DNA of 40,645 nt from IMG/VR virus record IMGVR_UViG_3300045988_117988; one strand, written 5' to 3'. The position numbers were made by a program, and so were the translations under genes. This DNA comes from a virus. Of the stretch, positions 1-40,645 are shown one piece after another (within the stretch, counting starts at the first letter, position 1; each line of letters starts with the position of its first letter). The notes under the pieces are model-generated. The model was not told the origin of the DNA and searched no databases. It saw nothing but the letters and a program-made list of their open reading frames with translations.

Positions 1-119
1 ACCATTTCACCTTCGGCACAGAGATAGAGAGCAAAGAAACGAACTACATGATACTGCTTGAAGCGTGGGTTCGTACATACGATGCGGAAAACCATAAATA
101 CGCCGTCCATATGCTGAAG
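1..119. repeat. Terminal overlap copy 1 (identical to 40527-40645)
   Basis: 119/119 nt identical when read by eye. This is either the assembly overlap of a circular or circularly permuted molecule, or true terminal redundancy. Confidence 0.95.
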
Positions 120-1139
120 ATAGCGGGCGGACAACTGCTTGAAAACAGTTATACGGAAAAGCCCGAGGGATATTTCATGCACGGCATGTATCCCTTTGTG
201 TGTACGCCTCTGTATAAAATCAAGGGTTCGCCCTTCGGCTACGGCATTGTAGACATGTTCAAGAACCCGCAGCAGTATTCAGACAAAATAAACCAGATAC
301 TTTTAAAGAATGCCCTGACGGCGGGAACCAACAGGATACTTGTTCAAAAAGGTTCCGCAGACCTTGACGAGATACGCGACTTCTCAAAACAGATAATCGA
401 AGTTTCAAACATCAGCGGTATAACGTGGTTTCAGGACAGGCCATTACCCGCATTCCTGATGAACTACATGATAAACATGCAGAACGGCATAAAGGAAGAA
501 GCCGGAAGCAACGATTTTTCGCGAGGGAACACGACAGGCGGCGTTACTGCCGCGTCGGCTATTACCGCACTTATGGACGCGTCATCAAAGCGTTCACGGA
601 AAGAAGCGCAGATAATCCACAACGGGTTTGCGCAGGCTGTGCGGATGGAACTTGAGGTAGAGCGTGAATTTGAAACGGAAGTGCGGACTGTCGAGATAAC
701 CGTCATGGGCGAAAAACAGAGCATTTCCGTTCAGGAAGGATTCTTCAAAGACATACAGAACGGCTATGACAAGTTGCCCGTTGAGTTCCGTGTGAGCATC
801 AAACCGGCAAGAGAGAGCCGTTTCACCAAACTCAGCAACAACGAACTGATACTCCAGATAATGACCATGTATCAGGGCAGGACGATAAACCCCGCTATCC
901 TCATGGAAGCCATGGACTTCGAGGGTAAGGATATTGTTCTTGAAAAGCTCAAAGCCTCACAGCAGCAGAGCATAGAAGCCTTGCAGGGGCAGCTTGCCGA
1001 AGCGCAGGGGCAGAATCAGATGCTTGCAGAGGAGAACGCCTCAATGAACAACGCCGTCAATGAAATGCAAATGTCCATGGGCGGAGGGCAACCCCAGGCA
1101 CCGCTCAATATGCAAGACGTAAGGGCAGATACCTTTTAA
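1..1139 (+). CDS. Portal protein, C-terminal part (wrapped continuation of 39881-40645)
   Basis: ORF track 48-1139 is open to position 3 in the same frame. It has a Gln/Ala-rich C-terminal tail and is immediately followed by the scaffold and capsid genes. Confidence 0.8.
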   Translation, partial: HFTFGTEIESKETNYMILLEAWVRTYDAENHKYAVHMLKIAGGQLLENSYTEKPEGYFMHGMYPFVCTPLYKIKGSPFGYGIVDMFKNPQQYSDKINQILLKNALTAGTNRILVQKGSADLDEIRDFSKQIIEVSNISGITWFQDRPLPAFLMNYMINMQNGIKEEAGSNDFSRGNTTGGVTAASAITALMDASSKRSRKEAQIIHNGFAQAVRMELEVEREFETEVRTVEITVMGEKQSISVQEGFFKDIQNGYDKLPVEFRVSIKPARESRFTKLSNNELILQIMTMYQGRTINPAILMEAMDFEGKDIVLEKLKASQQQSIEALQGQLAEAQGQNQMLAEENASMNNAVNEMQMSMGGGQPQAPLNMQDVRADTF

Positions 1140-1308
1140 CACGCAAATAAAAACTCGGGGCTGTATGGATGTGTCAGGGTAGTACAGCGTGACCGCCTGG
1201 CGGGAAGCGGTATTTGAGTTGGATATTCCGGCTCTTTTTTTTGTTTCAAATTGGCGTCGCCGGCCATAAAGGGCGCGTGCCGAAGCAAAAGGCACCAGGG
1301 AGAAAACC

Positions 1309-2157
1309 ATGTACGAAGAAATCACGGGCGTAAATGAAGCCGCCGTCGAGGAAACGCCTATTCAGGCCGCCGCTGAACAGGACGACGATGTAGTTACCGT
1401 TGCCGATCTCATGGACGATGAGCCGGAAGATCAGGCAGAGGCTCAGGAGGAACAGGGCGAACAGCAGCAGGAGGAGGACGCTCCCGAAGCTCAAAATGGT
1501 GCCGCCGACCAGCCTGAGCCAGAACCCCGACACAACAATGCCAGAGAGCGCGAGAGCAATGCTTTCGCCAAGAGACTGGCCGCTGAAAAGCGCAAGATGG
1601 AGACTGACCCGGTGTACAAGCTGGGCCGTGAGCTTGCCGCCCGTTATGGCGGTGATGTTGCTAAGGCAATGACCGAAATGCGCAAACAGCAGGCACAGGA
1701 GCTTGCTCAAGACCCCGTGAAGCTGGCTGAGTACATGCTTAACCAGCGTGACAACGTTGTGCCGGAACATGAACAGGAGGAAACAGCGGGCGCTTTGTAT
1801 GAGACCGACCAGCAGAAGGCCAATCGTATTGTTGCTGACCTTCGCAATGTGCTGGGCGACGGCGCAGATTTGCGCTCATACATAGAAGCTGATCCGGATT
1901 TTATGCAGAACTGTGACGAATTCGGAGCGGCGGCAGCCGTCAAGATGGCCAATAGGGCCCGTGCCGCAGCCGCAAAGAACCAGACCATTGCGAACAAGCT
2001 TGCGAAGAACCGCAGCCTGCCGCAGCCTATACGCCCCTCCAACAACGCGCAGACAAAAGCCCCCGACTTTTCGCAGATGTCCGACAAAGACTTTGCGGCA
2101 TTCGAGGCAAAAATCAAGAAAGCGCAGATGGACGGGAAAAAAGTAAGACTTGAATGA
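1309..2157 (+). CDS. Scaffolding protein
   Basis: 282 aa with a very acidic N-terminus (DDDVVTVADLMDDEPEDQAEAQEEQGEQQQEED) and an Ala/Lys/Gln-rich helical remainder. It lies between the portal and major capsid genes. Confidence 0.7.
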   Translation: MYEEITGVNEAAVEETPIQAAAEQDDDVVTVADLMDDEPEDQAEAQEEQGEQQQEEDAPEAQNGAADQPEPEPRHNNARERESNAFAKRLAAEKRKMETDPVYKLGRELAARYGGDVAKAMTEMRKQQAQELAQDPVKLAEYMLNQRDNVVPEHEQEETAGALYETDQQKANRIVADLRNVLGDGADLRSYIEADPDFMQNCDEFGAAAAVKMANRARAAAAKNQTIANKLAKNRSLPQPIRPSNNAQTKAPDFSQMSDKDFAAFEAKIKKAQMDGKKVRLE

Positions 2158-2175
2158 TAAGGAGATTTTAAGATT

Positions 2176-3129
2176 ATGGCAACCATGGTAACTACCACCT
2201 CTGGCCTTTCCCCCACTATGCAGTCCTATTACGACAGGAAGATGCTCGAATGGGCTAAGACGCAGTTTGTATATGCGAACTATGCCCAGAAGCGCAGCAT
2301 TCCCAAGAACAACGGCAAGACCGTTCAGTTCCGTCGTTGGACTTTGTTCACTCCCAGCGCCACCACTCAGGCACTGACCGAAGGCACCACTCCTACCGCA
2401 CAGAACCTTGCAATGACCGCCATCACCGCGACCGTAAAGCAGTACGGCGCATATGTCGAGGTGTCTGATCTTCTCGACCTGACCGCGATAGACAACGTAA
2501 TTTCCGATTCCTCAGAGCTTCTGGGTGAACAGCTCGGCAACGTGGCGGATATGATTGTCCGTGACGCTATGGCGACTACCACCAACGTACAGTACGCCGG
2601 AAGCAAGACCAGCGACAATGACATAACCGCCGCCGTAAAACTGACCGTTGACGAGATACGCAAGGCGGTTCGCACCCTAAAGAAGGCCAAGGCGCGCAAG
2701 TTCACCCGCAAGGGCGGCAGACCTCATTATGTCTGCATCGTTGACCCCGATTCCGTCTATGACCTCCAGAGCGATTCCCTCTGGCAGGACGTATCCAAGT
2801 ACAGCAACGCAGAACAGATATATGACGGTGAACTGGGCAAGCTGTTCGGCGTGGTATTCGTTGAAACCACCAACGGTTATGTAAAGAACAACACCGCTAC
2901 CACCGCCTACGGCGTACACCAGACCTTTGTATTCGGCGCTGATGCCTATGGCACCGTCGATGTATCCGGGCAGGGCGCAATCAAGGCTATCGTAAAGCCC
3001 CACGGTTCCGCCGGTACTGCTGACCCCCTCGACCAGAGGGCAACTGTCGGCGCGAAAATCACGGCCTTTACCGCCTGTGTCCTCAATGACGACTGGCTTG
3101 TATCTATCCATCACGGCGTAAGCGCGTAA
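2176..3129 (+). CDS. Major capsid protein (HK97-fold type)
   Basis: 317 aa directly after the scaffold gene, with an N-terminal SYYDRK...NGKTVQFRRW pattern typical of phage major capsid families. A strong intrinsic terminator follows. Confidence 0.8.
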   Translation: MATMVTTTSGLSPTMQSYYDRKMLEWAKTQFVYANYAQKRSIPKNNGKTVQFRRWTLFTPSATTQALTEGTTPTAQNLAMTAITATVKQYGAYVEVSDLLDLTAIDNVISDSSELLGEQLGNVADMIVRDAMATTTNVQYAGSKTSDNDITAAVKLTVDEIRKAVRTLKKAKARKFTRKGGRPHYVCIVDPDSVYDLQSDSLWQDVSKYSNAEQIYDGELGKLFGVVFVETTNGYVKNNTATTAYGVHQTFVFGADAYGTVDVSGQGAIKAIVKPHGSAGTADPLDQRATVGAKITAFTACVLNDDWLVSIHHGVSA

Positions 3130-3143
3130 ACCAAAACCAGACC

Positions 3144-3177
3144 GGGGGGTGTATCTGTTGCACCCCCTTATTTTTTT
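3144..3177 (+). terminator. Intrinsic terminator after the capsid gene
   Basis: Stem GGGGGTG (3145-3151) pairs with CACCCCC (3161-3167), with a 9-nt loop, followed by TTATTTTTTT. Confidence 0.8.
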
Positions 3178-3194
3178 GAAGGAGAATTATAATT

Positions 3195-3482
3195 ATGGCA
3201 ATCGTAAAGAAAGACAAAAGCATGAAAGAAATACTGGACGAGCAGCCCAAAGTCCCTTACACTATCCCATTTAACGACGCTGACGACATACATATGACCG
3301 CCGTGACCATAAACGGCTACCGGTACGAGATAATACACGGCGAAAAAGTCATGATACCCGAGTCCATAGCGGAAATACTGAACAACAGCAATGAGGGTCT
3401 GCGCAGGATAAATCAGGAATACCATGACATGACCATTGGCGGCGGCAGGAACATCACCGGCATGACAGCCGACAAGGAGTAA
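3195..3482 (+). CDS. Hypothetical 95-aa protein between capsid and TerL
   Basis: GAAGGAG precedes the ATG and the gene is tightly packed in the late operon. No motif was recognised. Confidence 0.6.
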   Translation: MAIVKKDKSMKEILDEQPKVPYTIPFNDADDIHMTAVTINGYRYEIIHGEKVMIPESIAEILNNSNEGLRRINQEYHDMTIGGGRNITGMTADKE

Positions 3483-3488
3483 AGCACC

Positions 3489-4862
3489 ATGGCGGCGGCA
3501 GATAAAAAGTCGCTGACGCTGGAAGGAACACCAAATCCCAAGCAAGCCGAATTTTTCAAGAGCCGGGCAAGGCACACCTGTTATGGCGGCGCGAGAGGCG
3601 GCGGCAAGAGCTGGGCTATGCGGCGGAAGGCTGTGCTGCTTGCCCTCAATTATCCCGATCTGAATATTCTTATACTGCGCCGAACACTTCCCGAATTGAG
3701 GGTAAACATTGTTGAGCCCCTTATGAAGGAGCTGTACGGCTTTGCGGAATACAACGTTACAGAGCGAGTATTTCGCTTCCCCAATGGCTCTAAAATTCGA
3801 ATGGGCTTTTGCGACAGCGAGGCCGATGTATACCAGTACCAAGGCCATGAATACGACGTGATATGTCTGGAAGAAGCGACACACTTCACGGAAACGCAGA
3901 TGCAGTTTTTGACTACCTGTAACCGTAGCGTCCGCACAGACTTTACGCCGAGAATGTACTATACGTGCAACCCTGGCGGCGTAGGCCACGCATGGGTAAA
4001 ACGATTGTTTATCGACCGCGAATATCGTTCCGGCGAAAAGCCCGAAAACTATGCATTCATTCCGGCGAAGGTTTACGACAACGTAGCCCTTATGGATTCT
4101 GACCCTGATTATGTCCATACGTTGGAAGCCCTTCCCGAGGATCAGCGCCGCGCCTACCTTGACGGCGATTGGGACGTAGTAGAAGGGCAGTTTTTCAAGG
4201 AGTGGCGCAAGGAAAAGCACGTTATCGAGCCATTTAATATCCCGTCACATTGGCGCTGTTTCCGTTCAATGGACTGGGGTTATAACGACCCGTGCTGTGT
4301 TTTGTGGCTTGCCGTATCCCCCGACAGGCGCATATTCGTTTTTGACGAGTATTACCAAGACCAGCGGCTTGTGAACGATGTGGCACACACCATTCGCGAA
4401 AAGACCGGCACACGCAAAATTGATTACACTGTAGGTTCCCCTGATATGTGGCAACACAGGGGAATGACGAATATGACAAGGAAAGGTTTCTCCGGCGAAA
4501 GCATAGCTGAAAGCCTGATCCTGTCCGGCGTACCCGTAATGCCCGCCGACAACTCCCGCATGGTAGGCTGGCAGCGCGTCCGTGAGTTTCTTGGAGACGC
4601 ACCAGACGGCAAGCCGTGGCTGCAAGTGTTTTCAAACTGCCGCAATCTCATTAAGTATATGCCGCAAATGCAGTATGACCCCAACGACCATGAGGACGCT
4701 TTGGACGGCGACGACCACGCTCCAGAAGCTTTGCGCTATGGGCTTATGTCACGCCCCTCCCCTGCCTCCATACAGCGGGAACGGCAACGCAAGATCATAG
4801 ACCTGACAGACCCGTTTGTTGAACTGCCGCGCCGTAAAGCAAGCGGTTTTTTGAGTTTATAA
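3489..4862 (+). CDS. terL: Terminase large subunit
   Basis: Walker A GGARGGGKS and Walker B-like YDVICLEEA. C-terminal RNaseH-like nuclease motifs SMDWGYNDP and DDHAPEALRY. Confidence 0.9.
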   Translation: MAAADKKSLTLEGTPNPKQAEFFKSRARHTCYGGARGGGKSWAMRRKAVLLALNYPDLNILILRRTLPELRVNIVEPLMKELYGFAEYNVTERVFRFPNGSKIRMGFCDSEADVYQYQGHEYDVICLEEATHFTETQMQFLTTCNRSVRTDFTPRMYYTCNPGGVGHAWVKRLFIDREYRSGEKPENYAFIPAKVYDNVALMDSDPDYVHTLEALPEDQRRAYLDGDWDVVEGQFFKEWRKEKHVIEPFNIPSHWRCFRSMDWGYNDPCCVLWLAVSPDRRIFVFDEYYQDQRLVNDVAHTIREKTGTRKIDYTVGSPDMWQHRGMTNMTRKGFSGESIAESLILSGVPVMPADNSRMVGWQRVREFLGDAPDGKPWLQVFSNCRNLIKYMPQMQYDPNDHEDALDGDDHAPEALRYGLMSRPSPASIQRERQRKIIDLTDPFVELPRRKASGFLSL

Positions 4863-4873
4863 GGAGAATACAC

Positions 4874-5428
4874 ATGACCCTCAACGATATTATATACGCT
4901 GCTCTAAGGCAGCTTGAACGCGGCACAGACGCGCAGACCGTTGACAAATTCCGCCGCGTGTTCACCGATTATGCAAACAGCGGGCAGCGTCGCCTTGCCA
5001 ATCGCTTCAAAGTAACGCGGCTTGAAACCATTACGCTGGATGACAAAGGCCGGTTCAATGTGGATTCGCTGGAACGCTCTTGTGTGCTGATAGAGAAAAT
5101 AACTGACGGAAACGGTGCTGTGATGTCATGGGACGAGATAGTGACCGGGCTTATCGAAGTGACCAACGGCGCGAATGCCGATGTCAATGTGTACTATCGA
5201 TATATGCCCCGTGAGATGTCCTCCCCAACCGATGTTCCGGAGCTTCCCTCTTATATGCACAGCGCTATCCCCTATTATGTTGTTGGCTGTCAGCGCTGCG
5301 GTTCAGATGCAGATACACAGGCCACGGCAGGAGCGCACTTCGACTTGTTCAATCGCGAGGTGTCCGACATATATTCCCAGCACTACGCATCTAAGGACGC
5401 ATATACCTTAAAAAACATGGGGTGGTAA
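4874..5428 (+). CDS. Virion protein, possible head-tail adaptor
   Basis: 184 aa with AAGGAG before the ATG, positioned between TerL and a large structural gene. The adaptor assignment rests on position and size only. Confidence 0.5.
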   Translation: MTLNDIIYAALRQLERGTDAQTVDKFRRVFTDYANSGQRRLANRFKVTRLETITLDDKGRFNVDSLERSCVLIEKITDGNGAVMSWDEIVTGLIEVTNGANADVNVYYRYMPREMSSPTDVPELPSYMHSAIPYYVVGCQRCGSDADTQATAGAHFDLFNREVSDIYSQHYASKDAYTLKNMGW

Positions 5429-5429
5429 C

Positions 5430-7094
5430 ATGGCTGATATTTATAACATAGGCGAGTTTTTAGGCATAGCCCAGCACCGGGACGGCTCCCTGCTGAATAC
5501 GGGAACGGCTATCGATGCCCGCAACATGGACACGTCCGATGGCAATCTCTCTGTGGCCAAGGGGTATGTGCGTAAATCCGGCAATGCCATTCCTTCTTCT
5601 GCTGGGCAGATACTGCGTATAATCCCTGTGGACGAGAGCAACATACTTGCCGTTACCCAGAACAGCATATACCACGGCACATACGACACATGGAACCTCA
5701 CTCCCATATACACCTTTGAAACAACCCTGCCTGTAACCTGCCAAATTGGCTATGCACTGGGCAAGATCAATACCACGAATGTTGTCGTCATAGGCACTGG
5801 CAAAACGCAGCTTATCAAGGTCAACATGGGAGATACCGTCACCGCAGAGATATTTGGTTCCGGCCTGTACATCTTTGAAACTACCGTTTCTGCATACGAT
5901 TCAGCCACAAAAATAGTTACTCTTGCCGATGCAATGTCGCAGGACATTCAGCAAAAGTTCGTCGTGGAAAAAGGAGTGTATATCGATGGCAGGTTCCGCG
6001 AGGCGGAGGTCACAACGGCCACCACAATAACGCTTAAAGCCTCCCCCGCTATAGCCCCGGCAGTCGGCAATACGGTAAAGCTCCGTGGTGGTGCTTCTGA
6101 CGCGCACTGTAATTTCGTATGTATGCACAACGGCCGCCTGTTTGCTGCCGGCGACCCCGACGCGCCTAACCGCCTTTACTGGTCAACAATACCGGGTGAT
6201 GGCAGGACTATTGAACACTGGCTTGCTATTGAATCCTCCGTTGATTTATCCGGCGGATATGTGGAAGTTGGAGATACAACCGCAGACCCCATAATCGGCA
6301 TATGCGAGCTGTCAACACAGATACTCATATTCAAGCGGTACAGCATATATCGCTTGTACGGCGACAGGCCCAGCTATTACACCGTGGAGCGTGTAGAGAA
6401 GTTTACCGAGAACATGAGCAATGCGGGAGTAGCCGTCAAGACCGATATACCGTACTGGCTCACCAAGAGCGGTATTAAGCTGTTTAACGGCGCGGATATG
6501 CAATTGCTCGATGGCGGTCAAAACTACCTTTGCAGCTTCATTGATACCATTAAAACGGTATCACAGAGCAAGGCGTTCACAGCTAATGGCAAACTGTACT
6601 TTACTTGCCGCGTTGGCAGCACCGGAACATATGACGATTCCGTTATAGTGTATGATACCGTCAATGGCACTTATATGGTGCGGGACGGCTTCAAGATAGC
6701 TGACATGTGCGCTTTTGAAAATACTATCTATCTCATAAACGATACGGGCTATCTGTACGAATTTGATAAAGGCGAAAAGTACGACGGGCAAGCTATATCG
6801 GCATATTGGCAGACGCAGCCAACAGACCTAACGCTGAAGTACGTCAACAAACAGTTAAAGGAAGTGTATTTCCGAGCTGGCAACGTAGGTTCTGTAATAA
6901 TTCTTGAAACATTTAACGGCAATTCCCGCAACAGGGAACGCCGCGTGATTCAGAACGACGATATGATTGATTTGCCCATGAATAACCAGCCCTGCCGCCG
7001 GTTCAGCATTAAGCTATCCAACGAAGCGGGCAGCCATTTTACCATATACGGCGGTATTCAAATCCAATATGAAGGGAAGATGCGTCCGGTATGA
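5430..7094 (+). CDS. Large virion structural protein, possible tail tube/nozzle (beta-propeller-like repeats)
   Basis: 554 aa with recurrent strand-rich segments (IYHGTYDTW, LFAAGDPDAPNRLYWS, IYRLYG, VIVYDTVNGTYMV, GYLYEFD). Its start abuts the upstream stop codon. Confidence 0.5.
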   Translation: MADIYNIGEFLGIAQHRDGSLLNTGTAIDARNMDTSDGNLSVAKGYVRKSGNAIPSSAGQILRIIPVDESNILAVTQNSIYHGTYDTWNLTPIYTFETTLPVTCQIGYALGKINTTNVVVIGTGKTQLIKVNMGDTVTAEIFGSGLYIFETTVSAYDSATKIVTLADAMSQDIQQKFVVEKGVYIDGRFREAEVTTATTITLKASPAIAPAVGNTVKLRGGASDAHCNFVCMHNGRLFAAGDPDAPNRLYWSTIPGDGRTIEHWLAIESSVDLSGGYVEVGDTTADPIIGICELSTQILIFKRYSIYRLYGDRPSYYTVERVEKFTENMSNAGVAVKTDIPYWLTKSGIKLFNGADMQLLDGGQNYLCSFIDTIKTVSQSKAFTANGKLYFTCRVGSTGTYDDSVIVYDTVNGTYMVRDGFKIADMCAFENTIYLINDTGYLYEFDKGEKYDGQAISAYWQTQPTDLTLKYVNKQLKEVYFRAGNVGSVIILETFNGNSRNRERRVIQNDDMIDLPMNNQPCRRFSIKLSNEAGSHFTIYGGIQIQYEGKMRPV

Positions 7095-7336
7095 TGCAAA
7101 GAGGATTACAGATCATTAAACTACCCTCCCCAAAGAATCTGAGCATTGAGGAAAAGACCGTGTACGACAAGCAGTCCGAATGGATAAACCAGAATTTTAA
7201 GACGATATTTGATGGCGTTGACGAGCTGAAAACAGCAGTCACGAGCCAAGAACAACTTAATGCCACGCTTGCACAGGTTCAGGAATCTCTCACCGAGATA
7301 AACAAGAAGCTGGATGAGCTGAACGGAGGCAGTTAA
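7091..7336 (+). CDS. Small coiled-coil virion or assembly protein
   Basis: 81 aa. ATGA overlap with the upstream gene and TAATG overlap with the fibre gene. The C-terminal half is heptad-like. Confidence 0.6.
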   Translation: MMQRGLQIIKLPSPKNLSIEEKTVYDKQSEWINQNFKTIFDGVDELKTAVTSQEQLNATLAQVQESLTEINKKLDELNGGS

Positions 7337-8793
7337 TGGAAACGATATACAAGACATTTGACGTAGCGTTGGAGTTAAAACAGACATCTACCAACGCCCC
7401 CTTTTATGTCATTGAGGGCGACAACGGCAACAAGATAAGGATTACCGTCACGGACGGCGGTTCTGCCGTTGCCCTGACTGACTGCCGTGTTATCGCCGTG
7501 TTCTCAAAGTCCAGCGGTACGTCCATGCAGGACAGCGCCGAGGCTGGCGGCGGCGTGACTATTGGCGGCACATATAACAATGAAGTGACCGTTGCTCTTC
7601 GCCCCGCCTCCATTGCCCCCGGACAGGTGGAATGCGAGTTGCAGATTTATTCTGACGAGAACAAGACAACCCTTATAACCACGGCAAAATTCAACTTTGA
7701 GTGTCAGCGGGCTATTTTTAACGAAAATACCGCCATGGCTACAAACGAATATCCTCTGCTTGTGTCCCTGATTTCAGTGTGCAACGGCATAGTTGCGGCG
7801 GAAGAACTGCGTGTTACTGCCGAGGCTTCCCGTGTCTCTGCCGAGGGCGAAAGGGCAGCAGCCGAGGCGGCGCGAGAAACAGCCGAGGGCGAAAGGGTTG
7901 AAGCGGAAGAAGCGCGGGAAGCTGCTGAAACCGCAAGGGTATCCGCTGAATCATCCCGTGTTGTGGCTGAACAAGGCCGGGAAACCGCCGAGCAGAGCCG
8001 CGTTACCGCCGAGACTGCGAGAGCCAGTGCCGAGACAGCGCGAGAGACGGCCGAGAGTGAAAGAGAAACCGCAGAGACAGCGCGGACTTCCGCAGAGACT
8101 TCCCGCGTAACGGCTGAGCAAGGGCGTGTCAGTGCTGAAAATACCCGCGTATCACAGGAGCAGGAACGGCAAGCGGAGATACTGAAAATTGCTGGCATGA
8201 CGGTTGAAGTTACCACGCTTGCGGCTGGCACACAAGCCACGGCTGAATTGGTAGAATCCGGCGATCACAAAGTCTTAAAGCTGGGCATACCGAAAGGGCA
8301 GGACGGTTCCGGCACGGGCGATATGTCAAAGTCCACCTATGACAAGGACAATGACGGCGTTGTAGACAAAGCTGACGACGCCGATAAACTTGGCGGCAAA
8401 GCTGCGAGCGAATATCAGCCCGCCGGGACTTACGCCACCCCGGACAATGTTTCCGCCGCCGTATCGTCACATAACGGCGCAGGCAACGCACATTCCACGC
8501 TGTTCACCAAAAAGCAGAATGTGCCCGCCTCCGCTTCCTCCCTCCCCGCCAGCGGCACGGCACTGACGGCAAACACCATATACAACGTATCCTCTCCTGT
8601 GGGTACATACGTGTTTACCCCGCCCGCATCCGGCTGGGCGCACGGCACATTCAGCACGGCGGCCTCGGTTGCAGTGTCGTTTGTGAGCGGGGCGAACTAT
8701 TTAGGCGAGGCCCCGGCAATAGAGGCAAGCAAGACCTATGAATTTGACGTATACAATGGCGTGTGGGCGGTGCAGGAGGTTGTGAGCGCATGA
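7336..8793 (+). CDS. Tail fibre / receptor-binding protein with an N-terminal BppU-like Ig domain
   Basis: N-terminus FYVIEGDNGNKIRITVTDGG... is followed by about 19 AExxRxx heptads. A DKDNDGVVDKADDADKLGGKAASEY segment typical of fibre shafts and a C-terminal globular part follow. Confidence 0.8.
   Translation: METIYKTFDVALELKQTSTNAPFYVIEGDNGNKIRITVTDGGSAVALTDCRVIAVFSKSSGTSMQDSAEAGGGVTIGGTYNNEVTVALRPASIAPGQVECELQIYSDENKTTLITTAKFNFECQRAIFNENTAMATNEYPLLVSLISVCNGIVAAEELRVTAEASRVSAEGERAAAEAARETAEGERVEAEEAREAAETARVSAESSRVVAEQGRETAEQSRVTAETARASAETARETAESERETAETARTSAETSRVTAEQGRVSAENTRVSQEQERQAEILKIAGMTVEVTTLAAGTQATAELVESGDHKVLKLGIPKGQDGSGTGDMSKSTYDKDNDGVVDKADDADKLGGKAASEYQPAGTYATPDNVSAAVSSHNGAGNAHSTLFTKKQNVPASASSLPASGTALTANTIYNVSSPVGTYVFTPPASGWAHGTFSTAASVAVSFVSGANYLGEAPAIEASKTYEFDVYNGVWAVQEVVSA
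7798..8199 (+). repeat. About 19 tandem 21-bp (heptad AExxRxx) repeats inside the fibre gene
   Basis: Protein reads AEELRVT AEASRVS AEGERAA AEAARET AEGERVE AEEAREA AETARVS AESSRVV AEQGRET AEQSRVT AETARAS AETARET AESERET AETARTS AETSRVT AEQGRVS AENTRVS ... Confidence 0.85.
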
Positions 8794-9119
8794 TAGCTAT
8801 GCTACGAAGGAGGCTGATGAGCAACATGGCAAAGGCAAAAAATATAGCAACTGGAACGGTAAATGCAAGCGGTGCAACGCTAACAATTAGCGGATTGGAT
8901 TTTCAACCTAATCATGTTGTTTTGCATTTCATGGTGAATACAGAAGGCAAATACACACTACTTTCCCTTTATGACAATCATGTATTTGGGTTGGAAGGAA
9001 CAGAATTAAGCACACCTCGATGTTCGCTAACGTTTAAAAATGATGGAGTGGTGTGCTCAGTAAGTGATAGTTATTCGGATTTTCAAGGCACTTACCGCTA
9101 TGTAGCATGGCAAGAATAA
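8790..9119 (+). CDS. Tail-fibre-associated cassette protein 1 (AT-rich)
   Basis: ATG at 8790 overlaps the fibre stop codon (ATGA). 109 aa starting MIAMLRRRLMSN. The base composition is visibly more AT-rich than the flanks. Confidence 0.65.
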   Translation: MIAMLRRRLMSNMAKAKNIATGTVNASGATLTISGLDFQPNHVVLHFMVNTEGKYTLLSLYDNHVFGLEGTELSTPRCSLTFKNDGVVCSVSDSYSDFQGTYRYVAWQE

Positions 9120-9132
9120 AAAGGAGTACACT

Positions 9133-9195
9133 ATGAAAATAATTCTATCGGGGGGGGGCAGCCTCCGTAAAATAAAAAGCGCCTGTGCGCTATGA
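9133..9195 (+). CDS. 20-codon leader ORF (MKIILSGGGSLRKIKSACAL) containing a G9 run
   Basis: A perfect AAGGAG lies 6 nt before the ATG at 9133. Its stop TGA (9193-9195) overlaps the ATG (9192) of the next gene, which has no SD of its own. Confidence 0.45.
   Translation: MKIILSGGGSLRKIKSACAL
9150..9158 (+). repeat. Homopolymeric G9 tract
   Basis: tcGGGGGGGGGcagc, read directly from the sequence. Confidence 0.95.
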
Positions 9196-10070
9196 TACCC
9201 TTGCAGTTTGCCTTACGGCGTAGAATGATGATGGCAAGGGGCTTACTGCCAAGTGAATATACTCAGGTTGAATATATTCAGGGCATTGGTTCACAGTACA
9301 TTGATACTGGGTTTGTGGTTAACAAGTCCGATAACTATGTGTTAGAAATAGATGGATTGTTTCTTTCGCAGGCGCAAGCGTATCAAGGCTGCAATGGCTA
9401 TATGCAGTTTTTCACCAGTAGTAAATATGGTATAAGTGGCGATAGCTCTGTTGCAGTTGGTAATCGTAATACCGTGCGCGTAGAGTACGCTAATCAAACT
9501 GAAAAACTCTTTGTAGACGGAGCACAAATAGAGAGCAAATCGTGGTCAACATACAATGGCTCTAATGTTAAACTCGGTATTTTACGTCTCGGCGATGTCT
9601 ACAACGGGTGGTTTACTGGGCCGATAGCTCAAGGCATGATATACGGTTATAAGGTGTGGAAGAACAATATCCTTGTTTCGGAATGTGTACCTTGTGTGCG
9701 TAATAGTGATAATAAAGTTGGGGTATATGATATAATTCAAAAAAACTTTATTACTAATGCTGGTGCTGGAACATTTATTGCTCCCGGTATGAAAATATAT
9801 ACTGTGAAATCATATGGGTCTGAGAACGGGTTTCGAGCTTCCGTAACTGTTGATGATGTAAACGTAAAATATGCAACTATTTCGGTGGTAGAGGGGGCGC
9901 GCTGCACGGTTAGTCTCGCGAATGACAATAATGCTTATAATAGTGTAATAGTGAACAATGCTACGGTTGCAGGTGGTTTTGGGTCTGTGTCTTATACGTT
10001 TACTATAGATAGTAATACAATAATTGAGTATGGTTACTTTGACTATATAGAATGTAGAATTACAAAGTAA
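9192..10070 (+). CDS. Receptor-binding-like cassette protein 2 (AT-rich)
   Basis: 292 aa. The N-terminus LRRRMMMARGLLPSEYTQVEYIQGIGSQYIDTGF resembles a family commonly found next to gut-phage tail fibres. The region is AT-rich. Confidence 0.7.
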   Translation: MIPLQFALRRRMMMARGLLPSEYTQVEYIQGIGSQYIDTGFVVNKSDNYVLEIDGLFLSQAQAYQGCNGYMQFFTSSKYGISGDSSVAVGNRNTVRVEYANQTEKLFVDGAQIESKSWSTYNGSNVKLGILRLGDVYNGWFTGPIAQGMIYGYKVWKNNILVSECVPCVRNSDNKVGVYDIIQKNFITNAGAGTFIAPGMKIYTVKSYGSENGFRASVTVDDVNVKYATISVVEGARCTVSLANDNNAYNSVIVNNATVAGGFGSVSYTFTIDSNTIIEYGYFDYIECRITK

Positions 10071-10123
10071 TAAAGAGATTAAATACTTATAATTATAATT
10101 AACGGTATAAAAGGAGTTCTCCA

Positions 10124-10447
10124 ATGCTGAACATGAACTATGCCAAGCTGGTGGGCGGGTATCTCGAATATTTACGCCTGCCGGTTGAGTTGAAGTCGCC
10201 GCTTATAATCAACGGTGTGACGCACCCCGCAGGGGCGCACCTCTCCACCAATGACGACGCGGCAATAAAGGAGCTGGGCTATAAGCCCGTGACCCGAACT
10301 GCAATGCCCACACGGGAGGGATACTACTACACCGAGAAGTGGACGGAAACCGACACGGCGATAGTGCAAGAATGGGAAGAACATGAACAGCCCCCGGCTA
10401 TCGACTATACCGAAGTCCTTGATATTATGACAGGAGAAAAAGCATGA
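10124..10447 (+). CDS. Hypothetical protein (tail-fibre neighbourhood)
   Basis: 107 aa with AAAGGAG before the ATG. Confidence 0.6.
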   Translation: MLNMNYAKLVGGYLEYLRLPVELKSPLIINGVTHPAGAHLSTNDDAAIKELGYKPVTRTAMPTREGYYYTEKWTETDTAIVQEWEEHEQPPAIDYTEVLDIMTGEKA

Positions 10448-10854
10448 TAGTACGCACGGCAGAAGAAGCACGAGTATGGCGAGCGCAACTTGAGAAAGCA
10501 CTGCCCGCTGTACCTGATAAGGACGCAAGCGGTTGCGTAGACCTCTATCCAACCTTAAAACAGAACGGCAGTCTCATAAAAGCCGGAACTCGTATCAACT
10601 GGAACGGCTGGCTCAAACAGGCCACCGTAGACCTATGGGATACCGAGGCCAACGACCCCGACCATGCACCTAACCTGTGGGTGAAGATAAACTATAAGGA
10701 TGGTGTTCGGGTTATCCCTGACGTAATCTCAGCAGCCGAGGCATTTGCACTTGATGAGCTTGGCTGGTGGAACGGTGCGATATACAAGAGCCTCATAGCC
10801 GCCAACGTCTACACCCCAGACGCATACCCACAGGGATGGGAACTTCAGGAATAA
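10444..10854 (+). CDS. Hypothetical protein with two Trp/Tyr-rich carbohydrate-binding-like repeats
   Basis: 136 aa with ATGA overlap to the upstream gene. Two repeats, LIKAGTRINWNGWLKQA...DHAPNLW and WWNGAIYKSL...TPDAYPQGW, resemble CBM5/12-type motifs. This is an inference. Confidence 0.5.
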   Translation: MIVRTAEEARVWRAQLEKALPAVPDKDASGCVDLYPTLKQNGSLIKAGTRINWNGWLKQATVDLWDTEANDPDHAPNLWVKINYKDGVRVIPDVISAAEAFALDELGWWNGAIYKSLIAANVYTPDAYPQGWELQE

Positions 10855-10876
10855 GGAGCCGCACGGCTCTTTTTTC
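10855..10876 (+). terminator. Intrinsic terminator
   Basis: GAGCC-gcac-GGCTC followed by TTTTTTC, placed directly after the stop codon at 10854. Confidence 0.65.
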
Positions 10877-10915
10877 ATAATTAAAAAACAAAAATAAAGA
10901 AAGGAAAAAATCAAA

Positions 10916-11470
10916 ATGAAGAAACTTACTTGTATCCTCGCGGTAATGCTCATGCTGTGCCTCTGCACCATAGCCTACGCCGCAGACCCCGTAACTCTGG
11001 ATATAACCGCACTGGACTACCAGACCGGCAAGGCGGTATCCAAAACCTACGTCAACAACGAGCTGTTTTTACTCAAGGTTGACCTGGGCATCCCCCGGTT
11101 TTTCGACCTGACCGATATGGAGCTTATAATCGAACTGGACGGCGTAAAGCTGGACGCGAACGACCTGAGATTGGAAACCGGCACATATTACCTGAGCGGC
11201 ATAGTTACCGACCAGCCCGCCGCCCTCCGTATAACCGTCAAGGACATGGCCTACGAAAACGCCACCACGGCAGAAGAACTCTACAACGCCATGCAGAAAA
11301 ACAGGACTGTCAGCAAAACCTACTATTTTAACGCCGCGCAGCCCGCCGAACAGTCCATTGCAAAAAATCCCGTGGTGATACCCAAGACCGGCGGCGCCTC
11401 CGTCCTCGCATATGCGGTATCCATAGCCCTGATAGGATTCGGCCTCGCGGTGGCAGGTAAACGCAGATGA
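10916..11470 (+). CDS. Secreted, sortase-anchored (LPXTG-type) cell-surface protein
   Basis: N-terminal signal peptide MKKLTCILAVMLMLCLCTIAYA/ADP. The C-terminus has IPKTG, then a hydrophobic stretch ASVLAYAVSIALIGFGLAVAG, then KRR. Confidence 0.75.
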   Translation: MKKLTCILAVMLMLCLCTIAYAADPVTLDITALDYQTGKAVSKTYVNNELFLLKVDLGIPRFFDLTDMELIIELDGVKLDANDLRLETGTYYLSGIVTDQPAALRITVKDMAYENATTAEELYNAMQKNRTVSKTYYFNAAQPAEQSIAKNPVVIPKTGGASVLAYAVSIALIGFGLAVAGKRR

Positions 11471-12240
11471 GCAGAGTAACAGGCTTCATAGAATACCTCG
11501 AAAGTCATGTGGGGGATATGTACGTCTGGGGTGCGCAGGGGCAGCAGGTTGACAGCATGAGCGACCCCTACGCATGGATAGAACGGCGCGAAACCAGCGA
11601 CACGAATTACAACCGCGCCGTGAAATTCATGGAGAAGGCCGAAAAACGGCCTCTCTACGCATTCGACTGTTCTGGCCTCATCGTACACTACATCAGCGAC
11701 ATAAAGCACTGGATGAAGGGCGACACCAACGCCCAGGGGCTTTACCGTATGTGCGGCGAAAACAGGGGCTACGCCGGGAAAACCCCCATGTGTGCGGGCG
11801 ACCTCGTATTCAAGTACAGCGAAAGCAGCAAGAAAATGGTACATGTCGGCGTATACGTCGGCGACGGCTACACCATAGAGGCCAAAGGCCGGGACGATGG
11901 CATATGTAAGCGCAAACTGTCCGATGGCAGCTGGACGCACTGGGGGCGGCTGCCTCTGCTGCAAGCGGATGATCCGGAAGAAACGGAGGAAAAAGTGGCG
12001 AAGAAAATCGAACTGACCAGCCCTATGATGCGGGGCAACGATATCAAAGCCTTGCAGACCGCCCTTAACGCTCTGGGCTATGACGCGGGGGACGCGGACG
12101 GCATAGCGGGCAAAAACACCATTGCGGCCATACGGGCGTTTTGCCAGGCGCACAGCATGACACCGACAGAGCTACCGAACGTGTTGCAGGCTACCGTATC
12201 CGTGGACGGCAAAATCTATGTAGGCACACTAAAAAAATAA
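11467..12240 (+). CDS. Endolysin: NlpC/P60 peptidase + PG_binding_1 domain
   Basis: Catalytic Cys context AFDCSGLIVHY and His context MVHVGVYVGDGYTIEA. The C-terminus LTSPMMRGNDIKALQTALNALGYDAGDADGIAGKNTIAAIRAF is a peptidoglycan-binding repeat. Confidence 0.85.
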   Translation: MSRVTGFIEYLESHVGDMYVWGAQGQQVDSMSDPYAWIERRETSDTNYNRAVKFMEKAEKRPLYAFDCSGLIVHYISDIKHWMKGDTNAQGLYRMCGENRGYAGKTPMCAGDLVFKYSESSKKMVHVGVYVGDGYTIEAKGRDDGICKRKLSDGSWTHWGRLPLLQADDPEETEEKVAKKIELTSPMMRGNDIKALQTALNALGYDAGDADGIAGKNTIAAIRAFCQAHSMTPTELPNVLQATVSVDGKIYVGTLKK

Positions 12241-12252
12241 GGAGGAGCACCC

Positions 12253-12552
12253 ATGACCAAAGAATGGATATGGGCAATCGTAACGGGACTGAGCGGCATT
12301 TTGCTGGGCTGGATTGCCCACATAAAGACCGCAAGGAAAGACGCGGTTGATGCGGCTACACACGACACCGCCATTGATACCGCGCTCAAATCGGACGTGG
12401 ACTACATCAAGCGCGGCGTGGACGATATCAAACTCGATATGCGGGCGCAGGCCAGCAAGGTCGAGGGCATAGACCGCCGCGTGACGCGGGTGGAGGAAAG
12501 CGCGAAAAGCGCCCACCACCGGCTGGACAGGCTCGAAGCACACAACAATTAA
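12253..12552 (+). CDS. Lysis-cassette membrane protein (N-terminal TM + coiled coil; holin/XhlA-like)
   Basis: 99 aa with the TM segment WIWAIVTGLSGILLGWIAHI followed by a helical charged region. It directly follows the endolysin gene. Confidence 0.55.
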   Translation: MTKEWIWAIVTGLSGILLGWIAHIKTARKDAVDAATHDTAIDTALKSDVDYIKRGVDDIKLDMRAQASKVEGIDRRVTRVEESAKSAHHRLDRLEAHNN

Positions 12553-12566
12553 AGGAGGAAAAGAAA

Positions 12567-12767
12567 ATGAAACTCTCGAACAAGGTATACGACATTCTCA
12601 AGGCAATCGCCCTGATCTGGCTCCCCGCCATAGGCACCCTCTATTTTGCCCTTGCGGGTATCTGGAACCTCCCCTATCCTGAGGAGATCGTCGGCACCAT
12701 CACCGCCGTTGACACGTTCCTCGGTGCGGTGCTGGGTATATCCTCGGCAAACTACAACAAACAGTAG
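12567..12767 (+). CDS. Holin (two TM segments, Dp-1-like pattern)
   Basis: 66 aa. KVYDILKAIALIWLPAIGTLYFALAGIWNLPYPEEIVGTITAVDTFLGAVLGIS. Confidence 0.7.
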   Translation: MKLSNKVYDILKAIALIWLPAIGTLYFALAGIWNLPYPEEIVGTITAVDTFLGAVLGISSANYNKQ

Positions 12768-12864
12768 CCCCCGGACGGGATTCCCTTTCAATAGCCCCTG
12801 CTTCGGCGGGGGCAAATCTTGTATAAAGGAGGTGTAGGCTTTTGGAGAAGCGGCCTCTTATTAT

Positions 12865-13107
12865 ATGGACAAGACCCTGCTAAATTCCCGCCCCCGGTCA
12901 GAGTGGGAAGCACTCATACACGAATGGATACATAACGAAAAAGACCGCTGGCTGATAACCCGCCGCCTTTTAGACGGGGTACCATACGACGCTTTGACGG
13001 GCGAATACCAGCTTAAATTTGAAATACCCCTTGAATATGACCAGATACGAAGGCGGTGCAAGGCTGCCGAAAAACAACTGATAAAACACTGCCATATGCC
13101 CTCGTAG
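12865..13107 (+). CDS. Small sigma-70 region-4-like / HTH regulator
   Basis: 80 aa. The ...NEKDRWLITRRLLDGVPYDALTGEYQL...IRRRCKAAEKQL pattern resembles small phage sigma-like regulators. The ATG has no well-placed SD. Confidence 0.5.
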   Translation: MDKTLLNSRPRSEWEALIHEWIHNEKDRWLITRRLLDGVPYDALTGEYQLKFEIPLEYDQIRRRCKAAEKQLIKHCHMPS

Positions 13108-13176
13108 GAATCGGCTTTATGCGCGACAATATAAGCAACAGGAGCGCGCCTGATTACATTTCGGAGGAAAAAAACT

Positions 13177-13629
13177 ATGGCAGAATACGCATCTCAGGGA
13201 GTGGGCACCGCTGGCCTCGTAACCGGCATAATCGGTTCGGCTGGCTGGCTGCTCAACGGCGGCCTTACCGACTTTGGCCTCGGTAGGAACGGCAGGAACG
13301 GCGACAGCGACGAAAAGCCCGTATCCCGCTATGAACTGTCGCTTGTGCAGGAGAACGCCATTCTCAAAGCACAGGCGGACATAGACAAGAAGCTCGTTGA
13401 GGTTTACAACGCCATCAACGACAAGGCCAACGGCATGCGCGACGCGTTCAACGCTTTCGAGAAAGAACAGCTCGTGTACAACGGCGTAAACACCGCGACA
13501 ATCGGATGTATGCAGCAGAACATTCAAGCCCTGCTTGCCATGACCAAGATGGTCATACCCAACAGCTCCGTATGCCCCGGCTGGGGTAACGCGACTGTCA
13601 CGGTAAGCACCGGCACGGCTACGACCTAA
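13177..13629 (+). CDS. Hypothetical protein with an N-terminal glycine-zipper segment
   Basis: 150 aa with GGAGGAA before the ATG. GVGTAGLVTGIIGSAGWLLNGG is followed by a coiled-coil region. Confidence 0.6.
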   Translation: MAEYASQGVGTAGLVTGIIGSAGWLLNGGLTDFGLGRNGRNGDSDEKPVSRYELSLVQENAILKAQADIDKKLVEVYNAINDKANGMRDAFNAFEKEQLVYNGVNTATIGCMQQNIQALLAMTKMVIPNSSVCPGWGNATVTVSTGTATT

Positions 13630-13668
13630 AGGGGCGGGCAACTGCCCCTATCTCAGTAAGGAGGAAAC

Positions 13669-14001
13669 ATGATTACGCTGCAACGTTTCAAGACCGGCCT
13701 TGCCCGGTATGCCGATACCGAGCTCGTGCCGAAGCTGGAAGGCTGGAAGAAGATAGCTTTCGGCGCGGGGGCTTCACTCATGCTGTCAGCCCCGGACGAA
13801 AAACTGTTGAAACTGCTGCATTCCCCCGCAATATCCATGATGGGCATTGTGGACGAGCAGGACAATATAGACATTGACGCTCTGTATAAAGCTGTCGTTC
13901 CGCAGTTTGAGAGCAAACAGCGGCTTCCCCTGCCTCTGGTTGGAGATTTTACCTTTGACCGTAGCGACATTGAAACGCTGTACCGCTTCATGACAGACTG
14001 A
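13669..14001 (+). CDS. Hypothetical protein
   Basis: 110 aa with AAGGAGG before the ATG. Confidence 0.6.
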   Translation: MITLQRFKTGLARYADTELVPKLEGWKKIAFGAGASLMLSAPDEKLLKLLHSPAISMMGIVDEQDNIDIDALYKAVVPQFESKQRLPLPLVGDFTFDRSDIETLYRFMTD

Positions 14002-14003
14002 AA

Positions 14004-14441
14004 ATGAGTAAGTTTTTAGAAATGATAGACTGCATCTCGCGCAAAGGCCGGAACATAGACGAAGTTACCGCCGTACTGGATGACGCTATGGGCATAATTA
14101 AAGACCGCATGCCCGACCTGTACCACGAAACCATACACCAGCTTGCGGCCATAGCTTACGCCATAACCCCAGAGGAAGCGCGGGACAAGGTACGCTCCAT
14201 GCGTCCTTACGGCCAGAAGTGGGATTATGATACCGTCAAAGCATTCCTTGCCGCGAAGGGCATCAACAACGACGTATGCAAATACTACCTTTGCATGAAT
14301 ATGGCCTACAACGACTACTACAAGACGGCGGAGAGCGTGGGGAAGGGCGAAGATCCCGAATTCTATTTCAGCATAGCAAGGGACTTTATCAACGACGCAG
14401 ACGCATCACCGTTCAAGATAGAGAAGTATTTCTCTGCGTAA
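14004..14441 (+). CDS. Hypothetical protein
   Basis: 145 aa, starting 2 nt after the upstream stop codon. Confidence 0.55.
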   Translation: MSKFLEMIDCISRKGRNIDEVTAVLDDAMGIIKDRMPDLYHETIHQLAAIAYAITPEEARDKVRSMRPYGQKWDYDTVKAFLAAKGINNDVCKYYLCMNMAYNDYYKTAESVGKGEDPEFYFSIARDFINDADASPFKIEKYFSA

Positions 14442-14505
14442 CACATGAATGACATTTGCCCTCGGCGGTTATTCGCCGGGGGTACTTTTATAGGAGGAAA
14501 ACTAA

Positions 14506-15594
14506 ATGGCAGAAAACACCAACTATGATGAGCTGCTTAAAAAGCTCGGCCTAACCGATGAAGCAGCTATAAAAAAGTGGCAGAAGGAATACGGCCTTGA
14601 CCAGACCGGCACATGGGGCGCAGCTGAACAGGCGGCATATGACACCTACGGAGCCCTGCCCTATAAGACCGAACAGGCCATAAAGGACTACCAGCTATCC
14701 CGTGGCATAGAGGATACAGGCGCATGGGACGACGCTACTAAGCTTGCCTATCGCGGCGACCTTGCGGCCCAGGGCAGCGTGAATGATTGGTCCGACCTTG
14801 CAAAAATGGTGATGTCCGAGTACAAGCTCCCCACCACGGACAAGGACGAAATCAAATCCTACGTTGAATCCTACCTTCGCACCGCATACGACCAGTCCAT
14901 AGAAAACAGGCGCAAGCAGACCGAAGCAGATAGGGCCATGATAGACCTCGATGCCTATTCCCGCGGCATGGGCGGCAGTACATGGGTGACTGACGCGAAG
15001 CAGCGCTTACAGGATGCAGAGGCCGACGACATAGCAAAGATGGAGGCGAACTATCAGGCCGGGCTTAATGAGGCTGTCCTGAACCAGTACAATCAGGCAG
15101 TAGCACAGGGGCTTGCGGCGCAGAACAACGCCTACGACCTCGCCAAAGACCTGTATTCGCTGGGCCAGAACGCAAAAGCCGGCGTAGGCAGTGTGCCAAG
15201 TTCCGGCGGCAGTGGTGGTGGCGGCGGCGGTTATTCCTACAGCAGAGGCAAGAAGAAATCTTCCGGCAGCGGTGGTGGTAGTAGTGGTAGCGGCAATATG
15301 ACCTATACTCAGTGGCTCATGAACGCTAACGACGGCGATATTTTCAAGGCCGCAGTGGCAGCACAGGATTCCGGCGTTAAGAATGCAGCTCGGGGCCTCG
15401 GCTATGACAGCAAGACCGTAAACACCGTTGGTACTATATTGCACGACCAGGCTTCCGGTATGAAGCGCACAGAACAGCTTAAAAACCAAGTCATAAAGAG
15501 CGGCGGCAAGAAAACCTCTACCACAACCAGAACCAACAAGAACAAGACCACCAGCACCGGTAGCAATCGCCGTATGTCTGGACAGATGATGTAA
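14506..15594 (+). CDS. Putative internal virion protein with two PG-binding-like repeats, a Gly/Ser tract and a basic tail
   Basis: Repeats IKKWQKEYGLDQTGTWGAAEQAAY and IKDYQLSRGIEDTGAWDDATKLAY. Followed by SGGSGGGGGGYSYSRGKKKSSGSGGGSSGSG and a Lys/Thr-rich C-terminus. Confidence 0.55.
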   Translation: MAENTNYDELLKKLGLTDEAAIKKWQKEYGLDQTGTWGAAEQAAYDTYGALPYKTEQAIKDYQLSRGIEDTGAWDDATKLAYRGDLAAQGSVNDWSDLAKMVMSEYKLPTTDKDEIKSYVESYLRTAYDQSIENRRKQTEADRAMIDLDAYSRGMGGSTWVTDAKQRLQDAEADDIAKMEANYQAGLNEAVLNQYNQAVAQGLAAQNNAYDLAKDLYSLGQNAKAGVGSVPSSGGSGGGGGGYSYSRGKKKSSGSGGGSSGSGNMTYTQWLMNANDGDIFKAAVAAQDSGVKNAARGLGYDSKTVNTVGTILHDQASGMKRTEQLKNQVIKSGGKKTSTTTRTNKNKTTSTGSNRRMSGQMM

Positions 15595-15604
15595 GGAGTT
15601 TGAT

Positions 15605-18600
15605 ATGGCATACACTAAGGAGCAAATGGCGAGTGCGGCGGGCGTAATAGATTCCGGCAAAGGCGTTAATAAAAAGGTAAACGTTAGCAACGAATCCCTA
15701 AGCGCAGGCTCATACGAAGGTGCTATGGCTCGGCGCGAGGCCTCCGGCGGCAGGGTAGGCGACGGGCGGTATGACAAAGACGCTTATGTCTATCGCCCCG
15801 AAACCAATACTTTTTATGATACTGAAGCTGTTCAGAAGGCAAAGGACAGCTTTACAAACTGGATGACCGCCGGCAAGGGCGCGAACAACAAGAACTGGGG
15901 TTATGATATGAGCGACCCGGAAGATGTAAACCGCTACTATTCCGGACAGATATCAAAGAAGTATGAAGCCGGGTACGGCACTGATTCTTTTTCTCAGTGG
16001 TTGAAGGAAAACGGTTTGCCGCAGGCTGACTACTTCGACAGCAAGTATTATAAAGATGCCTACGCCTCTGTTCTTGCCGATCGCGTAGAGAAACAGAAGG
16101 CGCGGGATTTTAGGAATGCCGTAGTCCGGGAAATGTGGAACACCGCCAGCGACCCCATGAATCTGACAGATGAGGATTTGGTTGCGGCATATGACAGGGT
16201 AAGGCTGAACAACCCGATATATAACGGTATCGAGCTTTACAATGCCAAAGACAAGGACACGGACTACGGCGATTACGATTCCCAGATTCTTGCCGAACGG
16301 GCGGCGCAGGAAAAGGAAACCAAGAGCAGGGCGGGCAAGCTGAACATAGATGAAGTCTGGGGCGATATTGACCGACTGCAACGGGCGCAGAACACCCGCG
16401 AACAGTGGGCGGCTGACAAGGTTAAAGCAGAGGCGGAAACCAAAACCAATCAGGCGCAGAAAATCATTGACAACGCCATAGCCAACAACAACTTTTCCGC
16501 CGAGATAGATAAGCGCGTTGGCCTTGCAAAGGATAGCAATCTCAACGAATACAACGCGAACAAGCAGCGTAAACAGGCTGCGTCGGATGCCGCTATAAAT
16601 GCCATGCGTGAAGCCGGATATTCCAATCAGGATATAAAGAAGAGTATTCGTAACGACGGCAGGCTTTCATATTCTGAATCCACCGAAGGCAAGGCCAACG
16701 AAGCGGAACGCATAAAGCGGCGCGACAGCTCCGATACCACGACCGCAAAGATATTGGGCGGCATGGACAGCTTTACGCAGGGCGCAGTTGACAAGGCTAA
16801 GAAGCTGGGCAATATGGGGACATCGGCACAGCAAGGCTTTTCCCCCATCTCCATGATGGAGGGCTACGGCATGTCAGCGCAGGAAACGCAAGCTGTGAAC
16901 AACTATGTGGATACCACCCGCGCCATACTCGAAACACAGGGCTACAACGGCCTTGAAATCGACAACGCACTCCGCCGCGCAGATTTAGGCGAATACATAC
17001 CCACGGCGACCGCCCGCACGAATTATGCCACGTATACCTTGCAGGAGTGCGGCATGAGCGACGAGCAGATTCAATACGTCCTCAGCACCTACACCGAGGA
17101 CGACTGGAAAAACACGGACAGGGACATGAAGGCCAGCGATTATGTGGAGAACAGTACCGTTGACCAGTTGGCAAACTCCATCATATCCATGCCTATTCGC
17201 GCAGCCCTGTCTATCGCCACCGGAGCTGTCGGCCTTGCGGACATGGCAACTGCCGGGATACAGAAGCGCGATGAGCTTTGGAAAACCACACAGGCATTGC
17301 AGGAGGAAGCCGCATGGTGGACACAGTATTCACACGACCGCAACCACGAGATAATTTCCACCGCTGCCGATGTCGGTTCGGAAATCATGCGCATGTACGC
17401 CACTTCCCTTACGGGTTCAGTCCTTGCGGCAGGAGCGACAAAGGTTCTGGGCAACGCCGCCGGAACAAACTTCCTGTTCGGTTTCATCACCAAGAACGCA
17501 AGCCGTATGCCGTTCGTGGCCAACTCCATAGGCAACTACTACCTTGAAGCCATGAACGACGGCGCAACGACAGGACAAGCAACGGCATATGCCATTCCCG
17601 CCGGACTTCTCGAAGGCTACCTTGAATCCCTTGAAATGGGTGAAACCCTGCAACACGCCTTCGGTACAAACATAGTCGGTAAGAAAATCGCGGCAAGCGG
17701 CCTTTCCGCCAACTTCAAGACCTTCGCAATAACAAAGGGTATGCCCTTTGTCAACTTCGCATTGGGCACCATCGGTGAAGGTCTTGAAGAAGCCGCGTCC
17801 TACTACGGCTCGTCAATCGCGAGAATGGCTACATGGGATAAGGGATATGAAATGGACTTCTCCGAAATGTGGGACAATGCTAAAGGCGGTTTGCTCATAG
17901 GCGGCATAATGAATGGCCTGTCTATGGGGGCGCATACGCAATCCTACAAATACGCATCGGAGATATACAAGGGCACTGGCGGCAACTATGCGGCTTACCT
18001 CGATAGTTTCATGTCTGCTATGCACATGGAGAATATGAACGATGTGCAGCGGCAAGCTCTCATTGACAAGTATAACAGCGGCGAGATCAACGTTTCCCGC
18101 GACGCTGCCATTAACGCAGGAGTTGAGATACAGACCAATGCCGAAGTAGTATCTGCTAAGAAACAGGCCGTTGAGTCCGCAGAAAACGATGCTGCCGTTA
18201 AGGTGGAGAACGCCAACAATAAAGTCACTCAGGCCGAACAGCGGCTTGCCGGTATTGACGATCCCGACCCAGTAAAGAAGGGCAAAAAGATTGCACAGGC
18301 ATCTCGGGAGCTGACTGCGGCAAAGGCAGCAGCGAGCCAAACGGCGAGCGAGGGGCAGAAGAAGGTAGACACTGCGACGGCGGACTACAAGTCCGAAGCG
18401 GCAAAGGCCAAGCGCAAGAATGCCGCCAATCAGCAGCTGGTTGACGAGTATCACGCATCGAAGTATTGTAGCGATATAGAACGTGACACCGTAAACGCCC
18501 CCGTAGGCGGTTCAGCCGCCGACCCAGCCGCTAATACCAATGTGGGTGCAAATACGGCTCAGAACGGTATTGATACAATCAAAAATGGTGTTGCGCAGAC

Positions 18601-21600
18601 AGCAAACGAAAAGTATAATAATAACAGAGGTGAGATAAATGGAGCAGAAAACGGAAGCCAAGCTCAAGCCGGAGGAAATGCCGGAGTATCAGGACAAGCT
18701 GTCACAGAGCCTGATTCGAGGATGGCGCAAACAGTTTCCGGAATGGACGGACGAGCGGATTATAGAGGAATTGGAAGCCCTGTAAAGGATATCATCCGGC
18801 AGCAGGGCGCGACCCCTGTTGATTTAAGGACGGCATCAGACCCGTCCTCTTTTTATGCCGCAATATCCGAGGCAAAACAAAATAATCCGCATGGCGCGTT
18901 TGTAACGGCGCACGATGTTTCGGAGTATGGCGATATGAAGATGTTCCTGGGCGATGATAACGGTGTCGGCGTAGCGGTGACAAAAGACGGCGACATTGTA
19001 TCTGTATTCAAAAATCCCAATATATCAAAGTCGCGCAAGGCGGTATCCTCCATATTACTTACCGCCATCGACAACGGCGGTGTAAAACTGGATAACTATA
19101 ATGGTGGTCTTTCACAAATGTACCTTAACCACGGCTTTATCCCCGTGGCGCGAACCGCATTTGTAGATGAATACGCTCCATCCGACTGGAACTATGAACG
19201 CGACGGCAGGCCGGACATCATCTTCTGGATGCATAATGGCAATGACGTGGAAACTGTAGCACGGAATATAGGTACTCAGGAAATGCCAGACCTGAAAGCC
19301 TTGCCACTCATGGAGTACGACGAAGCCGCCGCATACCGAGACGGGCTCATAACCAAGAATGCATCGGCTAACTCTACACTCAAAGACCTTGGTGCAAATA
19401 CGCCTACGCCCGCCGAATTGAAACAGTCCAAGGTGTACACCAACACTTATGACAAGTGGCTCACCGATGCTGAAAAGGCAGCTGACAGCGCAGAAAATTC
19501 CGTGTATGCCGTATCTAAGGAATCTGACAGTATCGCCATGGCGAAAGAAAGAGTTCGCGCCTCCATAGACGAAACCGGCGGCATAGACAAGGCTATTTAT
19601 GGACTTGACCATGGCTCATGGGACGCGCCTGACGTTGATACCGCTATGCTTATAGGCGAGATGCTACGGGCAGAGGCGGCAGAAACGGGAGACTATACGA
19701 AGCTTAATGACTGGAAGCAGGAAATCCAGCGGCACATGACAGAAAGCGGCCAGGCCATACAGGCCCTTGCCAAGTGGACGCGGGATAGTGCTGTCGGTGC
19801 GGAAACTGCCCTTGATAAGGCTGTGGCTGACATCAACAAGAAGTACAAGAATCGGATAGACAGCGGCAAGATGTCCGCTATCGAGGTTAACCCGGAGTTG
19901 CTGGCAGAACTCAACGGTACTCAGACCCGAGCAGAACGCGATGCCGTCATGAACAAGATTGCTGCTGACATAGGTTCTAAGATGCCGGCTGGCATATTGG
20001 ATAAAATCAGGGCGTGGCGCTATCTTTCCATGCTGGGCAATCCACGAACAGTTCTCCGCAATCTCATAGGCAACGAGATAATGTCCGATGTTCTTTGGAC
20101 TTCTAAAGATGCTGTTGGCACGGCCCTTGAAAAGGTAATGGGTGTTGAACAGTCTCAGCGAACAAAAGCATTAGCTTTTGGCGACGCTTATAAGGCGAAC
20201 AAGGCGTATGCCGCAACTACCCTTGACGATGCCCGCGCTGCCCTTGAAGACAGTTCAAGGTACGACACCAAGAGCGGCATTGAACGGGCGATAGATGAGA
20301 ATCGGCAGATATTCAAATTTAAGCCTGTTGAGAAGTGGCGTGAGGCTACCGATTGGGCATTAAGTAAGGGCGACACCGTATTCCTCGAAAAGCAGTACAA
20401 GCGTTCCTTTGCGCAGATTATGACAGCACGGGGCTACACTCCTGACACCATGACGGCAAAGCAGCGCTCAGAGTGCATGAACTACGCCATCAACGAAGCG
20501 AAGCGTTCAACCTTCCACGATGCAAATTCTCTTGCTGACGCTATGACGAAGATAGAGAATAAGAACCTTGCTACAAAAATACTTGTAGGCGGCACTGTAC
20601 CGTTTAAGAAGACCCCCTTAAACGTCCTTGCCCGTGGGGTTGAGTTTTCACCCATCGGCTTGATACAAGGCACCGGACAGATGCTCACCGATGTTAAGGC
20701 AGGAAAGATGGACGCTTCGACAGCCATTGATAAAATGTCCTCTGGCCTTGTAGGTTCTTCCCTTATGGCATTGGGCTACTTCCTTGCGAAGTCTGGCGTA
20801 ATAAGCGGTGGCGATAATGACGAAGATAAGTACTACCAAAGCGATCTCGGCAAACAGGAATATGCTCTTAATTTACCCGGCAGCAGCTCCATGACCATTG
20901 ACTGGGCGGCTCCCGCGTCAATCCCCCTGTTTATGGGTGTTGCCCTGCAAGAGTTGATAGATGGCAGCGGCAGCAGCGACGAAGCACAGACCGTTGGCGA
21001 CCACATTGATGCTTTCCTTGGCACTCTCTCATCAATTACAGACCCGCTTGTGGAAATGAGTATGTTGCAGGGCTTACAGGATACGCTTGAAGCCGTGGCC
21101 AATGCGAGGAGCGACGGCAACAGCCTCATAGGCGCGGCTCTTGTCACCGCAGGCAGGGGCTATGCAAGCCAGTTTGTTCCTACCATTGGCGGTCAGATTG
21201 CGAGGACGATAGACCCGGTGCGCCGCGATACCGTAGGCGACCCCACTTCCGAGCTCGGTAAGGATTTGGATAAAGTAACAAATAAAATGCAGGCGAAGAT
21301 ACCCGGCCTTGCCAGTGACTTGCAGCCCTATATTAACGTGTGGGGCGAACAGGAGATAAACGAGCATAGCTGGCCTGTCCGTCTGTTAGAGCAGACCATA
21401 CTGCCCGGCTACCTTGACGAGGTTGATATGACCCCTGTTGATGTGGAGCTGACCCGCCTGTATTCCGTCACGCAGGACCCCTCTGTCGTTCCGTCGAACT
21501 ATCCATATCGCACTCTGAAGAGCGGAGATGAGCGATACGTCCTTACCGCAGACGAGTACACCGAATTCAAGATCGAAAACGGCAGGGCCATGTATGCGGC

Positions 21601-21736
21601 CGCAGAGGACGCTATTAACAGCTCGCAGTATTCCCGCATGAGCGACGATGAAAAAGCATCCTACGTTGCTAAAGCAATCAGGGACGCACAAGATGACATA
21701 CTGAAAAGGTACAAGAAAAAGTACCTCGGCAAATAA
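15605..21736 (+). CDS. Giant (2043 aa) multidomain virion-associated / polyvalent-type protein
   Basis: A single uninterrupted ORF with AAGGAG before the ATG. It has a Gly/Ala-rich hydrophobic region (about aa 520-790) and a coiled coil (about aa 830-950). A GNAT-fold-like segment reads HGAFVTAHDV...DGDIVSVFKN...LLTAIDNGGVKLDNYNGGLSQMYLNHGFIPVAR. A conserved C-terminal module contains WRYLSMLGNPRTVLRNLIGN and VPFKKTPLNVLARGVEFSPIGL. Confidence 0.7.
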   Translation: MAYTKEQMASAAGVIDSGKGVNKKVNVSNESLSAGSYEGAMARREASGGRVGDGRYDKDAYVYRPETNTFYDTEAVQKAKDSFTNWMTAGKGANNKNWGYDMSDPEDVNRYYSGQISKKYEAGYGTDSFSQWLKENGLPQADYFDSKYYKDAYASVLADRVEKQKARDFRNAVVREMWNTASDPMNLTDEDLVAAYDRVRLNNPIYNGIELYNAKDKDTDYGDYDSQILAERAAQEKETKSRAGKLNIDEVWGDIDRLQRAQNTREQWAADKVKAEAETKTNQAQKIIDNAIANNNFSAEIDKRVGLAKDSNLNEYNANKQRKQAASDAAINAMREAGYSNQDIKKSIRNDGRLSYSESTEGKANEAERIKRRDSSDTTTAKILGGMDSFTQGAVDKAKKLGNMGTSAQQGFSPISMMEGYGMSAQETQAVNNYVDTTRAILETQGYNGLEIDNALRRADLGEYIPTATARTNYATYTLQECGMSDEQIQYVLSTYTEDDWKNTDRDMKASDYVENSTVDQLANSIISMPIRAALSIATGAVGLADMATAGIQKRDELWKTTQALQEEAAWWTQYSHDRNHEIISTAADVGSEIMRMYATSLTGSVLAAGATKVLGNAAGTNFLFGFITKNASRMPFVANSIGNYYLEAMNDGATTGQATAYAIPAGLLEGYLESLEMGETLQHAFGTNIVGKKIAASGLSANFKTFAITKGMPFVNFALGTIGEGLEEAASYYGSSIARMATWDKGYEMDFSEMWDNAKGGLLIGGIMNGLSMGAHTQSYKYASEIYKGTGGNYAAYLDSFMSAMHMENMNDVQRQALIDKYNSGEINVSRDAAINAGVEIQTNAEVVSAKKQAVESAENDAAVKVENANNKVTQAEQRLAGIDDPDPVKKGKKIAQASRELTAAKAAASQTASEGQKKVDTATADYKSEAAKAKRKNAANQQLVDEYHASKYCSDIERDTVNAPVGGSAADPAANTNVGANTAQNGIDTIKNGVAQTANEKYNNNRGEINGAENGSQAQAGGNAGVSGQAVTEPDSRMAQTVSGMDGRADYRGIGSPVKDIIRQQGATPVDLRTASDPSSFYAAISEAKQNNPHGAFVTAHDVSEYGDMKMFLGDDNGVGVAVTKDGDIVSVFKNPNISKSRKAVSSILLTAIDNGGVKLDNYNGGLSQMYLNHGFIPVARTAFVDEYAPSDWNYERDGRPDIIFWMHNGNDVETVARNIGTQEMPDLKALPLMEYDEAAAYRDGLITKNASANSTLKDLGANTPTPAELKQSKVYTNTYDKWLTDAEKAADSAENSVYAVSKESDSIAMAKERVRASIDETGGIDKAIYGLDHGSWDAPDVDTAMLIGEMLRAEAAETGDYTKLNDWKQEIQRHMTESGQAIQALAKWTRDSAVGAETALDKAVADINKKYKNRIDSGKMSAIEVNPELLAELNGTQTRAERDAVMNKIAADIGSKMPAGILDKIRAWRYLSMLGNPRTVLRNLIGNEIMSDVLWTSKDAVGTALEKVMGVEQSQRTKALAFGDAYKANKAYAATTLDDARAALEDSSRYDTKSGIERAIDENRQIFKFKPVEKWREATDWALSKGDTVFLEKQYKRSFAQIMTARGYTPDTMTAKQRSECMNYAINEAKRSTFHDANSLADAMTKIENKNLATKILVGGTVPFKKTPLNVLARGVEFSPIGLIQGTGQMLTDVKAGKMDASTAIDKMSSGLVGSSLMALGYFLAKSGVISGGDNDEDKYYQSDLGKQEYALNLPGSSSMTIDWAAPASIPLFMGVALQELIDGSGSSDEAQTVGDHIDAFLGTLSSITDPLVEMSMLQGLQDTLEAVANARSDGNSLIGAALVTAGRGYASQFVPTIGGQIARTIDPVRRDTVGDPTSELGKDLDKVTNKMQAKIPGLASDLQPYINVWGEQEINEHSWPVRLLEQTILPGYLDEVDMTPVDVELTRLYSVTQDPSVVPSNYPYRTLKSGDERYVLTADEYTEFKIENGRAMYAAAEDAINSSQYSRMSDDEKASYVAKAIRDAQDDILKRYKKKYLGK

Positions 21737-21740
21737 CACG

Positions 21741-21769
21741 ATAGCCCCCTTACCGGGGGCTATTTTTTA
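21741..21769. terminator. Bidirectional terminator between the convergent late and early blocks
   Basis: ATAGCCCCC-ttacc-GGGGGCTAT followed by TTTTTT. It overlaps the last codons of the minus-strand gene. Confidence 0.8.
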
Positions 21770-22244
21770 TTGCCTTGTTATACGCCTTGATTTCCAGTGC
21801 TTCTTCAACCACAGTTTCAATTACCCGGTTGCGGTATGTGTAGTATGTCTGCACCCGCTCTATGTGCAGTGCCGCCATTATCTCGTCGCGCACGGCTCCG
21901 GCCCGCGCTTTGCTCACCGGACGGCCAGTCAGGCCGAAACCAAACTCCATGAAATAGGCCAGGCCTTTGTCCTCGTGCGTATATGCGCACCAGACGTTCT
22001 CAATAGCTTTGATCCACAGATCATCTTCCTCATTTATGGCTTTTGCCCTTGCCGTTGCCAGCCTTATGCCGCCAGATTCCGTTTTGCTGGTGCTAACACT
22101 GTGCTTGACCGGGGTGTTATCCCCGCTACCGTATGCGGCGTATACTGCATCGTCCACAATCTCTTGCCTTGTCTTAGCTTCACGCGCCTTGACTTTTTGG
22201 TAGTTATACAGATACCATTCCGCCCTTTTGTGCATTTTGCCCAT
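21750..22244 (-). CDS. RinA/ArpU-like late transcriptional activator (sigma-like)
   Basis: N-terminal AEWYLYNYQKVK and C-terminal ALHIERVQTYYTYRNRVIETVVEEAL. GGGAGG lies 8 nt before the ATG at 22244. It is the last gene of the early block. Confidence 0.65.
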   Translation of the reverse strand: MGKMHKRAEWYLYNYQKVKAREAKTRQEIVDDAVYAAYGSGDNTPVKHSVSTSKTESGGIRLATARAKAINEEDDLWIKAIENVWCAYTHEDKGLAYFMEFGFGLTGRPVSKARAGAVRDEIMAALHIERVQTYYTYRNRVIETVVEEALEIKAYNKAIKNSPR

Positions 22245-22611
22245 TTGAATCGCCTCCCAGCTTTTCACGTGTAGCTGCCGCTACAAAGTCGGTTCGGCTC
22301 AAATAAAGGCCCTCGGTTATCAATCCGTCAATCCGTTCCGCCAACGCTATAGGTATCTTCACCATAGCAGAAGTCGGTTTGCGTTTCTTTTCTGCCGCGT
22401 CTATGCCGAAACATAAACGCAGTATATCAGGCGGGTATATCTTTTCGGCGGGCACATCGTAGTATGTCATAGCCTTGACCAGTTCGCACTTATTTAGCAC
22501 CGCCCGTCCGCTCTCCATCATGCTGTACACGCCCTGGCTCATGTCAAGCGCAGCCGCCGCTTCTGCTTGCGTCCTATTCCCCCGGAGCTTCTTCAGGTTG
22601 TTTTTTATCAT
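22204..22611 (-). CDS. DNA-binding protein: XRE-type HTH + C-terminal ribbon-helix-helix-like segment
   Basis: LKKLRGNRTQAEAAAALDMSQGVYSMMESG, then MVKIPIALAERIDGLITEGLYLSRTDFVAAATREKL. AAGGAGG precedes the ATG. Confidence 0.7.
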   Translation of the reverse strand: MIKNNLKKLRGNRTQAEAAAALDMSQGVYSMMESGRAVLNKCELVKAMTYYDVPAEKIYPPDILRLCFGIDAAEKKRKPTSAMVKIPIALAERIDGLITEGLYLSRTDFVAAATREKLGGDSNGQNAQKGGMVSV

Positions 22612-23014
22612 CGGCTTCCTCCTTATCCATTTTCGCCCCGCAGTTGGGGCAGTAGTTTTCTCCAGTAGGATTGAGCCCTACCGAATAACCGCATACAGAG
22701 CAAGTCCATTCATGGAATGTCCGTCCCCAATCATCGTTTTCTATTTCTGAGTGTATCCACTTCCCATACCGCACCGGCTCCACGTCTGTGCGGGGTTCTG
22801 TGATCTCGAATTCCTCTGCAAGCCAATTAAACACATTATCAAGGCAGTATGAGCCAAACCCAATGTGGCATTCTCCGTCCGCTGGGTTAAAGTACCAGAT
22901 GTTGTAACACGGCTTTTCAGGTATTCCTTCCACGACAATTCTGGCGAATGGTGTTTTTATCTTGTGTTTGCACTCATCCGCACTCGCTGCCTCCCGGCTG
23001 ATGTAGTTACTCAT
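22574..23014 (-). CDS. MSK-family member: xDVxPVxxGxW + C-terminal Cys4 zinc ribbon
   Basis: Starts MSNYISREAA. Contains TDVEPVRYGKWI and CSVCG...CPNCGAKM. GGAGGAA precedes the ATG at 23014. Confidence 0.7.
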   Translation of the reverse strand: MSNYISREAASADECKHKIKTPFARIVVEGIPEKPCYNIWYFNPADGECHIGFGSYCLDNVFNWLAEEFEITEPRTDVEPVRYGKWIHSEIENDDWGRTFHEWTCSVCGYSVGLNPTGENYCPNCGAKMDKEEADDKKQPEEAPGE

Positions 23015-23015
23015 T

Positions 23016-23345
23016 TTATTCCTCCGGTTCACTTGTACTATCGCAAATATTCAGAATCTGTTGGAGCAATTCAATCTGCCCGTTTCTGTGACCATAGCGA
23101 TACCCGGTTGTATACGTTTCGGCCGTGTCTCCACTGTTCTTGTCTTTTTCAGCAACGAGCGCCTGATACTTGGCTCTCAAATCTTCAAGTTCCACAGCCG
23201 GAGCAACATCGGCGGCGGGGATATCCTTCAAGTCGATTTCCTTGATGTACCTGTGCAATACAACTCCGTTCAATTCAGGGTCGTAGTGCTTTACTTCAAT
23301 AACCTTTTCCAGCGCCGCTTCTCGCTCTATGTACTCTTTACTCAT
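23016..23345 (-). CDS. MSK/IPAADV-family member with a helical C-terminal module
   Basis: MSKEYIEREAALEKV...IPAADVAPAVELEDLRAKYQALVAEKDKNSGD... The C-terminal 55 aa are identical to those of 24329-24673. Confidence 0.7.
   Translation of the reverse strand: MSKEYIEREAALEKVIEVKHYDPELNGVVLHRYIKEIDLKDIPAADVAPAVELEDLRAKYQALVAEKDKNSGDTAETYTTGYRYGHRNGQIELLQQILNICDSTSEPEE
23021..23219. repeat. Direct repeat copy A (partner 24343-24541)
   Basis: Constant offset of 1322 bp between the copies. Positions 23056-23219 match 24378-24541 with one mismatch (23106 G vs 24428 A). The preceding 35 nt are about 75 percent identical. Confidence 0.9.
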
Positions 23346-23535
23346 TCTCCGTCCTTTCTGCGTTCAGCCAGTTTTCCAGCATTTTCCGGCATTCGCTGGG
23401 ATACAATTCGCCGAGTATTCTCGCCATTTCTATGCATTCGTCAACCACCGGGCATAGTGAGCAATTTATTCTTTTGACAAGTTTAGCCGCCAGCCATTCA
23501 GCGGATTGCTGTTTTAGGTATTCGTGGTTAGTCAT
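23338..23535 (-). CDS. Hypothetical small Cys-containing protein
   Basis: 65 aa counted from the ATG at 23535, which lies 5 nt after GAGGTGA. Sequence MTNHEYLKQQSAEWLAAKL...CSLCPVVDEC. Confidence 0.55.
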   Translation of the reverse strand: MTNHEYLKQQSAEWLAAKLVKRINCSLCPVVDECIEMARILGELYPSECRKMLENWLNAERTENE

Positions 23536-23568
23536 GCCGCTCACCTCGCTCAATAGCTTCTTCACGTG

Positions 23569-23739
23569 TCATTCCTCATTACCTCTCTCCTCTGCATAGT
23601 TTCGTCTAAATGCCCTATTCATATATCGTTTTGCCCATCTGACCCATTTCTTTGAAACACATATCCAATTTTTCTCATATAACCGCCACTGAACATCGTG
23701 AGACTTGCCAGATATACGTTTATATGAGGATTTACTCAT
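23569..23739 (-). CDS. Small basic protein (56 aa, MSKSSYKR...)
   Basis: The ATG at 23739 sits within the shared ATGAGTAAA junction. The protein is rich in Lys/Arg/Trp. Confidence 0.5.
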   Translation of the reverse strand: MSKSSYKRISGKSHDVQWRLYEKNWICVSKKWVRWAKRYMNRAFRRNYAEERGNEE

Positions 23740-24085
23740 TGTCATTGCCCCTTTTGCTGGTTCCGTCCTCCCTCCGTTCGCCCTGAGCGCAGTAAAACAT
23801 CTCATCAACGTCGTTTTTATCATCGTTAAACCACGGCTGGTCGCAGATGCCCCAATCCGGCGCACTGCCATCAGTCAGCTCCGCTTTGCAAGGGTGATAG
23901 TGTACGCAGTTTTTACATCGTACTACCACGTCGGCGGCAGGAAATTTCATTAACTCTTTTGCCACTACTTGCGCTCCTTTGAGAAACGCTATTGATTCGG
24001 GCGTATTGTCTTTTTGTTTTCTCAATGTGGATAGCGTCTTACAAAGTGCTTCTACAAAAGCATCAACGTTTACATATTTACTCAT
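23732..24085 (-). CDS. MSK/FPAADV-family member with a Cys/His-rich C-terminal module
   Basis: The internal start MSKYVNVDAF at 24085 lies behind AAGGAGGACGGAGA. Contains FPAADVVVRCKNCVHYHPC. Confidence 0.65.
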   Translation of the reverse strand: MSKYVNVDAFVEALCKTLSTLRKQKDNTPESIAFLKGAQVVAKELMKFPAADVVVRCKNCVHYHPCKAELTDGSAPDWGICDQPWFNDDKNDVDEMFYCAQGERREDGTSKRGNDNE

Positions 24086-24336
24086 TCTCCGTCCTCCTTG
24101 TTCATCCTTGCTCCGCAGGTATCGCAGTACGGCGCTCTGTAATCTTCCCATTCATGTTCTTCGCCGCATTCTGAGCAAATCTGTATGCCATCCTCTTCGA
24201 TCCATCGTCCGCGCCGCACCGGGGTAACATCGGCGGCAGGAATTTGCTCGATGTATTGCGTCGGCTCAAGCCCCTTTGCCCATGCGTGTCTTACTGCCAA
24301 TATCGCTTCTTCGCGGCCTATATATTCTTTACTCAT
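24082..24336 (-). CDS. MSK/IPAADV-family member with a Cys4 zinc ribbon
   Basis: MSKEYIGREEA...IPAADVTPVRRGRWIEEDGIQICSECG...YCDTCGARM. GGAGGAG precedes the ATG at 24336. Confidence 0.7.
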   Translation of the reverse strand: MSKEYIGREEAILAVRHAWAKGLEPTQYIEQIPAADVTPVRRGRWIEEDGIQICSECGEEHEWEDYRAPYCDTCGARMNKEDGE

Positions 24337-24673
24337 TTGTCTCCTCCGGCTCGCTTGTACCATCGAAAATGCCTAAAATCTGTTGGAGCAATTCAATCTG
24401 CCCGTTTCTGTGACCATAGCGATACCCAGTTGTATACGTTTCGGCCGTGTCTCCACTGTTCTTGTCTTTTTCAGCAACGAGCGCCTGATACTTGGCTCTC
24501 AAATCTTCAAGTTCCACAGCCGGAGCAACATCGGCGGCGGGAATCCCCTGAACTATTTTAATCATCCTATCCACGAAATCAGTTATAGTGATATATGGCA
24601 TTTTTCTGATTATGAATGCTGCCTCTTTAATCAACGCTTGTTCTGTCATATCGCGATCTATGTATTTACTCAT
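24329..24673 (-). CDS. MSK/IPAADV-family member with a helical C-terminal module (paralog of 23016-23345)
   Basis: MSKYIDRDMTEQ...IPAADVAPAVELEDLRAKYQ... Confidence 0.7.
   Translation of the reverse strand: MSKYIDRDMTEQALIKEAAFIIRKMPYITITDFVDRMIKIVQGIPAADVAPAVELEDLRAKYQALVAEKDKNSGDTAETYTTGYRYGHRNGQIELLQQILGIFDGTSEPEETNE
24343..24541. repeat. Direct repeat copy B
   Basis: See copy A. Confidence 0.9.
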
Positions 24674-25064
24674 TGTTACCGCCTTTCAACATCAGTTCTG
24701 CCAAATCGCAAGCCGCCAGATATGTCTTCTCGTGAATTGTTCCGGCGTGTACTTTTTTAACCCGCTCCTTAAATGCCGCCATATCCGAAAACCAACACCC
24801 GGCGCGGACAAACATATTGCCGTTATCGTCTATGTAAAAATAGGCTTTTCGGTTTTCGCTGCCTATCCTATCCACGGCGACATAGCGGCCATTTTTCACT
24901 GCGCCGTTTTCGTAACTGCACACCTCGCTAAAGTTGCACTCCTCGCCAAAGCTGCACCTCTCGCCAAAGCCTTTTATTGCGGTATAATCCCCAGCAGGGC
25001 ATATCTTGCGACCATACTCATCTACTTCAAAGTTGTCAAAATCCGCTTGCGTGTACTTTTTCAT
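24666..25064 (-). CDS. Hypothetical protein
   Basis: 132 aa. Its stop codon shares the ATGAGTAA junction with the next gene. Confidence 0.6.
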   Translation of the reverse strand: MKKYTQADFDNFEVDEYGRKICPAGDYTAIKGFGERCSFGEECNFSEVCSYENGAVKNGRYVAVDRIGSENRKAYFYIDDNGNMFVRAGCWFSDMAAFKERVKKVHAGTIHEKTYLAACDLAELMLKGGNNE

Positions 25065-25225
25065 TGCTCTTTCCTTTCCCTTATTCTTTCTTCCAACAGC
25101 AGTTTCACCGACTTACAAAGCCACCACACCAGGTTATTTTGCCACATATCCCGGTGGGTTTGCGTCTGTATCATGCCCTGTTCCATTTGTTCCGCGCACT
25201 CTATCATTTGTTCTATACGGGTCAT
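25061..25225 (-). CDS. Small hypothetical protein (54 aa, below the ORF-track cutoff)
   Basis: Hand translation: MTRIEQMIECAEQMEQGMIQTQTHRDMWQNNLVWWLCKSVKLLLEERIRERKEQ. It starts 2 nt after the upstream stop and overlaps the downstream start as ATGA. Confidence 0.45.
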   Translation of the reverse strand: MTRIEQMIECAEQMEQGMIQTQTHRDMWQNNLVWWLCKSVKLLLEERIRERKEQ

Positions 25226-25227
25226 TA

Positions 25228-25503
25228 TTAGATACCCAAACCGCGAGTAATATCTTTAAGTATTTCCTGTGTCCCTGCTGCACAAGTACACATGGCACGC
25301 AATGCGTCTTGCATACAGTCTACAGGTTGTTTAGGATCACTATTTGTTGAGCGTGCCTTGCACAATCCAAATAGTTCTGTGTAAATAGCAATAGCTATAC
25401 CTCTAATAGTAATAAGCTGCTCATTCAAAATACTCATAGTAACCTTTACAGTTTCAGGAGTTTCTGAAACTGGTGAACAATTATCAACACAATCGTTATA
25501 CAT
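25228..25503 (-). CDS. Hypothetical 91-aa protein in an AT-rich islet
   Basis: The ATG at 25503 follows AAAGGAGAA. The composition is clearly more AT-rich than neighbouring genes. Confidence 0.55.
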   Translation of the reverse strand: MYNDCVDNCSPVSETPETVKVTMSILNEQLITIRGIAIAIYTELFGLCKARSTNSDPKQPVDCMQDALRAMCTCAAGTQEILKDITRGLGI

Positions 25504-25507
25504 TTTT

Positions 25508-25966
25508 TTATTCTCCTTTCCAGCACCCCACAACAAGGTTGCTTACGCCCTGTATGGGTAAATCCTTTAGTATCTGCCGCAGTCGGCAGTTATGTTTCGC
25601 GCCGTCACAGGTAAAGCACTCGGTTTTGGTGGCGTACTCTGCAAGATCGGCTAAATCGTCATAGCTCATCACCCAGTAATTCTTGTCCCGCCCCGCTGCG
25701 GATTTAATGCCTATGCGGATTTCGGTTAGGTCGAGTTGTCGCTTGACGGTCAATAGCTGCTCTACAGGCACGGTATCCAGCAGCCTTGTGATAACACTTG
25801 CTATCCTGCTCTGCGCTATGCGGTAGTCCCGCCAGCATCCGGGTACGCGCTGACATAGTCTCTGATATCCTCCGGAAAACTTGTCGAGAATATTATCCAG
25901 CGCGAACAGTGCAGCGAACAATTCCCGCTCTTCAGCAGTCATTCTCTTTCGTTCCGTTGATTGCAT
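25508..25966 (-). CDS. Hypothetical protein (conserved phage early protein type)
   Basis: 152 aa with GGAGGA 8 nt before the ATG. No catalytic motif was recognised. Confidence 0.6.
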   Translation of the reverse strand: MQSTERKRMTAEERELFAALFALDNILDKFSGGYQRLCQRVPGCWRDYRIAQSRIASVITRLLDTVPVEQLLTVKRQLDLTEIRIGIKSAAGRDKNYWVMSYDDLADLAEYATKTECFTCDGAKHNCRLRQILKDLPIQGVSNLVVGCWKGE

Positions 25967-26231
25967 TGATCCGATCCTCCAATCTGTCCATCTTGTCGTG
26001 CGTCCAGTAAGACCAGTCGCCGAAGATTATCTTTAACTGACCAAGCATGATTTCCACGTCGGCACATTCTTCCCTGATGTTGTCCATAGTTTCCCATGGA
26101 ATCTTCATCATACCCAGCCCCTTGCTCAGTGCGACAAGCAATTCGCTCAATTCTTCTACGGCCTTTATCGTCTGATGCATACGACCATAAGTTTTAACGG
26201 CCTTTTCCAATACCTCTACTTTGTACTCCAC
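25932..26231 (-). CDS. MazG-like nucleotide pyrophosphohydrolase
   Basis: 99 aa with the all-helical EE..EL and E..D motifs: AVEELSELLVALSK and REECADVEIMLGQL. GTG start behind AAGGAGG. Confidence 0.7.
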   Translation of the reverse strand: MEYKVEVLEKAVKTYGRMHQTIKAVEELSELLVALSKGLGMMKIPWETMDNIREECADVEIMLGQLKIIFGDWSYWTHDKMDRLEDRINAINGTKENDC

Positions 26232-26672
26232 TTAAAATTTCCTCCTTGCGTACTCTGCCATCAATAACGCTTCTGCCATTCCATCATCATCCGTTCTGCA
26301 TTTGTCCGTTCGCCTTAAGCTGATATCAGGGAACAGCCGTTTGCAGACTTCTATGCTCTGCTTTTTATCGCTACCAAGGGAAAATTCTTTTTTCCACTTC
26401 TGAGGTGGTACAAGCTGATAAGATATACCAAGCGTTTCAAGCACTCCCTCGATGTATCCCGCGTTTTTTCCGAAATTAAACATCGAGGTAACACCTTGCC
26501 CCGGCATTGCGCCGACCTTTTCAACACAAGCTGTCATTGTTGTATGCTTGCTTGCCCTTGCGAATTTAATAAACTCTTGTGCATCCCACGGTATGGCAAC
26601 GGCACATTGTCTATCTTTATCTATTGCGGCAAACGCACCGCTTTTTCCGGGGTCTATTCCGATGTAAATCAC
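26232..26672 (-). CDS. RuvC-like Holliday-junction resolvase
   Basis: IYIGIDPGKSGAFA at the N-terminus and DDDGMAEALLMAEYA near the C-terminus. 146 aa. Confidence 0.8.
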   Translation of the reverse strand: MIYIGIDPGKSGAFAAIDKDRQCAVAIPWDAQEFIKFARASKHTTMTACVEKVGAMPGQGVTSMFNFGKNAGYIEGVLETLGISYQLVPPQKWKKEFSLGSDKKQSIEVCKRLFPDISLRRTDKCRTDDDGMAEALLMAEYARRKF

Positions 26673-26953
26673 TTCTCCCCCTCCATTTCCGCAGCACAGC
26701 CGGGACAGTAGTGCAGGCCCGTTTTGTTGCCGTGCTTGTAGTAGGCGTTACGGCTCCGCTTCTCATAGCGGCCACAAACAGCGCAGAAAACTTGCACCTT
26801 GTTCCGGCCCTGATACCGCCTGTCTAATATCCAACGGCTTGTTTGAGGCCGTATAACGCGAGCCGGGGGTATGTCGTGTACTGCGGATATTACCTCGTCG
26901 TCCACATCATAAAGGTTTAGCACGTTATCCACATCTTTTATCTCTACATACAT
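26669..26953 (-). CDS. Zinc-ribbon protein related to the IPAADV family
   Basis: DIPPARVIRPQTSRWI followed by CAVCG...YCPGCAAEM. Confidence 0.6.
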   Translation of the reverse strand: MYVEIKDVDNVLNLYDVDDEVISAVHDIPPARVIRPQTSRWILDRRYQGRNKVQVFCAVCGRYEKRSRNAYYKHGNKTGLHYCPGCAAEMEGEK

Positions 26954-28251
26954 ATTTGTTCGTCCTCTCCTATCGCATCGAAATCTATCTCGTGTTCATA
27001 AAACCTGAAGTGTTCGCCGTCCCACAAGAGGTTGCATTCGCCAGTCCGCCCGTTGCGGTTCTTGGCTATAATCACGGTTGCTTCCTTCTCGTCCTTGCTG
27101 GTGTCATAAACCGCCGGGCGGTAGAGAAAAAGCACCTCATCCGCGTCCTGTTCTATGGCTCCTGATTCGCGCAGATCGGACAGCATGGGCCGGTGATCGC
27201 TGCGCTGCTCGGGGTTGCGGGAAAGCTGGCTCAGTATCAGTACAGGCACATTCAGTTCCCTTGCCATCAGCTTCACACTCCGGCTGATCTCTGATACTTC
27301 CGTTACTCTATCACGAGTTTTCCCCCGGCCCTGTATTAAACCCAGATAGTCTATCACCACCAGATCAAGGGCTTTTTCTTGCTGTCGTATGGCATAGCAA
27401 CGAGCCTTCATTCTGTCCACGGTCAGCGCATCGTCTATGACATACAGCTTAGTTTTGCTTAACGTGTCCGCAGTTTCAGCCGCTAAAGTTACCTGCTTCG
27501 GATCACCTGACTGTGCGTCAATGTCGCTGTACAATGCAGTGCTCATAACCGCTCTCCTGATGATGTCCTCCTCGTTTATTTCAAGGCTGAATGCCGCCAC
27601 CACCCTATCTTGCATGGCCACATTTACGGCTATATTCATTCCGAATGAGGTCTTGCCCATAGAGGGGCGGGCTCCGATTACAGTCATATGTCCCGGCTTC
27701 AGTCCCCTCAGTTTAGTATCCAGCGCCAGGAATCCCGTCTTGAGGCCGCTGTCCTTAGCGCCTATGCTCAACACCGCCGAAAGGAACTTATCTCCTACCG
27801 GGGCTACTGTGCCGCTTCCTATAGCCTTTACTCCGTCAATGACGCTTTGGGCATCGGAGATATAGTCAGAATCCGCACCGGTTTTAATGTCGTCAAGTAC
27901 CCGCTGCAATCCGGCCACAAGATGCCGTTGGCCAGAAGCAGCCATAACGCCATTGATGTAATATGCGGCATTAGCACCAGAGGGGACGGCAAGGGACAGT
28001 TTGGTGATATAGGTTATCCCACCTGCCGTTTGTAAATCAGTCCCCAGCGCATCCATCAGCGTAATGTTATCGCACGGCGTACCGTCGTGGAACATCTTTT
28101 GCATGGTGCTGAAAATGATTTGATTTTCTATTTCCCCGAAATCCTCAACACGCAGGCAACCGCAGCCCTTTTCAAAGGCTTCACGGCTTATCAGCATCGA
28201 GCCTAACAACGCTCTTTCCAGTTCTGTCGAAGTACTCACGCAAGACTTCAC
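26944..28251 (-). CDS. dnaB: Replicative DNA helicase DnaB
   Basis: N-terminal ELERALLGSMLISREAF, Walker A GARPSMGKTSF, and the later motifs DYLGLIQ and LSQLSR. Confidence 0.9.
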   Translation of the reverse strand: MKSCVSTSTELERALLGSMLISREAFEKGCGCLRVEDFGEIENQIIFSTMQKMFHDGTPCDNITLMDALGTDLQTAGGITYITKLSLAVPSGANAAYYINGVMAASGQRHLVAGLQRVLDDIKTGADSDYISDAQSVIDGVKAIGSGTVAPVGDKFLSAVLSIGAKDSGLKTGFLALDTKLRGLKPGHMTVIGARPSMGKTSFGMNIAVNVAMQDRVVAAFSLEINEEDIIRRAVMSTALYSDIDAQSGDPKQVTLAAETADTLSKTKLYVIDDALTVDRMKARCYAIRQQEKALDLVVIDYLGLIQGRGKTRDRVTEVSEISRSVKLMARELNVPVLILSQLSRNPEQRSDHRPMLSDLRESGAIEQDADEVLFLYRPAVYDTSKDEKEATVIIAKNRNGRTGECNLLWDGEHFRFYEHEIDFDAIGEDEQICM

Positions 28252-29008
28252 GCCGTTTATCCTCCATTTCCTCCGCCTGCTTCAGTGTTTTGATAGCTTC
28301 CCGTGTTTGCTCCGCCATCTTTTGGTGGTAGTCCCTCTGTTCTTCCGGCGGCGGGGGTTGGGCTGCTGACGATTCCGCCGTTCTCCTTTTGTTCTCCCAA
28401 GTCCTCACAGCAGCTTTCCAATCTACCATCTTGTTTTTCCCTACCATCCATCCCTTTGAAGTGTAGAAGTCATACCACTCATCCGGGTCTATACCGTTCG
28501 CTCTATCCTTGCAGTAGGCTCTAACTTCGTCTATGTCTGGTGGTGTGAATGGCTTTGCCCTCTCACGTTTCCCCCCCCGGGGGGATATAGGGGGGTTATT
28601 GTTTATATCTGTATCCTTATATATATCTCTTATATATATGGGGTTCAATTTTTGCACCACCCCCGGTTCAGATTTTGCACCACCCCGGTTCAGATTCTGC
28701 ACTACCCCGGTTAAATCATTGCACTGGTAGTCCACAAATTTAACATTGTTGATTTCCCTTTCAAAACGTTTTATCAAACCCTTTTCTACCAGTGATTTTA
28801 ATGTCGCCAGCGTTGTGTTCTTAGAACAACCCAACCATTCACGCAGGTATTGCAAACACCCGGAAAACCGACCTTCTGCTTGACTGAACCCATATATAAG
28901 CGCATACAGCAGCAGTTCGTTTCCCTTAAGATTTAGCTCAGTAATCATCCACCCTTGAATGGTCACGTAGTTTTCAGGTCGAACTTTCCCCATTCCTTTT
29001 TCCCCCAT
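28181..29008 (-). CDS. Replication initiator / replisome organizer (winged-helix N-domain)
   Basis: The N-terminus GNELLLYALIYGFSQ...NTTLATLKSLVEKGLIKR looks like a winged helix. The C-terminus reads DEVRAYCKDRANGIDPDEWYDFYTSKGWMVGKNKMVDWKAAVRTWENKR. The gene carries iterons internally. Confidence 0.75.
   Translation of the reverse strand: MGEKGMGKVRPENYVTIQGWMITELNLKGNELLLYALIYGFSQAEGRFSGCLQYLREWLGCSKNTTLATLKSLVEKGLIKRFEREINNVKFVDYQCNDLTGVVQNLNRGGAKSEPGVVQKLNPIYIRDIYKDTDINNNPPISPRGGKRERAKPFTPPDIDEVRAYCKDRANGIDPDEWYDFYTSKGWMVGKNKMVDWKAAVRTWENKRRTAESSAAQPPPPEEQRDYHQKMAEQTREAIKTLKQAEEMEDKRREVLREYFDRTGKSVVRLDADKP
28572..28727. other. Candidate origin of replication: C8G6 palindrome, AT-rich stretch, four 22-23-bp iterons
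   Basis: Iterons GGTTCAATTTTTGCACCACCCCC (28643-28665), GGTTCAGATTTTGCACCACCCC (28666-28687), GGTTCAGATTCTGCACTACCCC (28688-28709) and GGTTAAATCATTGCACTGG (28710-28727). An AT-rich segment spans 28596-42 and CCCCCCCCGGGGGG spans 28572-85. Confidence 0.75.
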
Positions 29009-29039
29009 ACAGCTTTCTGTAGTTCATGCTCTACATCCA

Positions 29040-29414
29040 TCAATCAAACGGCAAATCGTCGTCCGTTATCTCCTTGAATCCTGAAATGTCCGTAGGGGGC
29101 TGCTGTTCTGCGAACCTGCGATGGATTGTAGAAAGGTCGGCTGTCACAAAATCCGCCTCAAGGAACCATCTCTTGTTTCCGTCCTTGCCCTCATAGTTAC
29201 TAAGCGTACCCGACACTATGACATAATCGCCCTTTTGCAACCCGCGCCATGCGTCCACTGCGGCAAACAGCGCGTTGACATTGATTACGCCCTCCTTGTC
29301 GTAGGCGATTGCAGTCCGCATCTTGGGATACCCCTTGGAACCGAATGTTGAAAACTCCGGGTCGCGCACCAGCTTGCCAACATACAACCGTTTCAAACCG
29401 TCTTTAATTACCAT
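29040..29414 (-). CDS. ssb: Single-stranded DNA-binding protein
   Basis: OB-fold-sized protein ending in the acidic tip ITDDDLPFD. The start is taken at the ATG at 29414 (MVIKDGLKRLYVGKL). Confidence 0.8.
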   Translation of the reverse strand: MVIKDGLKRLYVGKLVRDPEFSTFGSKGYPKMRTAIAYDKEGVINVNALFAAVDAWRGLQKGDYVIVSGTLSNYEGKDGNKRWFLEADFVTADLSTIHRRFAEQQPPTDISGFKEITDDDLPFD

Positions 29415-29649
29415 CGCGTGGATACCTTTCTCCCGGATCAGTGCCGTTACAGCCATCCACAAATGCCAGCAACGCCGCTTCCTTAGTAAACTCGAAAACC
29501 TTATCAGAGAGGTTGTGTTCAGTATGGAAATTGTGTAGACAATCTCCCATCGTATGTACGGCCAGAATAATTTCTGCCAATGCCACCTCTTCCTCCTGGG
29601 CTCGTATTTCGGAATTTGTCACACCTTCGTTTATCGTTACCTTAATCAT
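29404..29649 (-). CDS. Hypothetical acidic protein
   Basis: 81 aa, tightly packed between the RecT and SSB genes. Confidence 0.5.
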   Translation of the reverse strand: MIKVTINEGVTNSEIRAQEEEVALAEIILAVHTMGDCLHNFHTEHNLSDKVFEFTKEAALLAFVDGCNGTDPGERYPRDGN

Positions 29650-29659
29650 GTTCTCCTCC

Positions 29660-30289
29660 TTAGCTGAGCTTAATTGTTACCTTCTCGGGCTCGTCGTCCT
29701 TAACGTCCTTGACTTCTTCGACGGTCTGTAGGCCCATTAGTGCATGGGGACAATAGACACGGGCAAAGAATGCGGCAGCGCGGTACTGGAGCATTTGGTC
29801 GCCCATTGTCAACCACTTACTGCCCTTCTTGCTTGTCCAGCCCTCGGCCTCTGCCATGGCATAATCTACTACTGTGCCAGTGATTATCGCGCCGTCGCTC
29901 TTACGTGTGGCCTGAACGTAGCAGCCATAGGAAGGTGTTCCCTTCTCACCGACAAATACAAAATTCAGAGGGCCGAAAAGTCCGGTGCCGTTTATGAGGC
30001 TGATACAAGCCTGTCCGCTCCATGCTGGACGGCCCTGAACAATATATAGCGACTGCATAACGGCCATGGGGGATACGCCCATGCGGTTAGCCATCTCACA
30101 CGCTACAAAACAAGAATCGGGGTCATTGCGGTATGAATCGGGTACGAGTTTGCTCCGGGACATCATGCTTGCCAGCTTGACCAGCGTGTTAAGCTGTTTG
30201 GGGTCCGTTAGTGCCGTGGGCTGAATAGCTGTCTGTTCGATCGAAGCTATTGCCTGTTCTTCATTAGCTGCCTGCTTTACTTTTTCCAT
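29660..30289 (-). CDS. recT: RecT-family single-strand annealing protein
   Basis: GRPAWSGQACISLIN...WLTMGDQMLQYRAAAFFARVYCP pattern. It is adjacent to the exonuclease gene. Confidence 0.8.
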   Translation of the reverse strand: MEKVKQAANEEQAIASIEQTAIQPTALTDPKQLNTLVKLASMMSRSKLVPDSYRNDPDSCFVACEMANRMGVSPMAVMQSLYIVQGRPAWSGQACISLINGTGLFGPLNFVFVGEKGTPSYGCYVQATRKSDGAIITGTVVDYAMAEAEGWTSKKGSKWLTMGDQMLQYRAAAFFARVYCPHALMGLQTVEEVKDVKDDEPEKVTIKLS

Positions 30290-30888
30290 TACTTTTTCTT
30301 CCTCTCTTTCTTCTCAAAAATCTTGTGAATTGCGTAACACGCCCGGAAAATTGTGTCATCTATAGGCATCTCAATCAGCTTATACGTGCCGTCTTTGCGC
30401 AGATGCAGACAGTACAGAACGTCCACCTTTAAACCGTTGGCCTCGGCGATAAGCTTGTAGCCGTTAAGCTGTGCGCCCACATAGGGCTTGTGTACCGTGG
30501 CGGTAGTTTTAAGGTCTACAATGACCTGTCCACCTTTAACCTTGCCGTACCTGTCCAGCGTTCCTGCTGCGGTCAGTGTGTCATTGTCCACGTAGCAGGC
30601 GTATTCAATCCGTGTCCACTCCGGGGCTATGTCCTTGCGGAACTGGATATAAGCCTTAATGTACGGCTCAATGTCCTTGTCAATCTCTGCCTCCCCGTAC
30701 TTGTCCAGCACCTCGCAAGCCTTGTGTACCCGCTTGCCTCTGTCGGCGGCATTGTCCAGTGTATACTGCGATATGCTGGAGTACATCTCCCGCGACAGGA
30801 ACCGCAGTATCTCGCTGACCGCCGGAATCTTTTTGTCGCCCACGACATACTCATGTTCGGCATCAAAAAACTTTAGTATCTGTGCCAC
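30289..30888 (-). CDS. PD-(D/E)XK exonuclease (RecE/Cas4-like partner of RecT)
   Basis: GTLDRYG...VIVDLKT (D..D.K motif) and N-terminal HEYVVGDKKIPAVSEIL. GTG start 10 nt after GAGGAGG. Confidence 0.7.
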   Translation of the reverse strand: MAQILKFFDAEHEYVVGDKKIPAVSEILRFLSREMYSSISQYTLDNAADRGKRVHKACEVLDKYGEAEIDKDIEPYIKAYIQFRKDIAPEWTRIEYACYVDNDTLTAAGTLDRYGKVKGGQVIVDLKTTATVHKPYVGAQLNGYKLIAEANGLKVDVLYCLHLRKDGTYKLIEMPIDDTIFRACYAIHKIFEKKERKKK

Positions 30889-30997
30889 TCCTGTTTGGCC
30901 TCCTCTCTGCCCCTCTGCGGGGCTTGTGTGTTATCCATTGCTTAGCTATCCTCTGCGCCGTGTAAGGCGGCTTAGAAACGTATTGATATGATTAAAA

Positions 30998-31345
30998 CTA
31001 TATTCCCGCTAAGAGGTAATTGAGCACTGCGGTGCAGTCCCCCGTCGCCTGTCGCTCGGCGTAACGCCTGAGCTGCCGTAAAGCCTTGTCATAGCACTCC
31101 TGGCACATGTCGTCTTTGTCGCTCATCTGTTCCCAGCCGCGCCATTCTCCGCAAAATGTACACTGATAGGCATCTTCAAAGTCGCCATCTTCGCTGTCAC
31201 AGACGGGGCAAACGTAAACGCGCTCTTCCGGCTCGTCCCTTGTCTCCGGATAAACTATCTGTTTTATCGCGGACCGGGGAAATGTTTTCTTGCAGGCCGG
31301 GCAATAGGCGTAACCCTCTGCGTAATTGTCATATTCGACGTGCAT
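30998..31345 (-). CDS. Cys-rich zinc-finger protein
   Basis: Four CxxC pairs: CPACK, CPVCD, CTFCG and CQECY. Confidence 0.6.
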   Translation of the reverse strand: MHVEYDNYAEGYAYCPACKKTFPRSAIKQIVYPETRDEPEERVYVCPVCDSEDGDFEDAYQCTFCGEWRGWEQMSDKDDMCQECYDKALRQLRRYAERQATGDCTAVLNYLLAGI

Positions 31346-31454
31346 TTTTGCGCCCCCGTTTTCTTCCTCTGCGTTCCCATCCGGCCACGTAGCCCAGCAT
31401 CAGGAACGGCACACAGAATGTGAAGAATACTCCCCAGCTAAACATTAGTTTCAT
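31329..31454 (-). CDS. Possible 41-aa membrane peptide (MKLMFSWGVFFTFCVPFLMLGYVAGWERRGRKRGRKNARRI)
   Basis: Hand translation gives a hydrophobic N-half and a very basic C-half. GGAGGAG lies 11 nt upstream. It overlaps both neighbours by 17 nt. Confidence 0.35.
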   Translation of the reverse strand: MKLMFSWGVFFTFCVPFLMLGYVAGWERRGRKRGRKNARRI

Positions 31455-31923
31455 TGTTGTTCCATCTCCTCCCCCGTTTTAGTTGCCCATCGGAATACTT
31501 GCGCACTCTCTCTTCACTCAGCCCGGTTGCCGCCCTTATCTGCTTGTTTGTATAGCCCGCCACGGCCATATCATAGACACGTCGCTGCACTGCAATTGGC
31601 GGCTCTGGTTTTGACGGCTTGTGCTCTACACCGTGATTGATTTTGTCTTTGCTTTCGGGCCCCAATCCTCCACCGTCATACGATAGGCCGTCATCTGGCA
31701 AGCGCGGAAGTTGGTCGGCTGGTATATACGGCCAACCCAACCGCAGAGCCTTGTCCATCGCGTCGCGTATCTGCTGGATACCTTTGTTCGGCCACACTTT
31801 TTTTATCTGCCCTATCGTGCGGTTGTCCCGGTGCATAAACACATACACCTCAAACGCACTGGCTCCCTCCATTGCGGCGGGTAGTTGCAGATTTGTATCC
31901 TGTGGTATGATTGCCGTTGTCAT
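31438..31923 (-). CDS. Hypothetical protein with a C-terminal LuxR/sigma-r4-like HTH
   Basis: RRVYDMAVAGYTNKQIRAATGLSEERVRKY. The start overlaps the upstream stop as ATGA. Confidence 0.6.
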   Translation of the reverse strand: MTTAIIPQDTNLQLPAAMEGASAFEVYVFMHRDNRTIGQIKKVWPNKGIQQIRDAMDKALRLGWPYIPADQLPRLPDDGLSYDGGGLGPESKDKINHGVEHKPSKPEPPIAVQRRVYDMAVAGYTNKQIRAATGLSEERVRKYSDGQLKRGRRWNNNETNV

Positions 31924-32165
31924 GCTGCGTAACCTCCGGCGGGAAAATAAGTTGTAAGTTCAGAATGGTCTATCCGGAACATATCGAGAATGGTATAGCA
32001 GTAATCGAGATGCCAAACGGCCCTTGCATTCATAGCGTTGTTGAGATAGGTTGTGCCGCAGCCGAGTTTCCGGGCTATGTCGGCCTGTGTGTAGTCGTAT
32101 TCTTTCAGCAGGCCCCGCAGCTTGGCGTATGGTTTGCGGTGCGGTGCGTCAGTGCGTAGTTGCAT
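31920..32165 (-). CDS. Small HTH DNA-binding protein
   Basis: LLKEYDYTQADIARKLGCGTTYLNNAMN. AAGGAGG precedes the ATG. Confidence 0.65.
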   Translation of the reverse strand: MQLRTDAPHRKPYAKLRGLLKEYDYTQADIARKLGCGTTYLNNAMNARAVWHLDYCYTILDMFRIDHSELTTYFPAGGYAA

Positions 32166-32336
32166 GTTGTCCTCCTTCGCTGTCGCCCTTATGTTGTCTG
32201 TCCAAACTTTCGCAGAAGCGTTAGGGCCATCATGGTGACGATGGGTGTCACCCTATACCGCTTTTGTTCGTGCAGAATAAATGGGGGTTAAGAAAGCCGT
32301 GTTGGCACCACGGCTTTCTTATAAGTGGCACTTGGT

Positions 32337-32549
32337 TCAACCGTCAGAACAAAAAAATATGCTGTCCCTCTTGCCCCGTGTCAACGACAAAACATCTGAT
32401 ATTTTAGCAATTTCGGAAGCTGTAAATTCGCTTTTATTCTGAATCTTGTTATTTAATGTTTGCCGCGTAAATCCGCATCTTTTTGCTATTGCCGAATTTT
32501 TCAAACCTGATTCCCGGATACACTCTTCAAGAAGTGCTGTGTTCGTCAT
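32337..32549 (-). CDS. Cro-like HTH regulator (first gene of the early block)
   Basis: The start MTNTALLEECIRESGLKNSAIAKRCGFTRQTLNNKIQ lies behind GGGAGGGTGA. The gene is divergent from the CI-like gene. Confidence 0.7.
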   Translation of the reverse strand: MTNTALLEECIRESGLKNSAIAKRCGFTRQTLNNKIQNKSEFTASEIAKISDVLSLTRGKRDSIFFCSDG

Positions 32550-32584
32550 TTTTCTCACCCTCCCTTCTCTAATGTGGCATTTCA

Positions 32585-32649
32585 TTCAACTAAAGATAGT
32601 TTACCATCGAGTTGAACGTTTGTCAACTATTTTTACGAAAAAGGTTGAA
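32585..32649. promoter_or_regulatory. Candidate operator half-sites in the switch region
   Basis: TTCAAC (32585-90) and GTTGAA (32611-16) form one inverted pair. GTCAAC (32622-27) and GTTGAA (32644-49) form a second. The sites overlap the -10 and -35 elements of both promoters. Confidence 0.5.
32598..32626 (-). promoter_or_regulatory. Early (Cro-side) sigma-70 promoter
   Basis: On the minus strand: TTGACA (32621-26), a 17-nt spacer, then TAAACT (32598-603). Confidence 0.65.
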
Positions 32650-32673
32650 TTATTTTATGTCGCATGATATAAT
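32645..32673 (+). promoter_or_regulatory. Repressor-side promoter with extended -10
   Basis: TTGAAT (32645-50), a 17-nt spacer, then TGaTATAAT (32666-73). Confidence 0.7.
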
Positions 32674-32698
32674 GTTAAACAAAAGGTGGAGCGCAGAT

Positions 32699-33028
32699 AT
32701 GGAAACCATGTATGAAAGAATCAGAAGGCTTAGAAAATCCATCGATATGACGCAGACGGAATTAGCCGTACTGATGGGTTACAGCGATAAAAGCATGATT
32801 GCCAAGATAGAGGCGGGCAAGGTTGACTTAACGCAAAGTAAAATTGTAGCTGCGGCTAAGGCTTTAAGAACCACACCTTCATATCTTCTGGACGGAGATG
32901 AAACCACCGTACCTGAAAACTACATTGGTGACCTTTCGCCGGAGGAACAGCGCGTAATCATGGCTTATCGTCAGGCTTCCGAGGAACGCCGTCAAATTGC
33001 TGATGACATTCTTCAGCCCAGGAGATAA
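32699..33028 (+). CDS. CI-like XRE-family repressor
   Basis: The start METMYERIRRLRKSIDMTQTELAVLMGYSDKSMIAKIEAGK lies behind AAAGGTGGAG and downstream of the promoter at 32645-73. The longer track ORF starts upstream of that promoter. Confidence 0.75.
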   Translation: METMYERIRRLRKSIDMTQTELAVLMGYSDKSMIAKIEAGKVDLTQSKIVAAAKALRTTPSYLLDGDETTVPENYIGDLSPEEQRVIMAYRQASEERRQIADDILQPRR

Positions 33029-33562
33029 GAGCAACTGCTTTTTCGCGGTCATTCCTCATGATGCAGACTATATATTTTTCGAATGGGGTCAACATATTTT
33101 CCCTCCGATGTAAAAATATTCTAACAGTATTATTTCTTAATATTGGCCAATGGCGCAAGGGGGCGATAAAAACAATGCTCGATATGCGGTACATACACAC
33201 AACAGAAGGTTTTTTATGTGCGCCCACGTTATTTTTGATGGAGCATGTTGCAAAAGCTTCTTTGTACCTTCGCCCTATCCCGATGATAGCATTTTTCGTA
33301 TAAAAGAAAAGGGGTGATTTTATTGAAAGTACCATAATGGGGACTGCGCTCAACGATGTTGCACAAATCGTGCCTCGGATTCGCCTTTAACCGGCAGAGG
33401 GAGCGGGAGCCGCTCACCTCCGCCTAAGACGGTGGAGAAGCATCTTGTGGACCGTCCTGAATAAAGCATAGCATTTATACCGCTCTAATCAATACTCATA
33501 AAGAAGCGTTTCGCTAACATTCTTGTTTTTTCGCCACACATAAATGAAGAAGGTGATACCAT

Positions 33563-33970
33563 TTGTTGTTATATGAACATTTACGCGCCATGAAGGACGC
33601 GAGTAATATGACGGCGCAGCAGATAGCGGACAAAAGTAGTGTGCCCGTTGCCACGGTAAACCGCGTGCTTCAGGGCTTAACGGAAAATCCGGGGTTCGAT
33701 ACGGTCTACAAGATAGTAAAGGCCATGGGCGGGAGCCTGAACGATCTGGACGAGGATAGGGTGTGTGAGCCGGAAGGATTGACGCAGTTATACGAAAGAG
33801 GGTTAGAATACAGGGAGCGGAAGATAAAGAAGCTGGAACGCACGATAATGATAATAGCGGTATTTACTTTTATTGTTATGGCGGCGGTCATAGGAATGCT
33901 GGTATATGATATGACGCATCCTAGCATTGGATGGATACAGACCGCGAGTAATGCGGTGGCAATGATATAG
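33563..33970 (+). CDS. Membrane-anchored HTH protein (XRE-type HTH + C-terminal TM)
   Basis: TTG start behind GAAGGTG. HTH MTAQQIADKSSVPVATVNRVLQG and TM segment IMIIAVFTFIVMAAVIGMLVY. Confidence 0.65.
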   Translation: MLLYEHLRAMKDASNMTAQQIADKSSVPVATVNRVLQGLTENPGFDTVYKIVKAMGGSLNDLDEDRVCEPEGLTQLYERGLEYRERKIKKLERTIMIIAVFTFIVMAAVIGMLVYDMTHPSIGWIQTASNAVAMI

Positions 33971-33981
33971 GGAGGGGAACA

Positions 33982-34539
33982 ATGAGTAAGTGTGCACACT
34001 GCGGAAAAGAAGTTGAGTATGTTACTGACGGTCTATGCCCGGAATGTTCAAAGAGTTGTGATGACGCAATTAAGCTCTTAGATTACAAAGCCACAATTTT
34101 AGGTTTTATATATGTGGCTGTCAAGGCGTTGCTCGGTATTACCAACGGTCAAATGACCTTTGGGGAGGCTGTGTGCGAAACAGTTGGCACGATAATTGCC
34201 GCACAAATACTCTGCGCGATAGCTGCCCTTTTTGTAAAGCCGCTTTATGCTAAGAGCAAGCGTTACCGTATTATCGCGAGTATTGTTGCAATAGCCATTA
34301 TATCTTCCGTGCTTTACGCTCGCAGTCTCAACGACAAACCGCAAGTTTCATATGACGATTATCAACAATTACTTGAGGAATATAATGAACTTTGTAAAGA
34401 TTCTACTTATGTTTCCGATCAATACGATGATCTACTGCAAGATTTGAGCAATCTTTCCGACGAGGTTGAGGGCGAAGAATATTATGGATACGATGAGATA
34501 GCTGATGAGCTCGACGAAATAGTATATATCCATGAATAA
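33982..34539 (+). CDS. Zinc-ribbon membrane protein with an acidic C-terminus (AT-rich gene)
   Basis: CAHCG...CPEC, about three TM segments, and the tail DDLLQDLSNLSDEVEGEEYYGYDEIADELDE. Confidence 0.65.
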   Translation: MSKCAHCGKEVEYVTDGLCPECSKSCDDAIKLLDYKATILGFIYVAVKALLGITNGQMTFGEAVCETVGTIIAAQILCAIAALFVKPLYAKSKRYRIIASIVAIAIISSVLYARSLNDKPQVSYDDYQQLLEEYNELCKDSTYVSDQYDDLLQDLSNLSDEVEGEEYYGYDEIADELDEIVYIHE

Positions 34540-34647
34540 ATAAAGGAGCCTCGGTGCGGGAACACCAACGGCTCCGGGTGCAAAATAAGTCCTGACACGG
34601 GCTACTTTTTGCATCCTCTATTTTACCAAATAAAGGAGGATTTTACA

Positions 34648-35742
34648 ATGAAAAAACTTAGGACGAATGAGGCGGCGTGGCTTGAGAAGTCAGGCAGATG
34701 GAGCATCAAGGTGCAGCGGGACGGCGAAAGGAAACAGTTTACCAGCTCCAAACCGGGACGCAAGGGTAAGCTGGAGGCCGAACGCAAGGCGGATGAGTGG
34801 CTCGAAAAGGGTATAGCCAAAGATCAGAGGTTTGCCGCCGCCTATGATGACTTTGTAACCGCCAAACGCCGCGAGACCGGGACGAGTTGGACAACGCAGC
34901 TTGATTCCGTTGGCCGAATCTACCTAAAGCCCTATCTGGAGCATAAAAAAGTCAGCGACATCACTACGCAGGACTGGAAAAACTGCATACTCACGGCCTA
35001 TGAGCGAGGCCTCAGCCATAAGACGCTGACCAATATACGGGGCGCAATAACAAATTTCCATACCTACTGCGAGGACGCGGGGATTGAGATAGCACCGCTC
35101 CGCAAGCTCAAAGTGCCGGACGACGCGCCAACAAGAGAAAAAACTATCCTGCAACCCGATGACCTTAAAACCCTGTTTGGCTGCGATACGCTCAAATGGC
35201 GGGGACAAGATAGTAAGTGTTGGTACATCAACGCATGGCGGCTGATGGTGATACTGGGCTTGCGGCGCGGTGAACTGTGCGGCTTGCAGCGTGGCGATGT
35301 GCAGGACGGCAAACTGTACATACGCCGAGCAGTCAACCGTTACGGCGAGATAACCAAGGGCAAAACCAAGGCGGCGCAAAGGTGTATTACCTTACCGGCT
35401 CACGCCCTGTATATCCTTGACGAGCAGGCGGCACTGCTTCGGGCGGCGGGTATAGTGTCCGCCTGGTTGTTCCCCGACGGGGACGGGCGCGTATCAGATC
35501 CCGACAACCTCTACAAAAGGTGGAAATCCTACGCCAACCAGCATGGGATAAGGTCAAGTCTGCACGAGCTCAGGCACACTCACATTAGCCTGATGCAGGA
35601 CGAGATGCCGGAAAACCTGCTCAAACGTATTGTTGGACACACCAAAACCATGGACACCTTCGGTGTTTACGGTCACGAGGTAGACGGCGAGGCGGCAAAG
35701 GCGGCGCGGATAATTGACAGGGTTTTTGACGGACTGATTTAA
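34648..35742 (+). CDS. int: Tyrosine integrase
   Basis: The start MKKLRTNE lies behind AAAGGAGG. The N-terminal arm-binding-like sheet reads GRWSIKVQRDGERKQF. Catalytic motifs are GLRRGEL, HELRHTHISL and GHTKTMDTFGVYGH. Confidence 0.9.
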   Translation: MKKLRTNEAAWLEKSGRWSIKVQRDGERKQFTSSKPGRKGKLEAERKADEWLEKGIAKDQRFAAAYDDFVTAKRRETGTSWTTQLDSVGRIYLKPYLEHKKVSDITTQDWKNCILTAYERGLSHKTLTNIRGAITNFHTYCEDAGIEIAPLRKLKVPDDAPTREKTILQPDDLKTLFGCDTLKWRGQDSKCWYINAWRLMVILGLRRGELCGLQRGDVQDGKLYIRRAVNRYGEITKGKTKAAQRCITLPAHALYILDEQAALLRAAGIVSAWLFPDGDGRVSDPDNLYKRWKSYANQHGIRSSLHELRHTHISLMQDEMPENLLKRIVGHTKTMDTFGVYGHEVDGEAAKAARIIDRVFDGLI

Positions 35743-35753
35743 GCAGCAAAAAA

Positions 35754-35970
35754 GTGGGTACTTTGGTGGGTACTCTGGAAATAACAAACGCCTGAATTAT
35801 TAGAGATTCAGGCGTTTTTGGTGGTAGGGTATGCGGGGTTTTCATCCGACCCCATTTACCTTTTTGAGCGTCAACCGTTTGCGTTTTCCCATCAATTTAG
35901 GGGATTTTTTGCTCCGTGGCGTGTGCCGCAAACATACAAAAATATAATCAAGTGGGTACAAAGTGGGTAC
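35754..35970. other. attP candidate with four same-orientation GTGGGTAC repeats (arm-type sites)
   Basis: GTGGGTAC occurs at 35754-61, 35766-73, 35952-59 and 35963-70. This gives two tandem pairs about 200 bp apart, immediately 3' of int, in an otherwise non-coding stretch. Confidence 0.55.
35786..35820. terminator. Bidirectional terminator after int
   Basis: AAACGCCTGAAT-tattagag-ATTCAGGCGTTT followed by TTG. The minus-strand view is followed by GTTATTT. Confidence 0.8.
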
Positions 35971-36136
35971 AACAACGGCCCATTGCTGTTATATCAGTAT
36001 CCCCAACCTTTCGGCCAGCAACTCCCGCTGCTCGTCGTGCCCCTCGTCCCACGTCCATGTAATAACCTGATAACGCATATTGTACCTCCTTAAAATCATA
36101 CGGCGGGGGCGGAGTATCATTCAACGCCGATAAAAT

Positions 36137-36376
36137 TCATACAAAATCATAGTAAATGCTCGTCCCGTTACGTTTAAAACACTCATTCCAATAATCCGCC
36201 AGCTCTTCAGCGGCTTTCCTTGTTGCGCAGAGGTTAGCGGCCTGCATTCCGGCGATCCTCTGCGAGATGTTCATGATGTTATCATCGCTGCTGACTGTCA
36301 TAGTCCCTGCCCAATACTTCCCGTTCTGCTGCGCAAAAAATGTAATATAAAAATGTTTCGTCTTGTAGCTTGCCAT
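36137..36376 (-). CDS. Hypothetical 79-aa protein driven by a consensus promoter
   Basis: GGAGG lies 7 nt before the ATG. No motif was recognised. It is located next to attP. Confidence 0.6.
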   Translation of the reverse strand: MASYKTKHFYITFFAQQNGKYWAGTMTVSSDDNIMNISQRIAGMQAANLCATRKAAEELADYWNECFKRNGTSIYYDFV

Positions 36377-36421
36377 TTTATAACCTCCATTGTTCGGGGT
36401 GGTTCCCCTTTCGATGTCTCT

Positions 36422-36450
36422 ATTATATACTTACGGGAGTATATAGTCAA
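36422..36450 (-). promoter_or_regulatory. Consensus promoter for 36137-36376, with palindromic operator A across its spacer
   Basis: On the minus strand: TTGACT (36445-50), a 17-nt spacer, then TATAAT (36422-27). The palindrome TATATACT-N6-AGTATATA spans 36424-36445. Confidence 0.7.
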
Positions 36451-36488
36451 CTGAAATATTAAGGGAAAAGCCTTAAAGAATTAGAAGG

Positions 36489-36523
36489 ATATACTTGCGG
36501 CAGTATGCCAGAAATGATATAAT
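36489..36523 (+). promoter_or_regulatory. Promoter of RHH gene 1 with operator B over the -35
   Basis: TTGCGG (36495-500), a 17-nt spacer, then TGaTATAAT (36516-23). ATATACTTGCGGCAGTAT (36489-506) matches operator A at 16/18 positions. Confidence 0.65.
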
Positions 36524-36541
36524 GTCTGCGGAGGTGATAAC

Positions 36542-36721
36542 ATGGGCACATCAGCAACGAGGGCTAAAAGAAAATACAACTCAAAAACGTATGAACGACT
36601 TGACATCACAGTAAAAGCAGGAGAAAAAGAAAAAATAAAACAGAGAGCGGAAAAGTTAGGAAAGAGCATTAACGCCTATATAACCGATCTGATATATGAG
36701 GACATGAAAAAAGAGGGCTGA
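36542..36721 (+). CDS. Ribbon-helix-helix (Arc/CopG-type) regulator 1 (59 aa, below the track cutoff)
   Basis: Hand translation: MGTSATRAKRKYNSKTYERLDITVKAGEKEKIKQRAEKLGKSINAYITDLIYEDMKKEG. GGAGGTG precedes the ATG. Confidence 0.7.
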   Translation: MGTSATRAKRKYNSKTYERLDITVKAGEKEKIKQRAEKLGKSINAYITDLIYEDMKKEG

Positions 36722-36732
36722 TATAGCCCTCT
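36712..36732. terminator. Bidirectional hairpin terminator between RHH1 and 36732-37205
   Basis: AGAGGGCT-gatat-AGCCCTCT. A T-run follows on the minus strand (CTTTTTTC). Confidence 0.65.
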
Positions 36733-37205
36733 TATATCATTATCCCAAACTTTGCCGCCAGCAGCTCCCGCCGCGCTTGCGGTATCGGTTTGACCCCGGC
36801 GCACCACGAATGCACTGCGGCCTTGCTTACCTCGCAAGCCTCGGCTGCCTGCTCCAACGTCAGGCTGCGGGCCTTGAGCTGATCCCGCAAATACTCGCCG
36901 TCGCAGAGCACGGGCGCGCACCGGCCCTGCATATAGGCAAGCTCCCACATACCTTGCTGGTTGAGCGGCAGCGCGTGGTCGTCCTCGGTTATATCCTCTG
37001 TGCCTTGCAGCGCGTCCCGTATGGCTCTGTCGACATCGGGTGTGAGTTTGCGGTTAATAATCATATACCGCAAGCCCTCACCCAGTCCACGGATGGGCCA
37101 CATATTAGCTGTCTGCACCCGGCAGCGCGCCCCGATGATTTCGGGGAGCTGCGCCGCCATTATACCATACGCCCGGCCCAGGGCCTTAACCGTGTTGTCT
37201 GTCAT
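36732..37205 (-). CDS. Protein with an unknown N-domain and a C-terminal XRE-type HTH
   Basis: LRDQLKARSLTLEQAAEACEVSKAAVHSWCAGVKPIP. The start is taken at the ATG at 37205, 9 nt after AAAGGAGG. Confidence 0.65.
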   Translation of the reverse strand: MTDNTVKALGRAYGIMAAQLPEIIGARCRVQTANMWPIRGLGEGLRYMIINRKLTPDVDRAIRDALQGTEDITEDDHALPLNQQGMWELAYMQGRCAPVLCDGEYLRDQLKARSLTLEQAAEACEVSKAAVHSWCAGVKPIPQARRELLAAKFGIMI

Positions 37206-37281
37206 GTTTCGCATCCTCCTTTTTGCCGCCGGGCTTGTGACCGGCCTGCCGCATTACCGCCCTCGCGGGCGTCACTCTGCG

Positions 37282-37461
37282 TTATTTGTATATCTTGACC
37301 GTCTCCCAACCGTCTATCGCGGCGGTAGTATTTAAATCTCTGATGGGCAAGCGCTTGATCACGGCTATGCCCTGATTGATGATGCATTCATACTCATAAC
37401 GATAGGTTTTGGTGTCTACTGTCAATTCCTTCTTTACACGGTTTTCAAATGCTTTAGTCAT
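37282..37461 (-). CDS. Hypothetical 59-aa protein
   Basis: The ATG at 37461 lies behind GAGGAGA. The longer track ORF (to 37500) would start inside the promoter spacer. Confidence 0.5.
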   Translation of the reverse strand: MTKAFENRVKKELTVDTKTYRYEYECIINQGIAVIKRLPIRDLNTTAAIDGWETVKIYK

Positions 37462-37491
37462 TGCTTTTATCTCCTCTCTTGTTATGTCTGT

Positions 37492-37520
37492 ATTGTACAT
37501 CGCAAAGGTTTATCTGTCAA
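37492..37520 (-). promoter_or_regulatory. Internal consensus-like promoter
   Basis: On the minus strand: TTGACA (37515-20), a 17-nt spacer, then TACAAT (37492-97). Confidence 0.6.
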
Positions 37521-37599
37521 CCTATTTGGTATACTTACGTAAAAAATAAGGCAATCGCCTAAAATAATTAGTGTGGATTGTGTATCAGCCACGACTACG

Positions 37600-38055
37600 T
37601 CAGCGTTCCCAGCTCTTTTTTTCGATGTCCTTTACGGCCTCGATGCCGGGCCGCTCCTTTTTCAGTGCCTCAAACCTTGCTATTGCCTGCCGACGCTCCT
37701 TGCCGGTGTAAGTTTCGCTTAGCTCTTTTACCTGTGTCCCGTCGTCCAGTGTTTTTGTAAGCGTTATATAGTATTCGACGCCTCCTTGATAGTGTTTGTA
37801 CCGCTTTAGCGTCAGCGACAGCTTGTAACCCATTGTTTCGAGTTGCGCGGCACGTTTTGCCAACTCTTGTTGGTATTCCTGGAGGGCTGTTATATAGCTT
37901 TCCAGTTCCGTAATGGTCCTTGATGCCCGCTCGTTGTTTTGTAATATCTCCGCTACCGTTGACAGCTTGTCTGGTCTATAACAGTTGACATATAGCGTGT
38001 GATTAGCGTAACCATCGCGGCAGTCCCAACCCTCGAAAAGTTCTTTGTATGTCAT
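37600..38055 (-). CDS. Hypothetical 151-aa protein (central coiled coil)
   Basis: GGAAGGGAAAAG precedes the ATG. It starts 24 nt downstream of the J-domain gene. Confidence 0.6.
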   Translation of the reverse strand: MTYKELFEGWDCRDGYANHTLYVNCYRPDKLSTVAEILQNNERASRTITELESYITALQEYQQELAKRAAQLETMGYKLSLTLKRYKHYQGGVEYYITLTKTLDDGTQVKELSETYTGKERRQAIARFEALKKERPGIEAVKDIEKKSWER

Positions 38056-38079
38056 TTTCTTTTCCCTTCCGGGGCCTTG

Positions 38080-38571
38080 TTAGGCCCCTATCCTCTCGTA
38101 ATTCCCGCGCTCTTCGCGGCCCTCGAACACCTGAGAGCCGTATTTGCTCCTGATCTCCTCCATTGACGCCCTGCCTTTGTACCATCTGCGCCCATCCTCT
38201 TCGTGCCTCCAGTACCACAGGCCTTTTTTCTGGCTCCAGCGGCAGCCCAGGGCTTTCAGCTCGTCCTTGTGGGCTTTGGTCTCTCCGCCTATCCATAGCC
38301 AGGAGCCGCACAACTCCACGACCAGCCCGGACAGTTTGATAAGGGCATTGATGATCTCGATAAACTCGGCGGCGGTCTCGGTGGTTTGGTGGTACTCGTC
38401 CGCCTCGGCATTGTGCTTGGTCTTGAGGGTTTCGTGCAGCCTCTCATACTCATTGTTTATAGCCTGCATAATCTCGGTGCTGCCTCCCCTGTCCGGGTGA
38501 TACTGCATTGCAAGGCGGCGGTACTGTGCTTTGAGCCCGTCAAGGGTTTTGATATTGGCAAAGTATTTCAT
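38080..38571 (-). CDS. J-domain (DnaJ-like) protein with a Trp-rich C-terminal domain
   Basis: LKAQYRRLAMQYHPDRGG contains the HPD motif. The C-terminus reads CGSWLWIGGETKAHKDELKALGCRWSQKKGLWYWR. Confidence 0.8.
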   Translation of the reverse strand: MKYFANIKTLDGLKAQYRRLAMQYHPDRGGSTEIMQAINNEYERLHETLKTKHNAEADEYHQTTETAAEFIEIINALIKLSGLVVELCGSWLWIGGETKAHKDELKALGCRWSQKKGLWYWRHEEDGRRWYKGRASMEEIRSKYGSQVFEGREERGNYERIGA

Positions 38572-38590
38572 GGTGTTAATCTCCTTCCGT

Positions 38591-38693
38591 CACGGTTGCC
38601 CGTGTTTGACTGTGCCATAATCTTAGCATACCACGGTTGCCCGTGTCAATACCCTTTTGCAAAATTTTTTGTTGTTCCGCACGGTGTAACGTG
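38591..38693. promoter_or_regulatory. Three palindromic operator candidates (CACGG-N4-CCGTG type)
   Basis: CACGGTTGCCCGTG occurs at 38591-604 (5' UTR of the J gene) and at 38632-645 (promoter spacer). CACGGTGTAACGTG at 38680-693 abuts the -10 of RHH gene 2. Confidence 0.6.
38620..38649 (-). promoter_or_regulatory. Promoter of the J-domain operon
   Basis: On the minus strand: TTGACA (38644-49), an 18-nt spacer, then TAAGAT (38620-25). Confidence 0.55.
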
Positions 38694-38730
38694 GTATAAT
38701 GCAGAAAAAGTCAGAATGGAGCGGGATAAA

Positions 38731-38922
38731 ATGGCTGTCAGTCAGCGCAAAAAAGATTACAACCGAGAGTACGACAAAACAAAGATGACACGCATCGTAA
38801 TAAAAACGATGAACGACAAGGCCGATGCGATCAAAGCCAGAGCGGCAGAGCTTGGCAAGAGCACAACACGATACATACTTGACCTTGTATCGGCTGATTT
38901 AGACGCAAACTCCGGGAAATAA
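38731..38922 (+). CDS. Ribbon-helix-helix regulator 2 (63 aa), paralog-like to RHH1
   Basis: MAVSQRKKDYNREYDKTKMTRIVIKTMNDKADAIKARAAELGKSTTRYILDLVSADL. GGAG lies 9 nt upstream and the promoter TGgTATAAT is at 38693-700. Confidence 0.7.
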   Translation: MAVSQRKKDYNREYDKTKMTRIVIKTMNDKADAIKARAAELGKSTTRYILDLVSADLDANSGK

Positions 38923-38935
38923 TCCGATATTTCCC
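38914..38935 (+). terminator. Hairpin terminator after RHH2
   Basis: GGGAAATA-atccga-TATTTCCC. The hairpin contains the stop codon. Confidence 0.5.
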
Positions 38936-38962
38936 AATTTGCGCAACTCACATATTAAAATC

Positions 38963-38973
38963 TGTGGTATAAT
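38963..38973 (+). promoter_or_regulatory. Extended -10 promoter upstream of terS
   Basis: TGTGgTATAAT. No good -35 lies at 17 nt. Confidence 0.5.
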
Positions 38974-38986
38974 AGCTACTGTGAAA

Positions 38987-39019
38987 AGCCGTAAGGGTAA
39001 GACCTGCGGCTATTTTTTA
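38987..39019 (+). terminator. Promoter-proximal terminator-like hairpin in the terS leader
   Basis: GCCG..AGG-gtaaga-CCT.CGGC followed by TATTTTTTAT, beginning about 7 nt after the predicted transcription start. Confidence 0.5.
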
Positions 39020-39042
39020 TGCCAAGAAAGGGGGTTAAGCCC

Positions 39043-39507
39043 ATGAGCCAGAAAGCATTTAAAAGCCCGGCAGAACTCGCCAAAAAGGTGGATGAGTACT
39101 TCGCAAAGTGCGAGGCCAGCAAGCAGGCCAGAGAGCTAAAAAGTGGTGATGTCAGGATACGCCAAGAGTTGCCCTCTTTTGTGGGACTTGCCGTATATCT
39201 CGGAGTAGCCAAAAGCACTATGCAGCTCTATGCCGATGGTAAGTATGATACTGGTAATAGTGATAACACCGCTGATAATGGGTCGGCAGATATACAGAAT
39301 TACTCGACTGTCTTCGCACGTGCGCGTGACCGCATCGAGTTGGAGACCCTTAACGCCGCCAGCAATGGCGATACCGACAGCCGCATAACTCTGGCGCGGC
39401 TCGCTAAGTTTGGTTACTCTACCAAGATCGAGCAGGACACCAAGGCGGAGCTGACTGTCAAATGGGAGGGCGTGGACACCTCAGATATAGAGGCGTGGGG
39501 TAGATAG
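39043..39507 (+). CDS. terS: Terminase small subunit
   Basis: FKSPAELAKKVDEYFAKCE...ELPSFVGLAVYLGVAKSTMQLY is the typical N-terminal HTH pattern of phage TerS. The start is taken at the ATG at 39043, behind AAAGGGGG. Confidence 0.75.
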   Translation: MSQKAFKSPAELAKKVDEYFAKCEASKQARELKSGDVRIRQELPSFVGLAVYLGVAKSTMQLYADGKYDTGNSDNTADNGSADIQNYSTVFARARDRIELETLNAASNGDTDSRITLARLAKFGYSTKIEQDTKAELTVKWEGVDTSDIEAWGR

Positions 39508-39838
39508 CCCCACATCCTTATGCCTCGAATGTGCCTGATTGCCTGGGCAAATCGGCATTAGTCCGGGTTGTTGCACCCACATTTGCACCCAGTCCAGCCG
39601 TTCCGGGGCCGCGATGCCAGGCCGATGGGCATATGGAGGGGGCGCGTTGCATTTTTTTTGCGCGGCAAAATCCAAAATGGCATCCAAAAACCCGAAGCAC
39701 TCCCCCCGATGTCGGGTACCCCCGCCACACACCACACACACATATATCGGAGAGGGGGGAGATATATCCACTCCTTCCTGTCTGTCAAAAATCTGGTAAA
39801 ACCCAGTTGAATAATACTAAACATAACCATTAGTTAAG

Positions 39839-39866
39839 CCTGTGATTAAATATCATGGGTTTTTTG
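39839..39866 (+). terminator. Terminator-like hairpin just upstream of the portal RBS
   Basis: CCTGTGAT-taaat-ATCATGGG (two G-U pairs) followed by TTTTTT. Confidence 0.4.
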
Positions 39867-39880
39867 TATTGGAGGGACAC

Positions 39881-40645
39881 ATGGCAGAACAAAACATCAT
39901 GACAACGATTTATGAGGGACTAAGCATTAAACCCTCGCCCGGTGACAGTGCAAGCGACCTTGTATCTGCCATACAGAGCCTATACGATGAGTACAAAACG
40001 GCCTATAGAGACGAATGGGACAGGCTCACGGCAAACGAGAAGATGTATCACGGCGACCACTGGTCAGATACTGGTTCGGGCAGTAACGAGCCCCAGCCCG
40101 TCATGCCTATCATTTTCTCGACAGTAGAGAACATACAGGCTGACCTGATGGACGAATACCCGGAAGCTGTTATAACGCCCGAAAGTTCCAACGATGAAAA
40201 GATAGGCAAGATATTGACCCGCGTTGTAGCGCAAAATCACGAGGCTTGCGATTACTTATATGAGTACAACGACCTGATTCACGACTTATTGGTTGGCGGA
40301 TACATGATTCAGGAAGTGGGCTGGGACCCGACACTGAACTATGGCTTTGGCGGCGCATACATACGGTACGTTTCCAACAAGAACATCATGTTTGACCCGT
40401 TGTGCGCCAACATACAGGACGGCAGGGCAGTGTTCAAAGTAGAGCGGCTGCCCACATCATGGTTCCATCAGCATTACCCCGATTATGCCGATTATTTCAG
40501 CGGCGGCAGTGATTTAGTCCCCGATGACCATTTCACCTTCGGCACAGAGATAGAGAGCAAAGAAACGAACTACATGATACTGCTTGAAGCGTGGGTTCGT
40601 ACATACGATGCGGAAAACCATAAATACGCCGTCCATATGCTGAAG
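39881..40645 (+). CDS. Portal protein, N-terminal part (continues at position 120 after circular closure; 594 aa in total)
   Basis: ATG at 39881 lies 4 nt after GGAGGG and the frame is open to the window end. It is the same frame as ORF 48-1139 once the 119-bp overlap is collapsed. Size and position next to TerS, scaffold and capsid fit a portal. Confidence 0.8.
   Translation, partial: MAEQNIMTTIYEGLSIKPSPGDSASDLVSAIQSLYDEYKTAYRDEWDRLTANEKMYHGDHWSDTGSGSNEPQPVMPIIFSTVENIQADLMDEYPEAVITPESSNDEKIGKILTRVVAQNHEACDYLYEYNDLIHDLLVGGYMIQEVGWDPTLNYGFGGAYIRYVSNKNIMFDPLCANIQDGRAVFKVERLPTSWFHQHYPDYADYFSGGSDLVPDDHFTFGTEIESKETNYMILLEAWVRTYDAENHKYAVHMLK
40527..40645. repeat. Terminal overlap copy 2 (identical to 1-119)
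   Basis: Same as copy 1. Confidence 0.95.

Follow-up and report, generated by a model that had tools for sequence, protein, structure and literature searches.

The DNA analysed here, a stretch of 40,645 nucleotides referred to below as the window, is that of a temperate phage of gut Clostridia, and relatives of the protein family described in the following were found mostly in genomes of Oscillospiraceae and Ruminococcaceae; isolate genomes with such relatives include those of Dysosmobacter and Pseudoflavonifractor. Between about 22.6 and 25.5 kb it carries an array of small minus-strand genes (Table 1), the part of the early operon that varies most, with limits at about 25506-25519 (start) and 22624-22642 (end). 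The same minus-strand unit also holds RecT, DnaB and a resolvase-like gene, in which the array follows promoter-like sites near 32.6 kb and precedes the terminator-like hairpin; a putative late regulator, which has no Pfam match, occupies 21750-22268. From this position in the operon the array can reasonably be taken to be expressed early, as the first-pass annotation had proposed.

Table 1. Genes, motifs and repeats of the array and its surroundings, with positions in the window.
Feature	Position	Strand	Description
Tyrosine recombinase integrase	34609-35742		about 10 kb from the array
PD-(D/E)XK nuclease, weak match	30289-30888	-	adjoins RecT; E 4.6e-4, under the curated cutoff
RecT-family single-strand annealing protein	29660-30289	-	PF03837, E 1.1e-7
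Outlying family member	26669-26953	-	94 aa; degenerate hinge IPPARV and ribbon
Conserved upstream flank gene	25508-25966	-	weak DUF5651 match
g7	24666-25064	-	132 aa; upstream cassette, not a hinge protein; PHROG 20532 (function not annotated)
g6	24329-24673	-	114 aa; N-module, IPAADV hinge, helical C-module
g6 hinge DNA motif	24528-24543	-	coding-strand core GCCGCCGA
221-nt direct repeat, copy 2	24329-24549		
g5	24082-24336	-	84 aa; N-module, IPAADV hinge, Cys4 zinc ribbon
g5 hinge DNA motif	24227-24242	-	
g4	23732-24085	-	117 aa; N-module, FPAADV hinge, Cys/His-rich C-module
g4 hinge DNA motif	23928-23943	-	
g3b	23569-23739	-	56 aa, basic; starts with ATGAGTAA, no hinge
g3a	23338-23565	-	Cys-containing; 75 aa from GTG, 65 aa from ATG at 23535
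g2	23016-23345	-	109 aa; N-module, IPAADV hinge, helical C-module
g2 hinge DNA motif	23206-23221	-	
221-nt direct repeat, copy 1	23007-23227		helical C-module, hinge to ATGAGTAA of next gene
g1	22574-23014	-	146 aa; large N-module, degenerate hinge, Cys4 ribbon
Conserved downstream flank gene	22204-22611	-	HTH_3 and RHH
Bidirectional terminator-like hairpin	21740-21764		closes early (minus) and late (plus) units

The octamer TTACTCAT stands on the plus strand at 23007, 23338, 23732, 24078, 24329 and 24666, and each copy is the ATGAGTAA start of a minus-strand open reading frame. Eight copies were counted in the window where 1.03 were expected, a number that none of 100 shuffles reached. Six consecutive genes with this start had been described in the first-pass annotation; all six starts were found, but the genes are not strictly consecutive, as g3a, a seventh gene inside the array that starts without the octamer, intervenes. 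The four identical 8-nt overlaps described there proved to be exactly so: at 23338, 23732, 24329 and 24666 the codons AAT GAG TAA (NE*) of one gene lie over the ATG AGT AA of the next, the first of these overlaps being made by the NE* stop of g7, a gene that also contains an 18-nt tandem repeat. At 24078 the overlap is of 4 nt (ATGA) and the upstream gene ends in GE*, and at 23007 there is none, TAA being followed by one base and then ATG. The other two copies of ATGAGTAA in the window (14004 and 33982, plus strand) also start open reading frames, those of unrelated genes, so that the octamer also serves this phage as a preferred context for gene starts; and since, in addition, the commonest start in distant relatives is ATGGCTGA, the octamer itself is to be seen as a local feature. 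It is all that g3b has in common with the hinge genes, and a conserved homologue of g3b in the related genome L100 (3097-3267) suggests that this is a real gene. At the other end of the array, the tail of g1 overlaps the conserved HTH gene.

Four of the genes had been said to encode the hexapeptide (I/F)PAADV, and ACRTCGGCGGCRGGRA does encode it at exactly the four motif sites of Table 1, with 0 expected. Members of the family begin with a cap, M-S/A-K-E-Y-I-x-R-E (also found as M-x-(K)-E-Y-I-x-R-E), which is followed by a hypervariable helical insert, then by the hinge, (I/F)PAADV-x-PV-x-x-G-x-W, and finally by one of several exchangeable C-modules, i.e., a Cys4 zinc ribbon (CxxC...CxxC), a Cys/His-rich module or a helical module. 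The cap is present in g1, g2, g5 and g6 and partial in g4 (MSKYVNVD), while it is missing from g3a, g3b and g7, which do not belong to the family; in g1 the degenerate hinge reads TDVEPVRYGKW (22772-22786). Between non-homologous genes exact identity extends over 8-13 nt at the hinge, around the core GCCGCCGA, and over 9-19 nt at the start/stop junction, where it comprises ATGAGTAA, the ribosome-binding site and the cap. The helical C-modules of g2 and g6 form a 221-nt direct repeat of 93% identity, the central 165 nt of which contain a single differing site; the 16 mismatches of the pair are of a mixed spectrum and not adenine-specific.

The family, whose profile A1 is defined by g5 and overlaps PHROG 22543, is very large, with 1,734 cluster representatives or more at a cutoff of E <= 1e-10; none of Pfam, NCBIfam, PADLOC and the PDB has a name for it. 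The ribbon proteins at 22574-23014 and 26669-26953, earlier put forward as relatives, were recovered as such by hhalign with probabilities of 98.7% (E 2.7e-16) and 95.1% (E 3.3e-8), respectively. g5 matches PHROG 22543 over the hinge and ribbon (E 6.7e-9) and g1 matches PHROG 10714 (E 4.4e-5), two unannotated groups, neither of which captures the modularity of N- and C-parts. Scans of all array proteins against Pfam, PHROGs, PADLOC and NCBIfam gave nothing informative, with generic zinc-ribbon matches below threshold, and PDB sequence and profile searches with the g5 family, g6 and the g4 family gave no match. An AlphaFold2 model of g5 (pLDDT 82.6; 48.9 for g4) had nothing significant in the PDB by Foldseek (best E 0.18), and its matches in a BFVD fold search were unnamed or auto-named gut-virome proteins only. 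At the DNA level the INPHARED phage records matched over a 126-nt piece and nothing else, tblastn matched unannotated faecal contigs only, and searches of the literature on the peptide motifs and on comparable linker systems found nothing relevant.

The comparison of related genomes allowed the history of the array to be followed. In sister genomes the flanks are 97-98% identical and the arrays differ; L005 and L006 are without most of the window's array genes, which are therefore dispensable. Mosaicism extends beyond the array, other blocks of the early region having been replaced as well. L010 and L014, which have different replication genes, have blocks in common whose ends fall precisely on hinges (23928-24544 and 23928-25078). 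The hinge of g4 is the block end for both L010 and L014, that of g5 for L003, and that of g6 is the end of blocks common to L014 and L018. Seven of the 11 distinct similarity-block ends lie at most 6 nt from a motif, where 13% would be expected (P = 1.6e-4). An invariant syntenic array without breakpoints at the motifs, which the first-pass annotation had set against its own proposal, is not what was found, since sister arrays differ and block ends coincide with the motifs. The variation was seen between genomes and samples, and not within one genome.

N- and C-modules combine freely. Among 221 homologous proteins there are 36 N-module clusters and 51 combinations of N- and C-modules; the g5 ribbon follows at least 10 unrelated N-modules, and the g4 N-module precedes at least seven different C-modules. 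For three recombinant genes both parental sequences are present in the window, and all three crossovers can be placed within the hinge, to 12, 8 and 2 nt. In the recombinant that joins the g6 N-module to the g5 C-module, the two parts are identical to their parents at 134/135 and 136/148 positions and the crossover interval is GCCGCCGATGTT; its tail differs from that of g5, to which the alignment was anchored on the hinge core. In the one that joins the g4 N-module to the g6 C-module the identities are 147/147 and 188/202 and the interval is GCCGCCGA, and in the third, with the g2 N-module and the g5 C-module, the 2-nt interval lies beside the core. Among the homologous proteins, P0025 is the g6 N-module fused to the g5 ribbon and P0017 the g2 N-module fused to that same ribbon, and the g6 hinge motif is the crossover site of both P0025 and P0154. 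The module-shuffling architecture proposed in the first-pass annotation is well supported by these three junctions within the hinge, together with the differing sister arrays and the block ends at both motifs.

The hinge is conserved at the DNA level as well as at the protein level. Within the phage group its Ala-Ala pair is encoded by GCC GCC in 14 of 14 contexts, against a GCC background of 0.29. Among 51 distant genes GCC makes up 75% of the hinge Ala codons, compared with 8% at a ribbon Ala of the same genes that is just as well conserved (p = 2e-14) and 13% elsewhere (p = 3e-26), and GCC GCC encodes 59% of the hinge Ala-Ala pairs, compared with 11% of other Ala-Ala dipeptides (p = 1.4e-10). 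The Pro and Asp codons of the hinge vary at the third position.

Recombination acts here at two short islands of DNA identity, the hinge and the start/stop junction, lying amid unrelated sequence, and we consider it likely that the array is a hypervariable early-operon segment of an unnamed two-module family that is shuffled by recombination at these islands. Crossovers at the hinge produce in-frame chimeras of an N- and a C-module, and crossovers at the junctions lead to whole cassettes being swapped, deleted or duplicated. The exchanges would be events on the scale of microhomology, probably helped by the phage's RecT-type annealing protein during the lytic replication of co-resident phages or prophages, and the uniformity of the hinge codons may be kept up by repeated exchange or by selection for exchangeability. 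RecT, judged from its sequence match, is a candidate driver of such short-homology exchange: enzymes of the RecT and Redbeta type make phage genomes mosaic by using homologies that are short and diverged (PMC3945230). The minimal pairing segment quoted for Redbeta is 23-27 bp (PMC3945230), and since the 8-13 nt of identity at the hinge fall below it, efficient homologous exchange would not be expected there.

This shortfall below known pairing minima speaks for an explanation in which the hinge is conserved for structure only: the cap and hinge strands would close the N-module, illegitimate recombinants broken at the module boundary would survive, and the GCC GCC bias would be translational or act at the RNA level, e.g., by ribosome pacing. 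Selection for viable products after random illegitimate recombination would indeed also leave breakpoints at gene and domain boundaries. In the g5 model, moreover, the cap (residues 3-5) and the hinge (residues 35-37) are predicted beta-strands flanking the helices, so that structure by itself offers a reason for the conservation of the protein sequence, and the free third positions of the Pro and Asp codons fit the same account. Against it stands the preference for GCC at the hinge over an equally conserved Ala, and for GCC GCC there over other Ala dipeptides; all three mapped crossovers, furthermore, are located inside the stretch of exact identity itself, not just close to the module border. 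GCC is not rare but the commonest Ala codon in the window (0.29), which makes a rare-codon pause unlikely. We regard the structure-only account as unlikely.

Still less probable is the idea that the N-module is an RHH-like dimeric DNA binder and the family a regulator of phage transcription or replication. The predicted order of elements in the N-module, beta-alpha-alpha, fits that of an RHH protein, Foldseek lists the Rv0298 antitoxin, VapB and Arc with rmsd values of 2.0-2.6 A over about 31 residues, and some relatives are fused to the N-terminal part of an HTH protein. None of these RHH matches reaches significance, however (E > 2, probability 0.38 or less), and no array protein has a Pfam RHH match. 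The loss or replacement of most of the genes in near-identical phages is unlike an essential role, and the up to six or seven paralogues in a genome, with unrelated N-modules, also argue against a regulator.

Programmed diversification, in which a dedicated enzyme would rearrange modules inside one genome in the manner of a shufflon, an integron or a DGR, is suggested by variable segments flanked by short conserved repeats, as in shufflons and antigenic-variation cassettes, and is very improbable. The copies of the motif are all in direct orientation on a single strand, and the array contains no inverted repeats; the sole tyrosine recombinase is the distant integrase; no reverse transcriptase occurs among the scanned early-region open reading frames, and the mismatches of the long repeat are mixed; the variation, finally, lies between genomes or samples and not inside one genome. 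The shufflon, integron and DGR readings were rejected on the direct repeats, the distance of the integrase and the mismatch spectrum. That the chimeras are mis-assemblies of metagenomes across repeats is barely conceivable: the sequences come from assemblies of short reads, which a 221-nt repeat could lead astray, and the gene order of L018 may be affected, but typical assembler k-mers are longer than the 8-13 nt of hinge identity, which is too short, P0025 was assembled independently in three samples, and chimeras of the same classes turn up in JGI, ENA, Logan and NCBI data alike.

As to what the proteins do, no hinge protein matched a known defence or anti-defence family (Pfam including Tad8, PHROGs, PADLOC, NCBIfam), and the family and database matches included no homologue of housekeeping function. 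The homologous array in L100 holds a cassette for the Thoeris inhibitor Tad8 (82 bits) as a neighbour gene, and the neighbours of hinge genes elsewhere include Lar three times (3 of 145 sampled open reading frames) and methylases, with RusA, Dam, Lar, MazG, dUTPase, HNH and DUF551 among the neighbour families. The presence of Tad8, Lar and methylases in homologous arrays makes a role in host interaction or counter-defence plausible, on evidence that is circumstantial. Lar proteins (PF14354 / PHROG 6422) resemble those of the array in being small Cys4-ribbon proteins from the same kind of region; no array protein, on the other hand, has a Pfam match to Lar at E <= 1, the sole link being a weak match (E 0.0037) between the ribbon of g1 and PHROG 6422. 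With low confidence we propose that the hinge proteins may be dispensable host-interaction factors serving takeover or counter-defence, in which one module might set target specificity and the other be a common binding or effector part. Further still, and tentatively, the hinge could be a selected DNA recombination linker and the family a population-wide kit for making two-domain inhibitors of host or immune functions by the in-frame joining of N- and C-modules.

Like the nin region of lambdoid phages and the post-replication region of small open reading frames in Firmicutes siphophages, the array has the genes of replication and recombination on one side and the late-gene regulator on the other, consists of tight same-strand small open reading frames with overlapping stops and starts, and is mosaic between otherwise similar phages; the neighbour families, RusA and Dam among them, are a further likeness. 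This place in the gene order makes the region a nin-type accessory region, a positional class, and the functional counterpart of lambdoid nin. Unlike nin, the array is dominated by one two-module family that recombines intragenically at a hinge conserved at synonymous sites, and we know of no description of such an exchange for nin-type regions.

Joining at short conserved repeats with a combinatorial output is shared with shufflons (R64 Rci/sfx) and antigenic-variation cassettes (pilE/pilS, vlsE), in which a constant N-terminal part is combined with alternative C-terminal segments at short repeats. The array differs from these in having neither a dedicated recombinase nor inverted repeats and in that both halves vary, and also in that its exchange takes place between genomes over evolutionary time and is not a programmed switching within the cell.

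The array belongs to phage mosaicism at short linkers, an already known kind of phenomenon. Short conserved linkers at module borders were predicted by the modular theory of phage evolution, which Botstein is said to have set out in 1980 with conserved linker or boundary sequences, and boundary sequences have reportedly been described in HK620 and lambdoid phages; few clear examples are known to us, and mosaic joints mostly look random. The likeness lies in short conserved stretches at module borders, in exchanges that occur there, and in a phage that encodes RecT; unlike linker sequences, the array hinge is intragenic, is translated as PAADV, is 8-16 nt long and so below the quoted minimal pairing segment, and keeps its codon choice across thousands of divergent genes. 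Frequent exchanges of about 100 bp within genes have been ascribed to relaxed recombination by Rad52-like/RecT recombinases (PMC3945230).

The array is an unusually clean case of a linker: it is intragenic and translated, its crossovers were mapped to 2-12 nt, both parental sequences are present in one genome, and the synonymous-codon signal survives two internal controls. It also brings to light a very large, nameless family of small gut-phage proteins. If the linker kit is real, it would give phages an equivalent of antigenic-variation cassette systems that works without a dedicated recombinase. If the proteins are takeover or anti-defence factors, the matrix of N- and C-modules would be a ready map of specificity versus effector modules, and the family a natural source of modular inhibitors in abundant, little-studied gut bacteria.

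The octamer TTACTCAT occurs on the plus strand of the window in 8 copies against 1.03 expected, and all copies within the array (6/6) serve as the start ATGAGTAA of ORFs on the minus strand, as the first-pass annotation had described; its set of six genes stood as regards these octamer-started ORFs, but overlooked g3a, which lacks the octamer. The identical 8-nt overlaps claimed for four junctions (AAT GAG TAA over ATG AGT AA) were found as well, the remaining junctions showing one 4-nt ATGA overlap and one without overlap. Likewise, the 16-mer ACRTCGGCGGCRGGRA is present in the four copies claimed (23206, 23928, 24227 and 24528), where none is expected, each encoding (I/F)PAADV, the hinge between an N-module and a C-module (Cys4 zinc ribbon, Cys/His-rich or helical), and the outlying ribbon proteins proved by profile comparison to be members of the same family. 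The other two ATGAGTAA copies are also ORF starts (MSK...; 14004–14441 and 33982–34539, both on the plus strand), and, with all 8 window copies used as start sites, the phage seems to favour this context for initiation.

Features of the array and of its operon setting
Feature	Position	Strand	Remark
TTACTCAT in array	23007, 23338, 23732, 24078, 24329, 24666	+	six copies
g7	24666–25064	-	
g6	24329–24673	-	
g5	24082–24336	-	
g4	23732–24085	-	
g3b	23569–23739	-	
g3a	23338–23565	-	without octamer
g2	23016–23345	-	
g1	22574–23014	-	outlying ribbon protein
Second outlying ribbon protein	26669–26953		
Integrase	34609–35742		
Repressor-like HTH	33563–33970		
Promoter-like sites	near 32.6 kb		of the minus-strand unit
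PD-(D/E)XK nuclease	30289–30888	-	weak match; array-upstream, same unit
RecT-family gene	29660–30289	-	array-upstream, same unit
HTH_36 protein		-	replication-initiator-like; array-upstream, same unit
DnaB	26944–28251	-	array-upstream, same unit
HTH_3+RHH protein	22204–22611		downstream of array
Bidirectional terminator-like hairpin	21740–21764		

The window is a gut-metagenome phage contig of ~40.6 kb, and the phage appears temperate, encoding an integrase and a repressor-like HTH protein. The array sits within a long minus-strand unit and, from its position, would be expressed early, while a 172-aa ORF downstream of it we take to be a late regulator, judged from position only. The conserved HTH_3+RHH gene and the tail of g1 have 38 nt in common, and in other phages (proteins P0390, P0423 and P0424) the N-terminal ~80 residues of the HTH protein are fused in frame to g4-type hinge genes, the joint being a translated ribosome-binding-site region (...PTEKGETMSK...), which points to another breakpoint within the HTH gene. 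Convergent with the array is a 2043-aa ORF (15605–21736, plus strand), the last of the late operon, of which a segment of ~780 nt (18595–19378) is replaced in the sister phages L001, L003 and L005, the rest being for the most part 90% identical or more, with lower values in L005 and in a part of L003. A gene uncommon in phages, for a DnaJ-domain protein (PF00226, E 4.3e-7; 38080–38571, minus strand), lies between the integrase region and the terminase small subunit.

In the window's phage group, the hinge Ala-Ala is GCC GCC in 14/14 distinct contexts, the background GCC share being 0.29, and Ser2 is AGT in 6/6 genes versus 0.10 in the background. In 51 distant ribbon-type genes, picked by protein patterns that left the Ala codon choice free, GCC was used at 57/76 hinge alanines and GCG never, compared with GCC at 4/50 for the equally conserved Ala of CG-A-K-M (Fisher, p = 2e-14) and 43/336 for other Ala codons of the same ORFs (Fisher, p = 3e-26). 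Of the Ala-Ala pairs in the hinge, 59% were GCC GCC, compared with 11% for Ala-Ala dipeptides elsewhere (p = 1.4e-10). Hinge Pro and Asp codons vary freely at their third positions. The octamer itself is local: distant relatives most commonly start with ATGGCTGA (MAE), and at two or more loci (L063 and L066) starts of this type also share an 8-nt overlap with the upstream stop.

Homologues of g5, g6 and g4 share one module at ~90–100% identity while the partner is unrelated, the switch always falling at PAADV. By their N-modules, the 221 hinge-bearing proteins fall into 36 clusters, and they represent 51 N × C combinations, at least 14 N-modules being paired with both ribbon and helical C-modules; the g4 N-module has at least seven C-module partners. 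The family alignment runs from a conserved cap through a hypervariable middle and the hinge to the C-module. In an exhaustive profile search, cluster representatives numbered 1,734 at E ≤ 1e-10 and 20,012 at E ≤ 1e-3, the latter figure probably inflated by generic zinc ribbons; relatives come chiefly from genomes and MAGs of Oscillospiraceae, Ruminococcaceae and other Clostridia, with isolates including Dysosmobacter, Pseudoflavonifractor and Colidextribacter. Some representatives match the profile twice, e.g., P0338 (214 aa) and P0353 (205 aa), which suggests two tandem units fused into one protein. In P0081, the g5 ribbon is joined at ...GVPDVFIPAADV... to another N-terminal part, which by eye we take to resemble a VRR-NUC nuclease, so that hinge-type joints may capture unrelated genes too; a weak VRR_NUC match lies in a nearby gene of L014.

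Six IMG/VR contigs carry DnaB at 97–99% identity, with flanks (28300–25510 and ~22630–21700) mostly 97–98% identical to the window, yet in the interval between them the gene set differs from genome to genome; the array genes are dispensable among near-identical phages. The loci L010 and L014, whose replication genes are unlike the window's, share blocks with it at 98% identity that stop exactly at hinge motifs (23928–24544, from the g4 to the g6 hinge, and 23928–25078), and further block ends coincide with junction octamers (23332, 24086, 24675). Of the distinct internal block ends, 11 in all, seven are no more than 6 nt away from a motif, a zone that covers only 13% of the region (simulation, P = 1.6e-4). 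Other blocks of the early region are mosaic as well, none of them as large or as completely replaced as the array.

The crossovers could be followed at the nucleotide level in three recombinant genes from other samples, both parental sequences of which are present in the window. P0025 (L100) matches g6 on the N side (134/135) and g5 on the C side (136/148), with a 12-nt crossover interval, GCCGCCGATGTT, which is the longest exact match common to both parental hinges; P0154 (L103) passes from g4 (147/147) to g6 (188/202) within the 8 nt GCCGCCGA, and P0017 (L104) from g2 (124/129) to g5 (139/148) within 2 nt beside the core. Between non-homologous genes, exact identity spans just 8–13 nt at the hinge and 9–19 nt at the junction, the flanks matching no better than by chance, which excludes assembler chimerism and makes these events microhomology-scale; the runs fall below the minimal pairing segment of Redbeta, 23–27 bp as quoted in PMC3945230. 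Independent lines of evidence support the module shuffling that the first-pass annotation had proposed and place it at the two DNA motifs.

Repeats are also found within the array. In g2 and g6, the helical C-modules are the two copies of a 221-nt direct repeat (93% identity; a single differing site in the central 165 nt), and the gene order of the 1449-nt contig L018 (g3a, a g2-like gene, g5, g4) is that expected from unequal crossing-over between two such repeats, though in so short a contig it could be a mis-assembly across the repeat. An 18-nt tandem repeat in g7 (24917–24970) encodes three copies of the hexapeptide C-x-F-G-E-x, and its counterparts in the sister phages L005 (4432–5028) and L006 (12858–13490) have many more, giving proteins of 198 and 210 aa versus 132 aa in the window; g7 is a Cys-rich repeat protein of variable copy number (PHROG 20532).

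The AF2 model of g5 (pLDDT 82.6) shows a strand at 3–5 (the cap), helices at 8–20 and 26–29, a strand at 35–37 (the hinge) and a beta ribbon, from which we infer that the cap strand may pair with the hinge strand. PDB fold and sequence searches gave no significant match, RHH-like resemblances of the N-module stayed under significance, BFVD matches were unnamed gut-virome proteins, and Pfam, NCBIfam and PADLOC scans of the array proteins returned no applicable family. The homologous array of L100 includes, as a cassette at 2814–3104, a clear Pfam Tad8 member, "Type II Thoeris inhibitor" (E 2.5e-23; also in L101 and L102), with a g5-type ribbon gene on one side and a g3b homologue on the other, taking the place that g4 has in the window; Tad3–Tad8 have been reported as binders of TIR domains or Thoeris effectors (PMC13243611). 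A survey of 144 sampled neighbour ORFs, with the Tad8 gene added deliberately, yielded Lar (three), Dam and C5 methylases, DUF551 (eight), YopX (four), RusA, MazG and dUTPase, the majority of sampled ORFs being without family. Dispensability, the Tad8 cassette and these neighbours are circumstantial pointers to a hypothetical counter-defence role of the array proteins. We would best describe the system as an accessory region of the nin type, comparable in position to that of lambdoid phages, in which a very large, unnamed family of two-module proteins predominates, its hinge being translated and also serving as a microhomology crossover point.

Follow-up and report, generated by a model that had tools for sequence, protein, structure and literature searches.

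We read the 3-kb island that this gut phage carries between its integration site and packaging genes as a mosaic of three accessory operons of the Aca-regulated type, arranged as swappable cassettes, and we consider its cargo to be most probably early-expressed and devoted to counter-defence or host takeover (a probability of roughly 0.6). The window, by which we mean the whole stretch of 40,645 nucleotides that was analysed, had already been placed under a sequence-only reading that set the island between attP and terS, and these borders stand, with the integrase backed by Pfam and terS by GP3_package (Table 1). At the left border the match to integrated prophages breaks off within the attP region, and loci L133 and L136, which have an identical integrase, continue after it with the host genes DUF1002 and pstSCAB-phoU. 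The position at a prophage end, also claimed earlier, is valid for the integrase lineage of the window, but not for most relatives, in which the same cassettes are flanked by a glycosyltransferase-TPR gene and terS, without an integrase nearby.

Table 1 Features of the island and its surroundings, in window positions
Feature	Position	Strand	Remark
Phage CI-like repressor	33563-33970		
attP region	35743..35990	.	match to integrated prophage copies stops at 35848
AAAGTGGGTAC-type repeats	35751, 35949, 35960		in attP region
12-bp hairpin	35786-35817		in attP region
orf29	35989..36078	-	recombination scar
orf79	36137..36376	-	in-frame deletion fusion
P1 promoter	36422..36450	-	TTGACT-17-TATAAT, 11/12
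Operator O1a (predicted)	36424..36445	.	TATATACT-TACGGG-AGTATATA; fills P1 spacer
Operator O1b (predicted)	36489..36506	.	ATATACTTGCGGCAGTAT; overlaps -35 of RHH1 promoter
RHH1 promoter	36495-36500 (-35); 36515-36523 (-10)		-35 TTGCGG; -10 TGATATAAT
RHH1	36542..36721	+	59-aa ribbon-helix-helix (RHH) repressor (predicted), Arc/Aca14-like family
Bidirectional terminator hairpin	36711..36733	.	between convergent RHH1 and HTH157
HTH157	36732..37205	-	N-terminal domain of unknown fold, C-terminal XRE-type HTH
Twister-P5 self-cleaving ribozyme (predicted)	37229..37281	-	orf59-HTH157 intergenic space
orf59	37282..37461	-	cargo, first gene of P3 operon
P3 promoter	37492..37520	-	TTGACA-17-TACAAT, 11/12; conserved 5'UTR ACAGACATAACAAGAGAGGAG next
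orf151	37600..38055	-	coiled-coil cargo protein; travels with J163
J163	38080..38571	-	J domain (residues 10-56), small DUF5710-like C-terminal domain
Operator O2a (predicted)	38591..38604	.	CACGGTTGCCCGTG; 5'UTR, just upstream of J163 ribosome-binding site
P2 promoter	38620..38649	-	TTGACA-18-TAAGAT, 10/12, TG extension
Operator O2b (predicted)	38632..38645	.	CACGGTTGCCCGTG; overlaps P2 -35 and spacer
RHH2 promoter	38672..38700	+	TTGTTC-17-TGGTATAAT
Operator O2c (predicted)	38680-38693		CACGGTGTAACGTG; in RHH2-promoter spacer
RHH2	38731..38922	+	63-aa RHH repressor (predicted), RHH1 paralogue
terS, small terminase	39043..39507	+	Pfam GP3_package 3.5e-15, phrog_606; right island border

Units 1 and 2 each possess one RHH gene, monocistronic and divergent from the cargo, and the proposed paralogy of the two was borne out (37% identity across 46 aa, E 3e-8). 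Both proteins match phrog_13890 in PHROGs; RHH1 exceeds the Pfam Arc cut-off (21.3 bits vs a gathering score of 20.4), and the profile of the family, compared with the PDB, retrieved P22 Arc at 1e-7 and Mnt at 0.044. The nearest characterised protein that we considered is Aca14, an experimentally validated RHH anti-CRISPR-associated repressor described in 2026 (Feussner et al., bioRxiv 10.64898/2026.07.27.740549), which was shown there to repress its own and a neighbouring anti-defence operon via an inverted repeat in the promoter. RHH1 aligns with Aca14 in BLASTP (E 3e-4, with 33% identity across 45 aa) and the family profile does so in hhalign (probability 91%, E 9e-7), while a pairwise similarity between RHH2 and Aca14 was not found. 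Judged by sequence, the family and Aca14 are homologous, and what had been offered as an analogy to Acr-Aca logic goes beyond one, RHH1, RHH2 and the validated Aca14 having the same best PHROG. More distant relatives of the family are located in Lachnospiraceae genome bins.

Each RHH gene faces a near-consensus divergent promoter on the minus strand (P1, kept in 38/38 close relatives, and P2), with a module-specific palindrome in its spacer (O1a and O2b, respectively), as had been described. The further copy expected on the promoter of the RHH gene itself is present but degenerate, O2c retaining the outer CACG/CGTG arms only. Within the window, ATATAC-N8-GTAT is confined to O1a and O1b, a count reached in 0 of 100 shuffles; CACG-N6-CGTG occurs three times, always inside 38591-38693, and three occurrences were reached in 2 of 100 shuffles. 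The two perfect copies of CACGGTTGCCCGTG are O2a, which is outside any promoter, and O2b. Operator centres are spaced by approx. 64 bp in unit 1 and by 41 and 48 bp in unit 2. Among 32 distinct RHH-upstream regions, 29 contained a divergent promoter (scored as such with at least 9 of 12 consensus matches) with an inverted repeat inside it, and the operator sequences were of at least 11 different kinds. Promoter and palindrome kept their positions in about 30 distinct relatives with exchanged cargo genes, and when the N-arm and beta-strand of the RHH protein change, the centre of the operator changes with them, as does the copy on the RHH gene's own promoter (groups A to D, L039, L041, L042 and L043); with the RHH2 variant of L135, for example, the operator centre changes from GTTGCC to GCGTGA. 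This co-variation across relatives supports a pairing of each RHH protein with its own palindrome. In L050 and L051, J-domain cassettes have the two-palindrome layout without an adjacent RHH gene.

The cargo of unit 2 consists of J163 and orf151. J163 matches Pfam DnaJ (4e-7) and phrog_15863 (8.5e-49) and has 831 homologues, and structure searches with its AlphaFold2 model (pLDDT 82) returned J-domain or chaperone-like matches only. No window cargo matched anti-defence or defence families in Pfam, PHROGs, NCBIfam and PADLOC. Six cargo ORFs had been counted in the island; four remain as cargo, but orf79 and orf29, both of unit 1, are scars of deletion or recombination, and a deletion has deprived this unit of its usual 249-aa cargo. 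orf79 consists of MASYK (the first five codons of the 249-aa cargo gene) joined to a 75-aa gene, the ATG of which is changed to ACG, the deletion relative to L016 being 765 bp long, between AGCTACA and AGGTACA. In DNA alignments, orf29 is a chimera between the start (approx. 59 nt) of f2, a gene for 60-63 aa, and the 3' end of a gene of the HTH157 type, recognised by the consensus C-terminus of the HTH157 family, RRELLAERLGILI; a 46-nt direct repeat (35986-36031 vs 36729-36774, 83%) is found in this region. Across relatives, at least five different first genes are driven by P1, and L137 has identical RHH2 and operators, yet these drive a cargo set that is elsewhere under RHH1. The swap junctions lie inside the first 4-5 codons (MASYK.., MKYF..), and cargo genes have been exchanged between RHH cassettes and the operon led by an AcrIC5-family gene.

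RHH gating had been claimed for all three units, and it would apply to two only. P3 has a 10-nt half-site of the RHH operator, which is also present in L135, a relative without RHH1, and in the absence of a full operator unit 3 is therefore not RHH-gated. An inverted repeat of at least 8 nt was not found at P3; autoregulation by HTH157 is unsupported, and the structure model of this protein (pLDDT 49.5) was too poor for use. HTH157 always comes last: it closes 15 operon architectures, whose small alternative cargo genes belong to at least 10 families, and the orf59-HTH157 combination recurs in five other loci. In gene order, orf59-HTH157 is an acr-aca-like operon with HTH157 as its conserved terminal, Aca-like gene. 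In L059-L063 the first gene belongs to the AcrIC5 family (Pfam E 3.7e-12; 46.6 bits vs a gathering score of 27) and the last encodes a protein 94% identical to HTH157; in L207, which is unrelated, f26-like and AcrIC5-like cargo (E 6.4e-23) is located upstream of a different terminal HTH gene. The anti-defence reading of the cargo is an association, made via these sister operons with their AcrIC5-family gene and HTH157-like closing gene.

The ribozyme between orf59 and HTH157 was overlooked in the sequence-only reading. The window copy matches the full Rfam model of Twister-P5 (RF02684) at 63.3 bits and E 5e-11 (gathering score 37.6), and the minimum-free-energy fold gives back its stems. It starts at the nucleotide directly after the orf59 stop codon, and in 59 loci the offset from the cargo stop codon is always 0, behind three cargo families and ahead of five different downstream genes. 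The copies are nearly identical (five variants), and hence there is no internal covariation. Cleavage is presumably at U37256/A37255, as expected from twister knowledge. Some HTH157 operons are without a ribozyme, and pistol and hammerhead-II ribozymes occupy equivalent junctions in J-domain sister cassettes. Accessory operons under Aca-type regulation are known; their association with ribozymes is unreported, and in the acr-aca literature we found no report of a self-cleaving ribozyme between cargo and regulator.

From this anatomy we infer the following mode of action. In units 1 and 2, a strong sigma-A promoter with a palindromic operator in its -35/-10 spacer would be controlled by the divergent RHH repressor, the weaker promoter of which bears the degenerate operator copy. 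Since no RHH protein would be present at DNA entry, the cargo would be transcribed in a burst; accumulating RHH dimers would then fill the operators and occlude RNA polymerase, turning the cargo off and the RHH genes autoregulated, and in the lysogen the cargo would be kept low. In unit 3, the P3 transcript would be cut by the ribozyme 26 nt past the orf59 stop codon, into a 5' product with orf59 and a GC-rich hairpin end carrying a 2',3'-cyclic phosphate, and a 3' product with HTH157 and a 5'-OH start. Such cleavage would uncouple orf59 and HTH157 in stability or translation, and would give a high cargo-to-regulator ratio.

Another possible explanation, which we consider unlikely, is that the genes are morons of lysogenic conversion, J163/orf151, orf59 and orf79 being expressed from the prophage to the benefit of the lysogen (by superinfection exclusion or altered physiology) at a level tuned by the RHH proteins. 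The variable, moron-like cargo, the construction of the units as autonomous promoter-terminator modules and, in the integrase lineage of the window, the outward transcription from a prophage end would suit it; spacer-filling operators and autoregulated repressors, however, predict low expression in the lysogen, relatives have the cassettes without a nearby integrase, and the regulators have an Aca homologue, with AcrIC5-family genes in sister operons.

It is quite improbable that the island is a secondary immunity region similar to immI of P22, with the RHH proteins acting as Mnt/Arc to hold antirepressor-type genes off, and with a cargo that inactivates the main repressor and controls lysis-lysogeny. 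The divergent promoters Pant and Pmnt of P22, where an operator lies within the promoter that is controlled, do resemble the layout seen here, and the profile matches to Arc and Mnt point in the same direction, but ANT, KilAC and Bro domains are absent from the cargo proteins (Pfam, PHROGs), the Bro/KilAC-like antirepressor f3 of relatives is encoded outside the cassettes, and the extreme turnover of cargo under a fixed regulator poorly fits a core switch. Control of terS and late transcription, instead of the divergent cargo, would be very surprising: terS comes after RHH2 in the window, L055, L135 and L137, a terS-like gene directly follows RHH1 in L001-L005, and an extended -10 and then a terminator hairpin lie between RHH2 and terS, but every operator copy is in a divergent intergenic region, none near terS, and RHH1 of the window is 2.3 kb and a terminator away from it. 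An antitoxin role, to which weak sub-threshold Pfam similarity to ParD, HicB, TacA and FitA RHH antitoxins might point, is contradicted by the gene layout (monocistronic, without a downstream toxin gene), by proteins of 59-63 aa without a C-terminal toxin-binding extension and by neighbours among which a toxin family was not found, and we give it next to no credence.

Compared with known systems, the proposed mosaic of Aca-type operons shares with Aca14 a small RHH protein (59-67 aa) of phrog_13890 with detectable homology to RHH1, an AT-rich inverted repeat within the promoter and a single regulator that acts on its own promoter and on small accessory genes in an adjacent operon. It differs in having monocistronic, divergent RHH genes (Aca14 is last in the acr operon), operators that fill the -35/-10 spacer (that of Aca14 overlaps the -10) and an origin in gut phage contigs (Aca14 is from Pasteurellaceae and other Proteobacteria), and further in having two paralogues with private operators in one island, within a window that lacks known acr genes. 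Canonical acr-aca operons with HTH regulators (Aca1-Aca13) resemble the orf59-HTH157 unit in having a strong promoter, then small genes that are hypervariable and lastly a conserved HTH gene, with an AcrIC5-family gene first in sister operons and the same cargo families in front of another terminal HTH (L207); the window unit differs by a self-cleaving ribozyme between cargo and regulator, and an inverted-repeat operator was not found at P3. The island resembles P22 immI in its Arc/Mnt-fold RHH repressors, in the divergence of its promoters, in having an operator within the promoter to be controlled and in (predicted) autoregulation, but its cargo is not an Ant antirepressor and is freely swapped among relatives, and there is no promoter pair on which both repressors act. 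The ribozyme is full-length on the curated twister P5 model (RF02684), with all core nucleotides. Bacterial twister, hammerhead, pistol and hatchet ribozymes share an unexplained gene neighbourhood (PMC6765202), and the window copy fits it in that the small phage genes around it have no assigned function and in the presence of different classes at equivalent places of related cassettes. Here, in contrast, the neighbourhood is readable, as the ribozyme directly follows the cargo stop codon and the operons that contain it close with an Aca-like regulator or would be under the control of Aca14-like RHH proteins; such cassette placement may help to explain the clustering of ribozymes in phage DNA.

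The middle minus-strand unit of the island, which is driven by promoter P3 and comprises orf59 and the gene of a 157-aa helix-turn-helix protein, HTH157, contains the single match obtained in an Rfam scan of the window, a Twister-P5 ribozyme (63.3 bits; gathering score 37.6; E = 5e-11; model positions 1–58 of 58). It starts 1 nt past the stop codon of orf59 and precedes the ribosome-binding site of HTH157, which is left free in the minimum-free-energy fold that recovered the twister stems. The presumed cleavage site is the U-A step in GGU/AAUGC (37256/37255). Where ORFs are called by codon usage and ribosome-binding site, the ribozyme is misread as coding sequence, either a 29-aa ORF or N-terminal extensions. 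Five sequence variants of Twister-P5 were detected in 59 of 138 sequences (137 fetched loci and the window), always at offset 0 behind the stop of a cargo gene, which belonged to a 167-aa family, was an AcrIC5-like 66-aa gene or was orf59 itself; the genes downstream were of five different kinds.

Two further ribozyme classes occupy similar positions in related loci. A pistol ribozyme separates the first gene from an RHH-like ORF in J-domain cassettes (L049 and L052, 5674–5740), and hammerhead-II ribozymes were located directly 3' of the J-domain gene (L042, 6494–6558; L045, 6146–6208) and at another ORF junction (L046, 1226–1288). The RHH-like ORF past the pistol ribozyme of L049 has no canonical start codon, with ACG at the expected place. 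Twisters are frequent in viral contigs at large: a core-pattern scan yielded at least 120 stretches, usually within arrays of small same-strand ORFs. One unrelated viral contig (L147, 2723–5404) carries five twister core motifs in 2.7 kb, about 550–950 nt apart, one behind almost every small ORF of the array. When 107 proteins encoded next to twisters in other phages were surveyed with Pfam, with no baseline and hence with no claim of enrichment, most were orphans, and the remainder included one more AcrIC5-family protein, one ArdC-N and three HTH_3 proteins, which is suggestive. Within the literature library searched, no paper connected ribozymes with acr-aca or anti-defence loci.

The HTH157 family is narrow (at least 74% identity) and moves between unrelated phage backbones, and its members are always the final gene of their operon, behind the same P3-type promoter and 5'UTR. 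Such operons were present in 69 viral loci, in 15 architectures and with at least 10 upstream cargo families. In five of these sister loci (L059–L063) the product of the first gene is a full-length member of the Pfam AcrIC5 family (E = 3.7e-12, exceeding the gathering score), and the second is a gene of family f25, found elsewhere in RHH1 cassettes. In an unrelated phage (L207), two of the cargo families are represented, by an f26-like homologue and an AcrIC5-like one (E = 6.4e-23), and these are followed by a different terminal HTH gene. Judged from this gene order, the orf59-HTH157 unit is of the acr-aca pattern, because HTH157 is terminal behind variable cargo, an AcrIC5-family gene stands in sister operons, and L207 offers a parallel. 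HTH157 itself matched only the generic Pfam families HTH_31 and HTH_3, below cut-off; a profile search against the PDB found nothing, and its structure model was unusable (pLDDT 49.5).

We tentatively propose, at a probability of roughly one in three, that twister, pistol and hammerhead-II ribozymes are built-in parts of phage operons of the acr-aca and Aca14 types, placed behind the stop codon and uncoupling the cargo from the repressor or cargo gene downstream. The predicted cut in the window would give an orf59 mRNA ending in a 3' GC hairpin and an HTH157 mRNA with a 5'-OH. By the precedent of glmS and RNase J1 in Firmicutes, the stabilities of the two products would be uncoupled and the ratio of cargo to regulator would be high. 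In general terms, a ribozyme that begins at the nucleotide after the cargo stop would sever the polycistronic message, keep the cargo high, stabilised by its 3' hairpin, and leave the downstream repressor or cargo on an mRNA with a 5'-OH. If general, such an arrangement would account for the puzzle, now about ten years old, of structurally unrelated bacterial ribozyme classes sharing one phage-gene neighbourhood, and would add a third, RNA-processing layer of control to Aca-regulated operons. That three ribozyme classes recur at ORF junctions of these operons is the most novel and most easily tested element of the analysis; the role of such ribozymes (twister, hammerhead and pistol) in bacteria, a question of long standing, thereby becomes directly testable in a defined genetic setting.

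The two flanking units are of another kind. A promoter scan retrieved three minus-strand promoters that were indeed near consensus, as had been claimed from the sequence: P1 and P3 (11/12 each) and P2 (10/12 with a TG extension). The idea that all three are RHH-gated had to be reduced to two, P3 being without such an operator. Each of the two units faces a divergent ribbon-helix-helix gene, RHH1 or RHH2, and the palindromes of the two modules (O1 and O2, putative operators) are listed below with other features. The O1 motif is absent elsewhere in the window, and the three copies of CACG-N6-CGTG in its 40.6 kb all fall inside 104 bp between RHH2 and the J-domain gene J163. The reported palindromes in the promoter spacers were found for P1 and, extending over the -35, for P2, where a second O2 copy lies in the 5'UTR; copies over the RHH genes' own promoters also exist, the one of RHH2 being imperfect. 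Control of P3 by RHH1 through a half-site was considered and rejected: its matches are no more frequent than expected by chance (16 of 100 shuffles), and the half-site is missing in most relatives, yet present in L135, which has no RHH1. The 5'UTR of P1 also carries a small hairpin, retained in relatives under any cargo, for which Rfam gave no match.

Positions of features in and around the island (window coordinates)
Feature	Position	Strand	Remark
CI-like XRE repressor	33563-33970	+	
Gene after CI-like repressor	33982-34539	+	
Tyrosine integrase	34648-35742		Pfam Phage_integrase
AAAGTGGGTAC, three copies	35751-35761, 35949-35970		probable arm-type sites
TTGGTGGGTAC	35765		probable arm-type site
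Linker CCGCCCCCGCCGTATGATTTTAAGGAGGTACAATATG, 37 nt	36042-36078	-	ahead of orf29
P1 5'UTR hairpin	36396-36408		GGGGTGGTTCCCC on plus strand
O1a	36424-36445		fills P1 spacer exactly
O1b	36489-36506		on -35 of RHH1 promoter
RHH1	36542-36721	+	
Twister-P5	37281-37229	-	
Half-site TATACTTACG near P3	37530-37539		rejected as RHH1 site
O2 copy			on P2 -35 and spacer
O2 copy			in 5'UTR, adjoining J163 ribosome-binding site
O2 copy, imperfect			in RHH2 promoter spacer
RHH2	38731-38922	+	
Extended -10 (TGTGGTATAAT), hairpin and T-run	38963-39018	+	between RHH2 and terS
terS, small terminase	39043-39507		GP3_package
terS-portal gap	39508-39882		375 nt, no called gene

Relatives of RHH1 were collected from IMG/VR and genome bins (38 close, several distant). 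The 165-nt region that comprises P1, O1a, the 5'UTR and O1b is kept in the 38 close relatives, and the gene behind it differs. A divergent promoter with an inverted repeat inside occurred in 29 of 32 distinct RHH-upstream regions, with at least 11 operator sequences. The outer arms of the operators are constant (TATATAC..GTATATA), and the central 8 bp of O1a and O1b vary by subgroup (natural variants GTGCGCAA, TGATGCCA and TCTATAGA), in step with changes in the N-arm and beta-strand of the RHH protein (ERLDITV, ERLFIAV, SRIIIRV, ERIVVFT). In module 2 of L135, an RHH2 variant with ERLTIKYRKG is paired with CACGGCGTGACGTG in all three sites, the centre variant there being GCGTGA. Such co-variation is what recognition of the operator centre by the RHH beta-sheet would produce, and no other evidence short of experiment speaks as strongly for the proposed pairing of RHH proteins and operators. 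The co-varying operators, at least 11 in number, could serve to derive an RHH recognition code and to build insulated synthetic switches.

The assignment of both regulators to the RHH fold, and their paralogy, were borne out. RHH1 exceeds the gathering score of Pfam Arc (21.3 against 20.4 bits), and a profile of the family matched the PDB structures of the P22 Arc repressor (1.1e-7), ParG (2e-4) and Mnt (0.044); RHH2 is tied to the family through phrog_13890 (2e-6), which RHH1 also matches, and through 37% identity to RHH1 (E = 3e-8). A July 2026 preprint (bioRxiv 10.64898/2026.07.27.740549) describes Aca14 as a 66–67-aa RHH protein which binds an inverted repeat in its own promoter and represses its own operon and a neighbouring anti-defence operon. 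With the Aca14 sequence from Table S2 of that preprint as query, RHH1 aligned at 33% identity over 45 aa (E = 3e-4), the best PHROG of Aca14 was again phrog_13890 (5.9e-8), and our 13-member RHH family profile matched it with 91% probability (E = 9e-7); RHH2 alone gave no pairwise match to Aca14. We consider the RHH proteins to be members of the Aca14 family or close cousins, because of the shared phrog_13890, the RHH1 alignment and the profile match. A scan of a genome collection retrieved only three distant RHH1 relatives, in bins assigned to Oribacterium, Eubacterium and Acetatifactor.

The cargo of these modules is evidently exchanged. Compared with the related locus L016, the window lacks 765 bp. 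The deletion lies between AGCTACA, at codons 3–5 of the 249-aa gene that usually comes first among the cargo, and AGGTACA, within the ribosome-binding-site spacer of the gene that follows; orf79 results from this deletion and consists of MASYK followed by a 75-aa gene whose ATG has become ACG. The other ORF left in unit 1, orf29, joins the first ~59 nt of f2 (a 60–63-aa gene) to a 3' tail identical to the consensus of the HTH157 family. Both had been counted as cargo genes and are scar ORFs, a deletion fusion and a chimera. Locus L137 has the same integrase, a 100% identical RHH2 and identical operators, and its P2 drives f41/f84/f1/o79/f2 instead of J163-orf151, the first ORF being an 'MKYF' fusion; the cargo sets are therefore interchangeable between the two RHH platforms, with junctions in the first codons. 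A 37-nt linker with a ribosome-binding site and ATG at its end recurs in front of different genes, being 100% identical ahead of orf29 and of the L016 75-aa gene, and probably mediates this shuffling.

Of the cargo proteins, orf151, orf59 and orf79 matched no family; PADLOC and NCBIfam returned nothing meaningful for any of the island proteins, and no known acr gene was found in the RHH-gated units of the window. J163 combines a J domain with a small C-terminal domain related to DUF5710, a domain that also stands at the head of the 249-aa protein usually carried by unit 1. The structure model of J163 was good (pLDDT 82), and the proposed structure-based search gave no functional lead, with nothing below E = 0.07 in the PDB by Foldseek and, in BFVD, no matches beyond J-domain or DUF5710 proteins and a Fusobacterium phage Fnu1 protein named 'molecular chaperone'. 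J163 may recruit host DnaK. Together with an orf151-like partner it recurs at prophage ends beside host genes in other gut contigs. Nothing in these comparisons speaks against an anti-defence or host-takeover role of the cargo, and nothing proves it; we flag as anti-defence candidates orf59, the 42-, 75-, 108-, 164- and 167-aa families, the 249-aa DUF5710-like protein and J163.

The window is a metagenomic contig (ENA ERZ27229628 k119_229394) that closes to a circle of 40,526 bp, its ends being identical (nt 1–119 and 40527–40645) over a length matching the assembler k-mer, so that attP is intact. The phage is temperate, with a P22-type portal, and a DNA search against 50,697 GenBank phages gave no match. 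In integrated-prophage contigs with the identical integrase, the sequence runs on into the host genes DUF1002 and pstSCAB-phoU, and identity with the window breaks off at 35848; attP therefore lies just right of the integrase, which puts the island (about 35990–38922) between attP and terS, and in a lysogen would bring it to the distal end of the prophage. The short repeats either side of the crossover point are probably arm-type integrase binding sites. The extended -10 ahead of terS precedes a hairpin (GCCGTAAGG..CCTGCGGC) and a T-run immediately upstream of the ribosome-binding site of terS, an arrangement that may reflect antitermination control of the late/packaging operon. The terS-portal gap has G/C-rich runs and CACACACACATATAT, is retained at equal size in L135 and L137, and may represent a pac site or encode a small RNA. 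The CI-like repressor (Pfam HTH_3 at residues 7–62, a transporter transmembrane-region match at 76–126) appears to have a C-terminal transmembrane segment and, with the next gene (Cys-rich N-terminus, hydrophobic segments, acidic tail), may form a membrane-tethered repressor system. Phages with a 66%-identical J-domain cassette (L049–L054, L045) have a tRNA gene between terL and terS, at about 4300–4900.

The sequence-only reading was largely correct as an observation, and was corrected in its unit count, the scar ORFs, the middle operon and the embedded twister that it had overlooked. Its Acr-Aca interpretation is partly supported: it is anchored by the Aca14 homology and the AcrIC5-family genes of sister operons, and the middle operon appears acr-aca-like rather than RHH-gated.

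Among other known systems, the P22 immI region (Arc/Mnt-Ant) differs in that the gene regulated there is the antirepressor Ant, which is not so here; no ANT, KilAC or Bro domain was detected in the cargo proteins. A type II toxin-antitoxin pair with an RHH antitoxin was rejected on gene layout, RHH1 being followed by a terminator and a convergent gene and RHH2 by terS, with no adjacent co-transcribed toxin and no toxin family detected. A role of the RHH proteins as late-gene regulators was likewise rejected on layout.

The middle operon shares with acr-aca operons having an HTH Aca the conserved 3'-terminal HTH gene behind variable small genes, which in the sister loci L059–L063 include an AcrIC5-family gene. 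It differs in that P3 has no inverted-repeat Aca site (none of at least 8 nt at 37455–37570), promoter and 5'UTR alone being conserved. The RHH modules resemble Aca14 in having an inverted repeat at the regulated promoter and a similar site at a second promoter (O1a/O1b; O2a/O2b/O2c). However, their operators lie in the spacer and on the -35, whereas that of Aca14 lies on the -10, and the RHH genes are divergent and monocistronic. Any link of the RHH-gated units to known acr or anti-defence genes is indirect: an f25 cargo gene is common to RHH1 cassettes and the AcrIC5-type operon, and cassette-1 cargo stands under RHH2 in L137. The newly described Aca14-type regulation would extend to gut phage contigs, in a divergent arrangement and with two regulators per island.
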